Below, piece after piece: positions 1 through 58,897 of a DNA stretch of 58,897 nt; position 1 is the stretch's first letter, and the number at the start of each line of letters is the position of its first letter. Below the pieces are notes generated by a model that was given only the letters and a program-made list of their open reading frames with translations, was not told where the DNA came from and did no database searches. This stretch comes from a virus (lineage: Duplodnaviria; Caudoviricetes), in IMG/VR virus record IMGVR_UViG_3300042914_000556, positions 1 to 58,897 of that record. One strand, written 5' to 3'. Position numbers and translations under genes: made by a program.

Positions 1-140
1 TGGGGGGTGGTCAGGTCAACTACTATCATCGCCCATGCTTCCTTTCCGAGTTATCCACAGGTTTTGCGTGAATTTTTGGTATATACTTCGTTTGTCGGTT
101 GCAGAAAAACGCGCCGATACAAACTTGATAACTTAGGAGA

Positions 141-659
141 ATGACAATGGCTAAAAAGCAAACGCTGTCCATTTCAAAGTATGTTGCGGAAAAGACAAAC
201 TCCATCCGTGACATTCGCGAATCACTCACTCGCATCAAGCAAAACAAGCAAGCATTCGATGTTGCGTATGCTGCAATTAATCTTGTGGCAAGTGCTGCTC
301 AGTCTGATAACAAGGTTTATTTGTCCGCTTCCCCCGAAGCATATTATCGGTGGGATGGTGGTATCGAAATGTCAGTGTTTGCAAATATTCAACTCGAGCA
401 AGTAACCTCACTCAAGGAAGGGTTAGTACCTACAGTTCTCGAAGTGGCAACTAAGGCAGGTTTCGAATTTGATATCACACAGGATTATGCGTACGAGCAT
501 CATGCGTCACGCGATTTCAAAGCATTTGGGCATTTTGCTGGAGTACGTGTCAGATTGGTAATTACTGCAAGTTTGGCAATGGACGCTGAGAACTGCCGAC
601 GCGTCAAGGTCGGAACCGAAATCAAGGAAGTTGACAAATACGAAATTGTTTGCGATTAA
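141..659 (+). CDS. Hypothetical early protein
   Basis: 172-aa ORF, AGGAG RBS upstream, followed by an intrinsic terminator. Confidence 0.8.
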   Translation: MTMAKKQTLSISKYVAEKTNSIRDIRESLTRIKQNKQAFDVAYAAINLVASAAQSDNKVYLSASPEAYYRWDGGIEMSVFANIQLEQVTSLKEGLVPTVLEVATKAGFEFDITQDYAYEHHASRDFKAFGHFAGVRVRLVITASLAMDAENCRRVKVGTEIKEVDKYEIVCD

Positions 660-664
660 ACAAC

Positions 665-688
665 AAGCCCGCGAAAGCGGGCTTTTTT
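665..688 (+). terminator. Rho-independent terminator
   Basis: AAGCCCGC-GAAA-GCGGGCTT followed by a T tract. Confidence 0.85.
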
Positions 689-809
689 CGTCCAGCCTTA
701 ACTACTATCATCAGTTCTCGTTGACATTACTTTTTTGGCACCATGCGACGCGCGGCGTAACTACTATCATCGACTGTGGTGATAATCCCGTGGGATTAGC
801 GATCTTTGG

Positions 810-837
810 TTGACAAATTACATGGGTGTGATAATAT
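810..837 (+). promoter_or_regulatory. Sigma70-type promoter
   Basis: TTGACA-16 bp-TAATAT upstream of ORF 896. Confidence 0.6.
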
Positions 838-895
838 GTGGGTGTGGTGACAGCACATTGTAATTTTCTTAACTTGTTTACTAAGGAGAAACACC

Positions 896-1528
896 ATGTC
901 CAAAACGACAACAGTTGCCAATACCGAAACTCGCAACGCCGATATCGGGTTACTAATTAAGCAAGCTGGCAAGGCTGCAGATTCAATGTTGCAGAAATGC
1001 AAAGAAGCTGCAAAAAAGGCATCAACGCAATTAAATCCTTCGTTGCCATTAGCGCAACGCATTGAATCGGTTGTTCTTTTGTATACAGAGGATTTCAAGC
1101 AAGCCGGACATAACGTCAAAGCATTATTCAAGGATGCACTAACGCTACATGCTGCAGCGCAAACTCCGGTGTCGGTTGAGGTTATCGGCAAAGACGGCAA
1201 AAAAGCGGAAGAGCAAACTACTGCGGAAAATGCAGCAAGCTTGCCAAAGCATGCAATGCGCGAAGCTGCAAAACAGGTAAGAGAAGCGCATGGCATGGCA
1301 CGTAAGCCAGCGGCTAAAAAGCCAGCGGCTGAAGTTACCAAAACGGAAACTGCTAAGCCTGATGTCAAAACGGAAAGTGACCAATTTTCCGAATGGCTTG
1401 GTCAGATTGACGATTATCTAAAAGACAGTGTTTTTCACCAGCGCATTGTTGCTCACTTGATCAGCTTAGGTTATAACTTAGGCAAGGCAGCGACAGGCCG
1501 CGTAGTGCAAGGCAAGGCTGCAGCATAA
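896..1528 (+). CDS. Hypothetical Ala/Lys-rich early protein
   Basis: 210-aa ORF, AAGGAG RBS, own promoter and terminator. Confidence 0.8.
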   Translation: MSKTTTVANTETRNADIGLLIKQAGKAADSMLQKCKEAAKKASTQLNPSLPLAQRIESVVLLYTEDFKQAGHNVKALFKDALTLHAAAQTPVSVEVIGKDGKKAEEQTTAENAASLPKHAMREAAKQVREAHGMARKPAAKKPAAEVTKTETAKPDVKTESDQFSEWLGQIDDYLKDSVFHQRIVAHLISLGYNLGKAATGRVVQGKAAA

Positions 1529-1536
1529 CGCTCCCC

Positions 1537-1594
1537 CGCCCGCGAAAGCGGGCGCTTCACCCGTGTTACCTAAAAGGTAACACGGGATTTTTTT
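1537..1594 (+). terminator. Tandem hairpins / intrinsic terminator
   Basis: CGCCCGC-GAAA-GCGGGCG, then CCCGTGTTACC-TAAAA-GGTAACACGGG plus a 7-T tract. Confidence 0.85.
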
Positions 1595-1789
1595 GTCCAG
1601 AAAAAACCTTAATACAATAACTACTATCATCGCACTTCATTACTATCATGAGTTGCCGACGTTGCTTTTTTGATAACGCGCTAATCCCATGGGATTATAC
1701 GAATGAACGAACGAACGACCGTTCGTTATCACTCAAACTTATATGATGCGGCGCAATAAACGAATAACCCTATTCTTGACCAGTTTATA

Positions 1790-2295
1790 GGTATTCTAGA
1801 TTGATAACTATTGAGGATTGCCAATGATCATACGCGAAGTGAACACTATTTTAGATTGGAAAAATGACCCCAATCTACAAGTTAAACAAATATGTTGTCG
1901 ATGGTTTACGTAAGTGCCTGATTCTGCAGGATTGTTGCAACACAACATAGTTTAAAAAGTTGCTATATAAATAAATTAGTCTTTAGATTGGAAAAATATA
2001 AGACGAAAATTTCCAAACTGCATTTATTCCCTTGCTGCAACAGCCTGACTCTCTCAATCTAAAATTCCCCCCAAGAAATTTCTCTCTCTTACCCAAAAAC
2101 CAAACTAATTGACTAAAGTCATAAATTTCAATAACTTGCGCGCGCCCGCCAATCTAAAATTGCATCTAAAGCAACACAATCTAAACTAATTTCCAATCTA
2201 AAACCGCCCTCCCCTCTCGCTTGACACGTGGCCAACAATATGCTATAATGTTTGTCAAGTCGCAAAACCCCGATCTAAACTTGACCAATCTAATA
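1790..2295. other. AT-rich non-coding region with CAATCTAAA iteron-like repeats; candidate replication origin
   Basis: No long ORF; TTTAGATTGGAAAAAT at 1850 and 1982; CAATCTAAA at 2055, 2150, 2177, 2194 plus variants; IHF-consensus match at 1911-1923. Confidence 0.55.
2221..2249 (+). promoter_or_regulatory. Consensus sigma70 early promoter
   Basis: TTGACA-17 bp-TATAAT with extended -10 TG. Confidence 0.9.
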
Positions 2296-2487
2296 TTGAT
2301 TTTTCAACAACACATTTGCGACCGACCTAATCCCACGGGATTAACCAAAACTGCACTATATTGCATACACTCACATAACGGAGGTGCATAACACGACAGC
2401 CCAAAATAACTGACTCACTCGTAACTAATCCCATGGGATTAGCGGAACCAACGCAACACCTACTCAATTACTTACAAAGGTGACAAC

Positions 2488-2691
2488 ATGATACCAATGC
2501 AATACACAACCCCAACGGAACGCTTTCACGTTTCCAGTTATGGCAATGGGTGGGCGTATGAGATTGTTTGCCAGACCACAGGCGATTCGTTATGGTTTCA
2601 AGACCACGACGCGGACACCGTGAGAAGCGACACCGCAGACTTCACTAATGAAGATGCGATCAACTCATACTTTGAACTACTTTGCGAATAG
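2488..2691 (+). CDS. Hypothetical acidic small protein
   Basis: 67-aa ORF, AAGGTG RBS, downstream of a palindrome. Confidence 0.7.
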   Translation: MIPMQYTTPTERFHVSSYGNGWAYEIVCQTTGDSLWFQDHDADTVRSDTADFTNEDAINSYFELLCE

Positions 2692-2702
2692 GGGAACCTG
2701 CC

Positions 2703-2894
2703 ATGACATTCTTTAACAGCTACCGCACAGGGTTGCGGGCGTTCATCATCAAAACCCGTGACGGACATCCAATCGGTTATCTGTGGGCGCAGTCACGTCT
2801 AGCAGCAATCAACCGAGCAGCACGTCTTGCAGGTGAAGGGGCAACTGCGGAGTTTTTCGGTTTTGACTTCGCCCCATTGATAAAACAAAACTAA
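2703..2894 (+). CDS. Hypothetical protein
   Basis: ATG at 2703 after GGGGA; its TAA stop is the first 3 nt of a palindrome copy. Confidence 0.65.
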   Translation: MTFFNSYRTGLRAFIIKTRDGHPIGYLWAQSRLAAINRAARLAGEGATAEFFGFDFAPLIKQN

Positions 2895-2939
2895 TCCCAT
2901 GGGATTAAACAAACGACTTACTTACTCAGGAGAAACATC

Positions 2940-3827
2940 ATGGCTACAAACCACGACGTTGCACAACGCGCAGTCAACTGGTTGCATCTGAACGGTGACA
3001 TATTCAACGACCCACAGAGCACCATGCCGACCCGCGACGAGTTGCTGGAATATCCCATCAACCAATTAAACGTGCGGCACTACGCCGAGCGCATGGCGCA
3101 GGCCAAACTCAACAACGTACGCAAACTGGCAACAAAGACGTTCGGTGTATACCAAGTGCATGATAAGCACAGGAAGCAGATATTTACTGAATCCGGCGGT
3201 GTGTTCTGGCCGGTGGTTGTGGTGCAGAGTTATAACGCCAAGATTGCCAACATAGTTATCAATATGTACACACGCAAAGTCGAGCTATGGTTGACCCAGC
3301 ATTGGTACAGCAGCACGACCGACCGACACATGAGCAAAGTACGTTCAGCGTTCCTGCATGCAACGAGGTACAACAACGACACCACAGGCACAACCCTGTA
3401 CCGTGATGCAGAGATATACGAGACTTACGCCGTGGAAACCCAGACAGACCGAGTATCTTCGGCCACGTTGCGCGCACACATCGAGATAACTAGAACAAAA
3501 GACATCTTACACACGGCGATCAATCCCAAAGTGCATGAGCCAACGCGCAGGGGGGCGGTCACTGCAACGTCTTGGCGGCTGCAGACGCTGCGCAGGCACT
3601 TGGCCTACGACACACCGTACGACGATGGGCTTTTTACGACACACCACGTTACATTTTTCCCAACATCGCCGACCGGGGGGAAACTGCGCATGGATGCACT
3701 GCAGGAGATCGACGCGATGCTTGCGTTCACGACACGGCTGACGCAGACTGATGCCAACCCCGTGCCCATCGCAGACTTGCGGGCGCAGGTGGAAGCGTAC
3801 TTCGCACTGGAGGGCAACCATGGATGA
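2940..3827 (+). CDS. Hypothetical protein
   Basis: 295-aa ORF, AGGAG RBS. Confidence 0.8.
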   Translation: MATNHDVAQRAVNWLHLNGDIFNDPQSTMPTRDELLEYPINQLNVRHYAERMAQAKLNNVRKLATKTFGVYQVHDKHRKQIFTESGGVFWPVVVVQSYNAKIANIVINMYTRKVELWLTQHWYSSTTDRHMSKVRSAFLHATRYNNDTTGTTLYRDAEIYETYAVETQTDRVSSATLRAHIEITRTKDILHTAINPKVHEPTRRGAVTATSWRLQTLRRHLAYDTPYDDGLFTTHHVTFFPTSPTGGKLRMDALQEIDAMLAFTTRLTQTDANPVPIADLRAQVEAYFALEGNHG

Positions 3828-3906
3828 GCACGACTGGATAGGGGTGTTTTGCGGTATCGTGCTGGCAGGACTATTTGTCCTGCTGTACGGCGGGATTTTT
3901 CACTGA
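3820..3906 (+). CDS. Small membrane peptide (28 aa, MDEHDWIGVFCGIVLAGLFVLLYGGIFH)
   Basis: Translated by hand; GGAGG RBS; fills the gap between genes; single hydrophobic helix. Confidence 0.6.
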   Translation: MDEHDWIGVFCGIVLAGLFVLLYGGIFH

Positions 3907-3921
3907 CATACGGAGATCATC

Positions 3922-4239
3922 ATGACCATGAGAAGCATCGAAGCGCAGCGCGAGTACGAGGAAGAGTCACGCGACGAGTTCAACGCAGAGGTGGAGCAGC
4001 TAGTGCTAAACATAAGCCACGTGCTGCATGACAAAGAGTTATCAGTCTGCCTAGCGTCGCTCGCCGCTGTGATGGTGACCGTTGCCAAACAGCTACCACT
4101 GAACGACGACGAGGTTAATCCCACGGGATTAATTGCCGACCTAGATAATTTCATCGACCCACGGGAGAACTGCATGCTGGCGGTGCTGTCCGCAGCATGG
4201 GATAGCAACGTGATAACGCCCACCCTGAACTTACAGTGA
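3922..4239 (+). CDS. Hypothetical protein
   Basis: 105-aa ORF, GGAG RBS; contains an internal palindrome copy. Confidence 0.7.
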   Translation: MTMRSIEAQREYEEESRDEFNAEVEQLVLNISHVLHDKELSVCLASLAAVMVTVAKQLPLNDDEVNPTGLIADLDNFIDPRENCMLAVLSAAWDSNVITPTLNLQ

Positions 4240-4246
4240 GGAAACC

Positions 4247-4813
4247 ATGAACCACATATTACATACCACGACGTTTGTACACCCAATAACTGAACGGGAA
4301 TATACCGTGAAGATCACCCGTGATGACTGCTACGGCGCGCCGCACGACGAGCATGACGGGCATGGGGTGGTGGTGCGGCTAGACTTCGACCTCGACAACT
4401 ATGACCCCACCGAGGACGAACGCCCCGACGAGGAGAAGATGCGCATGGCGCTGTATCGCAAACTCGGGCCGTCACTCCATACATGGGATCACATGTACTA
4501 CGACTACATCGGGTCAATCCAGAGAGCCATCAGCGAATGGGGCTGCACCATGGCTGACGCACCTGCTGCTGTCGAGCAGGACTACAGATACCTGCGCGGG
4601 TGGTATCAGGGCGAGTGGGAGTGGTGCACCATCGAGGCGACGACCATCGTGGGCGGGGAGAAATTTACCAACGCCATCAGTGGGTACGAGAGCACCATCA
4701 TCCATGACCCCGACCAACTGCACGACGTGCTGCGTGACGTTACCCACGACATCGAGCACCAGATAAAACACAAGTACTACGCAGGGCAACTGGAGCTAGC
4801 CTTTTACGCTTGA
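4247..4813 (+). CDS. Hypothetical acidic phage protein
   Basis: 188-aa ORF, GAGG RBS. Confidence 0.8.
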   Translation: MNHILHTTTFVHPITEREYTVKITRDDCYGAPHDEHDGHGVVVRLDFDLDNYDPTEDERPDEEKMRMALYRKLGPSLHTWDHMYYDYIGSIQRAISEWGCTMADAPAAVEQDYRYLRGWYQGEWEWCTIEATTIVGGEKFTNAISGYESTIIHDPDQLHDVLRDVTHDIEHQIKHKYYAGQLELAFYA

Positions 4814-4838
4814 CAAACTACGGGTAATATAGTATAAT
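4810..4838 (+). promoter_or_regulatory. Consensus sigma70 promoter
   Basis: TTGACA-17 bp-TATAAT. Confidence 0.9.
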
Positions 4839-4932
4839 GTTGTTAATGGCTGATAGACACAGCCCAGTGACGTAGCAACCGCAGCACTAATCCCATGGGA
4901 TTAACCAAACTCATTTACTTACGGAGGACATC

Positions 4933-5814
4933 ATGAGTATCAAAGATCACGCATTGCTTGTGTCGTTGACGGTGAACAAACCGCAGATGACGCAGAAGGA
5001 TGACAAAGCGACAACAGACGCCGAGCTAGCCAACAACGCGCACGGTGCTGGGCAATACCGCAAGGATTTATATCCCAAGCATTTGGTGCAGCCCATACTG
5101 ACCGTGGAGAGCGCAGCCCGTGCATACATCGAGTCAAGTACGTACATGTGGAGTCGTGGACAATACCTGCTACCAACAACGCGGTTCATGGCGGTGGCCG
5201 ACCGACTGTCCAAATTCGAGGTGGAGTTCAACCAGTGCGTCACAGCGTTCCTGAACAACTGGGCGAACGTCATGACACAGGCACAGCAGTCACAAGGCGC
5301 GCTGTTTGACCCCAACGCGTACCCAGACCTGACCAAACTGAAAGAAGCGTTCCGGTTCCGTGTCATCTACACACCAGTAACAGATGCAGGTGATTTCCGT
5401 GTCCAGTTGCAAGAGGATGAGCTGACCCTGCTGCGCCAACAGACTGAAGCGGCGGTGCAAGAGTCCATGACGGCCATACTGAAAGAACCACTCGCACGAC
5501 TGCGCGAAGCGTTGTCAAAGTTACACGAGGTTGCGGGCAGGGCTGACCGTACGGTGCTCAACAAGCGCACAGGTGTGGAGGAAGTGCGGCCACCGATTTT
5601 CCGTGACTCGGTGTGTGAGAACGTCATCGACGAGATCGCACTGCTGCATGACTTCGCGGCCATGCTACCGGATAACATACTGCAGGTTGCCCAGACGGTG
5701 ACTAATGTATTGCCACGCCCACAGGAGTTACGCGACAACCCGGAGAAGCGAGACATCGTGCGCAAGCAAACCGATGCGCTGCTGTCCGTCATCGACACCA
5801 TGCTGGAGGATTGA
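4933..5814 (+). CDS. DUF3150-like helical protein, probable partner of the AAA/vWA pair
   Basis: 293 aa; resembles the family usually found beside phage AAA_5 and DUF2201 genes; family call by recognition only. Confidence 0.55.
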   Translation: MSIKDHALLVSLTVNKPQMTQKDDKATTDAELANNAHGAGQYRKDLYPKHLVQPILTVESAARAYIESSTYMWSRGQYLLPTTRFMAVADRLSKFEVEFNQCVTAFLNNWANVMTQAQQSQGALFDPNAYPDLTKLKEAFRFRVIYTPVTDAGDFRVQLQEDELTLLRQQTEAAVQESMTAILKEPLARLREALSKLHEVAGRADRTVLNKRTGVEEVRPPIFRDSVCENVIDEIALLHDFAAMLPDNILQVAQTVTNVLPRPQELRDNPEKRDIVRKQTDALLSVIDTMLED

Positions 5815-6042
5815 ATGCATCCGAACAAACTCAACGACTCAGGCTACGCCATGATCGAACAGTGCGACCGCGTTGTGCTGCCTGTCGAGGTTGCTATGCA
5901 GGTGTTCACTTTGCTATGTCAGGGCGATAGGGTATCCTACGACTGGCAGACCAAGACGTACCGGTATGACCGTGAGTATCAGCCCACACTGAAGATGATG
6001 AGCATTAAAGATTACGCAACACTGTCCATCGCAGAAGAGTAG
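5815..6042 (+). CDS. Hypothetical protein
   Basis: 75-aa ORF abutting the upstream stop. Confidence 0.65.
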   Translation: MHPNKLNDSGYAMIEQCDRVVLPVEVAMQVFTLLCQGDRVSYDWQTKTYRYDREYQPTLKMMSIKDYATLSIAEE

Positions 6043-6104
6043 TACCAAGCTAATCCCATGGGATTAGTCACACAACCAAACTTGTTAACTTAAGGAGATT
6101 TACC

Positions 6105-7109
6105 ATGCGTATCCAACACGTCACCCCTATCCTCGTCAAGCGTTACATGAACGCCAACACACGCAAGCGCACCGTGTTTTTGCGTGGGCCATCGGGTATT
6201 GGCAAGTCTGAGGTTGTCTTTCAGACCAGCGAGTTACTCGCCGAGCACATTCCCAACTGGCAGGGGGTCATTGATCTACGCTTGGCACAGATGGAGCCCA
6301 CTGACCTGCGCGGTGTGCCGTCGGTTGTCGAGGGGCGTACCGTGATGAACCGGCCTGACTATCTGCCATCCGAGGGTGCGGGCATTCTGTTTCTCGACGA
6401 GATCACCTCAGCACCACCGTCAATCCAAGCGGCGGCGTATCAGCTAGTGCTCACACCAGAGGACTACGGTATCCCTGACACATGGATGGTCATCGCTGCG
6501 GGCAACCGCAAGACTGACCGAGGTGTGACGTACAACATCGCAGCACCGCTGCAGAATCGTATGTGCGACATCGAGGTATCTACTACGCTGGATGACTTCA
6601 CCAACCATGCTGTCAAGTACATTCGCCCAGAGATTCTGTCGTTCCTGCGCGACCGCCCTGACCTGCTGCACAAGTTCGAGCCGACCGGTGATATCAAACC
6701 GTTCCCATCGCCACGCTCATGGTTCGCTGTGTCGCACACACTTGACCTCGACCTGCCAACGCAAGACCGTGTGGAGCTGATCAAGGGTGACATCGGCGAG
6801 GAAGCAGCACTCATATTCGAGACGCACCTGCGTGTGTACGAGACAATGCCGCGCCTTGACGACATCCTCAGTGGCAAAGATGTACCAGTGCCGAAGGAAC
6901 TCAACGTGCGCTATTGCGTAGCGATGGGTCTTGCTACCCGTTTGTCTGCTGATAACTTCGACAAGGCGTGGAATTTCCTTGAGAAGATGCCCGGAGATAT
7001 TCAGACGCTGACCATCAAGCTAGCGTACAAGCGTGACAAGTCACTGACTAGCAGCCCTGCGTATACCAAGTGGGCGGTTGCCAACCAAGCAGCATTCTCA
7101 CGCGCATGA
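6105..7109 (+). CDS. MoxR-like AAA+ ATPase (AAA_5)
   Basis: Walker A GPSGIGKS, Walker B ILFLDE, sensor AAGN, PLQNR arginine finger, PSPRSW motif. Confidence 0.9.
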   Translation: MRIQHVTPILVKRYMNANTRKRTVFLRGPSGIGKSEVVFQTSELLAEHIPNWQGVIDLRLAQMEPTDLRGVPSVVEGRTVMNRPDYLPSEGAGILFLDEITSAPPSIQAAAYQLVLTPEDYGIPDTWMVIAAGNRKTDRGVTYNIAAPLQNRMCDIEVSTTLDDFTNHAVKYIRPEILSFLRDRPDLLHKFEPTGDIKPFPSPRSWFAVSHTLDLDLPTQDRVELIKGDIGEEAALIFETHLRVYETMPRLDDILSGKDVPVPKELNVRYCVAMGLATRLSADNFDKAWNFLEKMPGDIQTLTIKLAYKRDKSLTSSPAYTKWAVANQAAFSRA

Positions 7110-7435
7110 GATCGATAGGCACACATAACGGCGTAGCGCCTGTCTTGGAATGGGAATACGCTGACCGTGACAATGTGCTGCATACATCCAACACGCTGTG
7201 TGCCACGATTGTGTGGCGCAAGGAATCATGGGGGCCGAATGGTACACAACGCAGAGCAGTGCGCGCAGCGCCATTCGCCTACATACGCAGCGTGGGATAT
7301 AACCCCGATGGATTGTTGTTCACCACGGGTAAGTATCTGGTAACTAGTACATCGTTCGACGCAATGCGTGAGTTCGACAGCATCGAGGATGCCAAGACCT
7401 ACGTGGAATCTATATTTGCAATGGAGACAACATGA
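7106..7435 (+). CDS. Hypothetical protein
   Basis: ATGA overlap with the ATPase stop; C-terminal FDSIEDAKTYVESI. Confidence 0.7.
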   Translation: MRSIGTHNGVAPVLEWEYADRDNVLHTSNTLCATIVWRKESWGPNGTQRRAVRAAPFAYIRSVGYNPDGLLFTTGKYLVTSTSFDAMREFDSIEDAKTYVESIFAMETT

Positions 7436-7647
7436 GCACACTTACATGGTTTGAAAACTTCGACGGCGATGCGTGGATAGGCCACGTACCACCTGTAGAG
7501 AATGATGTGTACGGTATCGTGCGCAAGCTACGACAGCCCGGGGGATACATTGCCATCATCAACCGCAGCCTTGACGTAGAGTTCTTCGAGTCACTGGAGG
7601 AAGCCAAACTTTACATCGAGTCCATTCATAGTTTAGAATCAAGCTAA
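7432..7647 (+). CDS. Hypothetical protein, C-terminus related to the upstream ORF
   Basis: ATGA overlap; FESLEEAKLYIESI; stop codon lies inside a palindrome. Confidence 0.7.
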   Translation: MSTLTWFENFDGDAWIGHVPPVENDVYGIVRKLRQPGGYIAIINRSLDVEFFESLEEAKLYIESIHSLESS

Positions 7648-7688
7648 TCCCATGGGATTAACCCTACTCATTTACTTACGGAGGTTTT

Positions 7689-8846
7689 ATGTCATCACAT
7701 GAGAAGCGCATCGATCTTGCATACAGCAAGCTAGGTCTACGCGAGCCATTCATCGCTGCAGTTATGACACGCGTCAAGCGTGAGATCACCACGTCTATAC
7801 CCACTGCAGCCACCAACGGTAGCGTGTGCAAGTACAACCCTGACTTCATGGACAAGTGGGATGACGAGCAGTTGTTCGGCCTTGTGCTGCACGAGTCATG
7901 TCACGTTGTTCTTATGCACATGTGGCGCAGAGACGGGCGTGACCCATCGCTGTGGAACTACGCCAACGACGCGATCATCAACGCGTACATCAAGTCACGC
8001 GGGTACAAGCTACCCGATGGCGGTGTGCATGTGAACTGGGTACGCGACGAGCACTCATCCGAGTATGTGTACGACAAACTCAAGAAGCAGCAAGATCAAG
8101 AGCCACAGCGCGGTAAGGGTGGTAAGGGTGACGGCGATGGCGACGACGATGCACCACAATCTCCTGCCGGTGGGTTCGACGGTAGCGGTGACTTGGAAGA
8201 TGCCGTTGACGAGGCGACACGCACTGACATGGAAGCGACCATCATTGCTGCTGCACAGATGGCGAAAGACTGCGGGCATGGGTCTGCGCTCATCGACCGT
8301 GTGCTCGACAACGTGGGCAAGTCCAACGTACGCTGGCAAGATGTTACTCGCTCGATGATGACTGAGAGTGCTGCTGCTGACTACACGTACCTACGCCCAT
8401 CACGGCGCTTCATCGGTGCAGGGTTGTATCTGCCATCGCTACGCACTGACGCGCTCGGTGGTCTTGCCATTGGCTTCGACACATCAGGTTCGATGGGGCC
8501 ACGTGAGTGCAACCAGATCGCAGCCGAGCTACAAACTATCATCAATGACCTGCAGCCCGCGTTCGTCGAGGTTGTGTATTGCGACAGCAGCGTGACGCAC
8601 GTCGAGCGGTTCGAGCGCGACGATGAGCTTGTACTGCACCCGAAGGGTGGCGGCGGCACACGGTTCAAACCTGTGTTCGATCACTTCGCTGACAGCGGTG
8701 AGCACTACTGCGGCATGATCTTTTTCACTGACATGGAAGGCGACCTCGATGAGTGCGACGAGCCAGAGTACCCAGTGATATGGGCTGACATCGGCAGATC
8801 ACACCCAGACGCACCATTCGGTACGCGTGTCGAGGTAGCGTTATGA
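7689..8846 (+). CDS. DUF2201-type metallopeptidase-like + vWA domain protein
   Basis: HESCH (HExxH), NYANDAIIN, acidic linker, MIDAS DTSGS, GGGGT, FFTD. Confidence 0.9.
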   Translation: MSSHEKRIDLAYSKLGLREPFIAAVMTRVKREITTSIPTAATNGSVCKYNPDFMDKWDDEQLFGLVLHESCHVVLMHMWRRDGRDPSLWNYANDAIINAYIKSRGYKLPDGGVHVNWVRDEHSSEYVYDKLKKQQDQEPQRGKGGKGDGDGDDDAPQSPAGGFDGSGDLEDAVDEATRTDMEATIIAAAQMAKDCGHGSALIDRVLDNVGKSNVRWQDVTRSMMTESAAADYTYLRPSRRFIGAGLYLPSLRTDALGGLAIGFDTSGSMGPRECNQIAAELQTIINDLQPAFVEVVYCDSSVTHVERFERDDELVLHPKGGGGTRFKPVFDHFADSGEHYCGMIFFTDMEGDLDECDEPEYPVIWADIGRSHPDAPFGTRVEVAL

Positions 8847-8870
8847 TTTATTCAACAACTGGAGAGTCTT

Positions 8871-9149
8871 ATGGCGACAAATGAACGCGAGATACTGAAC
8901 CGACTTGTTCGTATTGAAAGTAAACTAGTGCGCGGGTTCGAGGAACTGGGCGTTAACATCGACATTGAATCTGACTGGATTACAGTTGATGATGCGACAC
9001 GCACGGTGTACATTTCTACGCTCGGGCGGTCGCTTACTGTGATGTTAAGTGACATGGTGCGCTTAGGCGCGAAACAAATTGGTAAAGACTACGAGATTGT
9101 TCACAAGGGCACTAACGTCGGTGTGATTAACTTTAGGCCAACAACCTAA
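8871..9149 (+). CDS. Hypothetical protein
   Basis: 92 aa, GGAG RBS; stop codon lies inside a palindrome. Confidence 0.75.
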   Translation: MATNEREILNRLVRIESKLVRGFEELGVNIDIESDWITVDDATRTVYISTLGRSLTVMLSDMVRLGAKQIGKDYEIVHKGTNVGVINFRPTT

Positions 9150-9181
9150 TCCCATGGGATTAACTTATTTACGGAGAAATC

Positions 9182-9415
9182 ATGAGACTTGTAGCCGTTG
9201 CCAATTTACTCAAACAAAGCAAGAGTGTGCTTACTAAAATCTTTGCCAACCCGTCGGCGTACGTTCTTGCTGAGCAAGAGTTGTACGACGCACGACGATA
9301 CCTGCTGATGAACCAGTCCGCTGCGGATTATCACCTGCAGATGACTGTGTTCTACCAGAACTCGATTGATCGACTAGAGAAGTATCTAGAAAAACAGAGA
9401 GGAACCAAGCTGTGA
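9182..9415 (+). CDS. Hypothetical protein
   Basis: 77 aa, GGAG RBS. Confidence 0.7.
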   Translation: MRLVAVANLLKQSKSVLTKIFANPSAYVLAEQELYDARRYLLMNQSAADYHLQMTVFYQNSIDRLEKYLEKQRGTKL

Positions 9416-9621
9416 ACGTCAAAGATGAAGCAAACAAGATGGCAGATCGTCTACGTGAGTACCCACGTGGCGAAGAAGACTTAGACACTGCTACGATGCT
9501 AATCAAACTTGCTGATGTGTACACGGTGGCACGTGAGCTTGCTTACGCTAAGTCGCATGAGCACAGGAACGCTACGTATCAAGCGTTGGTTGACTTAATA
9601 AAAGGCAAACCTGTAGACTGA
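9412..9621 (+). CDS. Hypothetical protein
   Basis: GTGA overlap, 69 aa. Confidence 0.7.
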   Translation: MNVKDEANKMADRLREYPRGEEDLDTATMLIKLADVYTVARELAYAKSHEHRNATYQALVDLIKGKPVD

Positions 9622-9728
9622 TGGAACTCTATAACTTGATTACTTTCGCTGGTGGTGTGTTGGTTGGTATAGGTGTGACATTGTTGATCACCTGTGCCGC
9701 CTTCGCCTACTGGATATTGAGGGATTAA
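9621..9728 (+). CDS. Small membrane peptide (35 aa)
   Basis: Translated by hand: MELYNLITFAGGVLVGIGVTLLITCAAFAYWILRD; TGATG coupling. Confidence 0.6.
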   Translation: MELYNLITFAGGVLVGIGVTLLITCAAFAYWILRD

Positions 9729-9730
9729 CT

Positions 9731-9946
9731 ATGAACTTACTTGACGCGATCATTAAAGAATTCGAATTAAAGAACGACGCATACCTCGCGAAGAAGTTGG
9801 GGGTTATGCCGTCACGCATTAGCAAGATGCGGCACGGGAGACTGAGCGTTACTGACTCATTCATATTGGTGGTGTACGACAAGACCGGCTGGTCGATTGA
9901 ACGCATCCGTGAAGAGATCAAGAAAGGGGAGGAGTCACTGCTATGA
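9731..9946 (+). CDS. Cro/XRE-like HTH DNA-binding protein
   Basis: DAYLAKKLGVMPSRISKMRHG fits an HTH pattern. Confidence 0.8.
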   Translation: MNLLDAIIKEFELKNDAYLAKKLGVMPSRISKMRHGRLSVTDSFILVVYDKTGWSIERIREEIKKGEESLL

Positions 9947-10122
9947 ACGATACTAAATTCTGCACGAGCTGCCAGACAACCCAGCCACTTGCTACGGGCG
10001 AGTTCAAACAAACCAAGAGCATCCGTCGCTGGATATGCAGGGGTTGTCTAGACCACAAGTACGAGAGCATCTACAAAAACAGGAACCCACGCCCTGCGCA
10101 TGCACCGAGAGGTTCGTTATGA
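9943..10122 (+). CDS. Small zinc-finger protein (59 aa)
   Basis: Translated by hand; CTSC...CRGC; ATGA coupling at both ends; GGAGG RBS. Confidence 0.65.
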   Translation: MNDTKFCTSCQTTQPLATGEFKQTKSIRRWICRGCLDHKYESIYKNRNPRPAHAPRGSL

Positions 10123-10328
10123 CTAGAGATGACATTATCCGTATGGCGCAGCAAACCGGCTGGGACTTTGGCTGGGAAATGACGGTCGAGCAGGTTTGCG
10201 AGTTTGCCAACCTAGTCGCAGCAGCGGAGCGCGAGGCGTGTGCTGAGGTATGCGAACTGATGTATGACTATGGGTGGTTAGATGCAAAAAGGTGTGCAAG
10301 GGAAATCCGCGCAAGGGGAGAGGTATGA
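10119..10328 (+). CDS. Hypothetical phage protein (EREACA motif family)
   Basis: MTRDDIIRMA...AAAEREACAEVC. Confidence 0.75.
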   Translation: MTRDDIIRMAQQTGWDFGWEMTVEQVCEFANLVAAAEREACAEVCELMYDYGWLDAKRCAREIRARGEV

Positions 10329-10423
10329 ATTACCCGTTAGGTATGGTGCTGTTTGTAATCGGACTTGCTTGCTGGTCTTTCTTTATGGGGTTTTTGTACG
10401 GGATAAATTATGACAGAGGATAA
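10325..10423 (+). CDS. Small membrane peptide (32 aa)
   Basis: Translated by hand: MNYPLGMVLFVIGLACWSFFMGFLYGINYDRG; ATGA overlap. Confidence 0.5.
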   Translation: MNYPLGMVLFVIGLACWSFFMGFLYGINYDRG

Positions 10424-10751
10424 CGCAGAAGTAATGCCAAATATAGATTACATATATTCGGCGGTGATAGCGGACAGTGAGGCACTAGAAGAGGCAAAGA
10501 TGACGTTAGAAGTCATTAAGAAAACTGATCCGGGTGTCTACGATGAAATGATTAACGACACGCTTTCACTAATTCGCAAAGCACTGAGCAGTTCTATCCT
10601 TAGTGTTGTCGATAGAATGGTCAAAGTAGAAGTAGAAATGGAGCGCGAGGCGTGTGCTGCGTTGTGCGACAAGATATCTGATGAGGATGGGTTCGAAGGC
10701 GGCTACGCAAACCGTTGCGCGTTCGCTATCCGCGAGAGAGGTGCGCCATGA
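10410..10751 (+). CDS. Hypothetical phage protein (EREACA motif)
   Basis: MEREACAALC...IRERG; start uncertain. Confidence 0.7.
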   Translation: MTEDNAEVMPNIDYIYSAVIADSEALEEAKMTLEVIKKTDPGVYDEMINDTLSLIRKALSSSILSVVDRMVKVEVEMEREACAALCDKISDEDGFEGGYANRCAFAIRERGAP

Positions 10752-11227
10752 CTGACCGAGAACTAATGCAGCAAGCGTTGGATGCGCTGGTAGAAATACA
10801 TCCGGGCAACATGACACCAATGGCAGAAGAATCGTGGAACAAAGCAATCGAAGCACTCCGCGCCCGACTAGCGCAGCCGTTACCTGAAAAATCCAAAGGC
10901 GCGTTAAGTCATGAAGAAAACAAGAGGCACAACAAAAAGATTCTGGACAAGTTCTATGAGGAGAACGCGCATCTTTATAAAGCGCAGCCAGAGCAAGAGC
11001 CGGTGGCGTGGATTTATTCTCACAAAGGTCAAAAAATCGTATCAATGAATTATGTTGCTGGTGTTCGTGCTATCCCGCTCTATACCGCCCCACCACAGCG
11101 CGAATGGAAAGGGCTGACGGATGAGGAAATGCGGTGTTTTGTTGATGATTTCTTGTCACCAGAAAAAAGCGCCCGTGAGGTGTTTAACGCCATCGAAGCC
11201 AAGCTGAAGGAGAAGAACAGTGGCTAA
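10748..11227 (+). CDS. Hypothetical phage protein
   Basis: MTDRELMQQALDAL...EPVAW...PLYTAPP...GLTDEE...AIEAKLKEKN. Confidence 0.75.
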   Translation: MTDRELMQQALDALVEIHPGNMTPMAEESWNKAIEALRARLAQPLPEKSKGALSHEENKRHNKKILDKFYEENAHLYKAQPEQEPVAWIYSHKGQKIVSMNYVAGVRAIPLYTAPPQREWKGLTDEEMRCFVDDFLSPEKSAREVFNAIEAKLKEKNSG

Positions 11228-11429
11228 ATTACCTTACACAATTACCATCTGCCCAGACGAGCCGAACCCTAAACAGTTCACGGCATTGACCCCCGCTATT
11301 GTTCGAGCCTTACGTTACACAAATGACTTAACGATAGACCAAAGACAGCACGTTTATCCGACAGCGCCACAAGCGATAACGCAGATTAACTGCCATAAAG
11401 ATAAACCGCAAGGAGAGAACAATGACTGA
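11220..11429 (+). CDS. Hypothetical protein
   Basis: 69 aa, GTG start, GGAG RBS. Confidence 0.65.
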   Translation: MAKLPYTITICPDEPNPKQFTALTPAIVRALRYTNDLTIDQRQHVYPTAPQAITQINCHKDKPQGENND

Positions 11430-11685
11430 CCGAGAGCTAATGAAAATGGCGAACCGTATTGAGGCACTGGCATTTGAAATGAAAGCGCCAAACGCCCACA
11501 CACCACAATTTGTCATGCTTGCAAATGAAATCCGCGCTCGCGCTCGACTAGCGCAGCCTGAACGCGAATGGCAAGGGCTGACGGATGAGGAGATGCACGA
11601 ATGTGCAGGTGAATATCCTTGGACACCAACAGGATTGAAGTGTTGCAGAGCCATCGAAGCCAAGCTGAAGGAGAAGAACACATGA
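11422..11685 (+). CDS. Hypothetical protein, paralog of 10748-11227
   Basis: Shares the MTDRELM, WxGLTDEEM and AIEAKLKEKN blocks. Confidence 0.75.
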   Translation: MTDRELMKMANRIEALAFEMKAPNAHTPQFVMLANEIRARARLAQPEREWQGLTDEEMHECAGEYPWTPTGLKCCRAIEAKLKEKNT

Positions 11686-11798
11686 GTGACCAGCAGATGT
11701 ACGTATTGGCAGGGTTAACGTGTTTAGTGCCGCATTTCCATCCTCGTGTGTCTTTGGTCCTCGGCGTGATGTTTTTATGTTTGGGGTTAATTGTATGA
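11682..11798 (+). CDS. Small hydrophobic peptide (38 aa)
   Basis: Translated by hand; ATGA overlaps at both ends. Confidence 0.55.
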   Translation: MSDQQMYVLAGLTCLVPHFHPRVSLVLGVMFLCLGLIV

Positions 11799-12016
11799 GA
11801 TGCCCAGTGTGTAATTCCAGATCGACAGTCTTGGACACGCGCCAATTAAAATCTTACGTTCGAAGACGACACACTTGCGACAGTTGCCAAGCTAGATTTA
11901 CGACGCATGAGAAGGTTGTTGATACAGGCCCTCTCAGAGCAGGGCGACGTACACCGGAGCACATGGCAGAGATGAGAGAGAAATCGAACAGATGGGGAAG
12001 AGATGAACTGTCCTGA
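11795..12016 (+). CDS. NrdR-like N-terminal zinc-ribbon protein
   Basis: MRCPVC...VLDTR...VRRRHTCDSCQARFTTHE matches the NrdR Zn ribbon; no ATP cone. Confidence 0.8.
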   Translation: MRCPVCNSRSTVLDTRQLKSYVRRRHTCDSCQARFTTHEKVVDTGPLRAGRRTPEHMAEMREKSNRWGRDELS

Positions 12017-12185
12017 GTGCGAGAGCAGCAAACTAAACATATACGATTCTCGGCATATTGGTAACCATGTAGTACGCAAGAGGAAGTGCTTAGCTTGCGA
12101 CGAGCGGTTCTACACCATCGAGAGTTACATGTCAGAGGAACAACTGGCGGAAGTCGAAGCGATAAGACTAGGACTATTAGAATGA
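12003..12185 (+). CDS. Second NrdR-like zinc-ribbon protein
   Basis: MNCPEC...YDSR...VVRKRKCLACDERFYTIE. Confidence 0.8.
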   Translation: MNCPECESSKLNIYDSRHIGNHVVRKRKCLACDERFYTIESYMSEEQLAEVEAIRLGLLE

Positions 12186-14026
12186 ATATATACACAGTTG
12201 ACTTCGAGACGTACTATGACAAGGACTACTCCCTGTCGAAGATACAGACTGACGCGTACATCAAAGACCCACGATTCGAAGTCGTGGGTGTATGCGTTAA
12301 ATTAAATGACGAGAAACCTGTGTGGTTCTCAGGCACGTTCGACGAGACGCACGATTGGCTATGGGGTAACTTCGACTGGGCGAACTCCGCCGTGCGGTGT
12401 CACAACACCATGTTCGATGGGTTCATCATGACGCATCGATTCGGTATCAGACCGAAGCTGTGGATGGACACACTCGCGCAAGCCCGCATGCTGTACCCAT
12501 ACCTGCCATCGCATAGCCTTGCGTCGATGGCGAAATACTTTGGTCTTACCGACAAAGGCACTGCGGTGACGAACGCACTAGGCATACGCCGCGAAGCGTT
12601 TAGCCCGTACGGGCTGGAGCAATACGCAGAGTACTGCAAGCACGACACCAACTTGTGTGCAGAGATGGGCAGCAAGATGGATGAGTTCACCCCTGCGCTG
12701 GAGACACGCCTGATCGATATGACGGTGCGTATGTTCACTGAGCCGATGCTGGTGGGTGACATAGCCAAGATGAAGGAACTCCACCAGAACGAGGTAGACC
12801 GCAAGACAACCTTGCTGAACACCGCGATGGTCGAGCGGGCAGAGATCATGTCCAACGACAAGTTCGCCGCGCGCTTGGAGTCGTACGGGGTATCGCCACC
12901 CATGAAGGAGAGCAAGGCAACAGGCAAGCAAACCTTCGCGTTCGCCAAGTCAGACAAAGAGTTTACTGACCTACTTAACCATGACATACCCGAGGTACAG
13001 GCGCTGGTGGCTGCACGGCTGGGGGTCAAGACAACGATTGCCGAGACACGTGCGCTGAAGTTTGTCGAGATGGCAGAGCGTGGAGCCTTGCCGGTGTACT
13101 TGAACTTCTGGGGCGCGAAGACCACAGGGCGGTACTCAGGCGGCAACCAAGTGAACTGGCAGAACTTACCCGCGCGGGGTATCTCTGCGGGGCTGCGTGA
13201 CGCATTGCTTGCGCCCGAGGGGCACACGGTACTGGTGGGTGACTCATCCAACATCGAGCTACGCATGGTCATGGCGCTAGCAGGACAGTGGGATGTGGTG
13301 CAGAAGTTGGCCGATGGCGTTGATCTGTATTGCGATTTCGCAAGTAAGTTGTTCGGCAGAACAATCACCAAAGCAGATAAGGCTGAACGGTTTCTTGGCA
13401 AAACCGCGATGCTCGGGTTACAGTACGGAGCGGGAGCCCCGCGCTTTCAGGAGATGGTCCGCCTTGCTTCTCGGCAAGACCCGAGTGTGCAAGAGATCGA
13501 CATCAACCGTGCCTACGCCATCGTTGACTTATACAGGCAGGTTCACCCAGAGGTGGTGCAGTTGTGGGAGAGATGTCAGAACGCCATCTTGCCGGACATT
13601 GCGAACGGGTGTAGTCTTCTTAACGTCGATGTGAACGGTTGGTTCATCACACAGAAGAGCGGCTTCGGTCGCCCGGGTGAGCCGGGGGTGGTGTACCATG
13701 ACTTGCAGTACAACCCACGTTCGAAGGAATGGACGTACCTGATGGGTCGCCAGCGGGTGCGCATCTACGGACCGAAGGTTGTAGAAAATTTATCGCAGCA
13801 TGCTGCAATGCGCGTCGTTATGTGGCAGACTGCACGTATCAACGAGAAGTACCCAGTCAAGTTGTCGGTTCATGATGAAGCAGTGACGGTCCCCAAGACC
13901 GAAGAAATTACTCAAGCACGTGCGTACATGGAAGAGTGCCTATCGCTAGCGCCCAAGTGGTGCCGTGATAAGTTACCGTTAGCTTGTGAGACTGGGATAG
14001 GGAATAGTTATGGCGATGCTAAATAA
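12182..14026 (+). CDS. DNA polymerase family A with 3'-5' exonuclease
   Basis: DFET exo I, HNTMFD exo II, TTGRYS, motif A DSSNIELR, motif B KTAMLGLQYG, motif C VHDE. Confidence 0.95.
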   Translation: MNIYTVDFETYYDKDYSLSKIQTDAYIKDPRFEVVGVCVKLNDEKPVWFSGTFDETHDWLWGNFDWANSAVRCHNTMFDGFIMTHRFGIRPKLWMDTLAQARMLYPYLPSHSLASMAKYFGLTDKGTAVTNALGIRREAFSPYGLEQYAEYCKHDTNLCAEMGSKMDEFTPALETRLIDMTVRMFTEPMLVGDIAKMKELHQNEVDRKTTLLNTAMVERAEIMSNDKFAARLESYGVSPPMKESKATGKQTFAFAKSDKEFTDLLNHDIPEVQALVAARLGVKTTIAETRALKFVEMAERGALPVYLNFWGAKTTGRYSGGNQVNWQNLPARGISAGLRDALLAPEGHTVLVGDSSNIELRMVMALAGQWDVVQKLADGVDLYCDFASKLFGRTITKADKAERFLGKTAMLGLQYGAGAPRFQEMVRLASRQDPSVQEIDINRAYAIVDLYRQVHPEVVQLWERCQNAILPDIANGCSLLNVDVNGWFITQKSGFGRPGEPGVVYHDLQYNPRSKEWTYLMGRQRVRIYGPKVVENLSQHAAMRVVMWQTARINEKYPVKLSVHDEAVTVPKTEEITQARAYMEECLSLAPKWCRDKLPLACETGIGNSYGDAK

Positions 14027-14038
14027 CATGGAGATGTA

Positions 14039-14731
14039 ATGACCAAAGTAATGCCCTTGTCTTTCAGTAGGTTGTCTACGTTCGAGCAATGCCCTGCGCA
14101 GTTCGATTATCTGTACGTATCTAAACGTGTGGTTAACCAAAGCAACGAGCATTCAGACTACGGTGATCGAGTGCACAAGGTACTCGAAGCCAAAGGCAAG
14201 GGAGAGTTAGACGAGACAGCGCTATCCGCAGAAGGGCAGCAAACGATTGAGCGGTGGGGTGCGCTGGTTGACAAAGTTATTTCCAGATCGGGAGATAAAT
14301 ACTTTGAACACCAAATGGCAGTTAACCGAAATCTTGAGCCAGTCGAATGGTTCGCGCCCGATGTATGGATTCGTTCTATTGCCGATGTGTTGGTTGTTGA
14401 TGGCGCAACGGCGTATTGCCTTGACTATAAGACGGGTAAGGTTAAGGAGAATCCGACGCAGCTACAACTATTTGCGGCAATGGTGTTCTGGCATTTCCCG
14501 GATGTACAGACGGTCAAAACGTCATTCATCTGGTTGAAGTTTGACGAAGTGACTAACTCAAAGTACGAACGTAGGTTTCTTGGCGCACTGTGGAGCGCAC
14601 TGGAGCCTCGCTTTGACAAAGTGCAGGAAGTGATTAACCTCGGTGTGTTCGAGACAAAACCATCAGGGCTATGTCCTTGGTGCGCAGCTAAAGAAATTTG
14701 TCCTGACGCGAGACTGAAAGGGAGACGATGA
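14039..14731 (+). CDS. Cas4-like PD-(D/E)XK exonuclease
   Basis: SFSRLSTFEQCP, GDRVH, AD...DYKTGK, QLQLF, CPWC...C. Confidence 0.85.
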   Translation: MTKVMPLSFSRLSTFEQCPAQFDYLYVSKRVVNQSNEHSDYGDRVHKVLEAKGKGELDETALSAEGQQTIERWGALVDKVISRSGDKYFEHQMAVNRNLEPVEWFAPDVWIRSIADVLVVDGATAYCLDYKTGKVKENPTQLQLFAAMVFWHFPDVQTVKTSFIWLKFDEVTNSKYERRFLGALWSALEPRFDKVQEVINLGVFETKPSGLCPWCAAKEICPDARLKGRR

Positions 14732-15030
14732 AGAATGAAGGCGATGTGAAGAAGTTTGTAAGGGCGGTACTGAAAGATACACAGAAGTGCTACTGGTTTA
14801 TGCCCCCCGCTAACGGGTTCGGGCGCGCAGGAATCCCAGACTTTGTTGGCTGGGTGAACGGCAATGCGTTCGCTATCGAGACTAAGTTCGGTAGGGGCGA
14901 GTGCACCGCCAATCAGTTACGTGAGATTGAAGCTGGCACACAAGCCGGTGCAAAAGTGTGGATTGTTCGAGAGACTTCTGCGGAAGCGTGGAAGTCAGAA
15001 TTTTTAGGCTGGGTAGCAATATGCTCGTAA
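14728..15030 (+). CDS. VRR-NUC endonuclease
   Basis: E...GIPDF...IETK...TANQ. Confidence 0.85.
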   Translation: MKNEGDVKKFVRAVLKDTQKCYWFMPPANGFGRAGIPDFVGWVNGNAFAIETKFGRGECTANQLREIEAGTQAGAKVWIVRETSAEAWKSEFLGWVAICS

Positions 15031-16571
15031 TACCTGACAAACGTAAGATCATTATCAACAGCAATGAAAACAATGCGATCACGCAGTGCATTCCTCACGC
15101 AAAAACTTTTCACCATAACGGCGACGAGTTGCTTGCTATGCCTTATGGCGTGGACGAGTCTATGGTTCTTAGGAATCTTGGCTTTAGTGTTCCTCCACCT
15201 ATTTCTCAGTACTACAGCTACCCGGGCAGGTTTTCGCCCATGGATCACCAGAAGGAGACAGCAGCTTTTCTTACCACGCACAAACGGGCGCTGTGTCTAA
15301 ACGCCCCGGGCACTGGCAAGTCCATCAGTGCGTTGTGGGCTGCGGACTTCTTACTCGAAGAGCGGGCAGCGAAGAAGGTATTGATCGTCGCGCCGTTGTC
15401 CACGCTACAGGTGGTGTGGGGCAGAGAGATCATGTACAACTTCCCGCATCGCAGCTTCGTGATCTGCGTGGGTGGTAAGGAGAAACGACAGAAGCTGCTG
15501 TCGCAGACGGGTGTGCAGTATGTGATCATCAACCATGATGGGTTCACCAACATGCACTCGGACTTGAACGACTTCGACGTGGTGATCTACGACGAGGCGA
15601 CTGCGCTTAAGTCACCAAGTTCCCAGCGGTATAAGATATTTGCTAAGTGGATGCAGAAGCACCAGCCTTGGCTGTGGATGCTGACCGGTACGCCCATCTC
15701 GCAGACACCAGCAGACGCATGGACACTGGCACGACTGATCGACTCGCCCAACGTACCGAAGAGCTACACCACGTTCAAAGACTTGGTGATGAAGAAGGTG
15801 TCTACGTTCCGCTGGGTGCCGAGAGAGGACGCGCTTGAGACATGCAAGAAAGTCTTACAGCCGTCGATCAGGTATTCACTGGACGAGTGCAAAGACTTGC
15901 CAGAGACAAACTTCATAGGCAGAAAGACAACGCTAACAAAACAGCAAGAGAAAGCGTTTAAAGAAATGAAAGACAAAGCCGTGACGGTGTTTGCGGCAGG
16001 TGAGGTAGCTGCGCCCAACGCTGCGGTTATGTTGAGTAAGCTGCTGCAGATTAGCTGCGGCGTTGTGTATGGTGACACCGGCCCGATTGCCATCGACGCG
16101 GCAGAGCGGTATAATACGCTTACTGAATTACTTGATGAGATCGGCGACAAGGCGATCATCTTCGTACCACTGAAGGGTGTCCAGTTGTGGTTGCGAGATA
16201 AACTTGTTGCTGATGGTTACGATGTAGCTATGGTTAACGGTGACACAAGCAAGTCAGATCGCAATCAGATATTCAACGACTTTCAACACACAGATAAACC
16301 CAAGATATTACTGGCACATCCGAAGGTAGCAGCACACGGTCTTACACTTACTAGAGCAAGAGATATTATTTGGTTCGCACCAATCTATTCACTCGAGCAA
16401 TACGAACAGGCAAACGCACGTATTCGCCGGATCACTACGACCGGCAAAACAACTGTGTGGCACATCTACGCCACCAGCTTCGAGGCAGAGCTGTACCGCC
16501 GACTGCGCGCGAAGCAAAACACTTTGGCGGAATTTTTGACGCTGGTTCGTGGCGTCAACAGTGACGATTAA
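15021..16571 (+). CDS. SNF2-family helicase
   Basis: PGTGKS, DEAT, LTGTP, AHGLTL, QANARIRR. Confidence 0.9.
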   Translation: MLVIPDKRKIIINSNENNAITQCIPHAKTFHHNGDELLAMPYGVDESMVLRNLGFSVPPPISQYYSYPGRFSPMDHQKETAAFLTTHKRALCLNAPGTGKSISALWAADFLLEERAAKKVLIVAPLSTLQVVWGREIMYNFPHRSFVICVGGKEKRQKLLSQTGVQYVIINHDGFTNMHSDLNDFDVVIYDEATALKSPSSQRYKIFAKWMQKHQPWLWMLTGTPISQTPADAWTLARLIDSPNVPKSYTTFKDLVMKKVSTFRWVPREDALETCKKVLQPSIRYSLDECKDLPETNFIGRKTTLTKQQEKAFKEMKDKAVTVFAAGEVAAPNAAVMLSKLLQISCGVVYGDTGPIAIDAAERYNTLTELLDEIGDKAIIFVPLKGVQLWLRDKLVADGYDVAMVNGDTSKSDRNQIFNDFQHTDKPKILLAHPKVAAHGLTLTRARDIIWFAPIYSLEQYEQANARIRRITTTGKTTVWHIYATSFEAELYRRLRAKQNTLAEFLTLVRGVNSDD

Positions 16572-16587
16572 ATAGTTAGGAGGTAGT

Positions 16588-16980
16588 ATGAATTACGAAC
16601 TCGCTGCAGAGCGGTATCTGCATGTGCGCGCGGAGATCGAAGCACTTGATCGAGCACACAAAGCAGACCGCGCTAAGTTGTCTTTAAAACTTCAGGCGCT
16701 GGAGAGTTGGTTTACAGCCAAGGCGCAGGAAGATGGACTAGACACGGTGAAAACTCCGTTGGGTACGGGGTACTGGTCAACGCACCACACGGCCACCGTT
16801 GCGTCCCGCGAAGCCTTCTTTAGCTACTGCAAAGCAAACGATACATGGGATATGGTCGAGGCCCGTGCATCGAAGTCTGGTGTGAAGAGCTACGTGCAAG
16901 AACACGGAACTCCTCCTCCGGGCGTTGATTTCTCGTCCACACGTGTGTTTAATTTTCGCAAATCTCAAAACAAGGAGTAA
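16588..16980 (+). CDS. Conserved phage replication-module protein (Gp157/Gam-like, tentative)
   Basis: N-terminal coiled coil, C-terminal PPGV motif, AGGAGG RBS. Confidence 0.55.
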   Translation: MNYELAAERYLHVRAEIEALDRAHKADRAKLSLKLQALESWFTAKAQEDGLDTVKTPLGTGYWSTHHTATVASREAFFSYCKANDTWDMVEARASKSGVKSYVQEHGTPPPGVDFSSTRVFNFRKSQNKE

Positions 16981-16984
16981 ATAA

Positions 16985-17212
16985 ATGGACAACCAACAGC
17001 CAAAAATACATGGGTACAGAGAGCTAAACGAAAAAGAAATAGCTGCGATTAACGACATAAAACATGCAGCGGAGCAGATAGAGATTCTAATTGAGTCGCT
17101 TGTAGCCAGACCTATAAACACTGACGCTAGGTGGCTAGCAATAGGCAAGACTGAATTGCAGCAAGGATTCATGGCGCTCACCCGTGCTGTAGCCCAACCA
17201 ACAACTTTTTAA
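16985..17212 (+). CDS. acb2: Anti-CBASS sponge protein Acb2 (T4 Vs.4 family)
   Basis: MDNQQPKIHGYREL...K...RWLAIGKTELQQGFMALTRAVAQP closely matches the Acb2 signature as I recall it. Confidence 0.9.
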   Translation: MDNQQPKIHGYRELNEKEIAAINDIKHAAEQIEILIESLVARPINTDARWLAIGKTELQQGFMALTRAVAQPTTF

Positions 17213-17222
17213 GGAGTGACTC

Positions 17223-18113
17223 ATGAGCAACATAACCACAGTACCAGCGCACATTGCAGCCCGTATCGCAGCCCGCCAACAAGCGGGTATTAAATCTTCA
17301 ATCACAGCCGCGCTTGTTAAAGACGGCGTAAACATCCCGCGTATTAGTATTCGTGCAGGGCGCTACCGCCTCGCAGAAGATGGTGTTGAGACTGTTGTCG
17401 GTACAGAGCTGGACACGATTATCGTGGGCTCAAACCCACGGGTATCCAAGGTGTTCTATGGCAAGGTGTTTGATGCCACGGCAACCGATGTCCGCCCAGA
17501 TTGCTGGTCGAATGATGGCTTAAAGCCTGACGCTGCCGTTGAATCCCCAGTGCACACAAGCTGCGCTGACTGCCCGAACAATGTTCTGGGCTCCAAGATA
17601 CTGCCGTCAGGGTCTAAGTCGAAGATGTGCGCAGACCAGCGGCACCTCGCAGTCGTACCTGCTGCGGACCCGACCAAGGTCTACAGTTTGACCGTGCCGG
17701 TGTCGGGCATGAAGGCGCTGCGCGAGTACGTCAAGGACTTGGACAACTACGGACTTGGCCCAGAGGATGTGATCACGGAACTTGGGTTCGACGACACTGC
17801 AAGTTATCCAAAAATTACGTTCAAGCGGAAGGGCTTTGTACCTGAGAAGGCATCCGACCGTGTGCAGGAGTTGATCGACAGTGAAGCTACCAAACTAGCA
17901 ACACGCCAAATCTCTCCGAGACAAGCAGGTCCTGCGCTTGCTGCGCCGCAGAAGGTAGCTGCCATTGCTGCCCCAGCGGTTGATGAGGCGTACGAAGAAG
18001 AGGTGGTAGCAGCGGCACCTGTTGCCAAAGCACCAAAAGAGAAGCCTGCAGTTGCGCCTGTGAAAGCCTCAGAAGAATTGTCGGCTAAGCTCGACAGTCT
18101 ATTCGACGAGTAA
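17223..18113 (+). CDS. Putative ssDNA-binding/annealing protein
   Basis: Located between helicase and primase; CWS...CADC...C; acidic aromatic C-terminus DSLFDE. Confidence 0.6.
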   Translation: MSNITTVPAHIAARIAARQQAGIKSSITAALVKDGVNIPRISIRAGRYRLAEDGVETVVGTELDTIIVGSNPRVSKVFYGKVFDATATDVRPDCWSNDGLKPDAAVESPVHTSCADCPNNVLGSKILPSGSKSKMCADQRHLAVVPAADPTKVYSLTVPVSGMKALREYVKDLDNYGLGPEDVITELGFDDTASYPKITFKRKGFVPEKASDRVQELIDSEATKLATRQISPRQAGPALAAPQKVAAIAAPAVDEAYEEEVVAAAPVAKAPKEKPAVAPVKASEELSAKLDSLFDE

Positions 18114-18134
18114 TAGAATAGGCCATAACAATGC

Positions 18135-18156
18135 GCCCCCGCTTCGGCGGGGGTTT
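18135..18156 (+). terminator. Hairpin / weak intrinsic terminator
   Basis: CCCCCGC-TTCG-GCGGGGG-TTT. Confidence 0.7.
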
Positions 18157-18174
18157 CTATCTGAGGGCACGGAA

Positions 18175-21135
18175 TTGGATACTAAAAACTTTCTTACTCG
18201 CGTATTCGCCCAACAAAACGAACTAGTCATCTGCACACACAAGCCTGATCCATCAGGCCAGAATCCTCGTGGGTTCTTTTGGAATCGTGGCTCGTTCGCG
18301 AACATCGATGACGCAGTTACTGCGATTCACAAGTGGGATAAAGAAGCTGATACAACGCTGTACTTTGGCGTTGGTGCATTTGCAAACCACGGGTACATCG
18401 ATGACAAGGGAAAACAGAAGTGGTACAGAACACAAGACAAAGCCACGTTGTTCAAAACACTCGCACTTGATTTAGACATTGGCGAAGACAAGCCGTACGC
18501 AACACAGAAAGATGGATGGACTGCGCTGAGAACAGCGCTAGATAAGATTGGTATGCCGACACCGATGGTGATTTCATCGGGTAGAGGATTGCACTGCTAT
18601 TGGCCGTTGACTTCTGCGGTTGGTACTGCACACTGGGTTAAGGCTTCAACTGCGCTGCGTATCGCGCTCGAAGAGAACGGCGTGACAATCGACACGACGA
18701 AGATTCATGATCCGTCGATGGTGCTGCGCCCTGTTGGTACACACCACAAAAAGCAAACGCCGTGGAAGCTGGTCGAGTGCAAACTAGATTCACCTGACTT
18801 TGATCCGGTGCAGTTGTTCACGACACTGAAGCCATGGTTCGGCAAAGTAGCGAAGCTCGCACCGAAGAAAGCAGCACGTGGTGGTAGCAGTATCGCGGCT
18901 GCGATCATGAGTTCGAACGACGTACGCATCGATGTTGTCGCACAGCACTGCAAGCAGATCGCAGCGCTGATTGCTTCAGGTGGTGTGACGGATGCTGCTG
19001 GCATGGCGGTGACTGAGCCGTTGTGGCGGGGGTCGTTGGGTATTGCGAAGCATGCGGTTGATGTAGAGCAAGCTGTGATCATGTTAGCGGGCAAGCACCC
19101 TGACTTTGATTTACAAGACAGTCTCAACAAGATGGCGGGCTGGCGTGGCACAGGTCCTACGACATGCGCGAAGTTCGAACAGTTGTGTTCTGAAGGTTGC
19201 AGAGGTTGCCCCTACAAAGGCAAGATCACTAGCCCTGCGCAGTTGACATCGACAACGGTAACAACCGTAGAGATCGCAGGCGAAGAGCCGGTAAACATCG
19301 AGTTGCCACCGTCCTACGTAGAGCGTGACGGCAAGATTTTTAAAGAAACGAAAGTTAAGACTGAGGCTAAAGACGCGAACGGCAACGCAGTTGACGTTGA
19401 AACTACTGACTGGGAACTCACATCGCCATACCCCATGCACATCACTGGGGTGTACAAAGATTTCGTGTCGGGCAAAACTACCTTCCGACTAGCGATCAAA
19501 TACCCGATGACTGGGTGGAATGAAGAAGACCATGAGGTTGGTGTTATCGCTAGCATCGGCAAAGAGTTCTCTACGTTCCTATTAAATAGACAGGTGTTTA
19601 GCGTTAAGGGCGCAGGACTGCAGGAAAGACTACGGGGTTACTTGATGGATTACTTAACAATGGTGCAGAACCAGTCACCGACTGGTCTTGATTTCATTGC
19701 GTTCGGCTGGCAAGACGATGGCTCGTTCTTATGTGGGGAACAGATTATCGGCTCACCGACAGGCACTACAGCGCGTCGTTTGCGCGGCCCTGCTGCGCGG
19801 TATTCAGAGATCATCAAGACGCACGGCTCCCGCGATGAGTGGATTGCAGCGATGCAGATGCTGAACCATCAAGGCACACAGACACTGCGCTCGGCTGTGC
19901 TGCTGGCAACGGCAGGTATTGTAGGCAAGGTAGCAGGCAACGCGTGTTTGGTTGTGTCGATCTACTCAACAGAAACAACGACAGGTAAGTCGCTCTCGCT
20001 GATCGCTGCGAATAGTTTGATCGGTACACCGCGCGACCTGATGATGAATAAGAACGACACATCTAACGCGCTGTACAAGATTCGTGGGGTTCTGAATAAC
20101 TTACCGTGCACCATCGACGAGCTGACCACTGCAGATGACAGCGACATTGCTGACATGGCTTATGACCTGAGTCAGGGGCGTGAGAAGATCGCGATGACTA
20201 AAGAACGTGAGCTACGTGAGCCTGTGAAGTGGGATGGGCCGACACTGATCACGACCAACTTCTCGCTGCACCACAAGTTCGACAACGTGCGGACAAGCAA
20301 CGATCCGCTCAAGGCACGTACGCTGGAACTGCACCACCACGATAGATCGTTCATCTTGCCGGACGAGACAGGTTCGAGCAACGGCTACCGGTTCTTTGAT
20401 ATGGTCGCTAAGAACAACGGCTGGGCTTATCCTGAGCTTGTGAGCGAAGTCATTGAGATGGGCGGACCTGAGATAGTCTGGGAGCGTGGCAGCGCGGCGT
20501 TCCTGAAGAAGTTCAATTACATCTTCGAGCCTCAAGAGCGGTTCTTCCGCACCAGCATTATCGGCGCGTGGATCATGGGCAAGATCGGTGCTCGGCTCGG
20601 GCTGTTCCCGTTCGACATTGATGGGACAATCCAGTATCTACTAGCCCACGTGACGAAGATTAGAAAAGAAATGGCTGACTCACGGCAGGATGTGTTCGAC
20701 ACCATCGGGCAGTTCTTGCAGGAGCACAACGACCGACTGATCGAGGTCACCGAGGTGTATGGTTCTGGCAAAGAGCAAGTGCGGATTCCCGCTCCTGAGC
20801 GCGCTGTGGCGCGCCTGAAGGTGGTCTACGACAGCGCAACCCCAGTCATGCCCGGAAGCGTTTTGGCGATCAACCTGACGGCGTTCAAGCAGTGGCTGAA
20901 CAAAACTCAGGACGGGCTAGACCGCGTGGTGCGGGAACTGGAAGCTAGTAACGCATTGATCTCGGCAAGGGAGCGGGTTACCATATTCAAGGGGTGCACT
21001 AACAGAAACCCCGGGCAGGCGCATTGCATCATTGTTAACGTCAACCATCCTCGGTTTGTCGATGCGATCACCAGCACAACGGCACGGCAGCAGAGCCCCG
21101 TTACGTTGGCAGTACTGCAAGGCGCTGCGAGCTAG
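18175..21135 (+). CDS. AEP-type primase fused to a DUF927-like helicase
   Basis: DLD and SGRGLHCYW primase motifs, Cys cluster, FGW, TTTGKS Walker A, IDE Walker B; TTG start. Confidence 0.85.
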   Translation: MDTKNFLTRVFAQQNELVICTHKPDPSGQNPRGFFWNRGSFANIDDAVTAIHKWDKEADTTLYFGVGAFANHGYIDDKGKQKWYRTQDKATLFKTLALDLDIGEDKPYATQKDGWTALRTALDKIGMPTPMVISSGRGLHCYWPLTSAVGTAHWVKASTALRIALEENGVTIDTTKIHDPSMVLRPVGTHHKKQTPWKLVECKLDSPDFDPVQLFTTLKPWFGKVAKLAPKKAARGGSSIAAAIMSSNDVRIDVVAQHCKQIAALIASGGVTDAAGMAVTEPLWRGSLGIAKHAVDVEQAVIMLAGKHPDFDLQDSLNKMAGWRGTGPTTCAKFEQLCSEGCRGCPYKGKITSPAQLTSTTVTTVEIAGEEPVNIELPPSYVERDGKIFKETKVKTEAKDANGNAVDVETTDWELTSPYPMHITGVYKDFVSGKTTFRLAIKYPMTGWNEEDHEVGVIASIGKEFSTFLLNRQVFSVKGAGLQERLRGYLMDYLTMVQNQSPTGLDFIAFGWQDDGSFLCGEQIIGSPTGTTARRLRGPAARYSEIIKTHGSRDEWIAAMQMLNHQGTQTLRSAVLLATAGIVGKVAGNACLVVSIYSTETTTGKSLSLIAANSLIGTPRDLMMNKNDTSNALYKIRGVLNNLPCTIDELTTADDSDIADMAYDLSQGREKIAMTKERELREPVKWDGPTLITTNFSLHHKFDNVRTSNDPLKARTLELHHHDRSFILPDETGSSNGYRFFDMVAKNNGWAYPELVSEVIEMGGPEIVWERGSAAFLKKFNYIFEPQERFFRTSIIGAWIMGKIGARLGLFPFDIDGTIQYLLAHVTKIRKEMADSRQDVFDTIGQFLQEHNDRLIEVTEVYGSGKEQVRIPAPERAVARLKVVYDSATPVMPGSVLAINLTAFKQWLNKTQDGLDRVVRELEASNALISARERVTIFKGCTNRNPGQAHCIIVNVNHPRFVDAITSTTARQQSPVTLAVLQGAAS

Positions 21136-21143
21136 GAGGCATC

Positions 21144-21395
21144 ATGCCACGGAACTATAAGACCGAGTACCAGAACTACCAAGGTACGGAAGAGCAAAAG
21201 AAAAACCGCGCTCAGCGTAACGCAGCGCGGCGGGAAATGGAACGTAAGGGCGCGGTGTCGAAGGGCGACGGCAAAGACGTTGACCATAAGCGGCCAATCG
21301 TCAAAGGGGGCGGCAACGGAAACGGGAACCTACGTGCAGTACCCGCCTCCGCCAATCGCTCATTCCCAAGAAACAAACGAGCCGGGATGAAGTAA
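21144..21395 (+). CDS. Small HNH endonuclease-like protein
   Basis: DVDHKRPIVKGGGN...NL...NR. Confidence 0.75.
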   Translation: MPRNYKTEYQNYQGTEEQKKNRAQRNAARREMERKGAVSKGDGKDVDHKRPIVKGGGNGNGNLRAVPASANRSFPRNKRAGMK

Positions 21396-21554
21396 CTACT
21401 TCTTGGCTTTTGATGAAGGTTTTATAGACTTGCCTTTCGAATGGGCGACCATCTTCTTGGCAGCAGCCTGTGAAATCTTCATCTTCTTGGCGAAAGCTGG
21501 ATCGTGTGCCGCAGCCCGCATAGTGCGGGCTTGCTTTTCAGATGTGAACGGCAT
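21396..21554 (-). CDS. Small basic protein (52 aa, MPFTSEKQARTMRAAAHDPAFAKK...)
   Basis: Translated by hand; TAATG coupling. Confidence 0.7.
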   Translation of the reverse strand: MPFTSEKQARTMRAAAHDPAFAKKMKISQAAAKKMVAHSKGKSIKPSSKAKK

Positions 21555-21709
21555 TACTTTCCCTTTTTGACTTTAGCCATTTCAGAGCGGACGATCCCAC
21601 GGATCATCTTCTCCATCTCGGCCTGCTTAATTTTTTTCTTACGGTCTTCGATCTTCTCTTCCTGCTTATCGAGCTTCTCGTAGGCCGCGTTTTTCTTGCC
21701 GTTCATCAT
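21554..21709 (-). CDS. Small Lys/Glu-rich protein (51 aa)
   Basis: Translated by hand: MMNGKKNAAYEKLDKQEEK... Confidence 0.65.
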   Translation of the reverse strand: MMNGKKNAAYEKLDKQEEKIEDRKKKIKQAEMEKMIRGIVRSEMAKVKKGK

Positions 21710-21710
21710 G

Positions 21711-21821
21711 CTATTTTCCCTTCGCCTTCATCATGCACATGCCCATCTTGGCGCACTTAGCTGGGTTGGGGCAACCTTTGCAGGGCTTGAACGCTACTGG
21801 TTTAGTGGCTTTAGCTTTCAT
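21711..21821 (-). CDS. Small basic Cys-rich peptide (36 aa)
   Basis: MKAKATKPVAFKPCKGCPNPAKCAKMGMCMMKAKGK; TAATG coupling; AAGGAG RBS. Confidence 0.65.
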   Translation of the reverse strand: MKAKATKPVAFKPCKGCPNPAKCAKMGMCMMKAKGK

Positions 21822-21979
21822 TACTTTCTCCTTGCGGCTCTCATGTTATCCACGAGATTAGGGTAAGGACGGCCAGCTTTCTTGGCCGCTGCTTTGGCTG
21901 AAGCCTTCTTTGCAGGCGACAGTTTCTTTGGCTTGCCCAGAGACTCTGGGCGGGGCTGATCCCATACAGGCTTTTTCAT
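21821..21979 (-). CDS. Small basic protein (52 aa)
   Basis: MKKPVWDQPRP...AAAKKAGRPYPNLVDNMRAARRK. Confidence 0.7.
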   Translation of the reverse strand: MKKPVWDQPRPESLGKPKKLSPAKKASAKAAAKKAGRPYPNLVDNMRAARRK

Positions 21980-21980
21980 A

Positions 21981-22235
21981 TTAGCACTTCCATGCACGAA
22001 GAGATTTATTAATGCGGCTGTTCGGATCGTTAGCGGTTTTCTCGCTCGTTAATTTCTTCTTCATCCCTTTCATTCGGGCACAGAATGAATCACGACGAGG
22101 ACCGCCTTCAGGTTGCGGTGCCTTCAGCCCGGGCTTGCCGGGGTTAGCTGCGTTGTAAGAGGCACGACCCTTAGCGTTCAAACCGCCCTTGGGGTTCTGC
22201 CCTTCCTTGCGTTGCCACGCTGGTGTCTTAGCCAT
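21981..22235 (-). CDS. DUF6321-like small basic phage protein
   Basis: PAWQRKEG...GGLNAKGRASYN...SFCARM...SRINKSLRAWKC. Confidence 0.75.
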   Translation of the reverse strand: MAKTPAWQRKEGQNPKGGLNAKGRASYNAANPGKPGLKAPQPEGGPRRDSFCARMKGMKKKLTSEKTANDPNSRINKSLRAWKC

Positions 22236-25200
22236 TACTGAACGCTCCCATCGTCAAGTTCTTCGTCAAGTTCTTCACCACGTACTTCAGCAATGCGGCG
22301 TTCCATGCGCTCCCGCAAGACTTCCAACTCTTCATCCAACTCGTCGTAGTCAGGGTACCCTTTGCGGTACTCTTCCTTCTTGGCCTTGCGCATAGCGGCC
22401 TTGAAGTCTTTCTCTACGCCCTTGACTACCTTGTCTTGGATAACCATGGACTCGTCAATATCGTAATCATACGCTTTAAGCCCCAGCATCCTAGCAAAAA
22501 CTAAGTTGCTTGGCATAGCACCAGTTTCACCGGCTTTTTCATCAAGAATATCTTTGACCTTAGCCCAATTTTTGCTGGACACCATGGGCGGCATAGCTAG
22601 GTCGTATGCGTACTTGCCGGAGTTAACTAACTTATCCCACTCTGAGTCAGTAGGTTTATGAATCCCCTTGCCTGTATATGGGTCTACACCATAGAGAAGC
22701 CCAGCAGCGGCAGACAGAAACGGCCCACTAGGAGTTAGGGCAGCGGGTATCCATGACTGCCCAGCAGGGCCCATTGGCAATCCTTTAGCTAACGACGCGA
22801 ATGGTATGTAATCGCCTAGCTTGTAGTACACGGGGTTTTGCGCGTCACCGAACGGCAAGCGGATAAACATGTGTGGCCCCATGCCGAAGAACATGCGTTC
22901 ACGCATATACTCAGGGCCAGCTTTGCGGAGTTCTTCGTCGTCATCCCCTGCCATCGCAGCCATCGCCACTTCGATGAAGTAGTACGCAGCGAGAACATTA
23001 GCAATCTTCCATGGCTGATGCAGCGCCATGCGGGCAAGCACTGGAGTAATTGCGTAGGTCCATGACACGAACGGCATTACAGACTGCCGAGCGATCTTTA
23101 CTGCCTTAGCGTCGATGTCGTAATCCAAGAACGCTTTGCGAGCGAACGTACCTGCGGCGCGCAGTTGCTCAGGGGTAGCCGTTGCCGTGCCTTCGAGGTT
23201 CTGCAGGTCACCAGCTTTGGTCAAGAACGCAGCTAGACGGAAGATGTTATCTTCAGCAGCATAGGTTTCTGTTGCTGCGTCGTCGAACTTTTTACCTGCT
23301 TTAGCGGCAAGCTGCACGACCATCTGTGTTTTAGACTTCTCATACCCAGCAAACGCAGAGAGACGTTTCAAGAGCGAAGACTCACCGTCCGCGCCCATGT
23401 TTTTGCCCCATGCGTCGTATAGTGCTTGCTTAACTTCTACGCTGGAGTAGTCACCTAACATCGCGCCAGAGTTAATAAACGCTGACATTAGATCAAGTTC
23501 TGCCTTGCTAAGTTTGCTCGGTGATAATTCATATAGGGCAAAAAGCCGAGCGGCTTTGCCGATGGTAGTCACCGGTATGTCGTGCATCATTGCCAACGTG
23601 ATGTTGGACGCGATGTTTGTGATATGAGTACCGAGGTTATAGATCGTCTTCGACTTCTTAAACCAGCGCATTGTGTTGTTAAACACGCGGTTGTTAATGA
23701 ACGGCTGACGATCCGACATATCCAACAAGGCACTCCATACAGGCCCGGGGATATACTTGCCACCCAGTTCTCCGTAAGTCGGTGTGGCTGGTAACTGCAC
23801 CCATGTACCCGTACGGCGATACATGCCGATGATCTCAGGCGACTTTGCCATACCCTCGGAAACCCGCAGCACTTGATCTTCACGAACAGTGCGGCCAGTA
23901 GCTTCCTTGATGTCATCGAGATTGTTAAACGCCACAGACATGGCACTAGGCTTGCCGCCTTCGTAGCCGTAGGCAGCTAGGTTCTCGAAAATCTTTTTGC
24001 TAGCGTAGTTCACTGCAAGCGCGGACATGGTGTTGCGCATAGCATTGGCTAGATCATCAGCTTTCTTTTCCTCAATGGCTTGCTTAGCCGTCATGCTGGA
24101 CGAGAAACGATAGCCACTGCTTTCGCTGAACTCAGAAATCCACCACTGCCGAGTAGCATCTACCTGATAACCAACAGGCGACTGCCGACCACGGCGCTCG
24201 AACTCACTGACGGACATATAGCCAGCAGGCTCAGGGCCAGTTCCGGGCTTCAAACCTTCACGCTTGAAGACTTGGTAGAACCTGCCATCGAGAATAGGAT
24301 CGCCTTGCTCATTCTTCGACATCCACTCTTGGAAACCTTCGAGCGTCTTTTCACGGCGGTGCTTCAAGCCCATGACGCTAGTCAACTTTGCAGTGCCCAA
24401 TGTGCCACGTGCGATCTGCTCGCTGCGGGTTGCGTATAAAAGCGCTTCAGAGAACTTGTTGTCACGGAAGAAAGCGCGCTCAGATGCAGGTAGTTCATTG
24501 ACATACGCTTTGAACCACGTCAGCACATTATCTGCAGTGCGCTTTAAGACTTCTTGATCTGGTAATGTAGCTAGTGCGTTCTTATCACCATCCATATATC
24601 GCATAAGTGCGAGTACGTCGGCAGCAGGACGATTAGCGACGAAGTTCGCTAGCCTGTCCATTTGCATATAGCCAACGCTTTTGTTGACTTTGAAATCTTC
24701 GATCTGCTGCTTGGTGTATTCGCCAGCGCTGAAAGTCGAGTTGATAAGAATCAAAAAGCGCTCAGCCGCAGGGAAGTCTTTGCGGATCATGTCAGCGAGC
24801 TTGGCCGCGCTTTTGGATACTTTCTCAGCAACCCGCTTGTCCCAGCCCATAGCGTCAAATAGGAAACGAGAACTGACCGCATCAGGGGCGATTCGCTTAG
24901 TAAACCCGCGCAAATCTTGCGGCGTGATGCCCGCAGCTTGTTCAGTGCCTTTGTCGCTGGATACTGCAGCTTCAAGAATGTTGCCGCTGTCTGCTGAGAA
25001 TGTGCCTTTGTTAAATGGCGACTTCAGTTGGTTCGATGAGTAAACAGCAAGGTTCTTACGACCACCTTCTTTGACGTAGAAACCATCGAAGTCCAGCGAC
25101 TTGATTGCGTCCTGCACCACATCAGACTCGATAGTCGGCCAGTCACCTTCTTTGAGAAGCAGCGCCCGTCCGGGGTCTTTGCTCTTAATTTTCTGAACTA

Positions 25201-28200
25201 TAAGCTCAACATGCTCTGGATTGGCGTAGTCAAACGGCCTTTGCGCGCTGACATACAACGGCATGATGTTGGCGTTAGATGGTAGATTTGCTTTTGCCGC
25301 TCTGTATATTGCTAGCTGGGTTTCAGATGGGAAGTCAGGTATTCTGTCAATTTCTGTTGTGTATACGTCTGACTTCAGATTGTTGATCATGCGGCGGAAC
25401 TTTAGCCGCTGCATAAACGTCAGTCCTTCTTCCTTAGCCAAAGCAGCGAGTCCTGCTTGGCGAACCTTTTGCAACGATGCTGCGTCCAAGAACTCCGCTG
25501 GTCGATTCGCCATGTACGATTCAGATGAACCGGTAAACCGACGAGCGAACTCGGGGTCATCAGTTACGAAGATAGCGCCAGCCTGCTTTGGTTCGAACGC
25601 ATAAATGTTAGCAGCCGTGCCGTGATACATAATCTTTGGCTTGCCCGCTGCGTCAACAACTTTAGAGTTGGCGAACCATTTCTTGAACGCCGTCGTGGCG
25701 ATGTCCAGCATCGTTCCACGCATCTTCTCAGGCACCTGCTGCTCGGTCGTTGCGGCCTTGTTCAGCAGCGCGATGGTGTTTTCGAGAACGTCGTTGGCAA
25801 CCGTGTTGCGTACGCCCAGCAAGCTCTGCGCAAGAGATACGATACGGTTCCACACATCTTCAATAGCGTTGCGCCACGTGCGGGCTTCTGCGTTCGGAGC
25901 GCTTGGTATTTGCTTCAACAGCGACTTGAAGTCTGCCAGCGTGTTGCCGTAAGAGATCAGTTCCAGCACCGCGTCTAGCTTAGCGTTACCTTTATCGCCT
26001 TTGCGGTTGACGATGCTGCGCAACACACCAATAACTTCCCCAGCTTTGGCTTTCTGCGACTCAGACAGGTTGGTCTTGTCGAGGTCAACTTTCAGCACCT
26101 TATCGAGTGACGCCATCAAGCGAGTAACTTCAGGTGCTTTCGGGTTCGAGTAGACCAACCACTGCAGACCAGCGTGTAGCGCCTCGTGCAGCGTCTCTTC
26201 TGCGGAAGCGTTCCTGTGGATGCGTACGGTGTCTGTCTGCGGGTCGTAGGACGGGTTAGTTACCTTGTCGTCGTCTGCAATCCACTCGATCTTTGGTTGG
26301 CGCGAACGGCGACGCAGCGCGTAGACCAGTGCGGTAGCGATTGTATTGGTGTAGGTAGGGCGGTTAAGTCCTCTGAAGTAGTTAAGAACACCCTGCAATC
26401 CCTTACCTTCTTCGATTCGGGATTTATATTTCTCAAACGCTTCGTCTTGCCGCGCCTTAAACTCTTCGTCAGTTTCTTTAGCTTTCTTTACGGTTACTGG
26501 CTTGTAGGGCTTAGAGGCTTTGCCTTTTGCAGCTTCTACAAGCGGAGGCTGCGCTTTTGCGCCTTTAGTAGCTTCGTATGATGGCCTAGTTTTTTCAGGC
26601 GACACCACATCGACTGCTTCTGCAACATCCAACTCACCGTCTTTGTATGAGCGCCATGCGCGGGATATCAACGAATCGACAATGATGTCGTATTCTTTTT
26701 GCGCTACTTTTGACTCTGGGTTTTTCTTCAGCGCAGCAGCCGCATCACGAAACCGCCTAACGTCAACCGGCTTCTGCTCACGTCTTTGTACGCGGGCTTT
26801 CATCACTGCAACCAGCGCTTCAGCGTTCATCTCGCTACCAGCAACACCTACTAATTCATCGATAGCGTTGCGTAGTTGCTGCCGTAGCTTAATAATGTTT
26901 TGGGTGATTTTCGCTGCTTCAGCTTCTGCTGCGGCTACCGTAGGTGCTCCGGGCTTAGCGTTAATGCGTTCGTCTTTGCCAGTAGCAAGCGCGTTGTCTT
27001 GCGCGGAAGATAGATCGCGGGACGCAAACAGTACACGTTGCGCTGCGTTGTACATCTGGCGCATAGTGCCAGTGTATTTTGCAGTTAGTTGTGGGTCAGC
27101 TTGAGCGCCTTGATCCGCGTAGACGATTGTTGGTGGGGTATCTTTTGGGCTGCGCAGCATTTGCACCATGCCTTTGTACACGCCCTGCGGCAAAGTTACC
27201 GTACCAGCAGCTTTACCTTTTTCGCTAGCAACTTTAGCTTCTAATTTGCTAAGAATATCGGCGATCTCTGCGGCCACATCGTCTTGAATAGGTGTGCTTT
27301 TCGCAATAGCAGCCGCAGCCTTAATCTCATCGCCACGTGTAACTTTGACTTCAGCGGGCGGGGTGACAGGCACTGCTGCTTTTGGCTTGCGGCCACGTTT
27401 AGCTGGTGCAGGTGGAGTAGGCGCTGCTGGTGGTGTAAAAGCCCCGGATGGGGTAGTCACATCCGGGGAAACACCGGGGAGATTGCCGGTGCGCGAAGGC
27501 TGTTCTGGTGGCAGGCGGTAAATACCTGCTTCATCTACAGTCACGCCCGGGACACCTTCGACCGGACGTTGTGTTGTAACTTGCTGTGCTGGGGCGACAG
27601 GACCACCCAACCCACGCGGCATCGCACGACCTAATTCGGCACCCGTATCTTCTGGTGCCATGGTGTAAATGCCAGCGCGATTCTGGAAAATACCGGGGGC
27701 TACTTGCTCACCAGTCTCAACTTGCTGTGGGGAAAACCGCCATACGTTTGGCGAGAGCGGATCGTCGGCTGATCTTCTTATGTCAGCAAGAATATCTCGT
27801 GCGGTTTTGTCTGTGCCACCTAACAAATCTTTGGGGGCATCTTCTCTGCCGAGCTGAGCTTGTTGCTGCAGCAGTTCGCCCATGGTCAGTTCACGTTCGA
27901 TAACGGAACCGTCATCCAAAGTCATAAGTGAGCGCTGCCCACTAGGCTCGTTAAATGCTTCTTCAAATTGCTGTATGTAAAGCTCTTCGTCTGGGCGCTC
28001 TGCGCCTATACCGAGTCTTTCATCGATACCAGCCTGAACTTCTAAGGACTGCACCGCCTCTGTCATCCGGCGGAGCGCATCAGTTCTGCGGTCTTCTAAT
28101 TCAATCTGTTCTTGTGTCCAACGACCAATGTCACGCGGGTCAACGCCTTGGCGTTGCGCTTCCACATTAACAGCAGCGATAGCCTGCGCGCGGACTTCTC

Positions 28201-29221
28201 TGGGAACTGCTGGGTCATCAGACAGAGCTGCTTTTAGATTAGCAGCGTTATTCGAGCGCTGAATATGCCCACCAACTGCGAACGGGCCAAGGAGTAATGT
28301 AAGGCCAAACCCACCTAATGCAGACTGCTTGGCGATTTCTCCCAAGTCTTCTGCTGCCGCGCCGAACCGGCGCTCAATTACCGATGTGCCGACATCTTGC
28401 CCAACTTCAGTAGCAGGTTGCACCAACAGGTTGACACCTAGCCCTTTAGCAAACGGCTTCAGCACACCCGTGTCAGTCATTTGCGCAGCAACGCCTGCGG
28501 TTGTTCCACCACCTGCGCGACCGAGCAAAGGCTTAAATAATTTGCCGCCTACGTAAGTAGATAGTGCTTCGCCACCACCTTGCAATGCACCTGTGTAGTA
28601 CGATGCCCGACGAGCTTCAGCTTCGTCAACGCCTTGAGCGACTAGCTTCTCGTATGTGTCTTGCGCTTGTGATGTACCGAACAACGTAGCTGCTGCTATC
28701 GGCATGCCCCCCGGCACCAAAGCGGCTGGCATAGTCGCGGCCACGGGGCCGATTGCTCTCGCCCCAGAAACTAGCGCTTGGCCCATCAGCCCACGACCAC
28801 GTATATCGGGTGTGTAGTAAGGCTCTTTCTCTTTAGCCTCAGCGGCTAAGCGAGTACCAAGTTCTTTTACTGCACCAGATGGCTGGACAGGTACTTGTGT
28901 GGGGGTAACGATGTTTGCTGGTTGTGCACCAGCCTGTGCTGCGGCACCTGTCTCAAGCGCCTCTACAAATCCGGGCAGTTCTCTAGAAATAAATTGCTGC
29001 CCCTTGCCGATCATGCTCGGCACGTCCACAGCAAAAGAGCCGCGTAATTGACGGCCCATCTCGCTTACTAATCCGGCTGGCTTTACATCAAGCGCGTCGG
29101 CTACATCTTCATAGCGAAGATTTTTGCGCTTGCTATATTCTCTAACAAGGTCTTGGTCAGAAAGAGAACGCAGTTCTCTAGGCGCTCTGCTGCGTAAATC
29201 GTCTATTGTGTAGATAGCCAT
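22235..29221 (-). CDS. Large polyvalent internal virion (ejection) protein with zincin and ART-like domains
   Basis: 2328 aa; TLHEALH; FKKWFANSKVVD...YHGT...IFVTDD...PLYV...FDG...NQLKS; last gene of the ejection cluster. Confidence 0.8.
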   Translation of the reverse strand: MAIYTIDDLRSRAPRELRSLSDQDLVREYSKRKNLRYEDVADALDVKPAGLVSEMGRQLRGSFAVDVPSMIGKGQQFISRELPGFVEALETGAAAQAGAQPANIVTPTQVPVQPSGAVKELGTRLAAEAKEKEPYYTPDIRGRGLMGQALVSGARAIGPVAATMPAALVPGGMPIAAATLFGTSQAQDTYEKLVAQGVDEAEARRASYYTGALQGGGEALSTYVGGKLFKPLLGRAGGGTTAGVAAQMTDTGVLKPFAKGLGVNLLVQPATEVGQDVGTSVIERRFGAAAEDLGEIAKQSALGGFGLTLLLGPFAVGGHIQRSNNAANLKAALSDDPAVPREVRAQAIAAVNVEAQRQGVDPRDIGRWTQEQIELEDRRTDALRRMTEAVQSLEVQAGIDERLGIGAERPDEELYIQQFEEAFNEPSGQRSLMTLDDGSVIERELTMGELLQQQAQLGREDAPKDLLGGTDKTARDILADIRRSADDPLSPNVWRFSPQQVETGEQVAPGIFQNRAGIYTMAPEDTGAELGRAMPRGLGGPVAPAQQVTTQRPVEGVPGVTVDEAGIYRLPPEQPSRTGNLPGVSPDVTTPSGAFTPPAAPTPPAPAKRGRKPKAAVPVTPPAEVKVTRGDEIKAAAAIAKSTPIQDDVAAEIADILSKLEAKVASEKGKAAGTVTLPQGVYKGMVQMLRSPKDTPPTIVYADQGAQADPQLTAKYTGTMRQMYNAAQRVLFASRDLSSAQDNALATGKDERINAKPGAPTVAAAEAEAAKITQNIIKLRQQLRNAIDELVGVAGSEMNAEALVAVMKARVQRREQKPVDVRRFRDAAAALKKNPESKVAQKEYDIIVDSLISRAWRSYKDGELDVAEAVDVVSPEKTRPSYEATKGAKAQPPLVEAAKGKASKPYKPVTVKKAKETDEEFKARQDEAFEKYKSRIEEGKGLQGVLNYFRGLNRPTYTNTIATALVYALRRRSRQPKIEWIADDDKVTNPSYDPQTDTVRIHRNASAEETLHEALHAGLQWLVYSNPKAPEVTRLMASLDKVLKVDLDKTNLSESQKAKAGEVIGVLRSIVNRKGDKGNAKLDAVLELISYGNTLADFKSLLKQIPSAPNAEARTWRNAIEDVWNRIVSLAQSLLGVRNTVANDVLENTIALLNKAATTEQQVPEKMRGTMLDIATTAFKKWFANSKVVDAAGKPKIMYHGTAANIYAFEPKQAGAIFVTDDPEFARRFTGSSESYMANRPAEFLDAASLQKVRQAGLAALAKEEGLTFMQRLKFRRMINNLKSDVYTTEIDRIPDFPSETQLAIYRAAKANLPSNANIMPLYVSAQRPFDYANPEHVELIVQKIKSKDPGRALLLKEGDWPTIESDVVQDAIKSLDFDGFYVKEGGRKNLAVYSSNQLKSPFNKGTFSADSGNILEAAVSSDKGTEQAAGITPQDLRGFTKRIAPDAVSSRFLFDAMGWDKRVAEKVSKSAAKLADMIRKDFPAAERFLILINSTFSAGEYTKQQIEDFKVNKSVGYMQMDRLANFVANRPAADVLALMRYMDGDKNALATLPDQEVLKRTADNVLTWFKAYVNELPASERAFFRDNKFSEALLYATRSEQIARGTLGTAKLTSVMGLKHRREKTLEGFQEWMSKNEQGDPILDGRFYQVFKREGLKPGTGPEPAGYMSVSEFERRGRQSPVGYQVDATRQWWISEFSESSGYRFSSSMTAKQAIEEKKADDLANAMRNTMSALAVNYASKKIFENLAAYGYEGGKPSAMSVAFNNLDDIKEATGRTVREDQVLRVSEGMAKSPEIIGMYRRTGTWVQLPATPTYGELGGKYIPGPVWSALLDMSDRQPFINNRVFNNTMRWFKKSKTIYNLGTHITNIASNITLAMMHDIPVTTIGKAARLFALYELSPSKLSKAELDLMSAFINSGAMLGDYSSVEVKQALYDAWGKNMGADGESSLLKRLSAFAGYEKSKTQMVVQLAAKAGKKFDDAATETYAAEDNIFRLAAFLTKAGDLQNLEGTATATPEQLRAAGTFARKAFLDYDIDAKAVKIARQSVMPFVSWTYAITPVLARMALHQPWKIANVLAAYYFIEVAMAAMAGDDDEELRKAGPEYMRERMFFGMGPHMFIRLPFGDAQNPVYYKLGDYIPFASLAKGLPMGPAGQSWIPAALTPSGPFLSAAAGLLYGVDPYTGKGIHKPTDSEWDKLVNSGKYAYDLAMPPMVSSKNWAKVKDILDEKAGETGAMPSNLVFARMLGLKAYDYDIDESMVIQDKVVKGVEKDFKAAMRKAKKEEYRKGYPDYDELDEELEVLRERMERRIAEVRGEELDEELDDGSVQ

Positions 29222-29226
29222 TGTGT

Positions 29227-30903
29227 TTACCAGTCAGACAAGCCAGTATCCTCACGCCCCATATCGGCGGGGGTAATGCCAAATTTGCGCATAACTTTTA
29301 TTTGCTGGGCGGGAGTCTTAGCGTTTTGCCACTCATCTGAATCAAGCATTTTAGTTAGCCGCTTTTCCTTAGCTTTATCTTCAGCAGATAAGGAAGGCTT
29401 GACTTTCGCCGATTTGAGTCCTTCAGGGAGTTGGATGACACCATCTCTTTGCGGTAGTTTGGAAACATCTAGCAGCACAGTATTGCCGTCTTTATCTATA
29501 AATGGCTGAACCGCACCTGCTCTAAAACCACCGCCGCCACCGACGCCTCTTGCTCCGCGCATACGACGATAATCTGCCAAGCCCATATTAGCTTCGATCT
29601 GTGACTCAACATAACGGCTCTTCAGCAACATCTCACCAGCAGTCACAGGGTTTCTAGCGCTGTTGACGAGAAAGTCTCTGGCTTCTGTATCGTTACGGAA
29701 AGTATGAGAACTAAGCACCCGTGATGGGTCTTCCGCCGATACAAAATCCAGCGCTACTCTACCGTCTTTACCCTTGCGCTTAACTAGGTTGGTAGTTGGG
29801 TCAAGCAGTGGGTTAGTGTTGTACTGCTCAATTAATGTATCAACATTACCGCCAGCTTTTTTAATTATTTTTTCAACTTCAATATTGAACGCTTTTAGTT
29901 CGTTTTCTTCCACACCTACTTGCTCGGCGATTATTTTATTTAGGACGGCTGCGGAAGGCTTAACTGTGTTTCTTACGTGGTCAAATACTTGCTGAATTGT
30001 AGCGCCGGGGTTTTTCTCTTGGAATTCGCCCGCAGCTTTGTAAACATTTTCAGTCTCGACAGCGATTCTTTCTTCTCGCTCAGCTTTGCTAAGTCCAAGT
30101 TTGGCCATTTGTTTCGTTAGGCCGTAAGTCTCTTCAGCACGTTCTTCAGCACGTGCCAATGAGCGGAACCGCTCACCCTCGACAGGGCTTTCATACTTGG
30201 AGATAATGTCCGCGTAACGGTTCATCAGCGCAGCGCGCTGCTGCGTAGGTGTTAGCCCTTCTGCACCGTATGTTTGGTCTAGATACTGAGTGGCTCCGGG
30301 ACTAACAGTGCTTTCTGAACCGGGGATAACACCAACTGGGAACCTAGCTGGGCGGAGCATTTCTTCTTCACGAGCGGCGATAGCTTCAGACTGGAGTCTT
30401 CGCATATCCGACTGTGGGCCAGTGTACCCACCCTCGCCAATATAGTTGAGACGCTCTGCGTTACTAATATATGGGTAATTTAGTACATCTCTTGGATCAG
30501 ACGTATCAGGACCTATTGTGTTAAAGCCGCCGCCTTCAGTGGGGGTAAGCCCGCGTACAGTAGCGCCTTCTGGGCCGCGAGTTACAGAATAGTAAGGACG
30601 CCCTTGTTGGTCACGAGCTGCTTCTGCTGCCAACAACTGTGCTTCGTCTTCAGCGCTCAAGCCCCTTCTACGGCGAGTGTAAGTCGTAGACCCCGGCTCA
30701 ATGGTGTACTCATACTCCCCGGGTTGTTCAACTGTTCCGGCTTCTGCGCGCATCTGCGCGCCTTGCTCTGGGGTGTACTTGGGACGCTGCTTATCCGCTT
30801 GCGCTGCTTCAAACTCTTCCCGCATGCGGCGTTTGCGATACGCCTCTTGCATACGCGTACCAAGTTCAAATCCTTGCGCTAAGCCAAGTCCAAAGTTAGC
30901 CAT
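29227..30903 (-). CDS. Internal virion / ejection protein
   Basis: N-terminal FGLGLAQGF; synteny. Confidence 0.6.
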   Translation of the reverse strand: MANFGLGLAQGFELGTRMQEAYRKRRMREEFEAAQADKQRPKYTPEQGAQMRAEAGTVEQPGEYEYTIEPGSTTYTRRRRGLSAEDEAQLLAAEAARDQQGRPYYSVTRGPEGATVRGLTPTEGGGFNTIGPDTSDPRDVLNYPYISNAERLNYIGEGGYTGPQSDMRRLQSEAIAAREEEMLRPARFPVGVIPGSESTVSPGATQYLDQTYGAEGLTPTQQRAALMNRYADIISKYESPVEGERFRSLARAEERAEETYGLTKQMAKLGLSKAEREERIAVETENVYKAAGEFQEKNPGATIQQVFDHVRNTVKPSAAVLNKIIAEQVGVEENELKAFNIEVEKIIKKAGGNVDTLIEQYNTNPLLDPTTNLVKRKGKDGRVALDFVSAEDPSRVLSSHTFRNDTEARDFLVNSARNPVTAGEMLLKSRYVESQIEANMGLADYRRMRGARGVGGGGGFRAGAVQPFIDKDGNTVLLDVSKLPQRDGVIQLPEGLKSAKVKPSLSAEDKAKEKRLTKMLDSDEWQNAKTPAQQIKVMRKFGITPADMGREDTGLSDW

Positions 30904-30905
30904 GA

Positions 30906-31910
30906 TCAAACCTTTTTCATGCTGATGCCAAGGACATCGTAGTTAACCATCTTGTAGCCGTATGGGCTTTCGCTGACAGCTTCTGGGTAATGCTCTTCAA
31001 CTTCTTGCGCCATCACACCCTGCCAACGTGTATGCGGGTCATCGATGTAGTTGAAGTGGTAGAGGTTCAAATTAGTGCGTGGGTCAACACCGACTTCTTC
31101 AATGTTTTCTTTCAGGCGAATATCTGAGAACTTTGATAGCCCAGCGCCAATGATCGTCCCAAAAATATCAGGCTTACTCGATTCGGCTGCGTAAATCTGG
31201 CCTTGAGTGCCAAGAATCTGGTTAAGTCCCTGCATACGAATCTGTTGACCTTGACCGAGAATGTTCGCGCCAGAACCGAAGATATTAGCAAACTGATTAC
31301 CCGGAGCCATAAACGACCCACCAGCAGCGGTACCAGCAGCAGTTGCCTGACCATACGCAGCAGAAGAAGCCCCGGGGAGCCCACGACCTAAACCAGCAGC
31401 GTCAAGGCGTCGTGCGTAACCCATCTGCTGTGCTTGTTGGCGGGCACCAGTCATAGCCCCAGCGCGCTGCGCCGCGAGTTGATTGTCAGTCTGTTGCTGC
31501 ATACCGGCAAAGCGGCCCGACGCAGGATTTACCCCCATCGCTGCAGAAGCGCGCTGAGACGCTTGCTGAGTTAAGCCAAACGCCCGACCTGCGTCAGCAG
31601 CGGCTTGCTGCGCCATCTGGTTGCGGTACTCTTCGGTGTTGAACTTCTGAGCTTCAGCGACAAGCCCCCGTTCGACGGGGCGGAACGTCTCTGTCTGGTA
31701 TTGGTAATACTCTTTGGCTTGGCGCATTTGCTCATCTTGCGCCTGCTTCTGCTGCTCAGCGATTTGCCGTAGGTAAGGAGAGATTTCAGCGTACTGCTGT
31801 CGGGCGAAGCCCAGTTGTTCACGGCCAAGTCCGGCCATGATTTGCGCGGATTCTCTACTAGCTTCGGCTACCGGTCGGTAGTCTGGCGCTGGGGCCGATG
31901 ATTTACCCAT
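30906..31910 (-). CDS. DNA pilot/ejection protein with C-terminal peptidase S74-like chaperone domain
   Basis: MGKSSAPAPDY, Gln/Ala-rich body, SDIRLKENI...GVMAQEV...VNY. Confidence 0.75.
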   Translation of the reverse strand: MGKSSAPAPDYRPVAEASRESAQIMAGLGREQLGFARQQYAEISPYLRQIAEQQKQAQDEQMRQAKEYYQYQTETFRPVERGLVAEAQKFNTEEYRNQMAQQAAADAGRAFGLTQQASQRASAAMGVNPASGRFAGMQQQTDNQLAAQRAGAMTGARQQAQQMGYARRLDAAGLGRGLPGASSAAYGQATAAGTAAGGSFMAPGNQFANIFGSGANILGQGQQIRMQGLNQILGTQGQIYAAESSKPDIFGTIIGAGLSKFSDIRLKENIEEVGVDPRTNLNLYHFNYIDDPHTRWQGVMAQEVEEHYPEAVSESPYGYKMVNYDVLGISMKKV

Positions 31911-31913
31911 TTC

Positions 31914-32330
31914 TTATCCTTTCGGTAGCCATCTGCACTTGTCAGCCCAGAGGACTAGAAACATCATATCCGCGTCGTCGGCGGCATCCTTCATTACAAA
32001 TTCTTCTTCGAACCCTAGCTTCTTTTCAAACTCGATTAGTCGTGGCCGGTTAGTGGGGGCGGTGCCTGTGAAGCGCTTTAGCCCTAGCTGCCGGAAACCG
32101 TAATCACATAACACACTAAACAATTTGAACACCGTCTTTGACGGCTTGGCTATTGCGATGTGACAATAGGCGTTCGAATTATTTATGTTGTGGATTACAA
32201 CTCCTGCAACAATCTCCCCTTCCGACTCCACACCAAACGCGTTGAACCCCTCCCAAGGTACGCTTTGACCGACCTGTTGGCCCACCCAATACGCTACGCG
32301 GTTTCGGTCATAAAGTACTAAATTTGCCAT
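31914..32330 (-). CDS. GNAT-fold acetyltransferase-like virion assembly protein
   Basis: N...KKLGFEEE; position between tail and ejection genes. Confidence 0.7.
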   Translation of the reverse strand: MANLVLYDRNRVAYWVGQQVGQSVPWEGFNAFGVESEGEIVAGVVIHNINNSNAYCHIAIAKPSKTVFKLFSVLCDYGFRQLGLKRFTGTAPTNRPRLIEFEKKLGFEEEFVMKDAADDADMMFLVLWADKCRWLPKG

Positions 32331-32368
32331 TGCGTCGTATATATCATACGGGTATTTGCCTGTAAAGA

Positions 32369-34666
32369 TCAGCCGCAGAGGTATATACAAGCAATCTGCT
32401 TAACCTCCGTTGGGCTAGAAAACGTCACCGACTCACGGGCTTTGGCAACCGTGATGGCACGGACAATATCGTCTGCTTGCTTCATTCCTTTGCCGGGGGT
32501 AGAAGACGTGACAATTAAGTCGCCAGCTTGAATATCGCCCCCTTCGCCGCACACGTTGATCTGCCCTTCGCCTAGCGCGTTGACCGCCATGATATTATAA
32601 AGTTGGCAATCTGGCTCATAGTACGGCTGCATGACCTGCACATACGCGTGTGTCTCAGGGTCTTCTTCAAAGCCCTTCACATAAGCAGCAGGGTGAATCT
32701 GGGTAAGCGAACGAGGTTCGGCGCAAACTACCCCTAGCGCAGCTTTTTGGTTAGGTGTAGTACTAGACTTGACCAGTGTGATGGCAGACGAGATTCCGTT
32801 GCGGCGTATTACTTGGGTGTCGATAACGATGTCGCCAACCGTGAATGTGTCGCCGAGTTCAGTCAGCGCATCGTGGGTACCGGTAAACGGACCATAGTTA
32901 GTGCCCGCGCCATCAGCGTAAAAGTCATAGCCGTTCGCAGCGCCAACTAACCCAGCAGTATTTCCAGACCCAGTACCATTAGTATTCACTCCACGTACAG
33001 CGTGGTTGGAGCCACCTGCGGAAGACGCCTGCCCTCGAATGGATTCATTAGAAGAAGACACACCATAAACACCGTGGCTGCTACTAGATACACCATAAAC
33101 ACCATAGCCAGAAGTAGCTTCGCCGTATACACCAGCAGCGCCTGTGTTTACTCCCCAGACTGCGGGGCCTGACAAAGTTGTGCTGTTTACTTTAAGAATA
33201 GAACCAAGCCCAGAGCCACCGGCCTGTAAAGTAACTGTTGCCCCAGAATAAACTTTTAGTGTGTTATCTGAAGAAGCAAGTTCTACGCGGGTTCCTGAAG
33301 AAGCAGTACGGATCGTACCGCCAGTAATCGTGCCACCAGTCACAGTCAACGAAGAACCATCCCACGTCATGCTGGTTCCGCTGGTGCCGATAGAAAACTT
33401 ATAGGTTGTGCTGTCGTAGCCTAAAAAGAAACCAGTGCCTGTGTTGTACCCAGTTTGCCCACCCTTGATGTGAGCTAAAGTATTTAGTGTCAGCGCGCCG
33501 CTAACAGTCAAAGAACCTGTGTTTACAGATAAAGCGCTTAGGGTAGACGCTGTGATTTGATTAGCTTGTATAGACCCTGCGTAAATAACACCAGCACCGA
33601 GAGTGCCCGTTGTAATCTTATCTGCGGTAAGACTACCAATCTGCGCGCTGTTAATCGTAGCGTTGACAATCGATGCGCCGTCGATATACACACCGGGAGG
33701 AAGCGTATTGCCATTTAGTGTGATCGAGTTTGTAAGTACTGCAAATGGTACGCTGCTAGCGATTTGCCAAGTCACAGAGCCATCGACAACAGTCGTACCT
33801 ACGTTGCCTGAGATAGACGGCGCAGACGCACCAGTCGTACCTGCTACTTTGCAAATAAGAATCTTGGTAGTAGTCCCGCCGATCTTTACCGCTTGGTTGG
33901 CAACATACGCAGTATTAGCTACCCACCCGGGAACAGATGTCACTGGTGTAGTAACTGCAAACCGGTCTACGTTGACGAAGAAATCCGAAGTAGCAACGCC
34001 GCCATCAGCCAGCGTAGACATCAACCCAAAGCCAGACAAGAAGCCTGAGTTGTTCATCTTGACCATATACAGATTACCTATGTTGGTAATCTCGGTCGTG
34101 TTGTCGTTAATCTGTGTGTTGAGCGCAGCGCTAAGTTCGGAACTTGTAATCGCACCGGTCAGTACATCCAGCAAATATGCTGGGTCATTCCCAGTAGTCC
34201 CTACCGTACCTAATGAAGCATTATATTGGCCGATGTTATCTAGCTGATTGACAAAGCGAATCCAATAGTACTTAGTCGCAGCAGCACCTACGTTATCTAC
34301 ATACACAGTGCCGGGGGCTTGCCCGATCATCACAGCCGTAGAAAGATCGTTAGTACTCGCGCTCCAAACTTCCGTGTAAGCATGCCCTTTATAGCGAATA
34401 GGGTCCCACGTCAGAATAATGTTTGCAAGCGCTCCCGACGCAGCCAAGCCAGTAGGCGATGGAGGTAGTTCTACAGTAGTGCCGTCTATGGGCGTAGTAA
34501 TTATGCCGTTGGGTGTAGCACCAGCAATCCCACTTCTTACAAGTTCTTTGGCAGTAACGTATCTGTCCAGCCCACTAGTAGTCAATATCTCACGTACACG
34601 ATCTAAGAACGCGCGTAGATCAGGAGGTATTGGCGAGGAAACTGAAGGTAACTTAGACACCTGCAA
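32369..34666 (-). CDS. Tail fibre/tip protein with C-terminal autoproteolytic-chaperone-like domain
   Basis: FN3-like YWIRFVN, ADKITTG repeats, GVYG repeats, FTGTHD...LGEG...GDLIVTS. Confidence 0.7.
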   Translation of the reverse strand: MQVSKLPSVSSPIPPDLRAFLDRVREILTTSGLDRYVTAKELVRSGIAGATPNGIITTPIDGTTVELPPSPTGLAASGALANIILTWDPIRYKGHAYTEVWSASTNDLSTAVMIGQAPGTVYVDNVGAAATKYYWIRFVNQLDNIGQYNASLGTVGTTGNDPAYLLDVLTGAITSSELSAALNTQINDNTTEITNIGNLYMVKMNNSGFLSGFGLMSTLADGGVATSDFFVNVDRFAVTTPVTSVPGWVANTAYVANQAVKIGGTTTKILICKVAGTTGASAPSISGNVGTTVVDGSVTWQIASSVPFAVLTNSITLNGNTLPPGVYIDGASIVNATINSAQIGSLTADKITTGTLGAGVIYAGSIQANQITASTLSALSVNTGSLTVSGALTLNTLAHIKGGQTGYNTGTGFFLGYDSTTYKFSIGTSGTSMTWDGSSLTVTGGTITGGTIRTASSGTRVELASSDNTLKVYSGATVTLQAGGSGLGSILKVNSTTLSGPAVWGVNTGAAGVYGEATSGYGVYGVSSSSHGVYGVSSSNESIRGQASSAGGSNHAVRGVNTNGTGSGNTAGLVGAANGYDFYADGAGTNYGPFTGTHDALTELGDTFTVGDIVIDTQVIRRNGISSAITLVKSSTTPNQKAALGVVCAEPRSLTQIHPAAYVKGFEEDPETHAYVQVMQPYYEPDCQLYNIMAVNALGEGQINVCGEGGDIQAGDLIVTSSTPGKGMKQADDIVRAITVAKARESVTFSSPTEVKQIACIYLCG

Positions 34667-37574
34667 GTTCCTCCACAGACTGCCCGATAGCTACCGAGAA
34701 GACTTCGTAAGGACCTTCGATTTGAAACTCTAAGTCACGCCCTTCTTTGACAGGCAATCTGAACGTATCTCGTGAAGTGACTGTTTGTGTATGGAACAGC
34801 GCACCGTCCATGTAAAACTTCATCGTCATCGGATAGGCTTCTGCTTCCAACGTAGCGCAGCTAAACCCAGTAACTTGAGGTAGCGAAAACTTCTTAGACC
34901 GCCATGTGTACGACTTTGCGGAACCACTTAGCCATTTCTTGAGCGAGCGGTCGCTGAAGCCGAGGTAGAGTTGGTCACGCTGCAAATCCGTGTAACCGCA
35001 AGTAGCGTAAATGTCGTGAAGAATAAACTGCCCAGAAGTAAGATCATAAACAAAGCCGCCTGTAGTAGTACCATTATCGTAAAAGCCAATGTATTTCAGA
35101 TCGTGCATGTACCCGTGAATCGATGTAGGTACAAAGTAGGATTGCCATTGCGCACGGGTGAAGTAAGTATCAGTAACAACTTTAGAGCCGCTTGGAGTTA
35201 GTACCACCAACCCATCAGGGCTGGCGTACATCACAACACCATTGGCGCTGACAATACTGCGCTTCGACGCGCAAGCTTGTTCAAGGTCAGACTTGACCAA
35301 CACCATTGTGTCCGGGGAAGTACCCTGCAAGAAATACGGTGTACCAGTGGTCAGCACGGCGAGCGTGGTATCCATGCGGCCAAGCCCAACGACAGGGTAG
35401 TCAACGGTCTGCACATACTGCAGCGGCCAAGCGTGTGGGTGGTAGGGGTCGCACAGATAAACATCGCGGCCTACGAAACCAGCCATAATGCCGTTAGGTA
35501 GGTTAATCAGCCCCTTGAGGTTTGCAGGTGGTGGTAACCACGTAGCTGATGGCAGTTCTTCAGACAATTCATCTGGATTTTTTGTGTCTGTGTAGTTGGC
35601 CGTTGCTAGTGTGAGTTCTTCGACGAACAAATACACACCGTTTACCGTACGGTACAGCCGCTTATGTGTAACGGTATAACCAGAAGCCGGAGTGCCAAAG
35701 CCGCTAATTGTCACCGACTGCCCATCATGGACATCGACGATCTCTGAAGCAGGTGACGGCGCGGATTCGAACTCGAAGCCAGATTCTTTGTTTACCCATG
35801 TATACACGTACACACGAGACTCAGTAATGCTAGGGGCTGCAATAGTTCCAGTGCCAGACATCTCAGCGTATGTAGCGACTGATCCATAGTTACCACGCCG
35901 TAGTCGCAAAGTCGCAGACGTGCCAGTAGCAGTGGAAGACACCACAGCAATCGGTGAAACCGAACCATAAACAGCTACTGTGGCTGAACCGCCAACAAGC
36001 CCAGCGACGTTTGATGCAACAGACGGAGAATAAACAAATTTACGAGATTCGCCGTCGTTAGTTACCGTGGAGAGATAATAAGTCTCCATGGAATCAATAT
36101 TGGTTTGCGTGAGAATTATCGACGCAGGAGAAGCAGAATCTGAGTTAGTCGCGCCGTACTGAGAAGACTCAATCAGCGCGCCACCAGCCGTCACATACCG
36201 TGCGTAAGCAATACCGTCGTTGTTGCCGATACCTTTAGTATTTGGTTTGAGCACAAGCACACTACCATACGCAACAGCGGTGAAAATAGGCCCACTGTTA
36301 TACGTAGGAATGATGTTGCCGTTAGAAGACGCGTTGTATAGTGGGCTAACTCCTCCCGGGTCTGGATTAGATGGGTAACGGGAATATGAGAACGTAAATA
36401 CTGCGCCAGCTAATGCAGAAATAATTACGGTGTTACCAACCGCGCCAACATAAATAGCGTCTTGCCCAGCAACTTGTTGGACTACCGCCTGCATAGCAGC
36501 GGCGAGTGAAGCGGCAGTGTATGTATTGGTCGAACCAATTAGTCGCATGATAACCGTAGGAGAACCACCGATTGTCATGGATACGTCCATGTAATGCCCA
36601 GTACGGACAGCGGCAACCTCTGCCGCTGGAAGAATGATCTGGCCGTAGATAAGCGCAGCAGCTACATCTGCTGGGCCAATACCATCTTTGTTGACCCGCA
36701 TACTAGCAATATCGCCGCTAATGTATTCACCGTTGGTCGATATGGAGACATCGATCTTGTTGCCAACGTCGTACGAATTTATTTCTTGGTCAACAATATA
36801 GATTGGATTAACGGTGTTGGCCGCACCATACTTCAACGTACTATCATAGCCCGAATAAGTAAACGCGCCGTCCTCATCAGTTTCACTACCAGTGCGGATT
36901 CGAATACGTAACTTAGCTGTCTCGCCAGTAGCAGTTGTCTTGACAAGAACTTCTTCACCAACAACTGTAGCGGTCAAGTCGGCCCGCGCGTCTAGCGCAG
37001 CAGCTACTGTGGCTTTTGTGTTGTTAGCAATAGCGACGTTGGTATAGGTAGCGCCGTCGTCGATGCTGTAGTCGATGCCGTACGTTGAAGAAGCCAGTTT
37101 TAAGTTTTCCGCAGTTATGTACACCTCTGCTGGATCGGTCGCTGGATCGTATGGACCTAACGAAGTAGTAACTGTTGTTGTCGGCGCTGGAAGTCCTAGC
37201 GCGCGGGATACCGCTGGGTAATTAGAACTAGATAGCGCGATGGTGTTGTAAGTTGCTTTAGGAGCACCATCACCTGTATAGAATGTCCACTCAGATTCAT
37301 CCCCTGCGATCTGGCTACGGCAAACATCTACGTCAGACAACCAGTTAAACCAGTACTGTGTTTCCGAGTCTACGTCTTGGCCGTAGCGATAGATCGTGCG
37401 TGGCACACCTTGCTTAGATAACGTGACTAAAGACGCGCTAGTGTCAGCCAATGGCTGAATAGAACCAGAGAACACAGGGCAGTTAATCGCCACCTGCGCT
37501 TGGGAATCTTGCAGGTATCTAGCCGGGGTCTTTGGTGAAATCCCAGCGAACGACTTAATAACGAGTGCTGCCAT
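34653..37574 (-). CDS. Tail tubular/nozzle (stabilisation) protein
   Basis: FAGISP, YVYTWV...ESAPSP, PNGIMAGF, PHAWP, YASPDGLV, WRSKKF. Confidence 0.75.
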   Translation of the reverse strand: MAALVIKSFAGISPKTPARYLQDSQAQVAINCPVFSGSIQPLADTSASLVTLSKQGVPRTIYRYGQDVDSETQYWFNWLSDVDVCRSQIAGDESEWTFYTGDGAPKATYNTIALSSSNYPAVSRALGLPAPTTTVTTSLGPYDPATDPAEVYITAENLKLASSTYGIDYSIDDGATYTNVAIANNTKATVAAALDARADLTATVVGEEVLVKTTATGETAKLRIRIRTGSETDEDGAFTYSGYDSTLKYGAANTVNPIYIVDQEINSYDVGNKIDVSISTNGEYISGDIASMRVNKDGIGPADVAAALIYGQIILPAAEVAAVRTGHYMDVSMTIGGSPTVIMRLIGSTNTYTAASLAAAMQAVVQQVAGQDAIYVGAVGNTVIISALAGAVFTFSYSRYPSNPDPGGVSPLYNASSNGNIIPTYNSGPIFTAVAYGSVLVLKPNTKGIGNNDGIAYARYVTAGGALIESSQYGATNSDSASPASIILTQTNIDSMETYYLSTVTNDGESRKFVYSPSVASNVAGLVGGSATVAVYGSVSPIAVVSSTATGTSATLRLRRGNYGSVATYAEMSGTGTIAAPSITESRVYVYTWVNKESGFEFESAPSPASEIVDVHDGQSVTISGFGTPASGYTVTHKRLYRTVNGVYLFVEELTLATANYTDTKNPDELSEELPSATWLPPPANLKGLINLPNGIMAGFVGRDVYLCDPYHPHAWPLQYVQTVDYPVVGLGRMDTTLAVLTTGTPYFLQGTSPDTMVLVKSDLEQACASKRSIVSANGVVMYASPDGLVVLTPSGSKVVTDTYFTRAQWQSYFVPTSIHGYMHDLKYIGFYDNGTTTGGFVYDLTSGQFILHDIYATCGYTDLQRDQLYLGFSDRSLKKWLSGSAKSYTWRSKKFSLPQVTGFSCATLEAEAYPMTMKFYMDGALFHTQTVTSRDTFRLPVKEGRDLEFQIEGPYEVFSVAIGQSVEELAGV

Positions 37575-37582
37575 AATGAATC

Positions 37583-38065
37583 CTACCTTCTAGAAAGTTC
37601 TTCCCGAACTTTAGCGTACTGTGCTTCACAAACCTCTAAGGCTTTGGAGAGCTTGGCGGCGTCGGCACTGTACCCTGCAAGAAACTCTCCATCTCGCCTT
37701 GCCAGTTCCGCGCCGGACGCTCCACTACAAGCGGGGGTGGAACTGGACACGGCACCTTTGTCACTGGAGCGCTCGGGACGCTCCGGCCTGTTGCGCAGGC
37801 TGTTAGACAGAGTAGCAGCACGGGCGCTAATTTCCTGTATCTCACGGTCTTTCTCCTGACGGATATTCTCCGCAGCCTGTTGCATATTTTGCTCTTTTTC
37901 TCTGGTAAGTTCTATCTCTTTCGCACGGTCCTCGGCAAGTTGTCGCATCTGGTTATCCCACTGCTGCTGGATAAACGACTCCCCTGCGCTATACCCTTTG
38001 AAATAGCCAGCCGTCGCTGCAGCCATCACAGCGACGAAACTTCCCATTAAGAAATAAGGATTCAT
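37583..38065 (-). CDS. Rz-like inner-membrane spanin
   Basis: N-terminal TM helix plus coiled coil, downstream of the endolysin. Confidence 0.8.
   Translation of the reverse strand: MNPYFLMGSFVAVMAAATAGYFKGYSAGESFIQQQWDNQMRQLAEDRAKEIELTREKEQNMQQAAENIRQEKDREIQEISARAATLSNSLRNRPERPERSSDKGAVSSSTPACSGASGAELARRDGEFLAGYSADAAKLSKALEVCEAQYAKVREELSRR
37636..37845 (-). CDS. Rz1-like outer-membrane spanin lipoprotein, embedded in an alternative frame
   Basis: Lipobox LTAC, Pro-rich, fully inside the Rz-like gene. Confidence 0.75.
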   Translation of the reverse strand: MRYRKLAPVLLLCLTACATGRSVPSAPVTKVPCPVPPPLVVERPARNWQGEMESFLQGTVPTPPSSPKP

Positions 38066-38250
38066 TTGGTCGGTACTTTGGTTCCGTCGAGCTTCTTATG
38101 AACCTTGATTTCCTTGCAGACCTGAACCTCTTTGCCCTTGCGGTCTTTTTCCTTGTTGCAGACTTTCTTAGTCTCAGCAGCGTGGATTTGGAAAACAAGT
38201 ACGGTGCTCGCCAAAACGGTAGCAAGCATTCTTAGGGCGAGTAGTTTCAT
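38062..38250 (-). CDS. Small secreted basic protein
   Basis: Signal peptide ...QIHA/AE, two Cys. Confidence 0.65.
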   Translation of the reverse strand: MKLLALRMLATVLASTVLVFQIHAAETKKVCNKEKDRKGKEVQVCKEIKVHKKLDGTKVPTK

Positions 38251-38693
38251 GTGATCTCCGGGTGGGCTGGTTGGATAGGAGCGGGTTTACCACCATAGCC
38301 TGCGACTACTGGTGGCACAGAACTAATAGGATCAATGGTTGGCTCCATGCGCTGCACGGGAGTATGTGTAGGCGATGGGGCTTTGGGTGCTGGTGGCTGT
38401 GGGTCTGTCCAATCGCTTGCCTTGCTAACCCCCGGTGGTGGGTCGATCAGCTTAGCTACGCCGTCCTTGCCCTTGATCGCCAACAGAGTCGCCAAAGCAC
38501 CTAATATGTACTTGCTCATGTCTGACAACAGCATGAAGAACTGCTTGTCAGCAGGGGCGATGCCCACCATTGGTTGCGTTACAAAAACGACACTGTACAT
38601 TGCCAAACTTGACATCATCAGCAGAACAACACAGAACGTCGCGCCGATGATTAACTTAATGATGCTATCGATATGGTCAGGCGTCCATTTCAT
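38247..38693 (-). CDS. Two-TM membrane protein (holin-like candidate)
   Basis: Two hydrophobic helices and a Pro-rich tail, in the lysis cassette. Confidence 0.55.
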   Translation of the reverse strand: MKWTPDHIDSIIKLIIGATFCVVLLMMSSLAMYSVVFVTQPMVGIAPADKQFFMLLSDMSKYILGALATLLAIKGKDGVAKLIDPPPGVSKASDWTDPQPPAPKAPSPTHTPVQRMEPTIDPISSVPPVVAGYGGKPAPIQPAHPEIT

Positions 38694-38884
38694 TTTTGTT
38701 CCTCCGGCTTGAAGTCAGACGCGGGCACTAGCTGATCAGGGCAGGTACCAGTCAAGGCACATTCTGGTCGCTGGCATTCTGGCTTGTTCCAGTTCTTGTT
38801 GGACTGACACGGGTAGCGGAAGCGATCTTCGCAGCCACTAAGCCATACGAGTGTCAGAGCCAAACATGTTAAGCGCCACTTCAT
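38690..38884 (-). CDS. Cys-rich lipoprotein
   Basis: Lipobox LSGC; DRFRYPCQ...C...C....C. Confidence 0.7.
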   Translation of the reverse strand: MKWRLTCLALTLVWLSGCEDRFRYPCQSNKNWNKPECQRPECALTGTCPDQLVPASDFKPEEQK

Positions 38885-39491
38885 AATGATGCTCCCTATC
38901 TGCTAGCCCGATATACCCACCGTTGATCTTTAGCGTCATCGTTTTGATGTCACCCTCATCGGCGTATTTGTTCAGATTCTTAGTCTCCCAGTACCAGCAT
39001 GCGCTCTGCGCCGCCCCTTCGAATGTCTGCAAATATTCCGAGGCTTGGTCTGTTGTGATGTCTAAAGAAGCAGCGAACCAAAAATAGTTATCCTTGCCAG
39101 TTAGCTGTATTAGACCCCTGCCCTTGTACTTGGCTCCATGTCCAGACGCTTCATCACCGTTACCCATGCGGTTTGCGTAGACACGGTTGGCTATCTTGTC
39201 CGGCTGTTTAGCGTACGCCTGTGCTTCTTCGGGGGTCTTAAAGTACTTGGGAAACGTCTTCAGCAGCCCTGACGCGCTGTAGTTCAGGTTCTCAGTCAAG
39301 AACACAAAGCCGCCTGACTCGTGCGAGCACTGGGCTAGAAACGCTGCAACGCGCTTCGGAGTGTTGATCTGATATTCGTCGAGGAGGGATTTGCCACCAA
39401 GCTCTGTCTGGGGGCCAAAGAGTGTGTCATACCATTGCTGGGCGTACTTGGTGTGGGGAGCGAACTTCTTAAATTGTGCGAGGGTAATCAT
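38838..39491 (-). CDS. Endolysin, glycoside hydrolase family 19
   Basis: AAFLAQCSHES, ENLNYS, YKGRGLIQLTGKDNY, INGG. Confidence 0.92.
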   Translation of the reverse strand: MITLAQFKKFAPHTKYAQQWYDTLFGPQTELGGKSLLDEYQINTPKRVAAFLAQCSHESGGFVFLTENLNYSASGLLKTFPKYFKTPEEAQAYAKQPDKIANRVYANRMGNGDEASGHGAKYKGRGLIQLTGKDNYFWFAASLDITTDQASEYLQTFEGAAQSACWYWETKNLNKYADEGDIKTMTLKINGGYIGLADREHHYEVALNMFGSDTRMA

Positions 39492-39718
39492 TTGCCGTAC
39501 ATCCTCTCAACTTGTATTTCTTTGCGAAGCTCTCTCATCTTCCGAACTTCATGCACCGCCGCTTGAGTGGCGTAGTACATGTCGTAGTACATAAAGGCTA
39601 GGATCGGCATGATGATGAAGAACATCAGAAGAACGGCCATCACTACTACGATAAGTGACCAAGGTACATCTTCTGTGCTGCGCTTCTCATCGTTAGCCAC
39701 ATTAGCCCCACCGCCCAT
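39488..39718 (-). CDS. Single-TM membrane protein (start uncertain)
   Basis: WSLIVVVMAVLLMFFIIMPILAFMYY followed by a charged helix. Confidence 0.6.
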   Translation of the reverse strand: MGGGANVANDEKRSTEDVPWSLIVVVMAVLLMFFIIMPILAFMYYDMYYATQAAVHEVRKMRELRKEIQVERMYGK

Positions 39719-40344
39719 GCCACTACGAAAACTACTGCTGAAACCCACGTTATTTTTGCCCGGAGTTCCGCTATTCTTTTTTTGCGTCGCCATCTTGCTA
39801 TCTGAGCTAACCTCAGTTCCTCCGCGTGGGCTTCCTCCTGCTCGGCAACGATGCGTTGCCACATAGCTTCAAACTTACTCCAAAGCGCGCCCAATTCTGG
39901 CGGTGCTCGGTACGTCATGGTTTCGCGTATCTCAACCAGCATCGCGTCTAGCCTTGCCGTGATTAGAATACGTTTTAGCGCTCTGCGCCCGATACTCTCT
40001 TCACCTCGGTAGACCTGCTTGGCTTCTAACTGCTCCTTTAAGAACAACTTGCTGATTGCATCGTAGCTGTCCATCAACGCGCCCAACTGATTACCGATGT
40101 CGGTGAATATATCGTTGGGATCAGCTTTGGCTATCTCCTGTACACGCTGGACTTCTTCGTGGTACTGCTGCTTCTGCGCTGGAGTAGGATTGCCACCTGT
40201 TGCTTTTTCGTACTGCTGCTTCAGGTCATCTAATACTTCCTTTACATCCCCCGCAGCGCCTTTAATTTGCTTGTAAAGCTCACAACCCTTCTTAACTGCG
40301 GCGACTGCTGCATTTGCTGCGGCTAGAAGAGTTAGCGGGTCAAT
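39646..40344 (-). CDS. Coiled-coil protein with C-terminal TM helix; probable ATT start (232 aa)
   Basis: Frame open from ATT at 40344 (ATT GAC CCG CTA ACT CTT CTA GCC); GGAGG 5 nt upstream. Confidence 0.7.
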   Translation of the reverse strand: MDPLTLLAAANAAVAAVKKGCELYKQIKGAAGDVKEVLDDLKQQYEKATGGNPTPAQKQQYHEEVQRVQEIAKADPNDIFTDIGNQLGALMDSYDAISKLFLKEQLEAKQVYRGEESIGRRALKRILITARLDAMLVEIRETMTYRAPPELGALWSKFEAMWQRIVAEQEEAHAEELRLAQIARWRRKKRIAELRAKITWVSAVVFVVAWAVGLMWLTMRSAAQKMYLGHLS

Positions 40345-40557
40345 TTATTCCTCCGTATCGTCCTTGCGCGTTACGTCTTTATATATCTGATAAACCTTAT
40401 GGCCGATCAACAACACGGTGTAGATCAACGTCGCCCACAGAACAAGCTCACTAACCTGAATGCCCATGACGGTTGCCAGCGATACAGTCGCTGGTGGGGC
40501 AAGCTTTGCGGTAATAGCTGCAGCGCTTTCAGTCGCTTGATCCGACGAGTTCATCAC
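40345..40557 (-). CDS. Small holin-like membrane protein
   Basis: Hydrophobic helix ELVLWATLIYTVLLIGH and a charged tail. Confidence 0.55.
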   Translation of the reverse strand: MMNSSDQATESAAAITAKLAPPATVSLATVMGIQVSELVLWATLIYTVLLIGHKVYQIYKDVTRKDDTEE

Positions 40558-41611
40558 TACACCTTTTCCTATAAAACGCTACGTTGGAAACCAACCGCTC
40601 GTCTTCCGGCTCAAGCTCTACAGCAGCTTCACCATACATGAGCGCCTTGTCGTTCAGGCCCAGATTATATGCAGAAACTGCTGCCAAATCGAAGGGTTTT
40701 GGGCCCCATACGGAGGGGTCCATTGTATACACCGCTTGTTTATCTTTGATGGTAAGCGCTCGCTCGGCGGCTGACAAGCATTCTTGCCAATTTGCTTTCG
40801 AGTAATAATACTCTGCTAACTCTACCCAAGGCTCCCGGGTGTTGGGCGCTTCGTCTGCTGCCTTCTTGCGCCATGCGAGTGACTGAGATTCGACCCCCAG
40901 CGCAGCGTAGCTTTTGCCCAATAAGCGCATGGCGTAGCATCGCTCGTTCGGCCAGTTGGCTTTGGGATTGTCGAGATACTTAAACAGCGCCACTACTGCT
41001 TCGCCCCACATGCTGTAGAAGGTCAACTCACGGGCGTAGTAAAACGCGTTGCGTGGGCAGAAGGGGTCTTCAGTTACCGCTAGCTTCAGTAGGTCTAGGT
41101 ACTGCCCACGGCTCTTGGTCGGGTCTGGCAAGTGACGGACAAGTAGTTTGTCTGTGTGGGCGTAGACCTCGGTAATCCGTCCGTCTGGTACAGGGTACTC
41201 ATGCACAGGGTGGTGCCAGTGGTAGCCATGACGGTGGTGGATTTTTTCGTAAAAGAAGGAGATGCCGCAGCCCCAGTCGAACTTATAGCGCAGCCGCGTG
41301 GTGTTCTCTTGCCATACCCGCTCGATTTCTTCACGCCATCCGGGTTCCATTACCTCGTCCAAGTCCAGCGAAATACAGACATCGTATCCCCGGGGAATCA
41401 AGGCCAAAGCAGCGTCGCGAGCACGATCAAAGCGCCAAGGTGACACACAGATATCATGAACAACAGCGCCATTTTGGCGAGCCAGTTCCACTGTTTCATC
41501 GGTAGACCCCGTGTCGGCTATCAACACCAAGTCGGCGTCTTTCGCCGACTCACAGAACCTCTGAACAAACTGTGCTTCGTTCTTACTGATCGCGTATACG
41601 GCTATTTTCAT
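40529..41611 (-). CDS. Glycosyltransferase family 2 with TPR-like C-terminus
   Basis: KNE, DTGSTD, FDRARDAAL, DLDE, HE motifs; helical repeats. Confidence 0.88.
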   Translation of the reverse strand: MKIAVYAISKNEAQFVQRFCESAKDADLVLIADTGSTDETVELARQNGAVVHDICVSPWRFDRARDAALALIPRGYDVCISLDLDEVMEPGWREEIERVWQENTTRLRYKFDWGCGISFFYEKIHHRHGYHWHHPVHEYPVPDGRITEVYAHTDKLLVRHLPDPTKSRGQYLDLLKLAVTEDPFCPRNAFYYARELTFYSMWGEAVVALFKYLDNPKANWPNERCYAMRLLGKSYAALGVESQSLAWRKKAADEAPNTREPWVELAEYYYSKANWQECLSAAERALTIKDKQAVYTMDPSVWGPKPFDLAAVSAYNLGLNDKALMYGEAAVELEPEDERLVSNVAFYRKRCSDELVGSSD

Positions 41612-41618
41612 AATGTTT

Positions 41619-43694
41619 TTAGAAAGTGATTGAGCCAGAACCAGTCCACGTATAGATACGATACCCACCAGAGGTTGTCACTGTTGGGCTTCCTGTCGTA
41701 GCAGAAGCAAAGTTATAAATGTCTTGATAACGAATGATGACAACACCGGAACCGCCAGCCTTACCACCTTGGTTATTTCCACCGCCGCCACCGCCACCGC
41801 CCGTATTCGCGGTGCCCAATACAGAAGCAGTTGATCCAGCACCTTTACCGCCTCCACCAGCACCACCAGCACCTTCAGTACCCGTAGCAGCACCGCCGCC
41901 ACCGCCGCCAGCGTAAGTTACTGAGGAACCAGAGATAGCTGAGGCTGTGCCAGCACCGCCGACACCGCCGACACCGTTTGTCGCAGTCGCACCAACAGCG
42001 CTTGCTCCGCCGCCACCGCCGCCATAACCGTTCGATCCGTTACTAAATGCGTTGCCACCATTGCTGCCCTGTGATGGAGATACCGATGGGGTGTTACCAG
42101 AGCCACCGTTGCTTGCACCTGCCGAACCTGCCGAACCACCACCGCCAGAGCCCCCGTTACCGCCCAAAGTAGTTCTTGCGTCAGACCCAAGACCACCGCC
42201 TGCTGATGTAATTGAGCTAAAGACAGAGTTCGAACCAGCAGTGTTAATAGCACCGCCGCCGCCCACAGTGACTGTCAGCGCTGACCCAGATGCAACTTCT
42301 AGTGTGCCTGTTCTAAAACCACCAGCACCGCCACCGCCATGGCCTTGAGTGCCTGTCGATGAACCGCCGCCACCGCCACCGCCGCCGATGACTAAATACT
42401 CGACTGAAGTAGGTGATGGTAATAAAGGTGTTGTTGAAGAAGTATAAGTGGTATTCGCGATAGTAAAACTAGTAGCAGCGCTTGTACCTCCTAAGTTACT
42501 AGCAGTAAAACTACTATTTGATAAAGTATAGGTCGTTGGTGATAGGCTAGCAGAAGTTGTGCTGTACGATACAGACACTCCACCGACTGTATAAGTTCCT
42601 GTTAAAGACCCGTCAGAAGGAAATTTTATAAACCCGATATTTCTTAAACTAGACTCCGTTATCGCGCCAGTAGCGTAATAGTTATTAGCAGCATCGGTGG
42701 AAAAAGTTATGTCAGCCGCAGGGGCAATTCTCGCCCACTGTACAGCACCACTAGGATTAAGTTTAATTACTCTGGCGCCAAATGCTATTATTGGATTGCC
42801 CGTTGAATCTAAATATACTCCACACTCACCACTAAAGCCGCTCAAAGTATATTGCCATACAAAGTTACCAGAAGAATCTAATTTTCCAACCCACGGTGTG
42901 TTATTCGCAGTTCCAGAAATATAAATATTGCCAGATGAATCTACTGGGCACGCGTTTAAGTTTGTGGTGGTAGAAAGAACATTACTTTGTTTCTGGAATA
43001 AAATTGTGCCGTTAGTAGCGTTTATTTTTATGATAAAGAACACATTAGTAGGCCCGCGCCCACAAAGATAAAGATTTCCAGAACTGTCGGTGGATACTCC
43101 GGTAGCAGCACAAGTATTAGCTGATGTGTAGTAATAGTTAAATATTAAAGTACCAGAAGAATTCCACCCTACTAAAAAAGGGGTGCTTGGCGTCGTAAAA
43201 GCAATGCCCGCTACATAAACATTTTCATTGCTGTCTAGAGCCAATGAGTATGCTTCTAGTTCAATCGCTGATAAGCCTATCTGCCGTTCCCATAAAATAT
43301 TTCCAGCCGGACTCATTTTTACAACACACGCTTTGTTAATATTGCCGGGGGCAATACCAAACCCAATGTACAAATTTCCGCTAGGGCCGATAGCTATTGT
43401 TTTATACGCCCCAGAAGTAACATAACTAAAAACTCCGTCGCCTAACCGCTTTTGCCACTGTAGTACACCGTTTTTATTGTACTTAGATACGCCTATCCAT
43501 TGAACACCACTTGGGCGGACAGAAGAAAATACATATATATTATAGTCACTGTCTACAACCGCCGATCTACCAAATTCTGTTTCGCCAGAAGAGCCTAGCA
43601 TCCCTATGAATTTCGCCCCAGAATCAATAAACGGTAACGAAATCATGCCGAAGCCACTAGCTGATGCTGCCCCCCTTGTGCTTAGCAATGGCAT
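41619..43694 (-). CDS. Beta-propeller + glycine-rich domain fibre/receptor-binding protein
   Basis: Repeated DSSGNIY/WQ blades; VEYLVIGGGGGG...GSGVVIIRY. Confidence 0.7.
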   Translation of the reverse strand: MPLLSTRGAASASGFGMISLPFIDSGAKFIGMLGSSGETEFGRSAVVDSDYNIYVFSSVRPSGVQWIGVSKYNKNGVLQWQKRLGDGVFSYVTSGAYKTIAIGPSGNLYIGFGIAPGNINKACVVKMSPAGNILWERQIGLSAIELEAYSLALDSNENVYVAGIAFTTPSTPFLVGWNSSGTLIFNYYYTSANTCAATGVSTDSSGNLYLCGRGPTNVFFIIKINATNGTILFQKQSNVLSTTTNLNACPVDSSGNIYISGTANNTPWVGKLDSSGNFVWQYTLSGFSGECGVYLDSTGNPIIAFGARVIKLNPSGAVQWARIAPAADITFSTDAANNYYATGAITESSLRNIGFIKFPSDGSLTGTYTVGGVSVSYSTTSASLSPTTYTLSNSSFTASNLGGTSAATSFTIANTTYTSSTTPLLPSPTSVEYLVIGGGGGGGGSSTGTQGHGGGGAGGFRTGTLEVASGSALTVTVGGGGAINTAGSNSVFSSITSAGGGLGSDARTTLGGNGGSGGGGSAGSAGASNGGSGNTPSVSPSQGSNGGNAFSNGSNGYGGGGGGASAVGATATNGVGGVGGAGTASAISGSSVTYAGGGGGGAATGTEGAGGAGGGGKGAGSTASVLGTANTGGGGGGGGNNQGGKAGGSGVVIIRYQDIYNFASATTGSPTVTTSGGYRIYTWTGSGSITF

Positions 43695-43703
43695 ATCACA
43701 CCC

Positions 43704-44207
43704 TTAAGCAAACTTAACTTGTGAAGCAAACACAGTGAACGTAGCGTTCGCTGTTTTAATAATTGTGTATGAGTACACATCAATACTACTTGCATTACCC
43801 GCGCTGGGGGCTGCACCGTTTTGCCATTTTGGTGTAACGGATGAACCATCGACTTGAACTGCGTTGTTAAAGTACGCAGTAGTTCCTTGCGTCACCATGA
43901 ATACGACAGTAACAGACTGGCCTGTAGATAGTGCGGTGTTCAAACTTGTGCCACTCGACGCGCGAAAGTTCACCGTCCAGTTCGCCGAAGCGTTACTGGT
44001 GTAGTACAGAACAGATTGCGTGGTTACATCGTAATTGATCGTTCCAGTGGCAGCAGTAGCAGACACAGTTACCGTCTCTGCCGCGTCGTTGAACACGACG
44101 GCTATCTTGCTAGACGAACCAATATACGACTGTTTCCCCGTGTAGCTATTATCCGCAGTTGATGTGAGGATGTTAGACGGGGAAATAATTTGTGTCAGTG
44201 TGGACAT
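43704..44207 (-). CDS. Tail-fibre-associated protein
   Basis: Ser/Thr-rich beta protein, KW...APS...DVYSY. Confidence 0.6.
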   Translation of the reverse strand: MSTLTQIISPSNILTSTADNSYTGKQSYIGSSSKIAVVFNDAAETVTVSATAATGTINYDVTTQSVLYYTSNASANWTVNFRASSGTSLNTALSTGQSVTVVFMVTQGTTAYFNNAVQVDGSSVTPKWQNGAAPSAGNASSIDVYSYTIIKTANATFTVFASQVKFA

Positions 44208-44210
44208 GGT

Positions 44211-44570
44211 TTACTCCATTTCAACCCACGATGTCGTTGGTTCATCCCATGAGTACATCTTGCCGTCGGTCGGCATTGCAACAGGCGCGATCCACTGGCA
44301 AGTATCTTCAACCAGTACCCATGAAGGATATGGCTGTGGTGGGATGAAAGCATCACGCTGTGCGTCGTAAGTAAAGCCGATACCAGCGTAGTTCTTCCGC
44401 ATGTTGCCGTTGTAGCTGGTCTGTTTCCACGTGCCACCAAACAAACGCTCGCAGAACGCTGCGCCGATATGTTCTTTCTCAACACCATCAGCATCAGAAG
44501 TATCTGCGTTACCAACCACAATCACACGCAACACTACATTGTTTGCGTCAAGTTCAGCAAAGTGTGCCAT
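44211..44570 (-). CDS. Conserved fibre-associated protein
   Basis: MAHFAEL...WKQTSYN...RKNYAGIG...DAFIPPQPYPSW. Confidence 0.65.
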   Translation of the reverse strand: MAHFAELDANNVVLRVIVVGNADTSDADGVEKEHIGAAFCERLFGGTWKQTSYNGNMRKNYAGIGFTYDAQRDAFIPPQPYPSWVLVEDTCQWIAPVAMPTDGKMYSWDEPTTSWVEME

Positions 44571-44817
44571 CTATAGCCTCCTCAAATTCTTTCTCTGCAA
44601 CGCCCATCGCTTCCAACTGTTCTGGCAACCAAATGGTCGGGATGTTGTCCTCAAACTCTTTGATCTTTTCCATCACCCAATACACTTCTTCCATTGATGG
44701 GCATGGACGAGGATCATCCCAACGAGTAAAGGTGTTGTTGGAAATCTCCCATTTAGCACCGGGGCGCAGCATCTGCATCGCTACGTCAATGCCGTAGAAC
44801 CTGTAGATTTTCTTCAT
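44554..44817 (-). CDS. Small fibre-assembly-like protein
   Basis: LRPGAKW...W.D.RP.P motif; synteny. Confidence 0.55.
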   Translation of the reverse strand: MKKIYRFYGIDVAMQMLRPGAKWEISNNTFTRWDDPRPCPSMEEVYWVMEKIKEFEDNIPTIWLPEQLEAMGVAEKEFEEAIDGTLC

Positions 44818-44819
44818 AG

Positions 44820-46556
44820 CTATACGTTGAGTTTGATAATTACGATGCCAGAGCCACCTGCGCCGCCACTAACAGTTTGACCTAATCTAGTGCCGCCACC
44901 GCCGCCGCCACCTGTGTTAGCTGTTCCGTTAGAGCCGTTTCCGCCTCCACTGCTGCCAAGGTTTACGCCACCAGCACCGCCACCGCCAGAACCACCAGCC
45001 CCTCCACTAATATTTACATAAACTCCAGTGTATGCACCGCCGCCACCGCCGCCAGCGTAAGTTACTGAGGAACCACTAATGCTCGAAGAAGAACCATTAC
45101 CTCCAGAGCCACCAGTTGTGGTAGTGCCATTACCCCCTGTTGCAGACGCTCCACCGCCACCGCCGCCGCCAGCGTCTAGACCAGCGCCATTACCGCCGTT
45201 ATTACCCTGTGACGGTGTTGTCGATGGAGTATTTCCAGCTCCACCGGGGCGCGCACTTCCCGCCCAATCAGAGCCACCACCACCAGAACCTCCAGAACCT
45301 GCTGTGTTGGCATTTGCACCGCCGCCGCCGCCGCCGCCATTAGAGGTGATGGTAGAAAATACCGAATTGGTTCCAGATGTTCCTACGGTTTCCGTATTAC
45401 TAGCAGGCCCAGCACCTGCTCCACCGCCACCCACAGTGATCGTGTAGGTGGTTCCAGCAGTAACACTTAATCCAGTGCCAGTTCTAAACCCGCCACCGCC
45501 GCCGCCACCAAACAAAGCTGCCCCGCCGCCGCCACCAGCCACAACCAGATAATCAACACTAGTCACGCCTGTCGGGCATGTCCAACGAGATGAGGCTGTG
45601 AAAGAAAGTACATTGTTGGCTGGCACTGAGTATTTAATGATGACGATGCCAGAGCCACCACTTCTGCCTTCGCTTGAAATGCCGGTATTGTCCCCGCCGC
45701 CGCCGCCACCGCCACCTCTATTGGTAGTGCCAGCTACTGACGCAATCGCCGTAGGCGTTGCGACGCCACCTGATCCGCCACCGCCTTCTCCACCAGTTGC
45801 TGCCGTACTTGAACCCCCGTAAGCACCGCCACCGCCACCGCCAGCGTAAGTTACTGAGGAACCAGAAATAGATGACGCTGTTCCGTTGCCACCATTCCCT
45901 AGCGTAGTACCACCATTTGACCCAACAGATGACGCTCCGCCACCGCCGCCGCCAGAATAAGGCGGCGAGTAAGCACTCGTCATACTGCCGCCGTTGCTTC
46001 CTTGAGAGGGGCTTGTACTAGGTGAATTACCAATACCTCCTGCCGAAGAAGTGCCGCTTACTGCAGCGCCACCGCCGCCTGATCCGCCACTCAATCCATT
46101 GTAGTTACCCGTTCCCCCGTTGAATGTTCCACCGCCGCCGCCGCCAGTTGATGTGATCGTAGAAAAAACAGAATCACTTCCGTTGTTTCCTCTTGCGGCA
46201 GTGTTGCCAGCTACTGCTGCCCCGCCTGCGCCAACGGTAATCGTATATGTTGTCCCAGCCGTTACAGATAAAGATGTACCTGTGCGGAATCCTCCTGCAC
46301 CGCCGCCGCCAGCTTGATAGCCGGGACCGCCACTTCCTCCACCAGCGACAACAAGGTAGTCAACGGCAGTCACACCCGCTGGACATGTCCACGAGCCTGA
46401 TGTTGTGAATGTCTCAATAATTATGAAAGCTGGTGGGAGAGGCCAAACCCCCGCTCCTTGCGCTTGTTGCGCGTACACAAGCGACCAAACCCCCGACGCT
46501 AATAACGTCGTAGGTAAGTTTAATGGCCCTATACGTCCGCCATTCCCGCGATTCAT
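44820..46556 (-). CDS. Protein with two tandem glycine-rich domains (fibre component)
   Basis: Two WTCPxGVTxVDYLVVAGG...GSGIVIIK units. Confidence 0.75.
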   Translation of the reverse strand: MNRGNGGRIGPLNLPTTLLASGVWSLVYAQQAQGAGVWPLPPAFIIIETFTTSGSWTCPAGVTAVDYLVVAGGGSGGPGYQAGGGGAGGFRTGTSLSVTAGTTYTITVGAGGAAVAGNTAARGNNGSDSVFSTITSTGGGGGGTFNGGTGNYNGLSGGSGGGGAAVSGTSSAGGIGNSPSTSPSQGSNGGSMTSAYSPPYSGGGGGGASSVGSNGGTTLGNGGNGTASSISGSSVTYAGGGGGGAYGGSSTAATGGEGGGGSGGVATPTAIASVAGTTNRGGGGGGGGDNTGISSEGRSGGSGIVIIKYSVPANNVLSFTASSRWTCPTGVTSVDYLVVAGGGGGAALFGGGGGGGFRTGTGLSVTAGTTYTITVGGGGAGAGPASNTETVGTSGTNSVFSTITSNGGGGGGGANANTAGSGGSGGGGSDWAGSARPGGAGNTPSTTPSQGNNGGNGAGLDAGGGGGGGASATGGNGTTTTGGSGGNGSSSSISGSSVTYAGGGGGGAYTGVYVNISGGAGGSGGGGAGGVNLGSSGGGNGSNGTANTGGGGGGGTRLGQTVSGGAGGSGIVIIKLNV

Positions 46557-46909
46557 TAGCTGATCTCCTCGTAGCTGCAAACGGCTTCGAGATCATTGGC
46601 GGCACTCGCAGTTAGTCGCAAGCTATCGCCTTCTTCAAGGTAAATCGCCTTGCTAATAACATCAAGTACTGCGTCCGCAGGGACAACAACGGTACTAACA
46701 ATTTTGTAAGCAGTAGAGCTTCTGAAAAAATCAACGGTAACCTCAGCAGAGTTAGTTCCGTCTATGTTGCTGACGTAAAGTGCGTTGACCTTAAATACCT
46801 TGTTACTGCCGCCGCTATTTGTGACAATCGCAGTGGCAGATGTTCCGACGGCTTGTACAGCAGTCTTGCCCGTGATGGTTGTGACGTTGACGATATTAGG
46901 CGCTGCCAT
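46556..46909 (-). CDS. Conserved virion/fibre-associated protein
   Basis: MAAPNIVNV...YLEEGDSL...SYEEIS. Confidence 0.65.
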   Translation of the reverse strand: MAAPNIVNVTTITGKTAVQAVGTSATAIVTNSGGSNKVFKVNALYVSNIDGTNSAEVTVDFFRSSTAYKIVSTVVVPADAVLDVISKAIYLEEGDSLRLTASAANDLEAVCSYEEIS

Positions 46910-46911
46910 AG

Positions 46912-48954
46912 TTAACCTCCGAAGACAATTGCCATTGCTATGGCTTTACCAGTATTGATCCCAGCTTGCCCACCATTGCCACCTACTTGTGCGTAAGCTT
47001 CCCAAGTCGTGCCGTCGTATACAAGCTGTACACTTACCCCGTTGATATTACAAATCAAGTCTTCCGCTAGCCCTGCAATGGTAGCTCCGTTCCTAGCGAT
47101 TGTCAGATTATTTGTGCCCCACACACCACCAGCATCAGCTATAGCTACTAGCGCCCCAGTAGGCGGGCTAGCGGGAAGCGTTACTGTAAATGCTCCAGCC
47201 GTGGTATCAGCTAACACACCCTCATTATTATTTGCGGTGTAGTTAGTAGTCCTATAAACATATTGCAGGGCGTTACCCGTAGGGCCGGTCGGACCTGCTG
47301 TCCCATTAGTACCTGTTGGGCCAGTTGGGCCTGCTGCACCATTCGCACCATTTGCGCCAGTTGGGCCTGTTGGTCCTACTGCACCGGCTGCACCACTAGT
47401 ACCTGTTGGGCCAGTTGGACCTGCTGCACCTGCGTTACCTTGCGCACCAGTAGGACCAGTAGGGCCTGCTACACCTTGATCACCTTGTATACCTTGTACG
47501 CCTTGAGGACCAGTTGGACCTACGGCACCTTGAGTACCTTGCGCACCAGTTGGACCAGTTGGGCCTGCTGCGCCTGCGTCACCTTGTGCACCAGTGGGAC
47601 CTGTCGGACCTGCTACACCTTGAGTACCCTGCGCACCAGTTGGGCCAGTAGGACCGGCTACGCCTTGTACACCCTGTATACCTTGTGGGCCTTGTGGGCC
47701 AGTAGGCCCTGCTGAACCTGAATCTCCTTGCGCACCGGTGGGACCTGTTGGTCCTACATTACCTTGTGGACCAGTTGGGCCTGCTACCGTGCTTGCTGCG
47801 CCAGTTGGACCTGTAGCGCCAGCGGGACCTGTTGGACCAGCTACACCAACAGACTGTAAAACGACAATTAGCTGATGGTTGTTCGAGAAATTAGTTGTGC
47901 CTACGCCACCAGAAGTTGTCAACGTAACTGGCAAAGTTACATAGCTATTAGTAACTACCGTCGGTGGGGCGTTTACTTGCCATTTTTGGTAGTTCGCAGA
48001 ATTATTTCTATCCTGAAGAACTACCGTGTCGCCTGTCTTTATAAACTCCAAGAAGACATCAATATCTAAGCCACCTTGTTCTAAGTGACTTAGCGTTATC
48101 TGTGTCGCAGATATCTGTGTTGCGTTATTCCAATATAGATGCCCATTAGTCGGCACCCCGCTTGTTTGAGTTGTGTCTGCTTGATATTCGTAAAAGCTAG
48201 ACGATTGTCCATCAGCGCCTTGCGCACCTGTCGGGCCTGTAGGTCCTGCTGAACCTGCATTACCTTGCGCACCTGTTGGGCCCGTAGGACCTGCGGTTGT
48301 GCTCGCCGCCCCAGTAGGGCCTGTAGGACCAGAACCTGTTGGGCCGACATCACCTTGCGCCCCCTGTACGCCTTGAGGACCAGTTGGACCAGCGCTGCCT
48401 TGATCACCTTGAGGACCTGTTGGACCAGTTGGGCCAGCAACATTAGACGCCGCGCCTGTCGGGCCTGTTGGGCCAGAACCTGTAGGACCTACCGCACCAG
48501 CAGCACCTGTCGGACCTGTAGGGCCAGCAGCACCAGCGGTGCCTTGAACACCCTGTATACCCTGTACGCCTTGTGGACCTGTTGGACCAGCGACGTTAGA
48601 TGCCGCACCTGTAGGACCAGTGGGTCCAGTTGTACCAGAAGTACCAGAAGTACCAGTAGGCCCTGTTGGGCCTGTAGGACCATCTAAACCAATGTACCCG
48701 GGGGAACCAGTAGGGCCAGTAGGACCAGCGACGTTAGAAGCAGCGCCAGTGGGGCCCGTTGGGCCTGTTAGACCAGTAGCACCAGTAGGGCCTGTAGCAC
48801 CTAAAGAACCAGTCGGGCCGGTAGGACCACTAGCAGGGCCAGTAGGACCAGCCGAACCCGCAGGGCCTGTAGGACCAACTGCACCTTGAGGGCCTTGTTG
48901 GATAAGCTCAATTACGTCGCTAGACGATGAAACAACTACTTGTATCTGGCTCAT
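46912..48954 (-). CDS. Collagen-like (Gly-Pro-Thr) fibre protein
   Basis: Two long GXY runs around a globular insert; C-terminal FTVTLPASP domain. Confidence 0.9.
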
Positions 48955-48962
48955 GGCTGTTC

Positions 48963-49313
48963 CTATCGAGTTACTTCCTTGCTTATCTCAACTTGACCTT
49001 CAAGTAGTCGAGTAACCACACCAGTTGGGGAAATAACTTCCAAATCATATACACCGCAAAAAGTAGTTAGCGCGGCAGTATCTGTCGCAGATACTAACAA
49101 AGTTATTAGCCCGTTAGACCCACCGACCGTAATTCTTCCGTTCTCAGTGGTCAACGCCAAAATAACGTCTGAAGAAGATATAGTCTTACGTATCTGCATA
49201 CGCGCGGTGTACCCAGTTACATTGACCGCTACCCCAGCCGAGTCTTTCCAAACAAGGGGCTGATTGAATGTAGCGCCTTGCTCTATATAAAAATCGTAAA
49301 AACCAGCCGACAT
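48963..49313 (-). CDS. Fibre attachment / baseplate-like protein
   Basis: IEQGATF...GYTARMQIR...GVYDLE...RLLEG. Confidence 0.65.
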
Positions 49314-49322
49314 GGCAGCTCC

Positions 49323-49931
49323 TTAAAACGGTCGCATGCGCACATGCAACTGCACATTTCTGTAATCGCGAATCCGCGCGTTGGTTACCGCCTGTTCATA
49401 CAAGCCTTTGTGCATTGCGGCTTGTTCTGTGTTTGTCCACTCTTTATTAGGGGTACGAGTTATACGATAAATCGCCCCGCTAACAAACGCGTCTGCCCAG
49501 CGCTGGTATACAAAACTTGGTATGCCTCGCGCGGTGCGCGATGGCTTTAGCACTAACCGAACAGTTAACGGCAAAGCCGTATCTGGTATGGGGAACAGCC
49601 GAATTTGTGTTTCTTGTACAATCCAAAAATGTGTAGGTTGCCCTGTGCGGGATAAATCTTCTGGATTGATAAGACGTTCGTCCGTGTGCTCTATATTGAT
49701 GTTATCAACTTTAGCCCACAACACAGACTCGACAACAGCACAATCAGTGATGTCGTATAACGCTTGGTTTACAACAGTATTCTGCGAAACTAAGTCTTCC
49801 CGCCATAATTGAGTGCGCGAGAAAAAATCTTCTGCTACCGCTGCTAATTCGCGGTTAATGATCTCAAGCGGGCACCCGGGGATATCAGGTGTAATTAGCG
49901 GGTGGAGTGCCTCCCAATAGACAGTCGCCAT
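49323..49931 (-). CDS. Head-tail adaptor / tail tubular protein A-like
   Basis: PGCP, LFPIP, LKPS motifs; synteny. Confidence 0.6.
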   Translation of the reverse strand: MATVYWEALHPLITPDIPGCPLEIINRELAAVAEDFFSRTQLWREDLVSQNTVVNQALYDITDCAVVESVLWAKVDNINIEHTDERLINPEDLSRTGQPTHFWIVQETQIRLFPIPDTALPLTVRLVLKPSRTARGIPSFVYQRWADAFVSGAIYRITRTPNKEWTNTEQAAMHKGLYEQAVTNARIRDYRNVQLHVRMRPF

Positions 49932-50605
49932 TATCTATCCTCCGGGGTTTCTCTTTCGTCGCTAACATCAATGCCTGTAATAGCACTCATCATCGACTGA
50001 TAATACGCAGCAGCGCGTTGCGCGTTGCCAGCTTGTTCAACATCCTTGCTGTAAGCGCGATACATCATATAATCAAGCAGCGCGTTAGCGTACGTATCAT
50101 CAAGATTGATGGTCGTAGTAGTTGCTGGATTAAGCAGTTGTTGTTCTGTCAAAGCATGCGAAGCAGGGAATGTAGAATAAACAATCTCAAGTTGCGCAGT
50201 AGCGGTGGCTGGCGGATAAGTTAAAAACTCTTTAGGTAACCTCTTATCGAACATGTATTTCTCAATGTTGATAGAGGAAGGAGTTGTAGTCCACCCCGGC
50301 AGTTCGTCATCCATAGTTTGACGACCTACTAAACGCACAGTGCGCTTAGACGACCCAGCAGCTACGTTAGCAATAACTTCAAGTAGCCGTTGGGCGTTCT
50401 GAAAATTGCTAATATTTTGTCTGTATCCAGCCGAACAAGTAAAAGTTCCGACCTGCGCGTTCGCGTCTGGGCGGCGGTTGACAATCTCACGATAGCCATC
50501 GTTCAGCCAATACTGAAGTTCTGTCGCAGGCCAACGAACTGCGGTTGGGTCCTTTAACAGAACTAGCGCCCTAGTTATCAGGTCTACAACTTTTACTGTC
50601 GCCAT
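49931..50605 (-). CDS. DUF6682-like head-tail connector protein
   Basis: RW...EL..WLNDG.REI...RPDA; YPPA; DYMMYRAYSKD. Confidence 0.7.
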   Translation of the reverse strand: MATVKVVDLITRALVLLKDPTAVRWPATELQYWLNDGYREIVNRRPDANAQVGTFTCSAGYRQNISNFQNAQRLLEVIANVAAGSSKRTVRLVGRQTMDDELPGWTTTPSSINIEKYMFDKRLPKEFLTYPPATATAQLEIVYSTFPASHALTEQQLLNPATTTTINLDDTYANALLDYMMYRAYSKDVEQAGNAQRAAAYYQSMMSAITGIDVSDERETPEDR

Positions 50606-50616
50606 TTGGTTAGTCC

Positions 50617-50925
50617 TTAGCCAACTAAGCCAATCGGCTCAGTGTCAGGGGGAGTGGCTTGTTCCTGTACTTCTACGTGGACCACTTCCTCGCTGGTAGT
50701 ATCAACCGATTCTACTATAGGGGTTTTTGCGGGTCTACCACGCTTACGGGGGCTATCATCGGGCATAACGTCAGGCGCTGCAAGTAGTTGACGGCCTTCT
50801 TCAGTAAATACCATGTCGTCGCCATTAAGTTGGCCGAGAATGATCCATTGCCCGTCGAGGCGAACACGCGCCTTGCCTCTGCAAATTTCCCCACCAAGTT
50901 TTTCCACAAGATCGTAGACAGTCAT
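50617..50925 (-). CDS. Hypothetical protein
   Basis: GGAGG RBS before ATG 50925; KRGRP motif. Confidence 0.65.
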   Translation of the reverse strand: MTVYDLVEKLGGEICRGKARVRLDGQWIILGQLNGDDMVFTEEGRQLLAAPDVMPDDSPRKRGRPAKTPIVESVDTTSEEVVHVEVQEQATPPDTEPIGLVG

Positions 50926-50935
50926 CAAGTCCTCC

Positions 50936-50962
50936 AAAAAATTAAAGGGGGCCGAAGCCCCC
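50936..50962 (-). terminator. Intrinsic terminator after the capsid genes
   Basis: GGGGGC-TTCG-GCCCCC-TTTAATTTTT on the - strand. Confidence 0.8.
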
Positions 50963-50974
50963 TAGTTTTACTAC

Positions 50975-51340
50975 TTAGGCTGGGGTAGCCACAGAGCTGA
51001 GCATAGCGATCCAAGTCAGTCCTGTCGAACCAATTTGAATGCACTCTACCGCTTGCTGCTGACCAACCACCAGAGCGGCGTTAGCTGCTGCGCCGTTGAT
51101 GGTGCCACCGACCGGTGGGTATACCTTGATGTCCTGAGCGGAATCGAGGTTAGCGATAACTACACGCGACTGAGCCGACAAATCAGATGGAAGAATTACG
51201 CCATCGTTATCTGCTGCGACTACGGTAACGGTTGCAATCGCGCCAGTGATGGCGGTTGCGCCTGCTTGGGTTTGGGTAGCACCAGCGGTAACGCCGGTTT
51301 GAATGCCACCAACAATTGCTGGGAACTGAGTACCTGCCAT
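50975..51340 (-). CDS. Capsid decoration/cement protein
   Basis: Small Ala/Thr/Gly beta protein directly after the major capsid gene; VYPPVGGTING. Confidence 0.6.
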   Translation of the reverse strand: MAGTQFPAIVGGIQTGVTAGATQTQAGATAITGAIATVTVVAADNDGVILPSDLSAQSRVVIANLDSAQDIKVYPPVGGTINGAAANAALVVGQQQAVECIQIGSTGLTWIAMLSSVATPA

Positions 51341-51365
51341 GATTTTCTCCTAAATAAAGAGGAAG

Positions 51366-51383
51366 CGGGGGCCGAAGCCCCCG
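51366..51383 (-). terminator. UUCG hairpin after the major capsid gene (partial terminator/stabiliser)
   Basis: CGGGGGC-TTCG-GCCCCCG, same core as 50947-50962 but with a poor U tract. Confidence 0.6.
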
Positions 51384-51387
51384 TCTA

Positions 51388-52389
51388 TTACGATGCTGAA
51401 CCGACCTGAGCCAGAACCAGAGCTTCTGGTTTGACAACCTTGCGACCATAAACTGCCAAGCCGCGAACGATGTCGCCGAAGTCAGTTTGGTTACGCAGAG
51501 GCTCAGTCTTGTTGACGGTCATTGCGAAAGCAACGGCGTCTTTGGTACCAGCAATCATGGTACGACGAGCTTTTGCGTTCGACAGCGTACCGCCGGAAGC
51601 AGTATCGGACAGGCCAGCTACCAACGATTTGCCAGCAGCGCCCTTCGGCAGCAGGTTCGACACGTAGACCGTGAAGCGGTCCAACATACCGATCTTGCCC
51701 GAACGGATGGTGCTCTCTGGGTCGCCAGTGAAGTACGCCTGAGCGATGTTCGACTGCATCAACAGATGACGGTCAAACGGGGAGATCAGCAACCAGCGGC
51801 CAGTCTCAGGTACGTTTTGCTCGTCCAGAACCGACGACATACGTAGGATAGCGTTCAGCACGTTAGCAGCGCTCGACTGATCGATTGGGGTTGTGTCGGT
51901 GCCGAGGTTGTAAGCAGCAGAAATTGCACCTGCCGAACCACCTTCGTTAGCGTTGACTGGACCCTCAGTCACGAACGAGTTAAAGAACACCTCGTTCTCA
52001 ATCGAGATTTTCAACTGCTTCGCTGCGTCTTCGGTAAACATGTTCATCAGGTCGATGTCCGACTGATAGCCGAGCACGTCGCTGACTTGAACGCCGAAGT
52101 ACTTACCCTTGTTGACCTGAAGGTCAGTGTAGATCGGGGTAGGAACTTCATAGCTCAGGTTGTTACCGACTTCGTAGTCGGAGATGCTGATTGATGGAGC
52201 CAGACGGATACGCACGGTATCGCCTTGGTTCTTCAGTTCGCCTTCCCAAGTCGTATTAGCGATCTCGGCAAGCATTGTGTTCTGGTAGAACTTAGCGTTC
52301 AGCTTACCCGACCAGAGGGTCGGAATAAAGGCACCAGAATAGCTAGGGTTGGTGTTAAACGGCGCATTAGCCGGAAATACAGTAGCCAT
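51388..52389 (-). CDS. Major capsid protein (HK97 fold, P22-like coat)
   Basis: FIPTLWS, GDTVRI, LDEQNVPETGRW, GKIGMLDRF, VRGLAVYGRKVV; follows the scaffold gene. Confidence 0.9.
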   Translation of the reverse strand: MATVFPANAPFNTNPSYSGAFIPTLWSGKLNAKFYQNTMLAEIANTTWEGELKNQGDTVRIRLAPSISISDYEVGNNLSYEVPTPIYTDLQVNKGKYFGVQVSDVLGYQSDIDLMNMFTEDAAKQLKISIENEVFFNSFVTEGPVNANEGGSAGAISAAYNLGTDTTPIDQSSAANVLNAILRMSSVLDEQNVPETGRWLLISPFDRHLLMQSNIAQAYFTGDPESTIRSGKIGMLDRFTVYVSNLLPKGAAGKSLVAGLSDTASGGTLSNAKARRTMIAGTKDAVAFAMTVNKTEPLRNQTDFGDIVRGLAVYGRKVVKPEALVLAQVGSAS

Positions 52390-52445
52390 GACTTACTCCT
52401 AAAGAAAGATCAAAGTTGGTTTTCGATCAAGGCTACTGGCTTGCA

Positions 52446-53405
52446 TTACGCTGTGACGCGTCCTGTAAGATAAGCAGCATCGATCTCGGCTTCAAGTTTT
52501 TTAGCCTCTTCGAACTTACTGGTACGGGTCAACTCTGCAACCTTCTGGAACATTTTCTCCACATCCCTCGTGGTATAAATTTTTCCTTTCTGGCTGACTG
52601 GAGTCTGGGCCGTAGCCGTCCGAGTCGGCTGAATTTGACGTTCAACTTCTGATTGCCGTGTGTCGATCTGAGGGGCCGCTTGCGTATCACGGAACAACTT
52701 AACGTAGTACGCAACGCCATCAGCGTCACCACGCGCGTAAGCGTCTTGCGCAACAGTACGACGAGCCGAGCGCAGAATTGGATCAAACTCATCAAGCCAA
52801 GCTATCCACTTAGGGTCATTATTGATTTGATCAAAATCTGGTATGAGATACCGCAGCTTCTGATCAAAAGATACTTCCCCAACACGAGAGTCTGTCTGAA
52901 TGAGTTCATCACGCAACTTTGCGTTTTCCGCAGCCAATGCTTCTAGCCGCGTTTCGAACTCTGCCGCTACTTCACGTGCAACCTTACGCTGTACCTCAAT
53001 GAGATCAGCACCAAAAGTTTCAACATCAGCATCGGTTACGAGCGATTTCTTGCTAGGTTCCGTGCGCTCAACAGGCTTTTCAGCTTGCTGGGTACGCAGT
53101 TGAGTAATCGCAGTTTCAAGTTCTTTGACCTTAGCATGCAGTCTTGGAACTTCAGCGTCGTACATACCTTGTAGGGTACGGTACTTCTGCTGCCACGTTT
53201 CCTCGGGTACCTCGCTAGTCTTCGTCTCGTTCGGCTTTGTTTCAGCGTTCGGAGCAAGTTTCTCTTCACTTACAGGCTCTGCTGGCTCTGGAGCGGGTTC
53301 TTCCTGTAGAGTTTCCTCGGGTGGAGGTTCCGCGTTCCCAGCTAGCTGCTTCTCAAGTTCCTCGATTTCTTTCAACTGCTGCGCTACTTGCTTAGGCAAT
53401 GCCAT
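52446..53405 (-). CDS. Capsid scaffolding protein
   Basis: Acidic/Pro N-terminus, KYRTLQGMY, coiled coil, C-terminal EIDAAYLTGRV. Confidence 0.8.
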   Translation of the reverse strand: MALPKQVAQQLKEIEELEKQLAGNAEPPPEETLQEEPAPEPAEPVSEEKLAPNAETKPNETKTSEVPEETWQQKYRTLQGMYDAEVPRLHAKVKELETAITQLRTQQAEKPVERTEPSKKSLVTDADVETFGADLIEVQRKVAREVAAEFETRLEALAAENAKLRDELIQTDSRVGEVSFDQKLRYLIPDFDQINNDPKWIAWLDEFDPILRSARRTVAQDAYARGDADGVAYYVKLFRDTQAAPQIDTRQSEVERQIQPTRTATAQTPVSQKGKIYTTRDVEKMFQKVAELTRTSKFEEAKKLEAEIDAAYLTGRVTA

Positions 53406-53492
53406 AGTGTTTCCCTTTCAGCTCCAACTCTGCCTCGCCGCTCCTCGAAGGTGTGCAGTCAGACATAATGGTTTGCTACGGTTGATAATCGG

Positions 53493-53735
53493 CTATTTAA
53501 GCCGCTCCAAAACTGAAGGTGCTGTTTCCAGCGCCTCCAAAAAATCTTGCAAAACCTTCGCTTGCCCTTGGAGACGGCGAAGCAGGTGCTCATCGTCAGC
53601 GATGACGAGAGAGGTTTTGACTTCTTCCAGCCTTTGTTTAAAGAGCTTCGTCAAGCCTTCGTGCTCTTGGGTCCGGTACCGCGATAACAGACTTAGAGTA
53701 GAACGATCTGGCTTAACGCCTATGAAAAGATTCAT
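53493..53735 (-). CDS. Conserved small head-module protein
   Basis: RRLQGQAKVL motif; between portal and scaffold. Confidence 0.65.
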   Translation of the reverse strand: MNLFIGVKPDRSTLSLLSRYRTQEHEGLTKLFKQRLEEVKTSLVIADDEHLLRRLQGQAKVLQDFLEALETAPSVLERLK

Positions 53736-53741
53736 ATTTAA

Positions 53742-53771
53742 ATGGTAAGCACTCCATGAAGTACTTGTCAA
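53742..53771 (-). promoter_or_regulatory. Sigma70-like promoter for the head genes
   Basis: TTGACA-18 bp-TACCAT on the - strand. Confidence 0.55.
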
Positions 53772-53784
53772 TAAAAAAGTTTTA

Positions 53785-54867
53785 TTATTTTGAAAACGCG
53801 CGCTCTACAGCGGCCTTTACCTTCTTCCAAACGGGCTCTTCAGTGGACTCCAGCCCACCATATCGTAATTGCAACATGCTACTTAGCGTGTTTGCCTGCT
53901 GAGGAGTTAGGTTACCCCCCTGATTGGGGTCACGCCCAGTTATTTGCATGTAGTCTTCCATCCATGCCGTAGGATGGTTAACTGCTTTTAGAGAACGCCC
54001 TTGCGCAGTAGACGGCCAATGGTATGTATTGTCGTACTTATACAATTCTGGCCTAGCCCCAAGTTGCCATGCCGCCCTGTAGTTATAGTCTTTAGTATTT
54101 AGGTCAGGGGCTTCGCCGTACTTCTTTGTGTAGTCCTTATACCAAGGAGACTGCGCTATTTCCTGCTGAAATTGTTGTTCTAGCTCAGGATTCCAACCTG
54201 AAGCCGTAGCCTGTGGCGAAATCTTTACCGCTGGGATGCTTAAATCTATTTTTCTACCAGTGCCCGGAGGCATTTTTCTACCCGCGTAAATCCTTGCTAA
54301 ATCGCGAGGGGATAACATTTTGTCGGTTATGTAGTCACCAGCAAAATCGTCGTCAATTATGTTCTTGTTGCTATCCTTAACCGCGTAGTTAAAGTCGTAC
54401 TCATCTAATATTTTGTACGCGTTGGCCTTTGGATCGTACTCATACCCAAACTGCCCTAAAGAATTTGCAACAGAGACGTAAGGGCCTATTTTTCCAGCAA
54501 CTACGTCAGAGGGCTTAGTTACTTCGCTGATGCCAGCTTCTTTACGTAGTCTTTTCTGATCTTCATAAGTAAGGTAGCCGCGCTTACCGCCTTTACGTGA
54601 AATCAGATCAGATATTGCAGCCTGTTCTTCAGGGCTAAAATAAGACCTAGTAATAGGACTACGATCTTCTTTAAGTCCAAAAGTATCCAAATAAATTTTA
54701 TGGGCAGCAGACATTTTTGATTTGTCTGTGGCGGCTAGGTCATACCCCTTAACTAGCCCTGCGGTTAAAACATCAGAAGCCGCCGCCCCCATACGCTGTC
54801 CAAACGTAGGCTCTATCTCAATGCCGTTATGGATAATAGGTTTACGTTTGGACTGTAGCCCAGCCAT
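53785..54867 (-). CDS. Hypothetical protein inserted after the portal gene
   Basis: 360-aa ORF, no family recognised. Confidence 0.7.
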   Translation of the reverse strand: MAGLQSKRKPIIHNGIEIEPTFGQRMGAAASDVLTAGLVKGYDLAATDKSKMSAAHKIYLDTFGLKEDRSPITRSYFSPEEQAAISDLISRKGGKRGYLTYEDQKRLRKEAGISEVTKPSDVVAGKIGPYVSVANSLGQFGYEYDPKANAYKILDEYDFNYAVKDSNKNIIDDDFAGDYITDKMLSPRDLARIYAGRKMPPGTGRKIDLSIPAVKISPQATASGWNPELEQQFQQEIAQSPWYKDYTKKYGEAPDLNTKDYNYRAAWQLGARPELYKYDNTYHWPSTAQGRSLKAVNHPTAWMEDYMQITGRDPNQGGNLTPQQANTLSSMLQLRYGGLESTEEPVWKKVKAAVERAFSK

Positions 54868-54869
54868 GA

Positions 54870-56960
54870 TTAAATTCCGTTAGGTCTGGGAGATACCATG
54901 TTCGACTCCCTGCCGCCTACCTGAGAACCGTCGGGTAGCATGTTCTTGGGTGCTGGTTGTCCCGGCATGCCGCCACCGCCCTGCATGGCTTCCTGCGCTG
55001 CGCCCATGAACGTGGCGATCTGCTGCTGCAGTTGCATGATCGTCTCTTGCTGCTGTTGGATGATATCCACCGTCGGACGGTCTGGAACAATGCGGTCTAC
55101 ATTACCCGACAGGTTCCGCGCCGCGTCACGTAGCAGTTCTGCGGTGCCGTTCATGCCAACGATCTGCGAAGCGATTGGGCTGTTCAGTACAAGCTGCAAG
55201 AACTCATTGCGACGGATGGCTTCCGACTCCTTGATCACCAGCGACTGAGCGCCCTTAGCGACAACTTTTAAGTCGCCGATGAAGTCTGGGTCGTTGCTGT
55301 AGCGCAGATTGTCTTGGTACAGTCGCTCGACGATGGGGATCAGAATGTTCTGGTCGATGTTGCTAATGACCTGCTTGATGCCCTTGCCCGCGTTGGAGAT
55401 CAGCATCGACAAACCCGACGACGTACGCCCTGCGCCCGCCACGTGTTCGCCTGTCATGTAACGAGGAATCATCGTGTCCTCGTCCGCGCGTTGCGTGAAC
55501 TTCTCGAACACTGACATCAACTCTTGTGCGTTGCTGTTGGGCTGGAAGAACGAAAGCGGCGGTGCTGAGTCGTTGTACTCGGATGACTGGAACTGCCACA
55601 CCTTCCACGGATACATCTCAGTGATTTCTTCACCAGCCGGTATGCGGGAGATGTTGACACCCACCTGCGGACCCGACGAGATACCCATGTTGTTCGCCAG
55701 CGCACGTGCCGCCGAGTTGACCATGGTCTGCGAGTCACGGCAAAGGTCAGTTACGCCTTTGCCATCAACTGAGCCGGGGAGGTTTTCGTAGCTTGTCAGG
55801 AAGTACGGCTTACGGCCTAGCGGGTCGTAGTTCAATACCGCACGAATGACGACGTTGCCGATCAACCAAATCTCGCAAGGGTACGACAACTGCGGGTCAG
55901 GAATCTCTTCTGGCTTCATGCCCCAGTCGATCAGCATCTGCCCTTGGACGGTATCCCACAACTGCAGCGCGTCTACCAAGTCATCGGTGTGCAGCGCGTA
56001 CGTTAAGTTCTTACCTTCTGCGGTTGCCTTCGCTGAGTCAGTCCACAACCACTCTTTCAGGTTGCCCAGCTTAAATTCATCCAGTACCGAACGGATGGCG
56101 TCTTCAGAGTACCCCTCAACACCAATCAGCGATTCCAGATTCTCCCGCGTCATTCTATGGCGCTCGATGATGTAACCATCACCCAGCTTCCACGACCACG
56201 GTGCCCAGTAGAGCATGAACGGATCAACGCGCTCCCACTCGTTGCGAATAACATCCACGGTGGTTAGTTTGCCATCGACATACTTCATCGACTTGCGCCG
56301 ACGTTTGACTGGCCCCTTCAACACGCCGTAAGGGAACGTCACGATGTCATCCAAGAACTCATCAAACGCGGCGAGGAAGTTGCCCTCGACCATCTGATCT
56401 TCCATCTTGGTTTCCATACGGTCGATGCGGCGATCAGCCTCTGCCTTCATCTCACGCATGGCTTGGTCTTTCATCGCCTTCGCTGCTTCTTCGAGCATCT
56501 CGGGCGGAACCGTTTGACCTTCTGCGTACAGCGGCATGAGCTTCGCCGCCATCTTGGCCTGTAGTTGGTTCACTACATCAGGTGGCAACTCCGGCACGGG
56601 TGTAGCCTCAAGACTCCACGGGCGATCTGAACCTGTGCCTAGTAACGTATCCCGCAGCCAGCTTGTCGCTGCGCGGCACTTGACCGAGGTCAACTGAATA
56701 TAAATGTCTGAGCCGCCCTGCTTCTCAATCTCGGCTAGCTTCTCTGGGTCGTACTCGCCGTTGCGCTGGCGCAGCCCTTTGAGCATACGCTCTTCCAACT
56801 CCCGCTTGGCTAAGCGGGCGGTGTCCCAGCGGGACTTAACGTGTGCCGCTAATCCTTGAATAATGGGCTGAGCGTTTTGCTCCGCCGCTCGCTTCTTGGA
56901 TTCGGCCTCCAAGTCGGCCACCCGTGCGACGGGCATGAGTGCAAGACCTGATCCGTTCAT
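54870..56960 (-). CDS. Portal protein
   Basis: 696 aa after TerL; GVLKGP, AGRTSSGLSML, Gln-rich C-terminus. Confidence 0.88.
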   Translation of the reverse strand: MNGSGLALMPVARVADLEAESKKRAAEQNAQPIIQGLAAHVKSRWDTARLAKRELEERMLKGLRQRNGEYDPEKLAEIEKQGGSDIYIQLTSVKCRAATSWLRDTLLGTGSDRPWSLEATPVPELPPDVVNQLQAKMAAKLMPLYAEGQTVPPEMLEEAAKAMKDQAMREMKAEADRRIDRMETKMEDQMVEGNFLAAFDEFLDDIVTFPYGVLKGPVKRRRKSMKYVDGKLTTVDVIRNEWERVDPFMLYWAPWSWKLGDGYIIERHRMTRENLESLIGVEGYSEDAIRSVLDEFKLGNLKEWLWTDSAKATAEGKNLTYALHTDDLVDALQLWDTVQGQMLIDWGMKPEEIPDPQLSYPCEIWLIGNVVIRAVLNYDPLGRKPYFLTSYENLPGSVDGKGVTDLCRDSQTMVNSAARALANNMGISSGPQVGVNISRIPAGEEITEMYPWKVWQFQSSEYNDSAPPLSFFQPNSNAQELMSVFEKFTQRADEDTMIPRYMTGEHVAGAGRTSSGLSMLISNAGKGIKQVISNIDQNILIPIVERLYQDNLRYSNDPDFIGDLKVVAKGAQSLVIKESEAIRRNEFLQLVLNSPIASQIVGMNGTAELLRDAARNLSGNVDRIVPDRPTVDIIQQQQETIMQLQQQIATFMGAAQEAMQGGGGMPGQPAPKNMLPDGSQVGGRESNMVSPRPNGI

Positions 56961-57024
56961 GGTATTTCCTAACCGCGATGCGTGATGCCCCTATGTACAC
57001 TCACGGATGTGACGTGTCAAGGTG

Positions 57025-58425
57025 CTAGGTATACATATATTGTACGCGCTTAACTTCCCGTCGAGTACTGGACATCGCCACCCCGCGTACGTTCATGTCA
57101 ATCACACTGTCGGCGTACTGGTTGGCGTCGTGGACGTGGGAATACTCGTTCTTGTCCGGGCTGTCCTCCGACTCGCCATTTTTCTTTATCTTGTACCGAT
57201 ACCCCGATCTAAAGCCTTTGATCAGCATGGTGCACCGGGGGTCTATTAAATACATCGCCTTCCCTTCAAGTTGCTGAGATAGCAACCGCTCGACGGCCTG
57301 TATCCGTAGCTCGGGCTTGTTGCTCGGTGGCTTGACGCATTTAAACCCAGCGGCCTTTAACGCATCGACCAGCGTCATCTCGTTCAACTGTGTCTTGGCG
57401 TATCCCGCAGGGTCGGGCGCACAGAGCACACTATATCCGGGGTAGTTGTTCGCCACGTGCGGCGTTAACTTGGTTCTGATGAACGTCTCGATGCCCATGT
57501 TCTCGGAGGTCAGCTCACCTAGCGTCAGTACGCGTCCACGCGGGTCCCGCTGTTTAAAGACCGCTGCGGGTGTGCGCCCGAAGTCGATGCCGATAATGAT
57601 GGGATAGTCTTGCGAGTTGATCGCCCGCAGTTCATCTTTGGCAACGTGGAAGTCCCCGAAGAACGATTTCTGATACACCGGCGAGCCGGACAGCGAGCGC
57701 CCAAATTTGTTGTGGATGTAAACGTCGATCCAGTCCTCGGTCTTACCCTCGGCTAACGTCGTGTAGTACCCATCGACCAAGTTATCCGCCCAGTCACATT
57801 CTGCAGACAAGGCACTGGGCTGCATGAAGATTTTCGCCGTGGTCGGCGGCTCGGACATGTACTCTTCCCAGAAAGTATCTGCGTCCGGCGCGTTCGTCGC
57901 CCCCCAGATGTGATGGTTCGGCACTCCCTCGTCAGTTACGCAACCTCCATTGGCAACGGAGGGATACCGCCCAACGCGGCCTTGTAGCGCATTAAATATG
58001 TCGGGATGGATTTCGCGATACTCATCGAGGATGCCAAATGAACATTCAAGTGACAAAAGCCGTCGAACGTCGTTGGCATCGTCCAGACCACGAAAGAGCA
58101 CCTCGCACTCCACGTCATCAAAGCGTAGGAAAAACCTTTTGTCAGTACGCGCATAAGACCCCGCCACCCCTTCTGGGAACCACGTCATGAATGTCGGAAT
58201 TGTCGCATCTGTGAGCATTTGGTTGGTGTTTCGCACCACGACCGCCCTAGACCTGCGCACCCCATCGCGTCCCTTCCTCATTTTCTTCGCGTGGTACGCA
58301 ATCTTCATCATGGCAGCGGAGGATTTGCCGCTTCCTACTGGCCCGGATACGAGGGATACAAACGACTCCGACGTTAGAAAGCCCGCTAGGGACTTCGGTG
58401 GGGTGTAATTGATCTGATTGCTCAT
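57025..58425 (-). CDS. terL: Terminase large subunit
   Basis: Walker A GPVGSGKS, LDE, ATN, GIDFG nuclease, SHVHDANQY. Confidence 0.93.
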   Translation of the reverse strand: MSNQINYTPPKSLAGFLTSESFVSLVSGPVGSGKSSAAMMKIAYHAKKMRKGRDGVRRSRAVVVRNTNQMLTDATIPTFMTWFPEGVAGSYARTDKRFFLRFDDVECEVLFRGLDDANDVRRLLSLECSFGILDEYREIHPDIFNALQGRVGRYPSVANGGCVTDEGVPNHHIWGATNAPDADTFWEEYMSEPPTTAKIFMQPSALSAECDWADNLVDGYYTTLAEGKTEDWIDVYIHNKFGRSLSGSPVYQKSFFGDFHVAKDELRAINSQDYPIIIGIDFGRTPAAVFKQRDPRGRVLTLGELTSENMGIETFIRTKLTPHVANNYPGYSVLCAPDPAGYAKTQLNEMTLVDALKAAGFKCVKPPSNKPELRIQAVERLLSQQLEGKAMYLIDPRCTMLIKGFRSGYRYKIKKNGESEDSPDKNEYSHVHDANQYADSVIDMNVRGVAMSSTRREVKRVQYMYT

Positions 58426-58897
58426 TGCCAGTGGTCATCCCCTGCATATTCATAGCTTTCATCCTCCAAAAACGTTATTTTTGCAGGGGTAGGCGGTGGA
58501 TTTGCGTCAAAAACCAGTGTTTCTGCGGGCTTTTCAGCGGTCGATGGGAGGTTAATTGTGATCGAAAAACCAGCACCAACAGGCCCAATTTGCCCTGTTT
58601 TTGGTTTCAAATCAGCCCATTCGACAAAGTTTTCCGCGATTTTTGAGCGTACAGCCGCCGGTGTATCGGGGTCACGGGCCATATGGTAGAGCGTCGGCAA
58701 CAAATCTTCCGCTAAAACCTTAGCTTTTGCTGAAAAAGAGAAGCCGTTCGTTCGCAGGTCGTTGGCATATGAATCCACATACCGCTGAAACTGCGGGTTT
58801 TTGGCTATTTCGTCGTACTCAGTCTGCGAGATACCTTCGCCTGCAATAACTTCGTGGGTTGGCCGCATCGCCCCCACTTGGTTTCTAGCTATGGCAA
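58422..58897 (-). CDS. terS: Terminase small subunit (possibly 5'-truncated by the window edge)
   Basis: Upstream of TerL with ATGA overlap; FSITINL motif; frame open to the window end. Confidence 0.65.
   Translation of the reverse strand, partial: AIARNQVGAMRPTHEVIAGEGISQTEYDEIAKNPQFQRYVDSYANDLRTNGFSFSAKAKVLAEDLLPTLYHMARDPDTPAAVRSKIAENFVEWADLKPKTGQIGPVGAGFSITINLPSTAEKPAETLVFDANPPPTPAKITFLEDESYEYAGDDHWQ

Follow-up and report, generated by a model that had tools for sequence, protein, structure and literature searches.

What is the role of a 16-bp palindrome that recurs ahead of one early phage gene after another, and what reads it? The question is raised by IMGVR_UViG_3300042914_000556, a near-complete podophage genome of 58.9 kb, which was analysed over its whole length of 58,897 nt (the window). 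The source phage is uncultivated, comes from freshwater and looks lytic. Its genes are arranged in an N4-like manner: those for the early phase and for replication run rightward and the late ones leftward, with the gene of a giant virion protein closing the late block at its far end. The clade is frequent in lake and river metagenomes, where 50% or more of the words sampled from the early region were present in each of 15 runs from about 10 studies. Related contigs number in the hundreds, and a DNA search found no cultured member.

The palindrome and its sites

The palindrome, TAATCCCRYGGGATTA, is a perfect dyad of 7+2+7 bases. A preliminary description made from the letters had listed ten copies in the early region and none in the remaining 49 kb. 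All ten were recovered, with exact copies starting at 783, 1682, 2328, 2426, 2892, 4116, 4888, 6051, 7645 and 9147. A scan of the 58,897 bases with the centre relaxed to NN and up to two mismatches allowed returned the same ten and added none, and 100 shuffles gave 0 matches. The 7-bp arms are invariant, as had been described, and the centre is AT in seven copies, AC in two and GT in one. The sites and the features around them are as follows, the palindromes being given without strand.

665..684, + strand: intrinsic-terminator-like hairpin and T run; precedes copy 1
783..798: palindrome copy 1, centre GT; 101 nt after the terminator 665-684, 11 nt before the -35 of promoter 810-837
810..837, + strand: sigma-70-type promoter (10/12), serving the conserved 210-aa early gene 896-1528
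896..1528, + strand: conserved early gene, 210 aa, no family; follows a palindrome-promoter pair in relatives
1560..1586, + strand: intrinsic-terminator-like hairpin (12 pairs) and T run; precedes copy 2
1682..1697: palindrome copy 2, centre AT; after the terminator 1560-1586, at the left edge of a non-coding, repeat-rich region of about 0.8 kb
2221..2249, + strand: sigma-70 consensus promoter (12/12, with TG)
2328..2343: palindrome copy 3, centre AC; in a leader, with the -10 of promoter 2221-2249 about 79 nt upstream
2426..2441: palindrome copy 4, centre AT; ORF 2488-2691 starts after a gap of 46 nt
2892..2907: palindrome copy 5; supplies the TAA stop of ORF 2682-2894; 32 nt before ORF 2940-3827
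4116..4131: palindrome copy 6, centre AC; within ORF 3922-4239
4810..4838, + strand: sigma-70 consensus promoter (12/12)
4888..4903: palindrome copy 7; 50 nt after the -10 of the consensus promoter 4810-4838, 29 nt before the DUF3150 gene 4933-5814
6051..6066: palindrome copy 8; the AAA_5 ATPase gene 6105-7109 follows after 38 nt
7610..7639, + strand: sigma-70-type promoter (10/12)
7645..7660: palindrome copy 9; supplies the TAA stop of ORF 7432-7647; the DUF2201 gene 7689-8846 follows after 28 nt
9147..9162: palindrome copy 10, the last; supplies the TAA stop of the conserved 92-aa gene 8871-9149; 19 nt before ORF 9182-9415

Nine of the ten copies lie outside ORFs or on a stop codon. It had been noted correctly that the copies at 2892, 7645 and 9147 supply the TAA stop of the gene before them and that one copy, 4116, is intragenic; the ORF that holds it has its own GGAG and ATG. 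A distance of 20–50 nt to the next start codon had been given for most copies, and we measured 19–46 nt from the end of the motif for six (2426, 2892, 4888, 6051, 7645 and 9147). The distance is 97 nt for 783, 144 nt for 2328 and 115 nt for 4116, and the copy at 1682 is without a downstream gene. The 3' side of the motif is followed by a conserved leader rich in A, T and C, and none of the ten copies is among the 15 terminator-like sites recognised, so that the palindromes do not qualify as intrinsic terminators, with their G+C-rich stem and T run. The earlier statement that no copy overlaps a promoter box is mostly right and needs two corrections: copy 1682 overlaps a weak 9/12 match at 1670-1698, and copy 7645 begins 5 nt after the -10 hexamer of a 10/12 match, which places it at about +1.

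Conservation and variation in related phages

Five related complete genomes carry the exact motif 6–11 times each in their early regions, and it is present in 46 of the 47 loci where the ATPase identity is at least 61%. The genes that flank it share only 64–75% DNA identity (about 70%), and the motif appears to be under strong purifying selection. Five to six of the six genomes compared retain the sites ahead of the conserved DUF3150, ATPase and DUF2201 genes. An even spread along the genome, or absence from relatives, would have spoken against an undescribed cis-element system limited to the early region; the motif is confined to the early region here and is present in relatives, so that the proposal is upheld and extends to a large clade. 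Among the matches listed, several sites on one contig were seen in 1 of 80 prokaryote genome contigs as compared to 47 of 80 viral contigs, and by this distribution the palindrome does not appear to be a motif of host chromosomes.

In one sublineage both arms are altered together, from TAATCCC to TATTCCC (A3:T14 to T3:A14), at every copy: five in L174, eight in G006, five in G008, and four each in G009 and G010. By ATPase identity this sublineage is nested among genomes with the canonical motif. The switch is concerted and symmetric, which argues for a co-evolving trans factor that reads the sequence and not just the shape. In another genome (G007), two of the eight copies are hybrids with one canonical and one variant arm. 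The oriented loci hold 206 exact copies and 48 variants; 46 of these are changed in a single arm, one has two positions changed in the same arm, and compensated changes number 0/48. It appears that the half-sites behave independently.

R occupies position 8 in 95% and Y position 9 in 96% of 226 oriented sites; in the flanks, Y stands at position -1 in 89% and R at +17 in 87%. Invariant arms around a degenerate but symmetric R-Y centre look like the pattern of an operator. There is also a polarity in gene orientation, with the centre AC in 93 sites versus GT in 46, C to the left (144) and A to the right (151). Position 12 in the right arm is changed 24 times, or 12 times without one orthologous site in the DNA polymerase gene, and its mirror, position 5, is changed twice.

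The placement of the sites is similarly one-sided. A Shine-Dalgarno sequence, start codon and ORF of at least 40 aa stand within 90 nt on one side only of 158 of the 274 non-redundant sites, and the median distance from motif to start codon is 25.5 nt. When 266 unique sites were compared, 180 had no strong promoter or terminator nearby and simply preceded a ribosome-binding site, 58 had a promoter scoring at least 10/12 within 120 nt upstream, and 13 lay 0–25 nt before a promoter of that score. Seven of these 13 have a terminator before them as well. Copy 783 belongs to the 13, and its arrangement of terminator, site and promoter recurs in the distant relatives L175 and L178.

Possible functions of the palindrome

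The sites, their conservation, the symmetry pattern, the concerted arm switch and a cassette indel described below were all observed directly. The reading that we favour, with a probability of roughly 0.45, is that the palindromes are dispersed double-stranded DNA operators of a lineage-specific dimeric regulator of the early operon, and that they are exchange points for gene cassettes as well. The host RNA polymerase would transcribe the early region from the near-consensus sigma-70 promoters, and a site would head almost every early expression unit, whether it lies near +1 of a promoter, within a leader, in the gap between two cistrons, or a short distance before the -35 element of the promoter that serves the first conserved early gene. 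A single sequence-specific regulator with two-fold symmetry, its specificity set in each phage lineage, would bind all of them, and when all are occupied the whole early operon would be gated at once. The most likely effect would be a shut-off as the regulator accumulates, by promoter occlusion and by roadblocks to elongation. We infer the binding, DNA as the level of action, and repression as the sign of the regulation. We know of no direct precedent in a lytic phage for repression in which a symmetric site acts as a roadblock. The preliminary description had also suggested that a phage protein binds these sites on the first-injected DNA to protect or silence early genes; protein-bound sites on early DNA are the direction we favour too, whereas a protection of first-injected DNA is conjectural.

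Copies upstream of promoters, or within a gene as at 4116, are in places where no mRNA function is expected. Two findings are not as easily reconciled with operators: the polarity of centre, flanks and position 12 is not needed by a site for a symmetric dimer, and the 180 sites that merely precede a ribosome-binding site fit a role in the mRNA just as well. The main rival is accordingly a transcribed hairpin of 6 pairs with a C-R-Y-G loop at the 5' edge of early leaders, read by an RNA-binding protein or nuclease of phage or host, which would set the stability of the transcript, its processing into mRNAs for each unit, or the translation of the next gene. The orientation of the 158 sites towards a start codon, the leader conserved behind the motif, and the polarity, including that of the arm changes, are all in its favour. 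A -10 hexamer ends 5 nt upstream of 7645, and does so at the equivalent site in relatives, so that the hairpin would form the very start of the transcript; such a layout protects the ompA and T7 gene 10 leaders at their 5' ends. The concerted change of both arms preserves the pairing, and a member of the 92-aa family carries the name of an RNA-binding protein (see below). On the other hand the hairpin is weak, with 6 pairs and a 4-nt loop; it is absent from the minimum-energy fold in five of ten contexts, the z-scores range from -1.9 to +0.9, and the stem reaches at most 6–8 pairs with no larger structure. A C..A mismatch is the flank pair in 105 of the 226 sites, which means that the stem is not extended. 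The stems are invariant and the loop variable, whereas most hairpin-protein systems show the reverse. Variants that break a pair (C:A, position 12) outnumber those that preserve a wobble (position 5) by 24:2, or 12:2, and the hybrid arms in G007 and the copies in spacers between terminator and promoter are also difficult to explain by an RNA. The RNA hairpin of the preliminary description is thereby weakened, and we regard it as possible rather than probable.

If the palindromes are operators, a protein should read them. We found no DNA-binding protein that travels with the motif, and no DNA-binding family was recognised in the six conserved early proteins (those of 210, 188 and 92 aa, DUF3150, AAA_5 and DUF2201). 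The predicted models of the 210-aa and 92-aa proteins had no significant fold match in the PDB. A helix-turn-helix protein at 9731 had been put forward as the binder; this is the only HTH-like ORF (9731-9946, phrog_638, 1e-7), and it is not conserved, with matches in 0/21 related loci. One member of the 92-aa family is labelled 'predicted RNA-binding protein with PUA domain' in a source, but the lack of a fold match leaves the name unsupported and counts against the RNA hairpin. More speculatively, the 210-aa protein (896..1528) is a candidate partner of the palindrome. It is conceivable, though doubtful, that one lineage-specific factor with a fold not yet linked to nucleic-acid binding reads the dyad and gates the entire early programme, that the sites form a grid for recombinase-free cassette exchange among co-infecting phages, and that a change of the dyad isolates a lineage in both regulation and recombination; the cassettes meant here are early genes for host takeover or anti-defence that circulate in a very abundant freshwater clade. 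A host transcription factor could also read the double-stranded sites, the two motif classes then reflecting two host groups. This would agree with the failure to find a phage-encoded binder, and with the absence of unusual divergence in any of the conserved early proteins of the lineage with the variant motif. But the matches in prokaryote genomes are scattered singletons across unrelated phyla, 79 of 80 being single-site among the matches listed, and the sole multi-copy prokaryote contig among them resembles a phage contig, which makes a host factor improbable.

The gene content between the sites varies in all six genomes compared, and in G004 and G002 the order is promoter, site, a 123-aa gene, site and DUF3150, as compared to promoter, site and DUF3150 here, with both outer flanks homologous. 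This is one clear indel of a gene together with a site. The starts of blastn homology blocks, at 4887 and 7644, also precede a copy by one base. The indel bounded exactly by two copies, together with these block starts, supports the earlier suggestion of cassette junctions as an evolutionary pattern, although a recombinase was not found. Searches for Phage_integrase (PF00589) gave only 13.8 bits with 4 stops (control positive in 14/14 genomes) and for Resolvase (PF00239) no match (control positive in 12/14), and thus revealed no tyrosine or serine recombinase. Moreover, the sites before DUF3150, ATPase and DUF2201 are kept although nothing is exchanged there, and 16 bases of homology yield such indels as a by-product. 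It is therefore quite unlikely that integron-like or homing-like crossover is the primary function. As operators, the sites may still act as short homology patches for the gain and loss of early cassettes, since the same 16 bases flank every unit. The N4-like layout with its giant virion protein gene, and the matches of the DUF2201 protein in N4-like phages, bring to mind a single-stranded hairpin on the template strand, either an N4-type promoter for a cryptic phage RNA polymerase or a signal for priming or replication; the excess at position 12 would be a T:G wobble on that strand. We find this hard to credit. The giant protein, of 2328 aa, carries ART-PolyVal, its C-terminal third resembles LPD38 clusters, and it matched no PDB chain sequence at E<=1, in a library that presumably includes the N4 virion polymerase. 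A PF00940 search gave no match here, but its control was also negative in every genome, so that this result carries no weight. Two 12/12 sigma-70 promoters drive the region, and in 32 of the 158 oriented sites the Shine-Dalgarno starts 0–1 nt after the motif, too close to accommodate a downstream start site. An even palindrome gives only a 2- or 4-nt loop, while the N4 promoter hairpin has 5–7 pairs and a 3-nt purine-centred loop. The least likely of all is that the sites load a spreading, silencing clamp of the ParB family, as was proposed with parS in mind. Several identical 16-bp palindromes at variable promoter distances would resemble the KorB operators of RK2 as presented in PMC11790492, but the parS-like option is left unsupported: ParB_N (PF02195) had 0 matches in the six frames of the genome (control positive in 11/14 genomes), and no partition ATPase was recognised among the scanned proteins.

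The early programme of this clade is marked by a single 16-bp signal that is easily scanned for, and which delimits early units and flags accessory cassettes, likely of host-takeover genes. It offers a test case for how a lytic phage that uses the host polymerase co-ordinates or shuts off its early genes. The natural switch between two classes of specificity is a built-in experiment for finding the reader protein, and should this protein turn out to have a new fold, it would form with the palindrome a compact orthogonal pair of regulator and operator.

Comparison with known systems

Similarities can be found in several systems. The Streptomyces phage phiC31 has a 17-bp inverted repeat, CIR, at many early-region sites in variable positions relative to promoters, bound by a phage repressor; phiC31 differs in being a temperate actinophage with a known repressor. 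In the early mRNA of T7, RNase III sites are intercistronic hairpins in an operon read by the host polymerase, and in the gene 10 leader a hairpin at the 5' end precedes an enhancer-like leader segment and a Shine-Dalgarno. The RNase III sites require imperfect double-stranded stems of about 20 bp, unlike the 6–8 pairs here with no larger structure, and in the palindrome it is the sequence that is conserved and not the shape. A cassette bounded by a repeat is also found in integron attC arrays, which differ in that no tyrosine or serine recombinase was found here. The PeSL cassettes of T4-type phages are described in PMC2839356 and PMC4122927 as regulatory motifs that recur in early or hyperplastic regions on either side of variable genes, and through which modules are shuffled. 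PeSLs are composites of an early promoter and a terminator-like stem-loop with a loose consensus, in contrast to the invariant 16-bp dyad here, which has a strong promoter within 120 nt upstream at only 58 of 266 sites.

The stoperators of cluster A mycobacteriophages (L5 gp71-type) are a further parallel. According to PMC9283540, they are more than 20 copies of a short site in promoters and short intergenic spaces, often at gene boundaries, and are thought to stop both initiation and elongation; the specificities of repressor and site co-evolve between lineages (PMC6550527). The palindrome, too, is a single site found in numerous copies within promoters and short intergenic spaces, with the same pattern in six genomes. 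Stoperators are asymmetric 13-mers, bound by a monomer, orientation-dependent, distributed genome-wide and concerned with lysogenic immunity, whereas the palindrome is a perfect dyad restricted to the early region with polarity only in its flanks and centre, in a phage that looks lytic and has no evident repressor or integrase. As in ParB/parS and KorB/OB, there are several copies of a palindrome of about 13–16 bp. The KorB operators (OB) of RK2 are characterised in PMC11790492 as identical palindromes at variable distances from promoters that confer global, co-ordinated repression. KorB is a plasmid-borne CTPase clamp of the ParB family whose sites are not tied to gene starts, and no ParB_N is encoded here. 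The palindrome system thus resembles both the stoperators and the KorB operators and is a member of neither.

Palindromes and transcription signals of the early region

Ten exact copies of the palindrome TAATCCCRYGGGATTA were found in the window, starting at 783, 1682, 2328, 2426, 2892, 4116, 4888, 6051, 7645 and 9147, all within the first 9.2 kb. Shuffled windows gave no matches, and allowing any centre and up to two mismatches returned the same ten sites and nothing further, which bears out the coordinates of the preliminary description and its claim that the copies are confined to the early region. Its account of their placement is also largely correct: three copies supply the TAA stop of an ORF (ending at 2894, 7647 and 9149), one lies inside a gene (ORF 3922-4239, which has its own GGAG-ATG), and most stand shortly before a start codon, six of them ending 19-46 nt upstream. 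That no copy overlaps a promoter box is true for the most part, the exception being copy 1682 (copies are named by their start), which overlaps a weak promoter-like match. An in-frame ATG at 4174 in ORF 3922-4239, preceded by GGGAG and 42 nt past the intragenic copy, may be an internal start or chance.

The region has four strong sigma-70-type promoters, all rightward, at 2221 and 4810 (12/12 matches to the boxes) and at 810 and 7610 (10/12), and two clean intrinsic terminators, 665-684 and 1560-1586. We calculate that chance would place the exact promoter 12-mer with correct spacing at any one position with a probability of about 6e-8. Because two perfect promoters within 12 kb cannot be chance, we infer that the early genes are transcribed by the host RNA polymerase.

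The ten copies are not placed uniformly relative to these signals. Promoter 7610 has copy 7645 at about +1, starting 5 nt past a -10 hexamer. In the leader of promoter 4810, copy 4888 comes after about 43 nt; that of promoter 2221 contains two copies, 2328 at about 72 nt and 2426 at about 170 nt. Copies 2892, 6051 and 9147 are intercistronic. Copy 783 is found 101 nt downstream of a terminator and 11 nt upstream of the -35 box of promoter 810, and copy 1682 past the second terminator, bordering a non-coding, repeat-rich stretch. The gene-preceding copies each head one to three tightly packed genes and are followed by a conserved leader and then a GGAG-type ribosome-binding site. This A/T/C-rich leader (ACTTGTTTACTTA-like) lies directly 5' of GGAG at 110-140, 865-895 and 6080-6104 and after most palindromes; since it also precedes genes 141 and 896 without a palindrome, it is a separate element. 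It resembles the 'epsilon' translational enhancer found in the leader of T7 gene 10.

Other repeats are present at the left end. The word AACTACTATCATC has four exact copies on the + strand, in the first 1.7 kb only (18-30, 700-712, 759-771 and 1619-1631), and a shorter look-alike near 1639. Every exact copy comes after a terminator or the genome end and ahead of a palindrome, and in many related contigs the word or its complement adjoins palindromes. TTATCCACA, the DnaA-box consensus, lies at 51-59, close to the left end of the record. A candidate replication origin is the non-coding stretch at 1700-2300 (about 0.8 kb), which is rich in short AATCTAAA-type repeats; it belongs to the left end, where G+C is low (mean 0.436 in the first 2 kb). 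An inverted repeat, GAACGAACGAACG/CGTTCGTT, adjoins copy 1682, and tandem repeats were seen beside one palindrome in relatives too (contig loci L006 and L025).

The phage and conservation among its relatives

The window is about 98% complete (IMG/VR estimate, one entire record). Its genes point rightward as far as about 21.4 kb and, from 22.2 kb on, leftward:

Rightward block, first part, + strand: small early genes, then DUF3150, AAA_5 ATPase and DUF2201 VWA/metallopeptidase
Rightward block, later part, + strand: family A DNA polymerase, PD-(D/E)XK nuclease, SNF2-type helicase, primase
11720-12016, + strand: 98-aa protein, NrdR-like / Ogr-Delta-like zinc ribbon (PF22811, 3.9e-11)
Leftward block, - strand: 2328-aa ART-PolyVal protein, tail proteins, major head protein, portal, large terminase
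22235-29221, - strand: the 2328-aa protein, with an ART-PolyVal ADP-ribosyltransferase domain at residues 1315-1403 and an LPD38-cluster-like C-terminal third

The 2328-aa protein is polyvalent and probably injected; next to its gene lie two small ORFs with very basic products, 21821-21997 and 21981-22235. Since this giant virion protein is polyvalent and its sequence matched no PDB chain at E<=1, we see no evidence in the window for a virion polymerase; a T7-like polymerase domain gave no match there in a search run without a working control. The 98-aa zinc-ribbon protein is a possible activator of later genes.

Judged by the portal, RHph_TM3_14A-type Rhizobium phages, which have the gene order in common with the window, are the closest cultured phages (34% identity); HMO-2011-type marine phages come next. 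At the DNA level, megablast of positions 1-12000 and 20000-44000 against 50,697 phage records gave no useful match, and neither did a distant-mode search of the same records with a 52-nt motif-plus-leader query. Sequencing runs of freshwater metagenomes, from lakes, rivers and other sources, contain the early region. RHph_TM3_14A itself (L124; MN988472, 1-50000) has its own dispersed palindrome, GTTACC-N6-GGTAAC, with 15 exact copies and further near copies within 50 kb, in both strand blocks; about half lie inside annotated genes and several embed GGAGG immediately 5' of a start codon. Dispersed palindromes, each specific to its lineage, may occur more widely in this phage group.

When 2.9 million viral contigs were scanned, the motif matched at least 119 stretches, and 47 of the 80 matches listed had two or more sites. 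Five related complete genomes carry 10, 9, 6, 9 and 11 copies, grouped within stretches of 8-14 kb, and a reversed control pattern gave none in the same genomes. Among loci fetched by the ATPase protein (window 6105-7109), the exact motif was present in 46/47 with an ATPase identity of at least 61%; it was found in 0/25 at 36-42%, and no repeated palindrome of another kind was found there. These relatives match the window at 64-75% identity in coding DNA, while all 14 arm bases are unchanged; at about 70%, we calculate that 14 given bases would all survive in one genome pair with a probability below 1%. Copies ahead of the DUF3150, ATPase and DUF2201 genes are retained in 5-6 of six compared genomes. 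Because the arms are unchanged at such identity and the positions are retained, the motif sequence itself is under strong purifying selection. The motif system is real, non-random and common to a large uncultivated freshwater phage clade.

Prokaryote genomes gave scattered singletons, with one site each in 79 of the 80 matches listed. The only multi-copy match among these, L339 (JBBAPZ010000024.1, from a MAG labelled Candidatus Sericytochromatia), is a 45-kb contig whose three copies fall within 8 kb. It probably belongs to a phage and was binned into the MAG, and gives at best a weak hint of the host. A one-mismatch copy was also found at one orthologous spot inside the DNA polymerase gene in at least 13 related loci (such as L130:1599 and L134:16775); it is exact in the related genome G002 and absent from the window's own polymerase gene, and may be either a chance outcome of the coding sequence or an additional functional site.

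Duplex site or RNA hairpin

Our main reading, to which we give a probability of about 0.45, is that the palindromes would be dispersed duplex operators for a lineage-specific dimeric regulator co-ordinating the host-polymerase early operon, with cassette exchange as a side effect. The regulator would probably shut the operon off. The centre is R-Y in 285/314 copies (first 119 loci). Among 226 unique sites oriented by the downstream gene, position 8 is A in 159 and G in 56, position 9 C in 106 and T in 112, base -1 C in 144 and T in 57, and base +17 A in 151 and G in 45. Invariant arms with an R/Y-symmetric degenerate centre and Y/R flanks form the pattern of a dimer-bound duplex site whose centre is read partly through DNA shape. 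Polarity in the gene orientation (centre AC 93 vs GT 46; left flank favouring C, right flank A over G) is not predicted by a symmetric dimer alone.

A hairpin in the mRNA leader is the alternative that we find somewhat unlikely. In RNA form the element has six pairs and a 4-nt loop; its invariant arms and degenerate centre differ from most hairpin-protein systems, in which the specificity is carried by the loop. The hairpin is missing from the minimum-energy fold in five of the ten native contexts and its z-score is never significant. The stem does not continue into the flanks, where -1/+17 is C..A in 105/226 sites. The related fragment G007 has two hybrid copies, one arm canonical and the other variant, which would put an A:A or T:T mismatch in mid-stem as RNA and are plain mixed half-sites as duplex. 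In ATPase-oriented loci, 48 variants stand beside 206 unique exact copies; 46 of the variants are changed at one position in one arm, one at two positions in the same arm, and none is compensated. The first 119 loci gave 40 single and six double changes, only two of the latter Watson-Crick compensated. Furthermore, 13/266 unique sites lie 0-25 nt 5' of a promoter scoring >=10/12 (seven of them also after a terminator), an arrangement kept ahead of the 210-aa gene from the window to the distant loci L175 and L178, and such copies would not be in the downstream mRNA. Hybrid arms, uncompensated variants and promoter-upstream copies thus favour a duplex site. The 180/266 sites with no strong promoter or terminator nearby, followed only by a ribosome-binding site, fit a role in mRNA equally well. 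Three metatranscriptome runs and one possible RNA run contained small shares of the region, only as relatives' contigs (90-99% alike). These bridge copies 2328, 2426 and 7645 by at least 31 letters on each side, with DNA carry-over possible. No spot with many molecule starts or ends was listed, and contigs do not show RNA ends.

Changes at position 12 outnumber those at its mirror, position 5, by 24 to 2, the former becoming 12 once one orthologous DNA polymerase-gene site is removed. A symmetric dimer alone does not predict this excess, and a sense-strand RNA hairpin fails to do so as well, because position 12 gives C:A and position 5 a harmless U:G. It would be predicted by a protein favouring the gene-distal half-site, or by a hairpin signal on the template strand, which we hold to be a faint chance. 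A reading of the motif as an extended -10 or activator site was rejected, as the upstream frequency matrix of the 226 sites has no -10-like signal and a Shine-Dalgarno sequence abuts the motif in 32/158 sites.

One lineage has exchanged A3:T14 for T3:A14 at every site. Locus L174 (ATPase identity 74%) lacks the canonical motif and has five TATTCCC-RY-GGGAATA copies at the same places; in further fragments this variant makes up 8/8 copies in G006 and 6/8 in G007, and occurs five times in G008 and four times each in G009 and G010. A control scan for it in all viral contigs gave 97 stretches, with single sites in 72 of the 80 matches listed. The ATPase identity of the lineage is within the canonical range (74% vs 61-73% in L173, L175, L177 and L178). 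Because both arms switched at every site, the change calls for a trans-acting reader that changed along with the motif, and excludes the idea that any stable hairpin suffices.

Candidate readers, cassette exchange and known systems

The HTH protein at 9731-9946 is a plausible regulator (phrog_638, 1e-7), and had been put forward as the binder. It has no match in any of 21 long related loci, so it is not the conserved reader. Six early proteins are kept in 17-21 of these loci (210 aa, 188 aa, DUF3150, ATPase, DUF2201 and 92 aa); family searches placed none of them in a nucleic-acid-binding family, and in the variant lineage none has diverged out of proportion. A palindrome-promoter pair always stands ahead of the 210-aa gene, whose product has an invariant Lys/Arg-rich segment; its model (pLDDT 75.6) found no PDB fold match (best E-value 1.8). 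Its C-terminal domain was considered as the specificity setter and rejected, because it differs not only in the variant lineage but also in the canonical L175 and L178. The 92-aa family has 197 relatives, one named by its source as a PUA-domain RNA-binding protein, and its model (pLDDT 84.9) gave no significant PDB fold match (best E-value 0.28). The reader could be host-encoded; that a host factor reads the same duplex sites is, in our view, improbable. A ParB-type system is the least probable reading of all, as a search of the window found no ParB encoded.

Six gene maps share the backbone order 210-aa, 188-aa, DUF3150, ATPase, DUF2201 and 92-aa genes, with lineage-specific genes interleaved and palindromes at the unit boundaries. 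Where the window reads promoter, site, DUF3150, the related genomes G004 and G002 have a 123-aa gene and a second site between the first site and DUF3150, and the outer flanks can be aligned; blastn blocks start at 4887 and 7644, in each case one base ahead of a copy. The sites thus mark the ends of indels. Recombination as the primary role is very improbable; searches of the window found no tyrosine or serine recombinase. We take the exchange to be a by-product of having the same 16 bases around each unit, as has been proposed for the PeSL motifs of T4-type phages (PMC2839356, PMC4122927).

Sequence searches of the literature found no report of the motif itself, and papers that mention both HMO-2011 and palindromes were off topic. 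The mycobacteriophage stoperators (PMC9283540) and the KorB operators (PMC11790492) are the systems that the palindromes would most resemble in their working. They fail defining features of both families.
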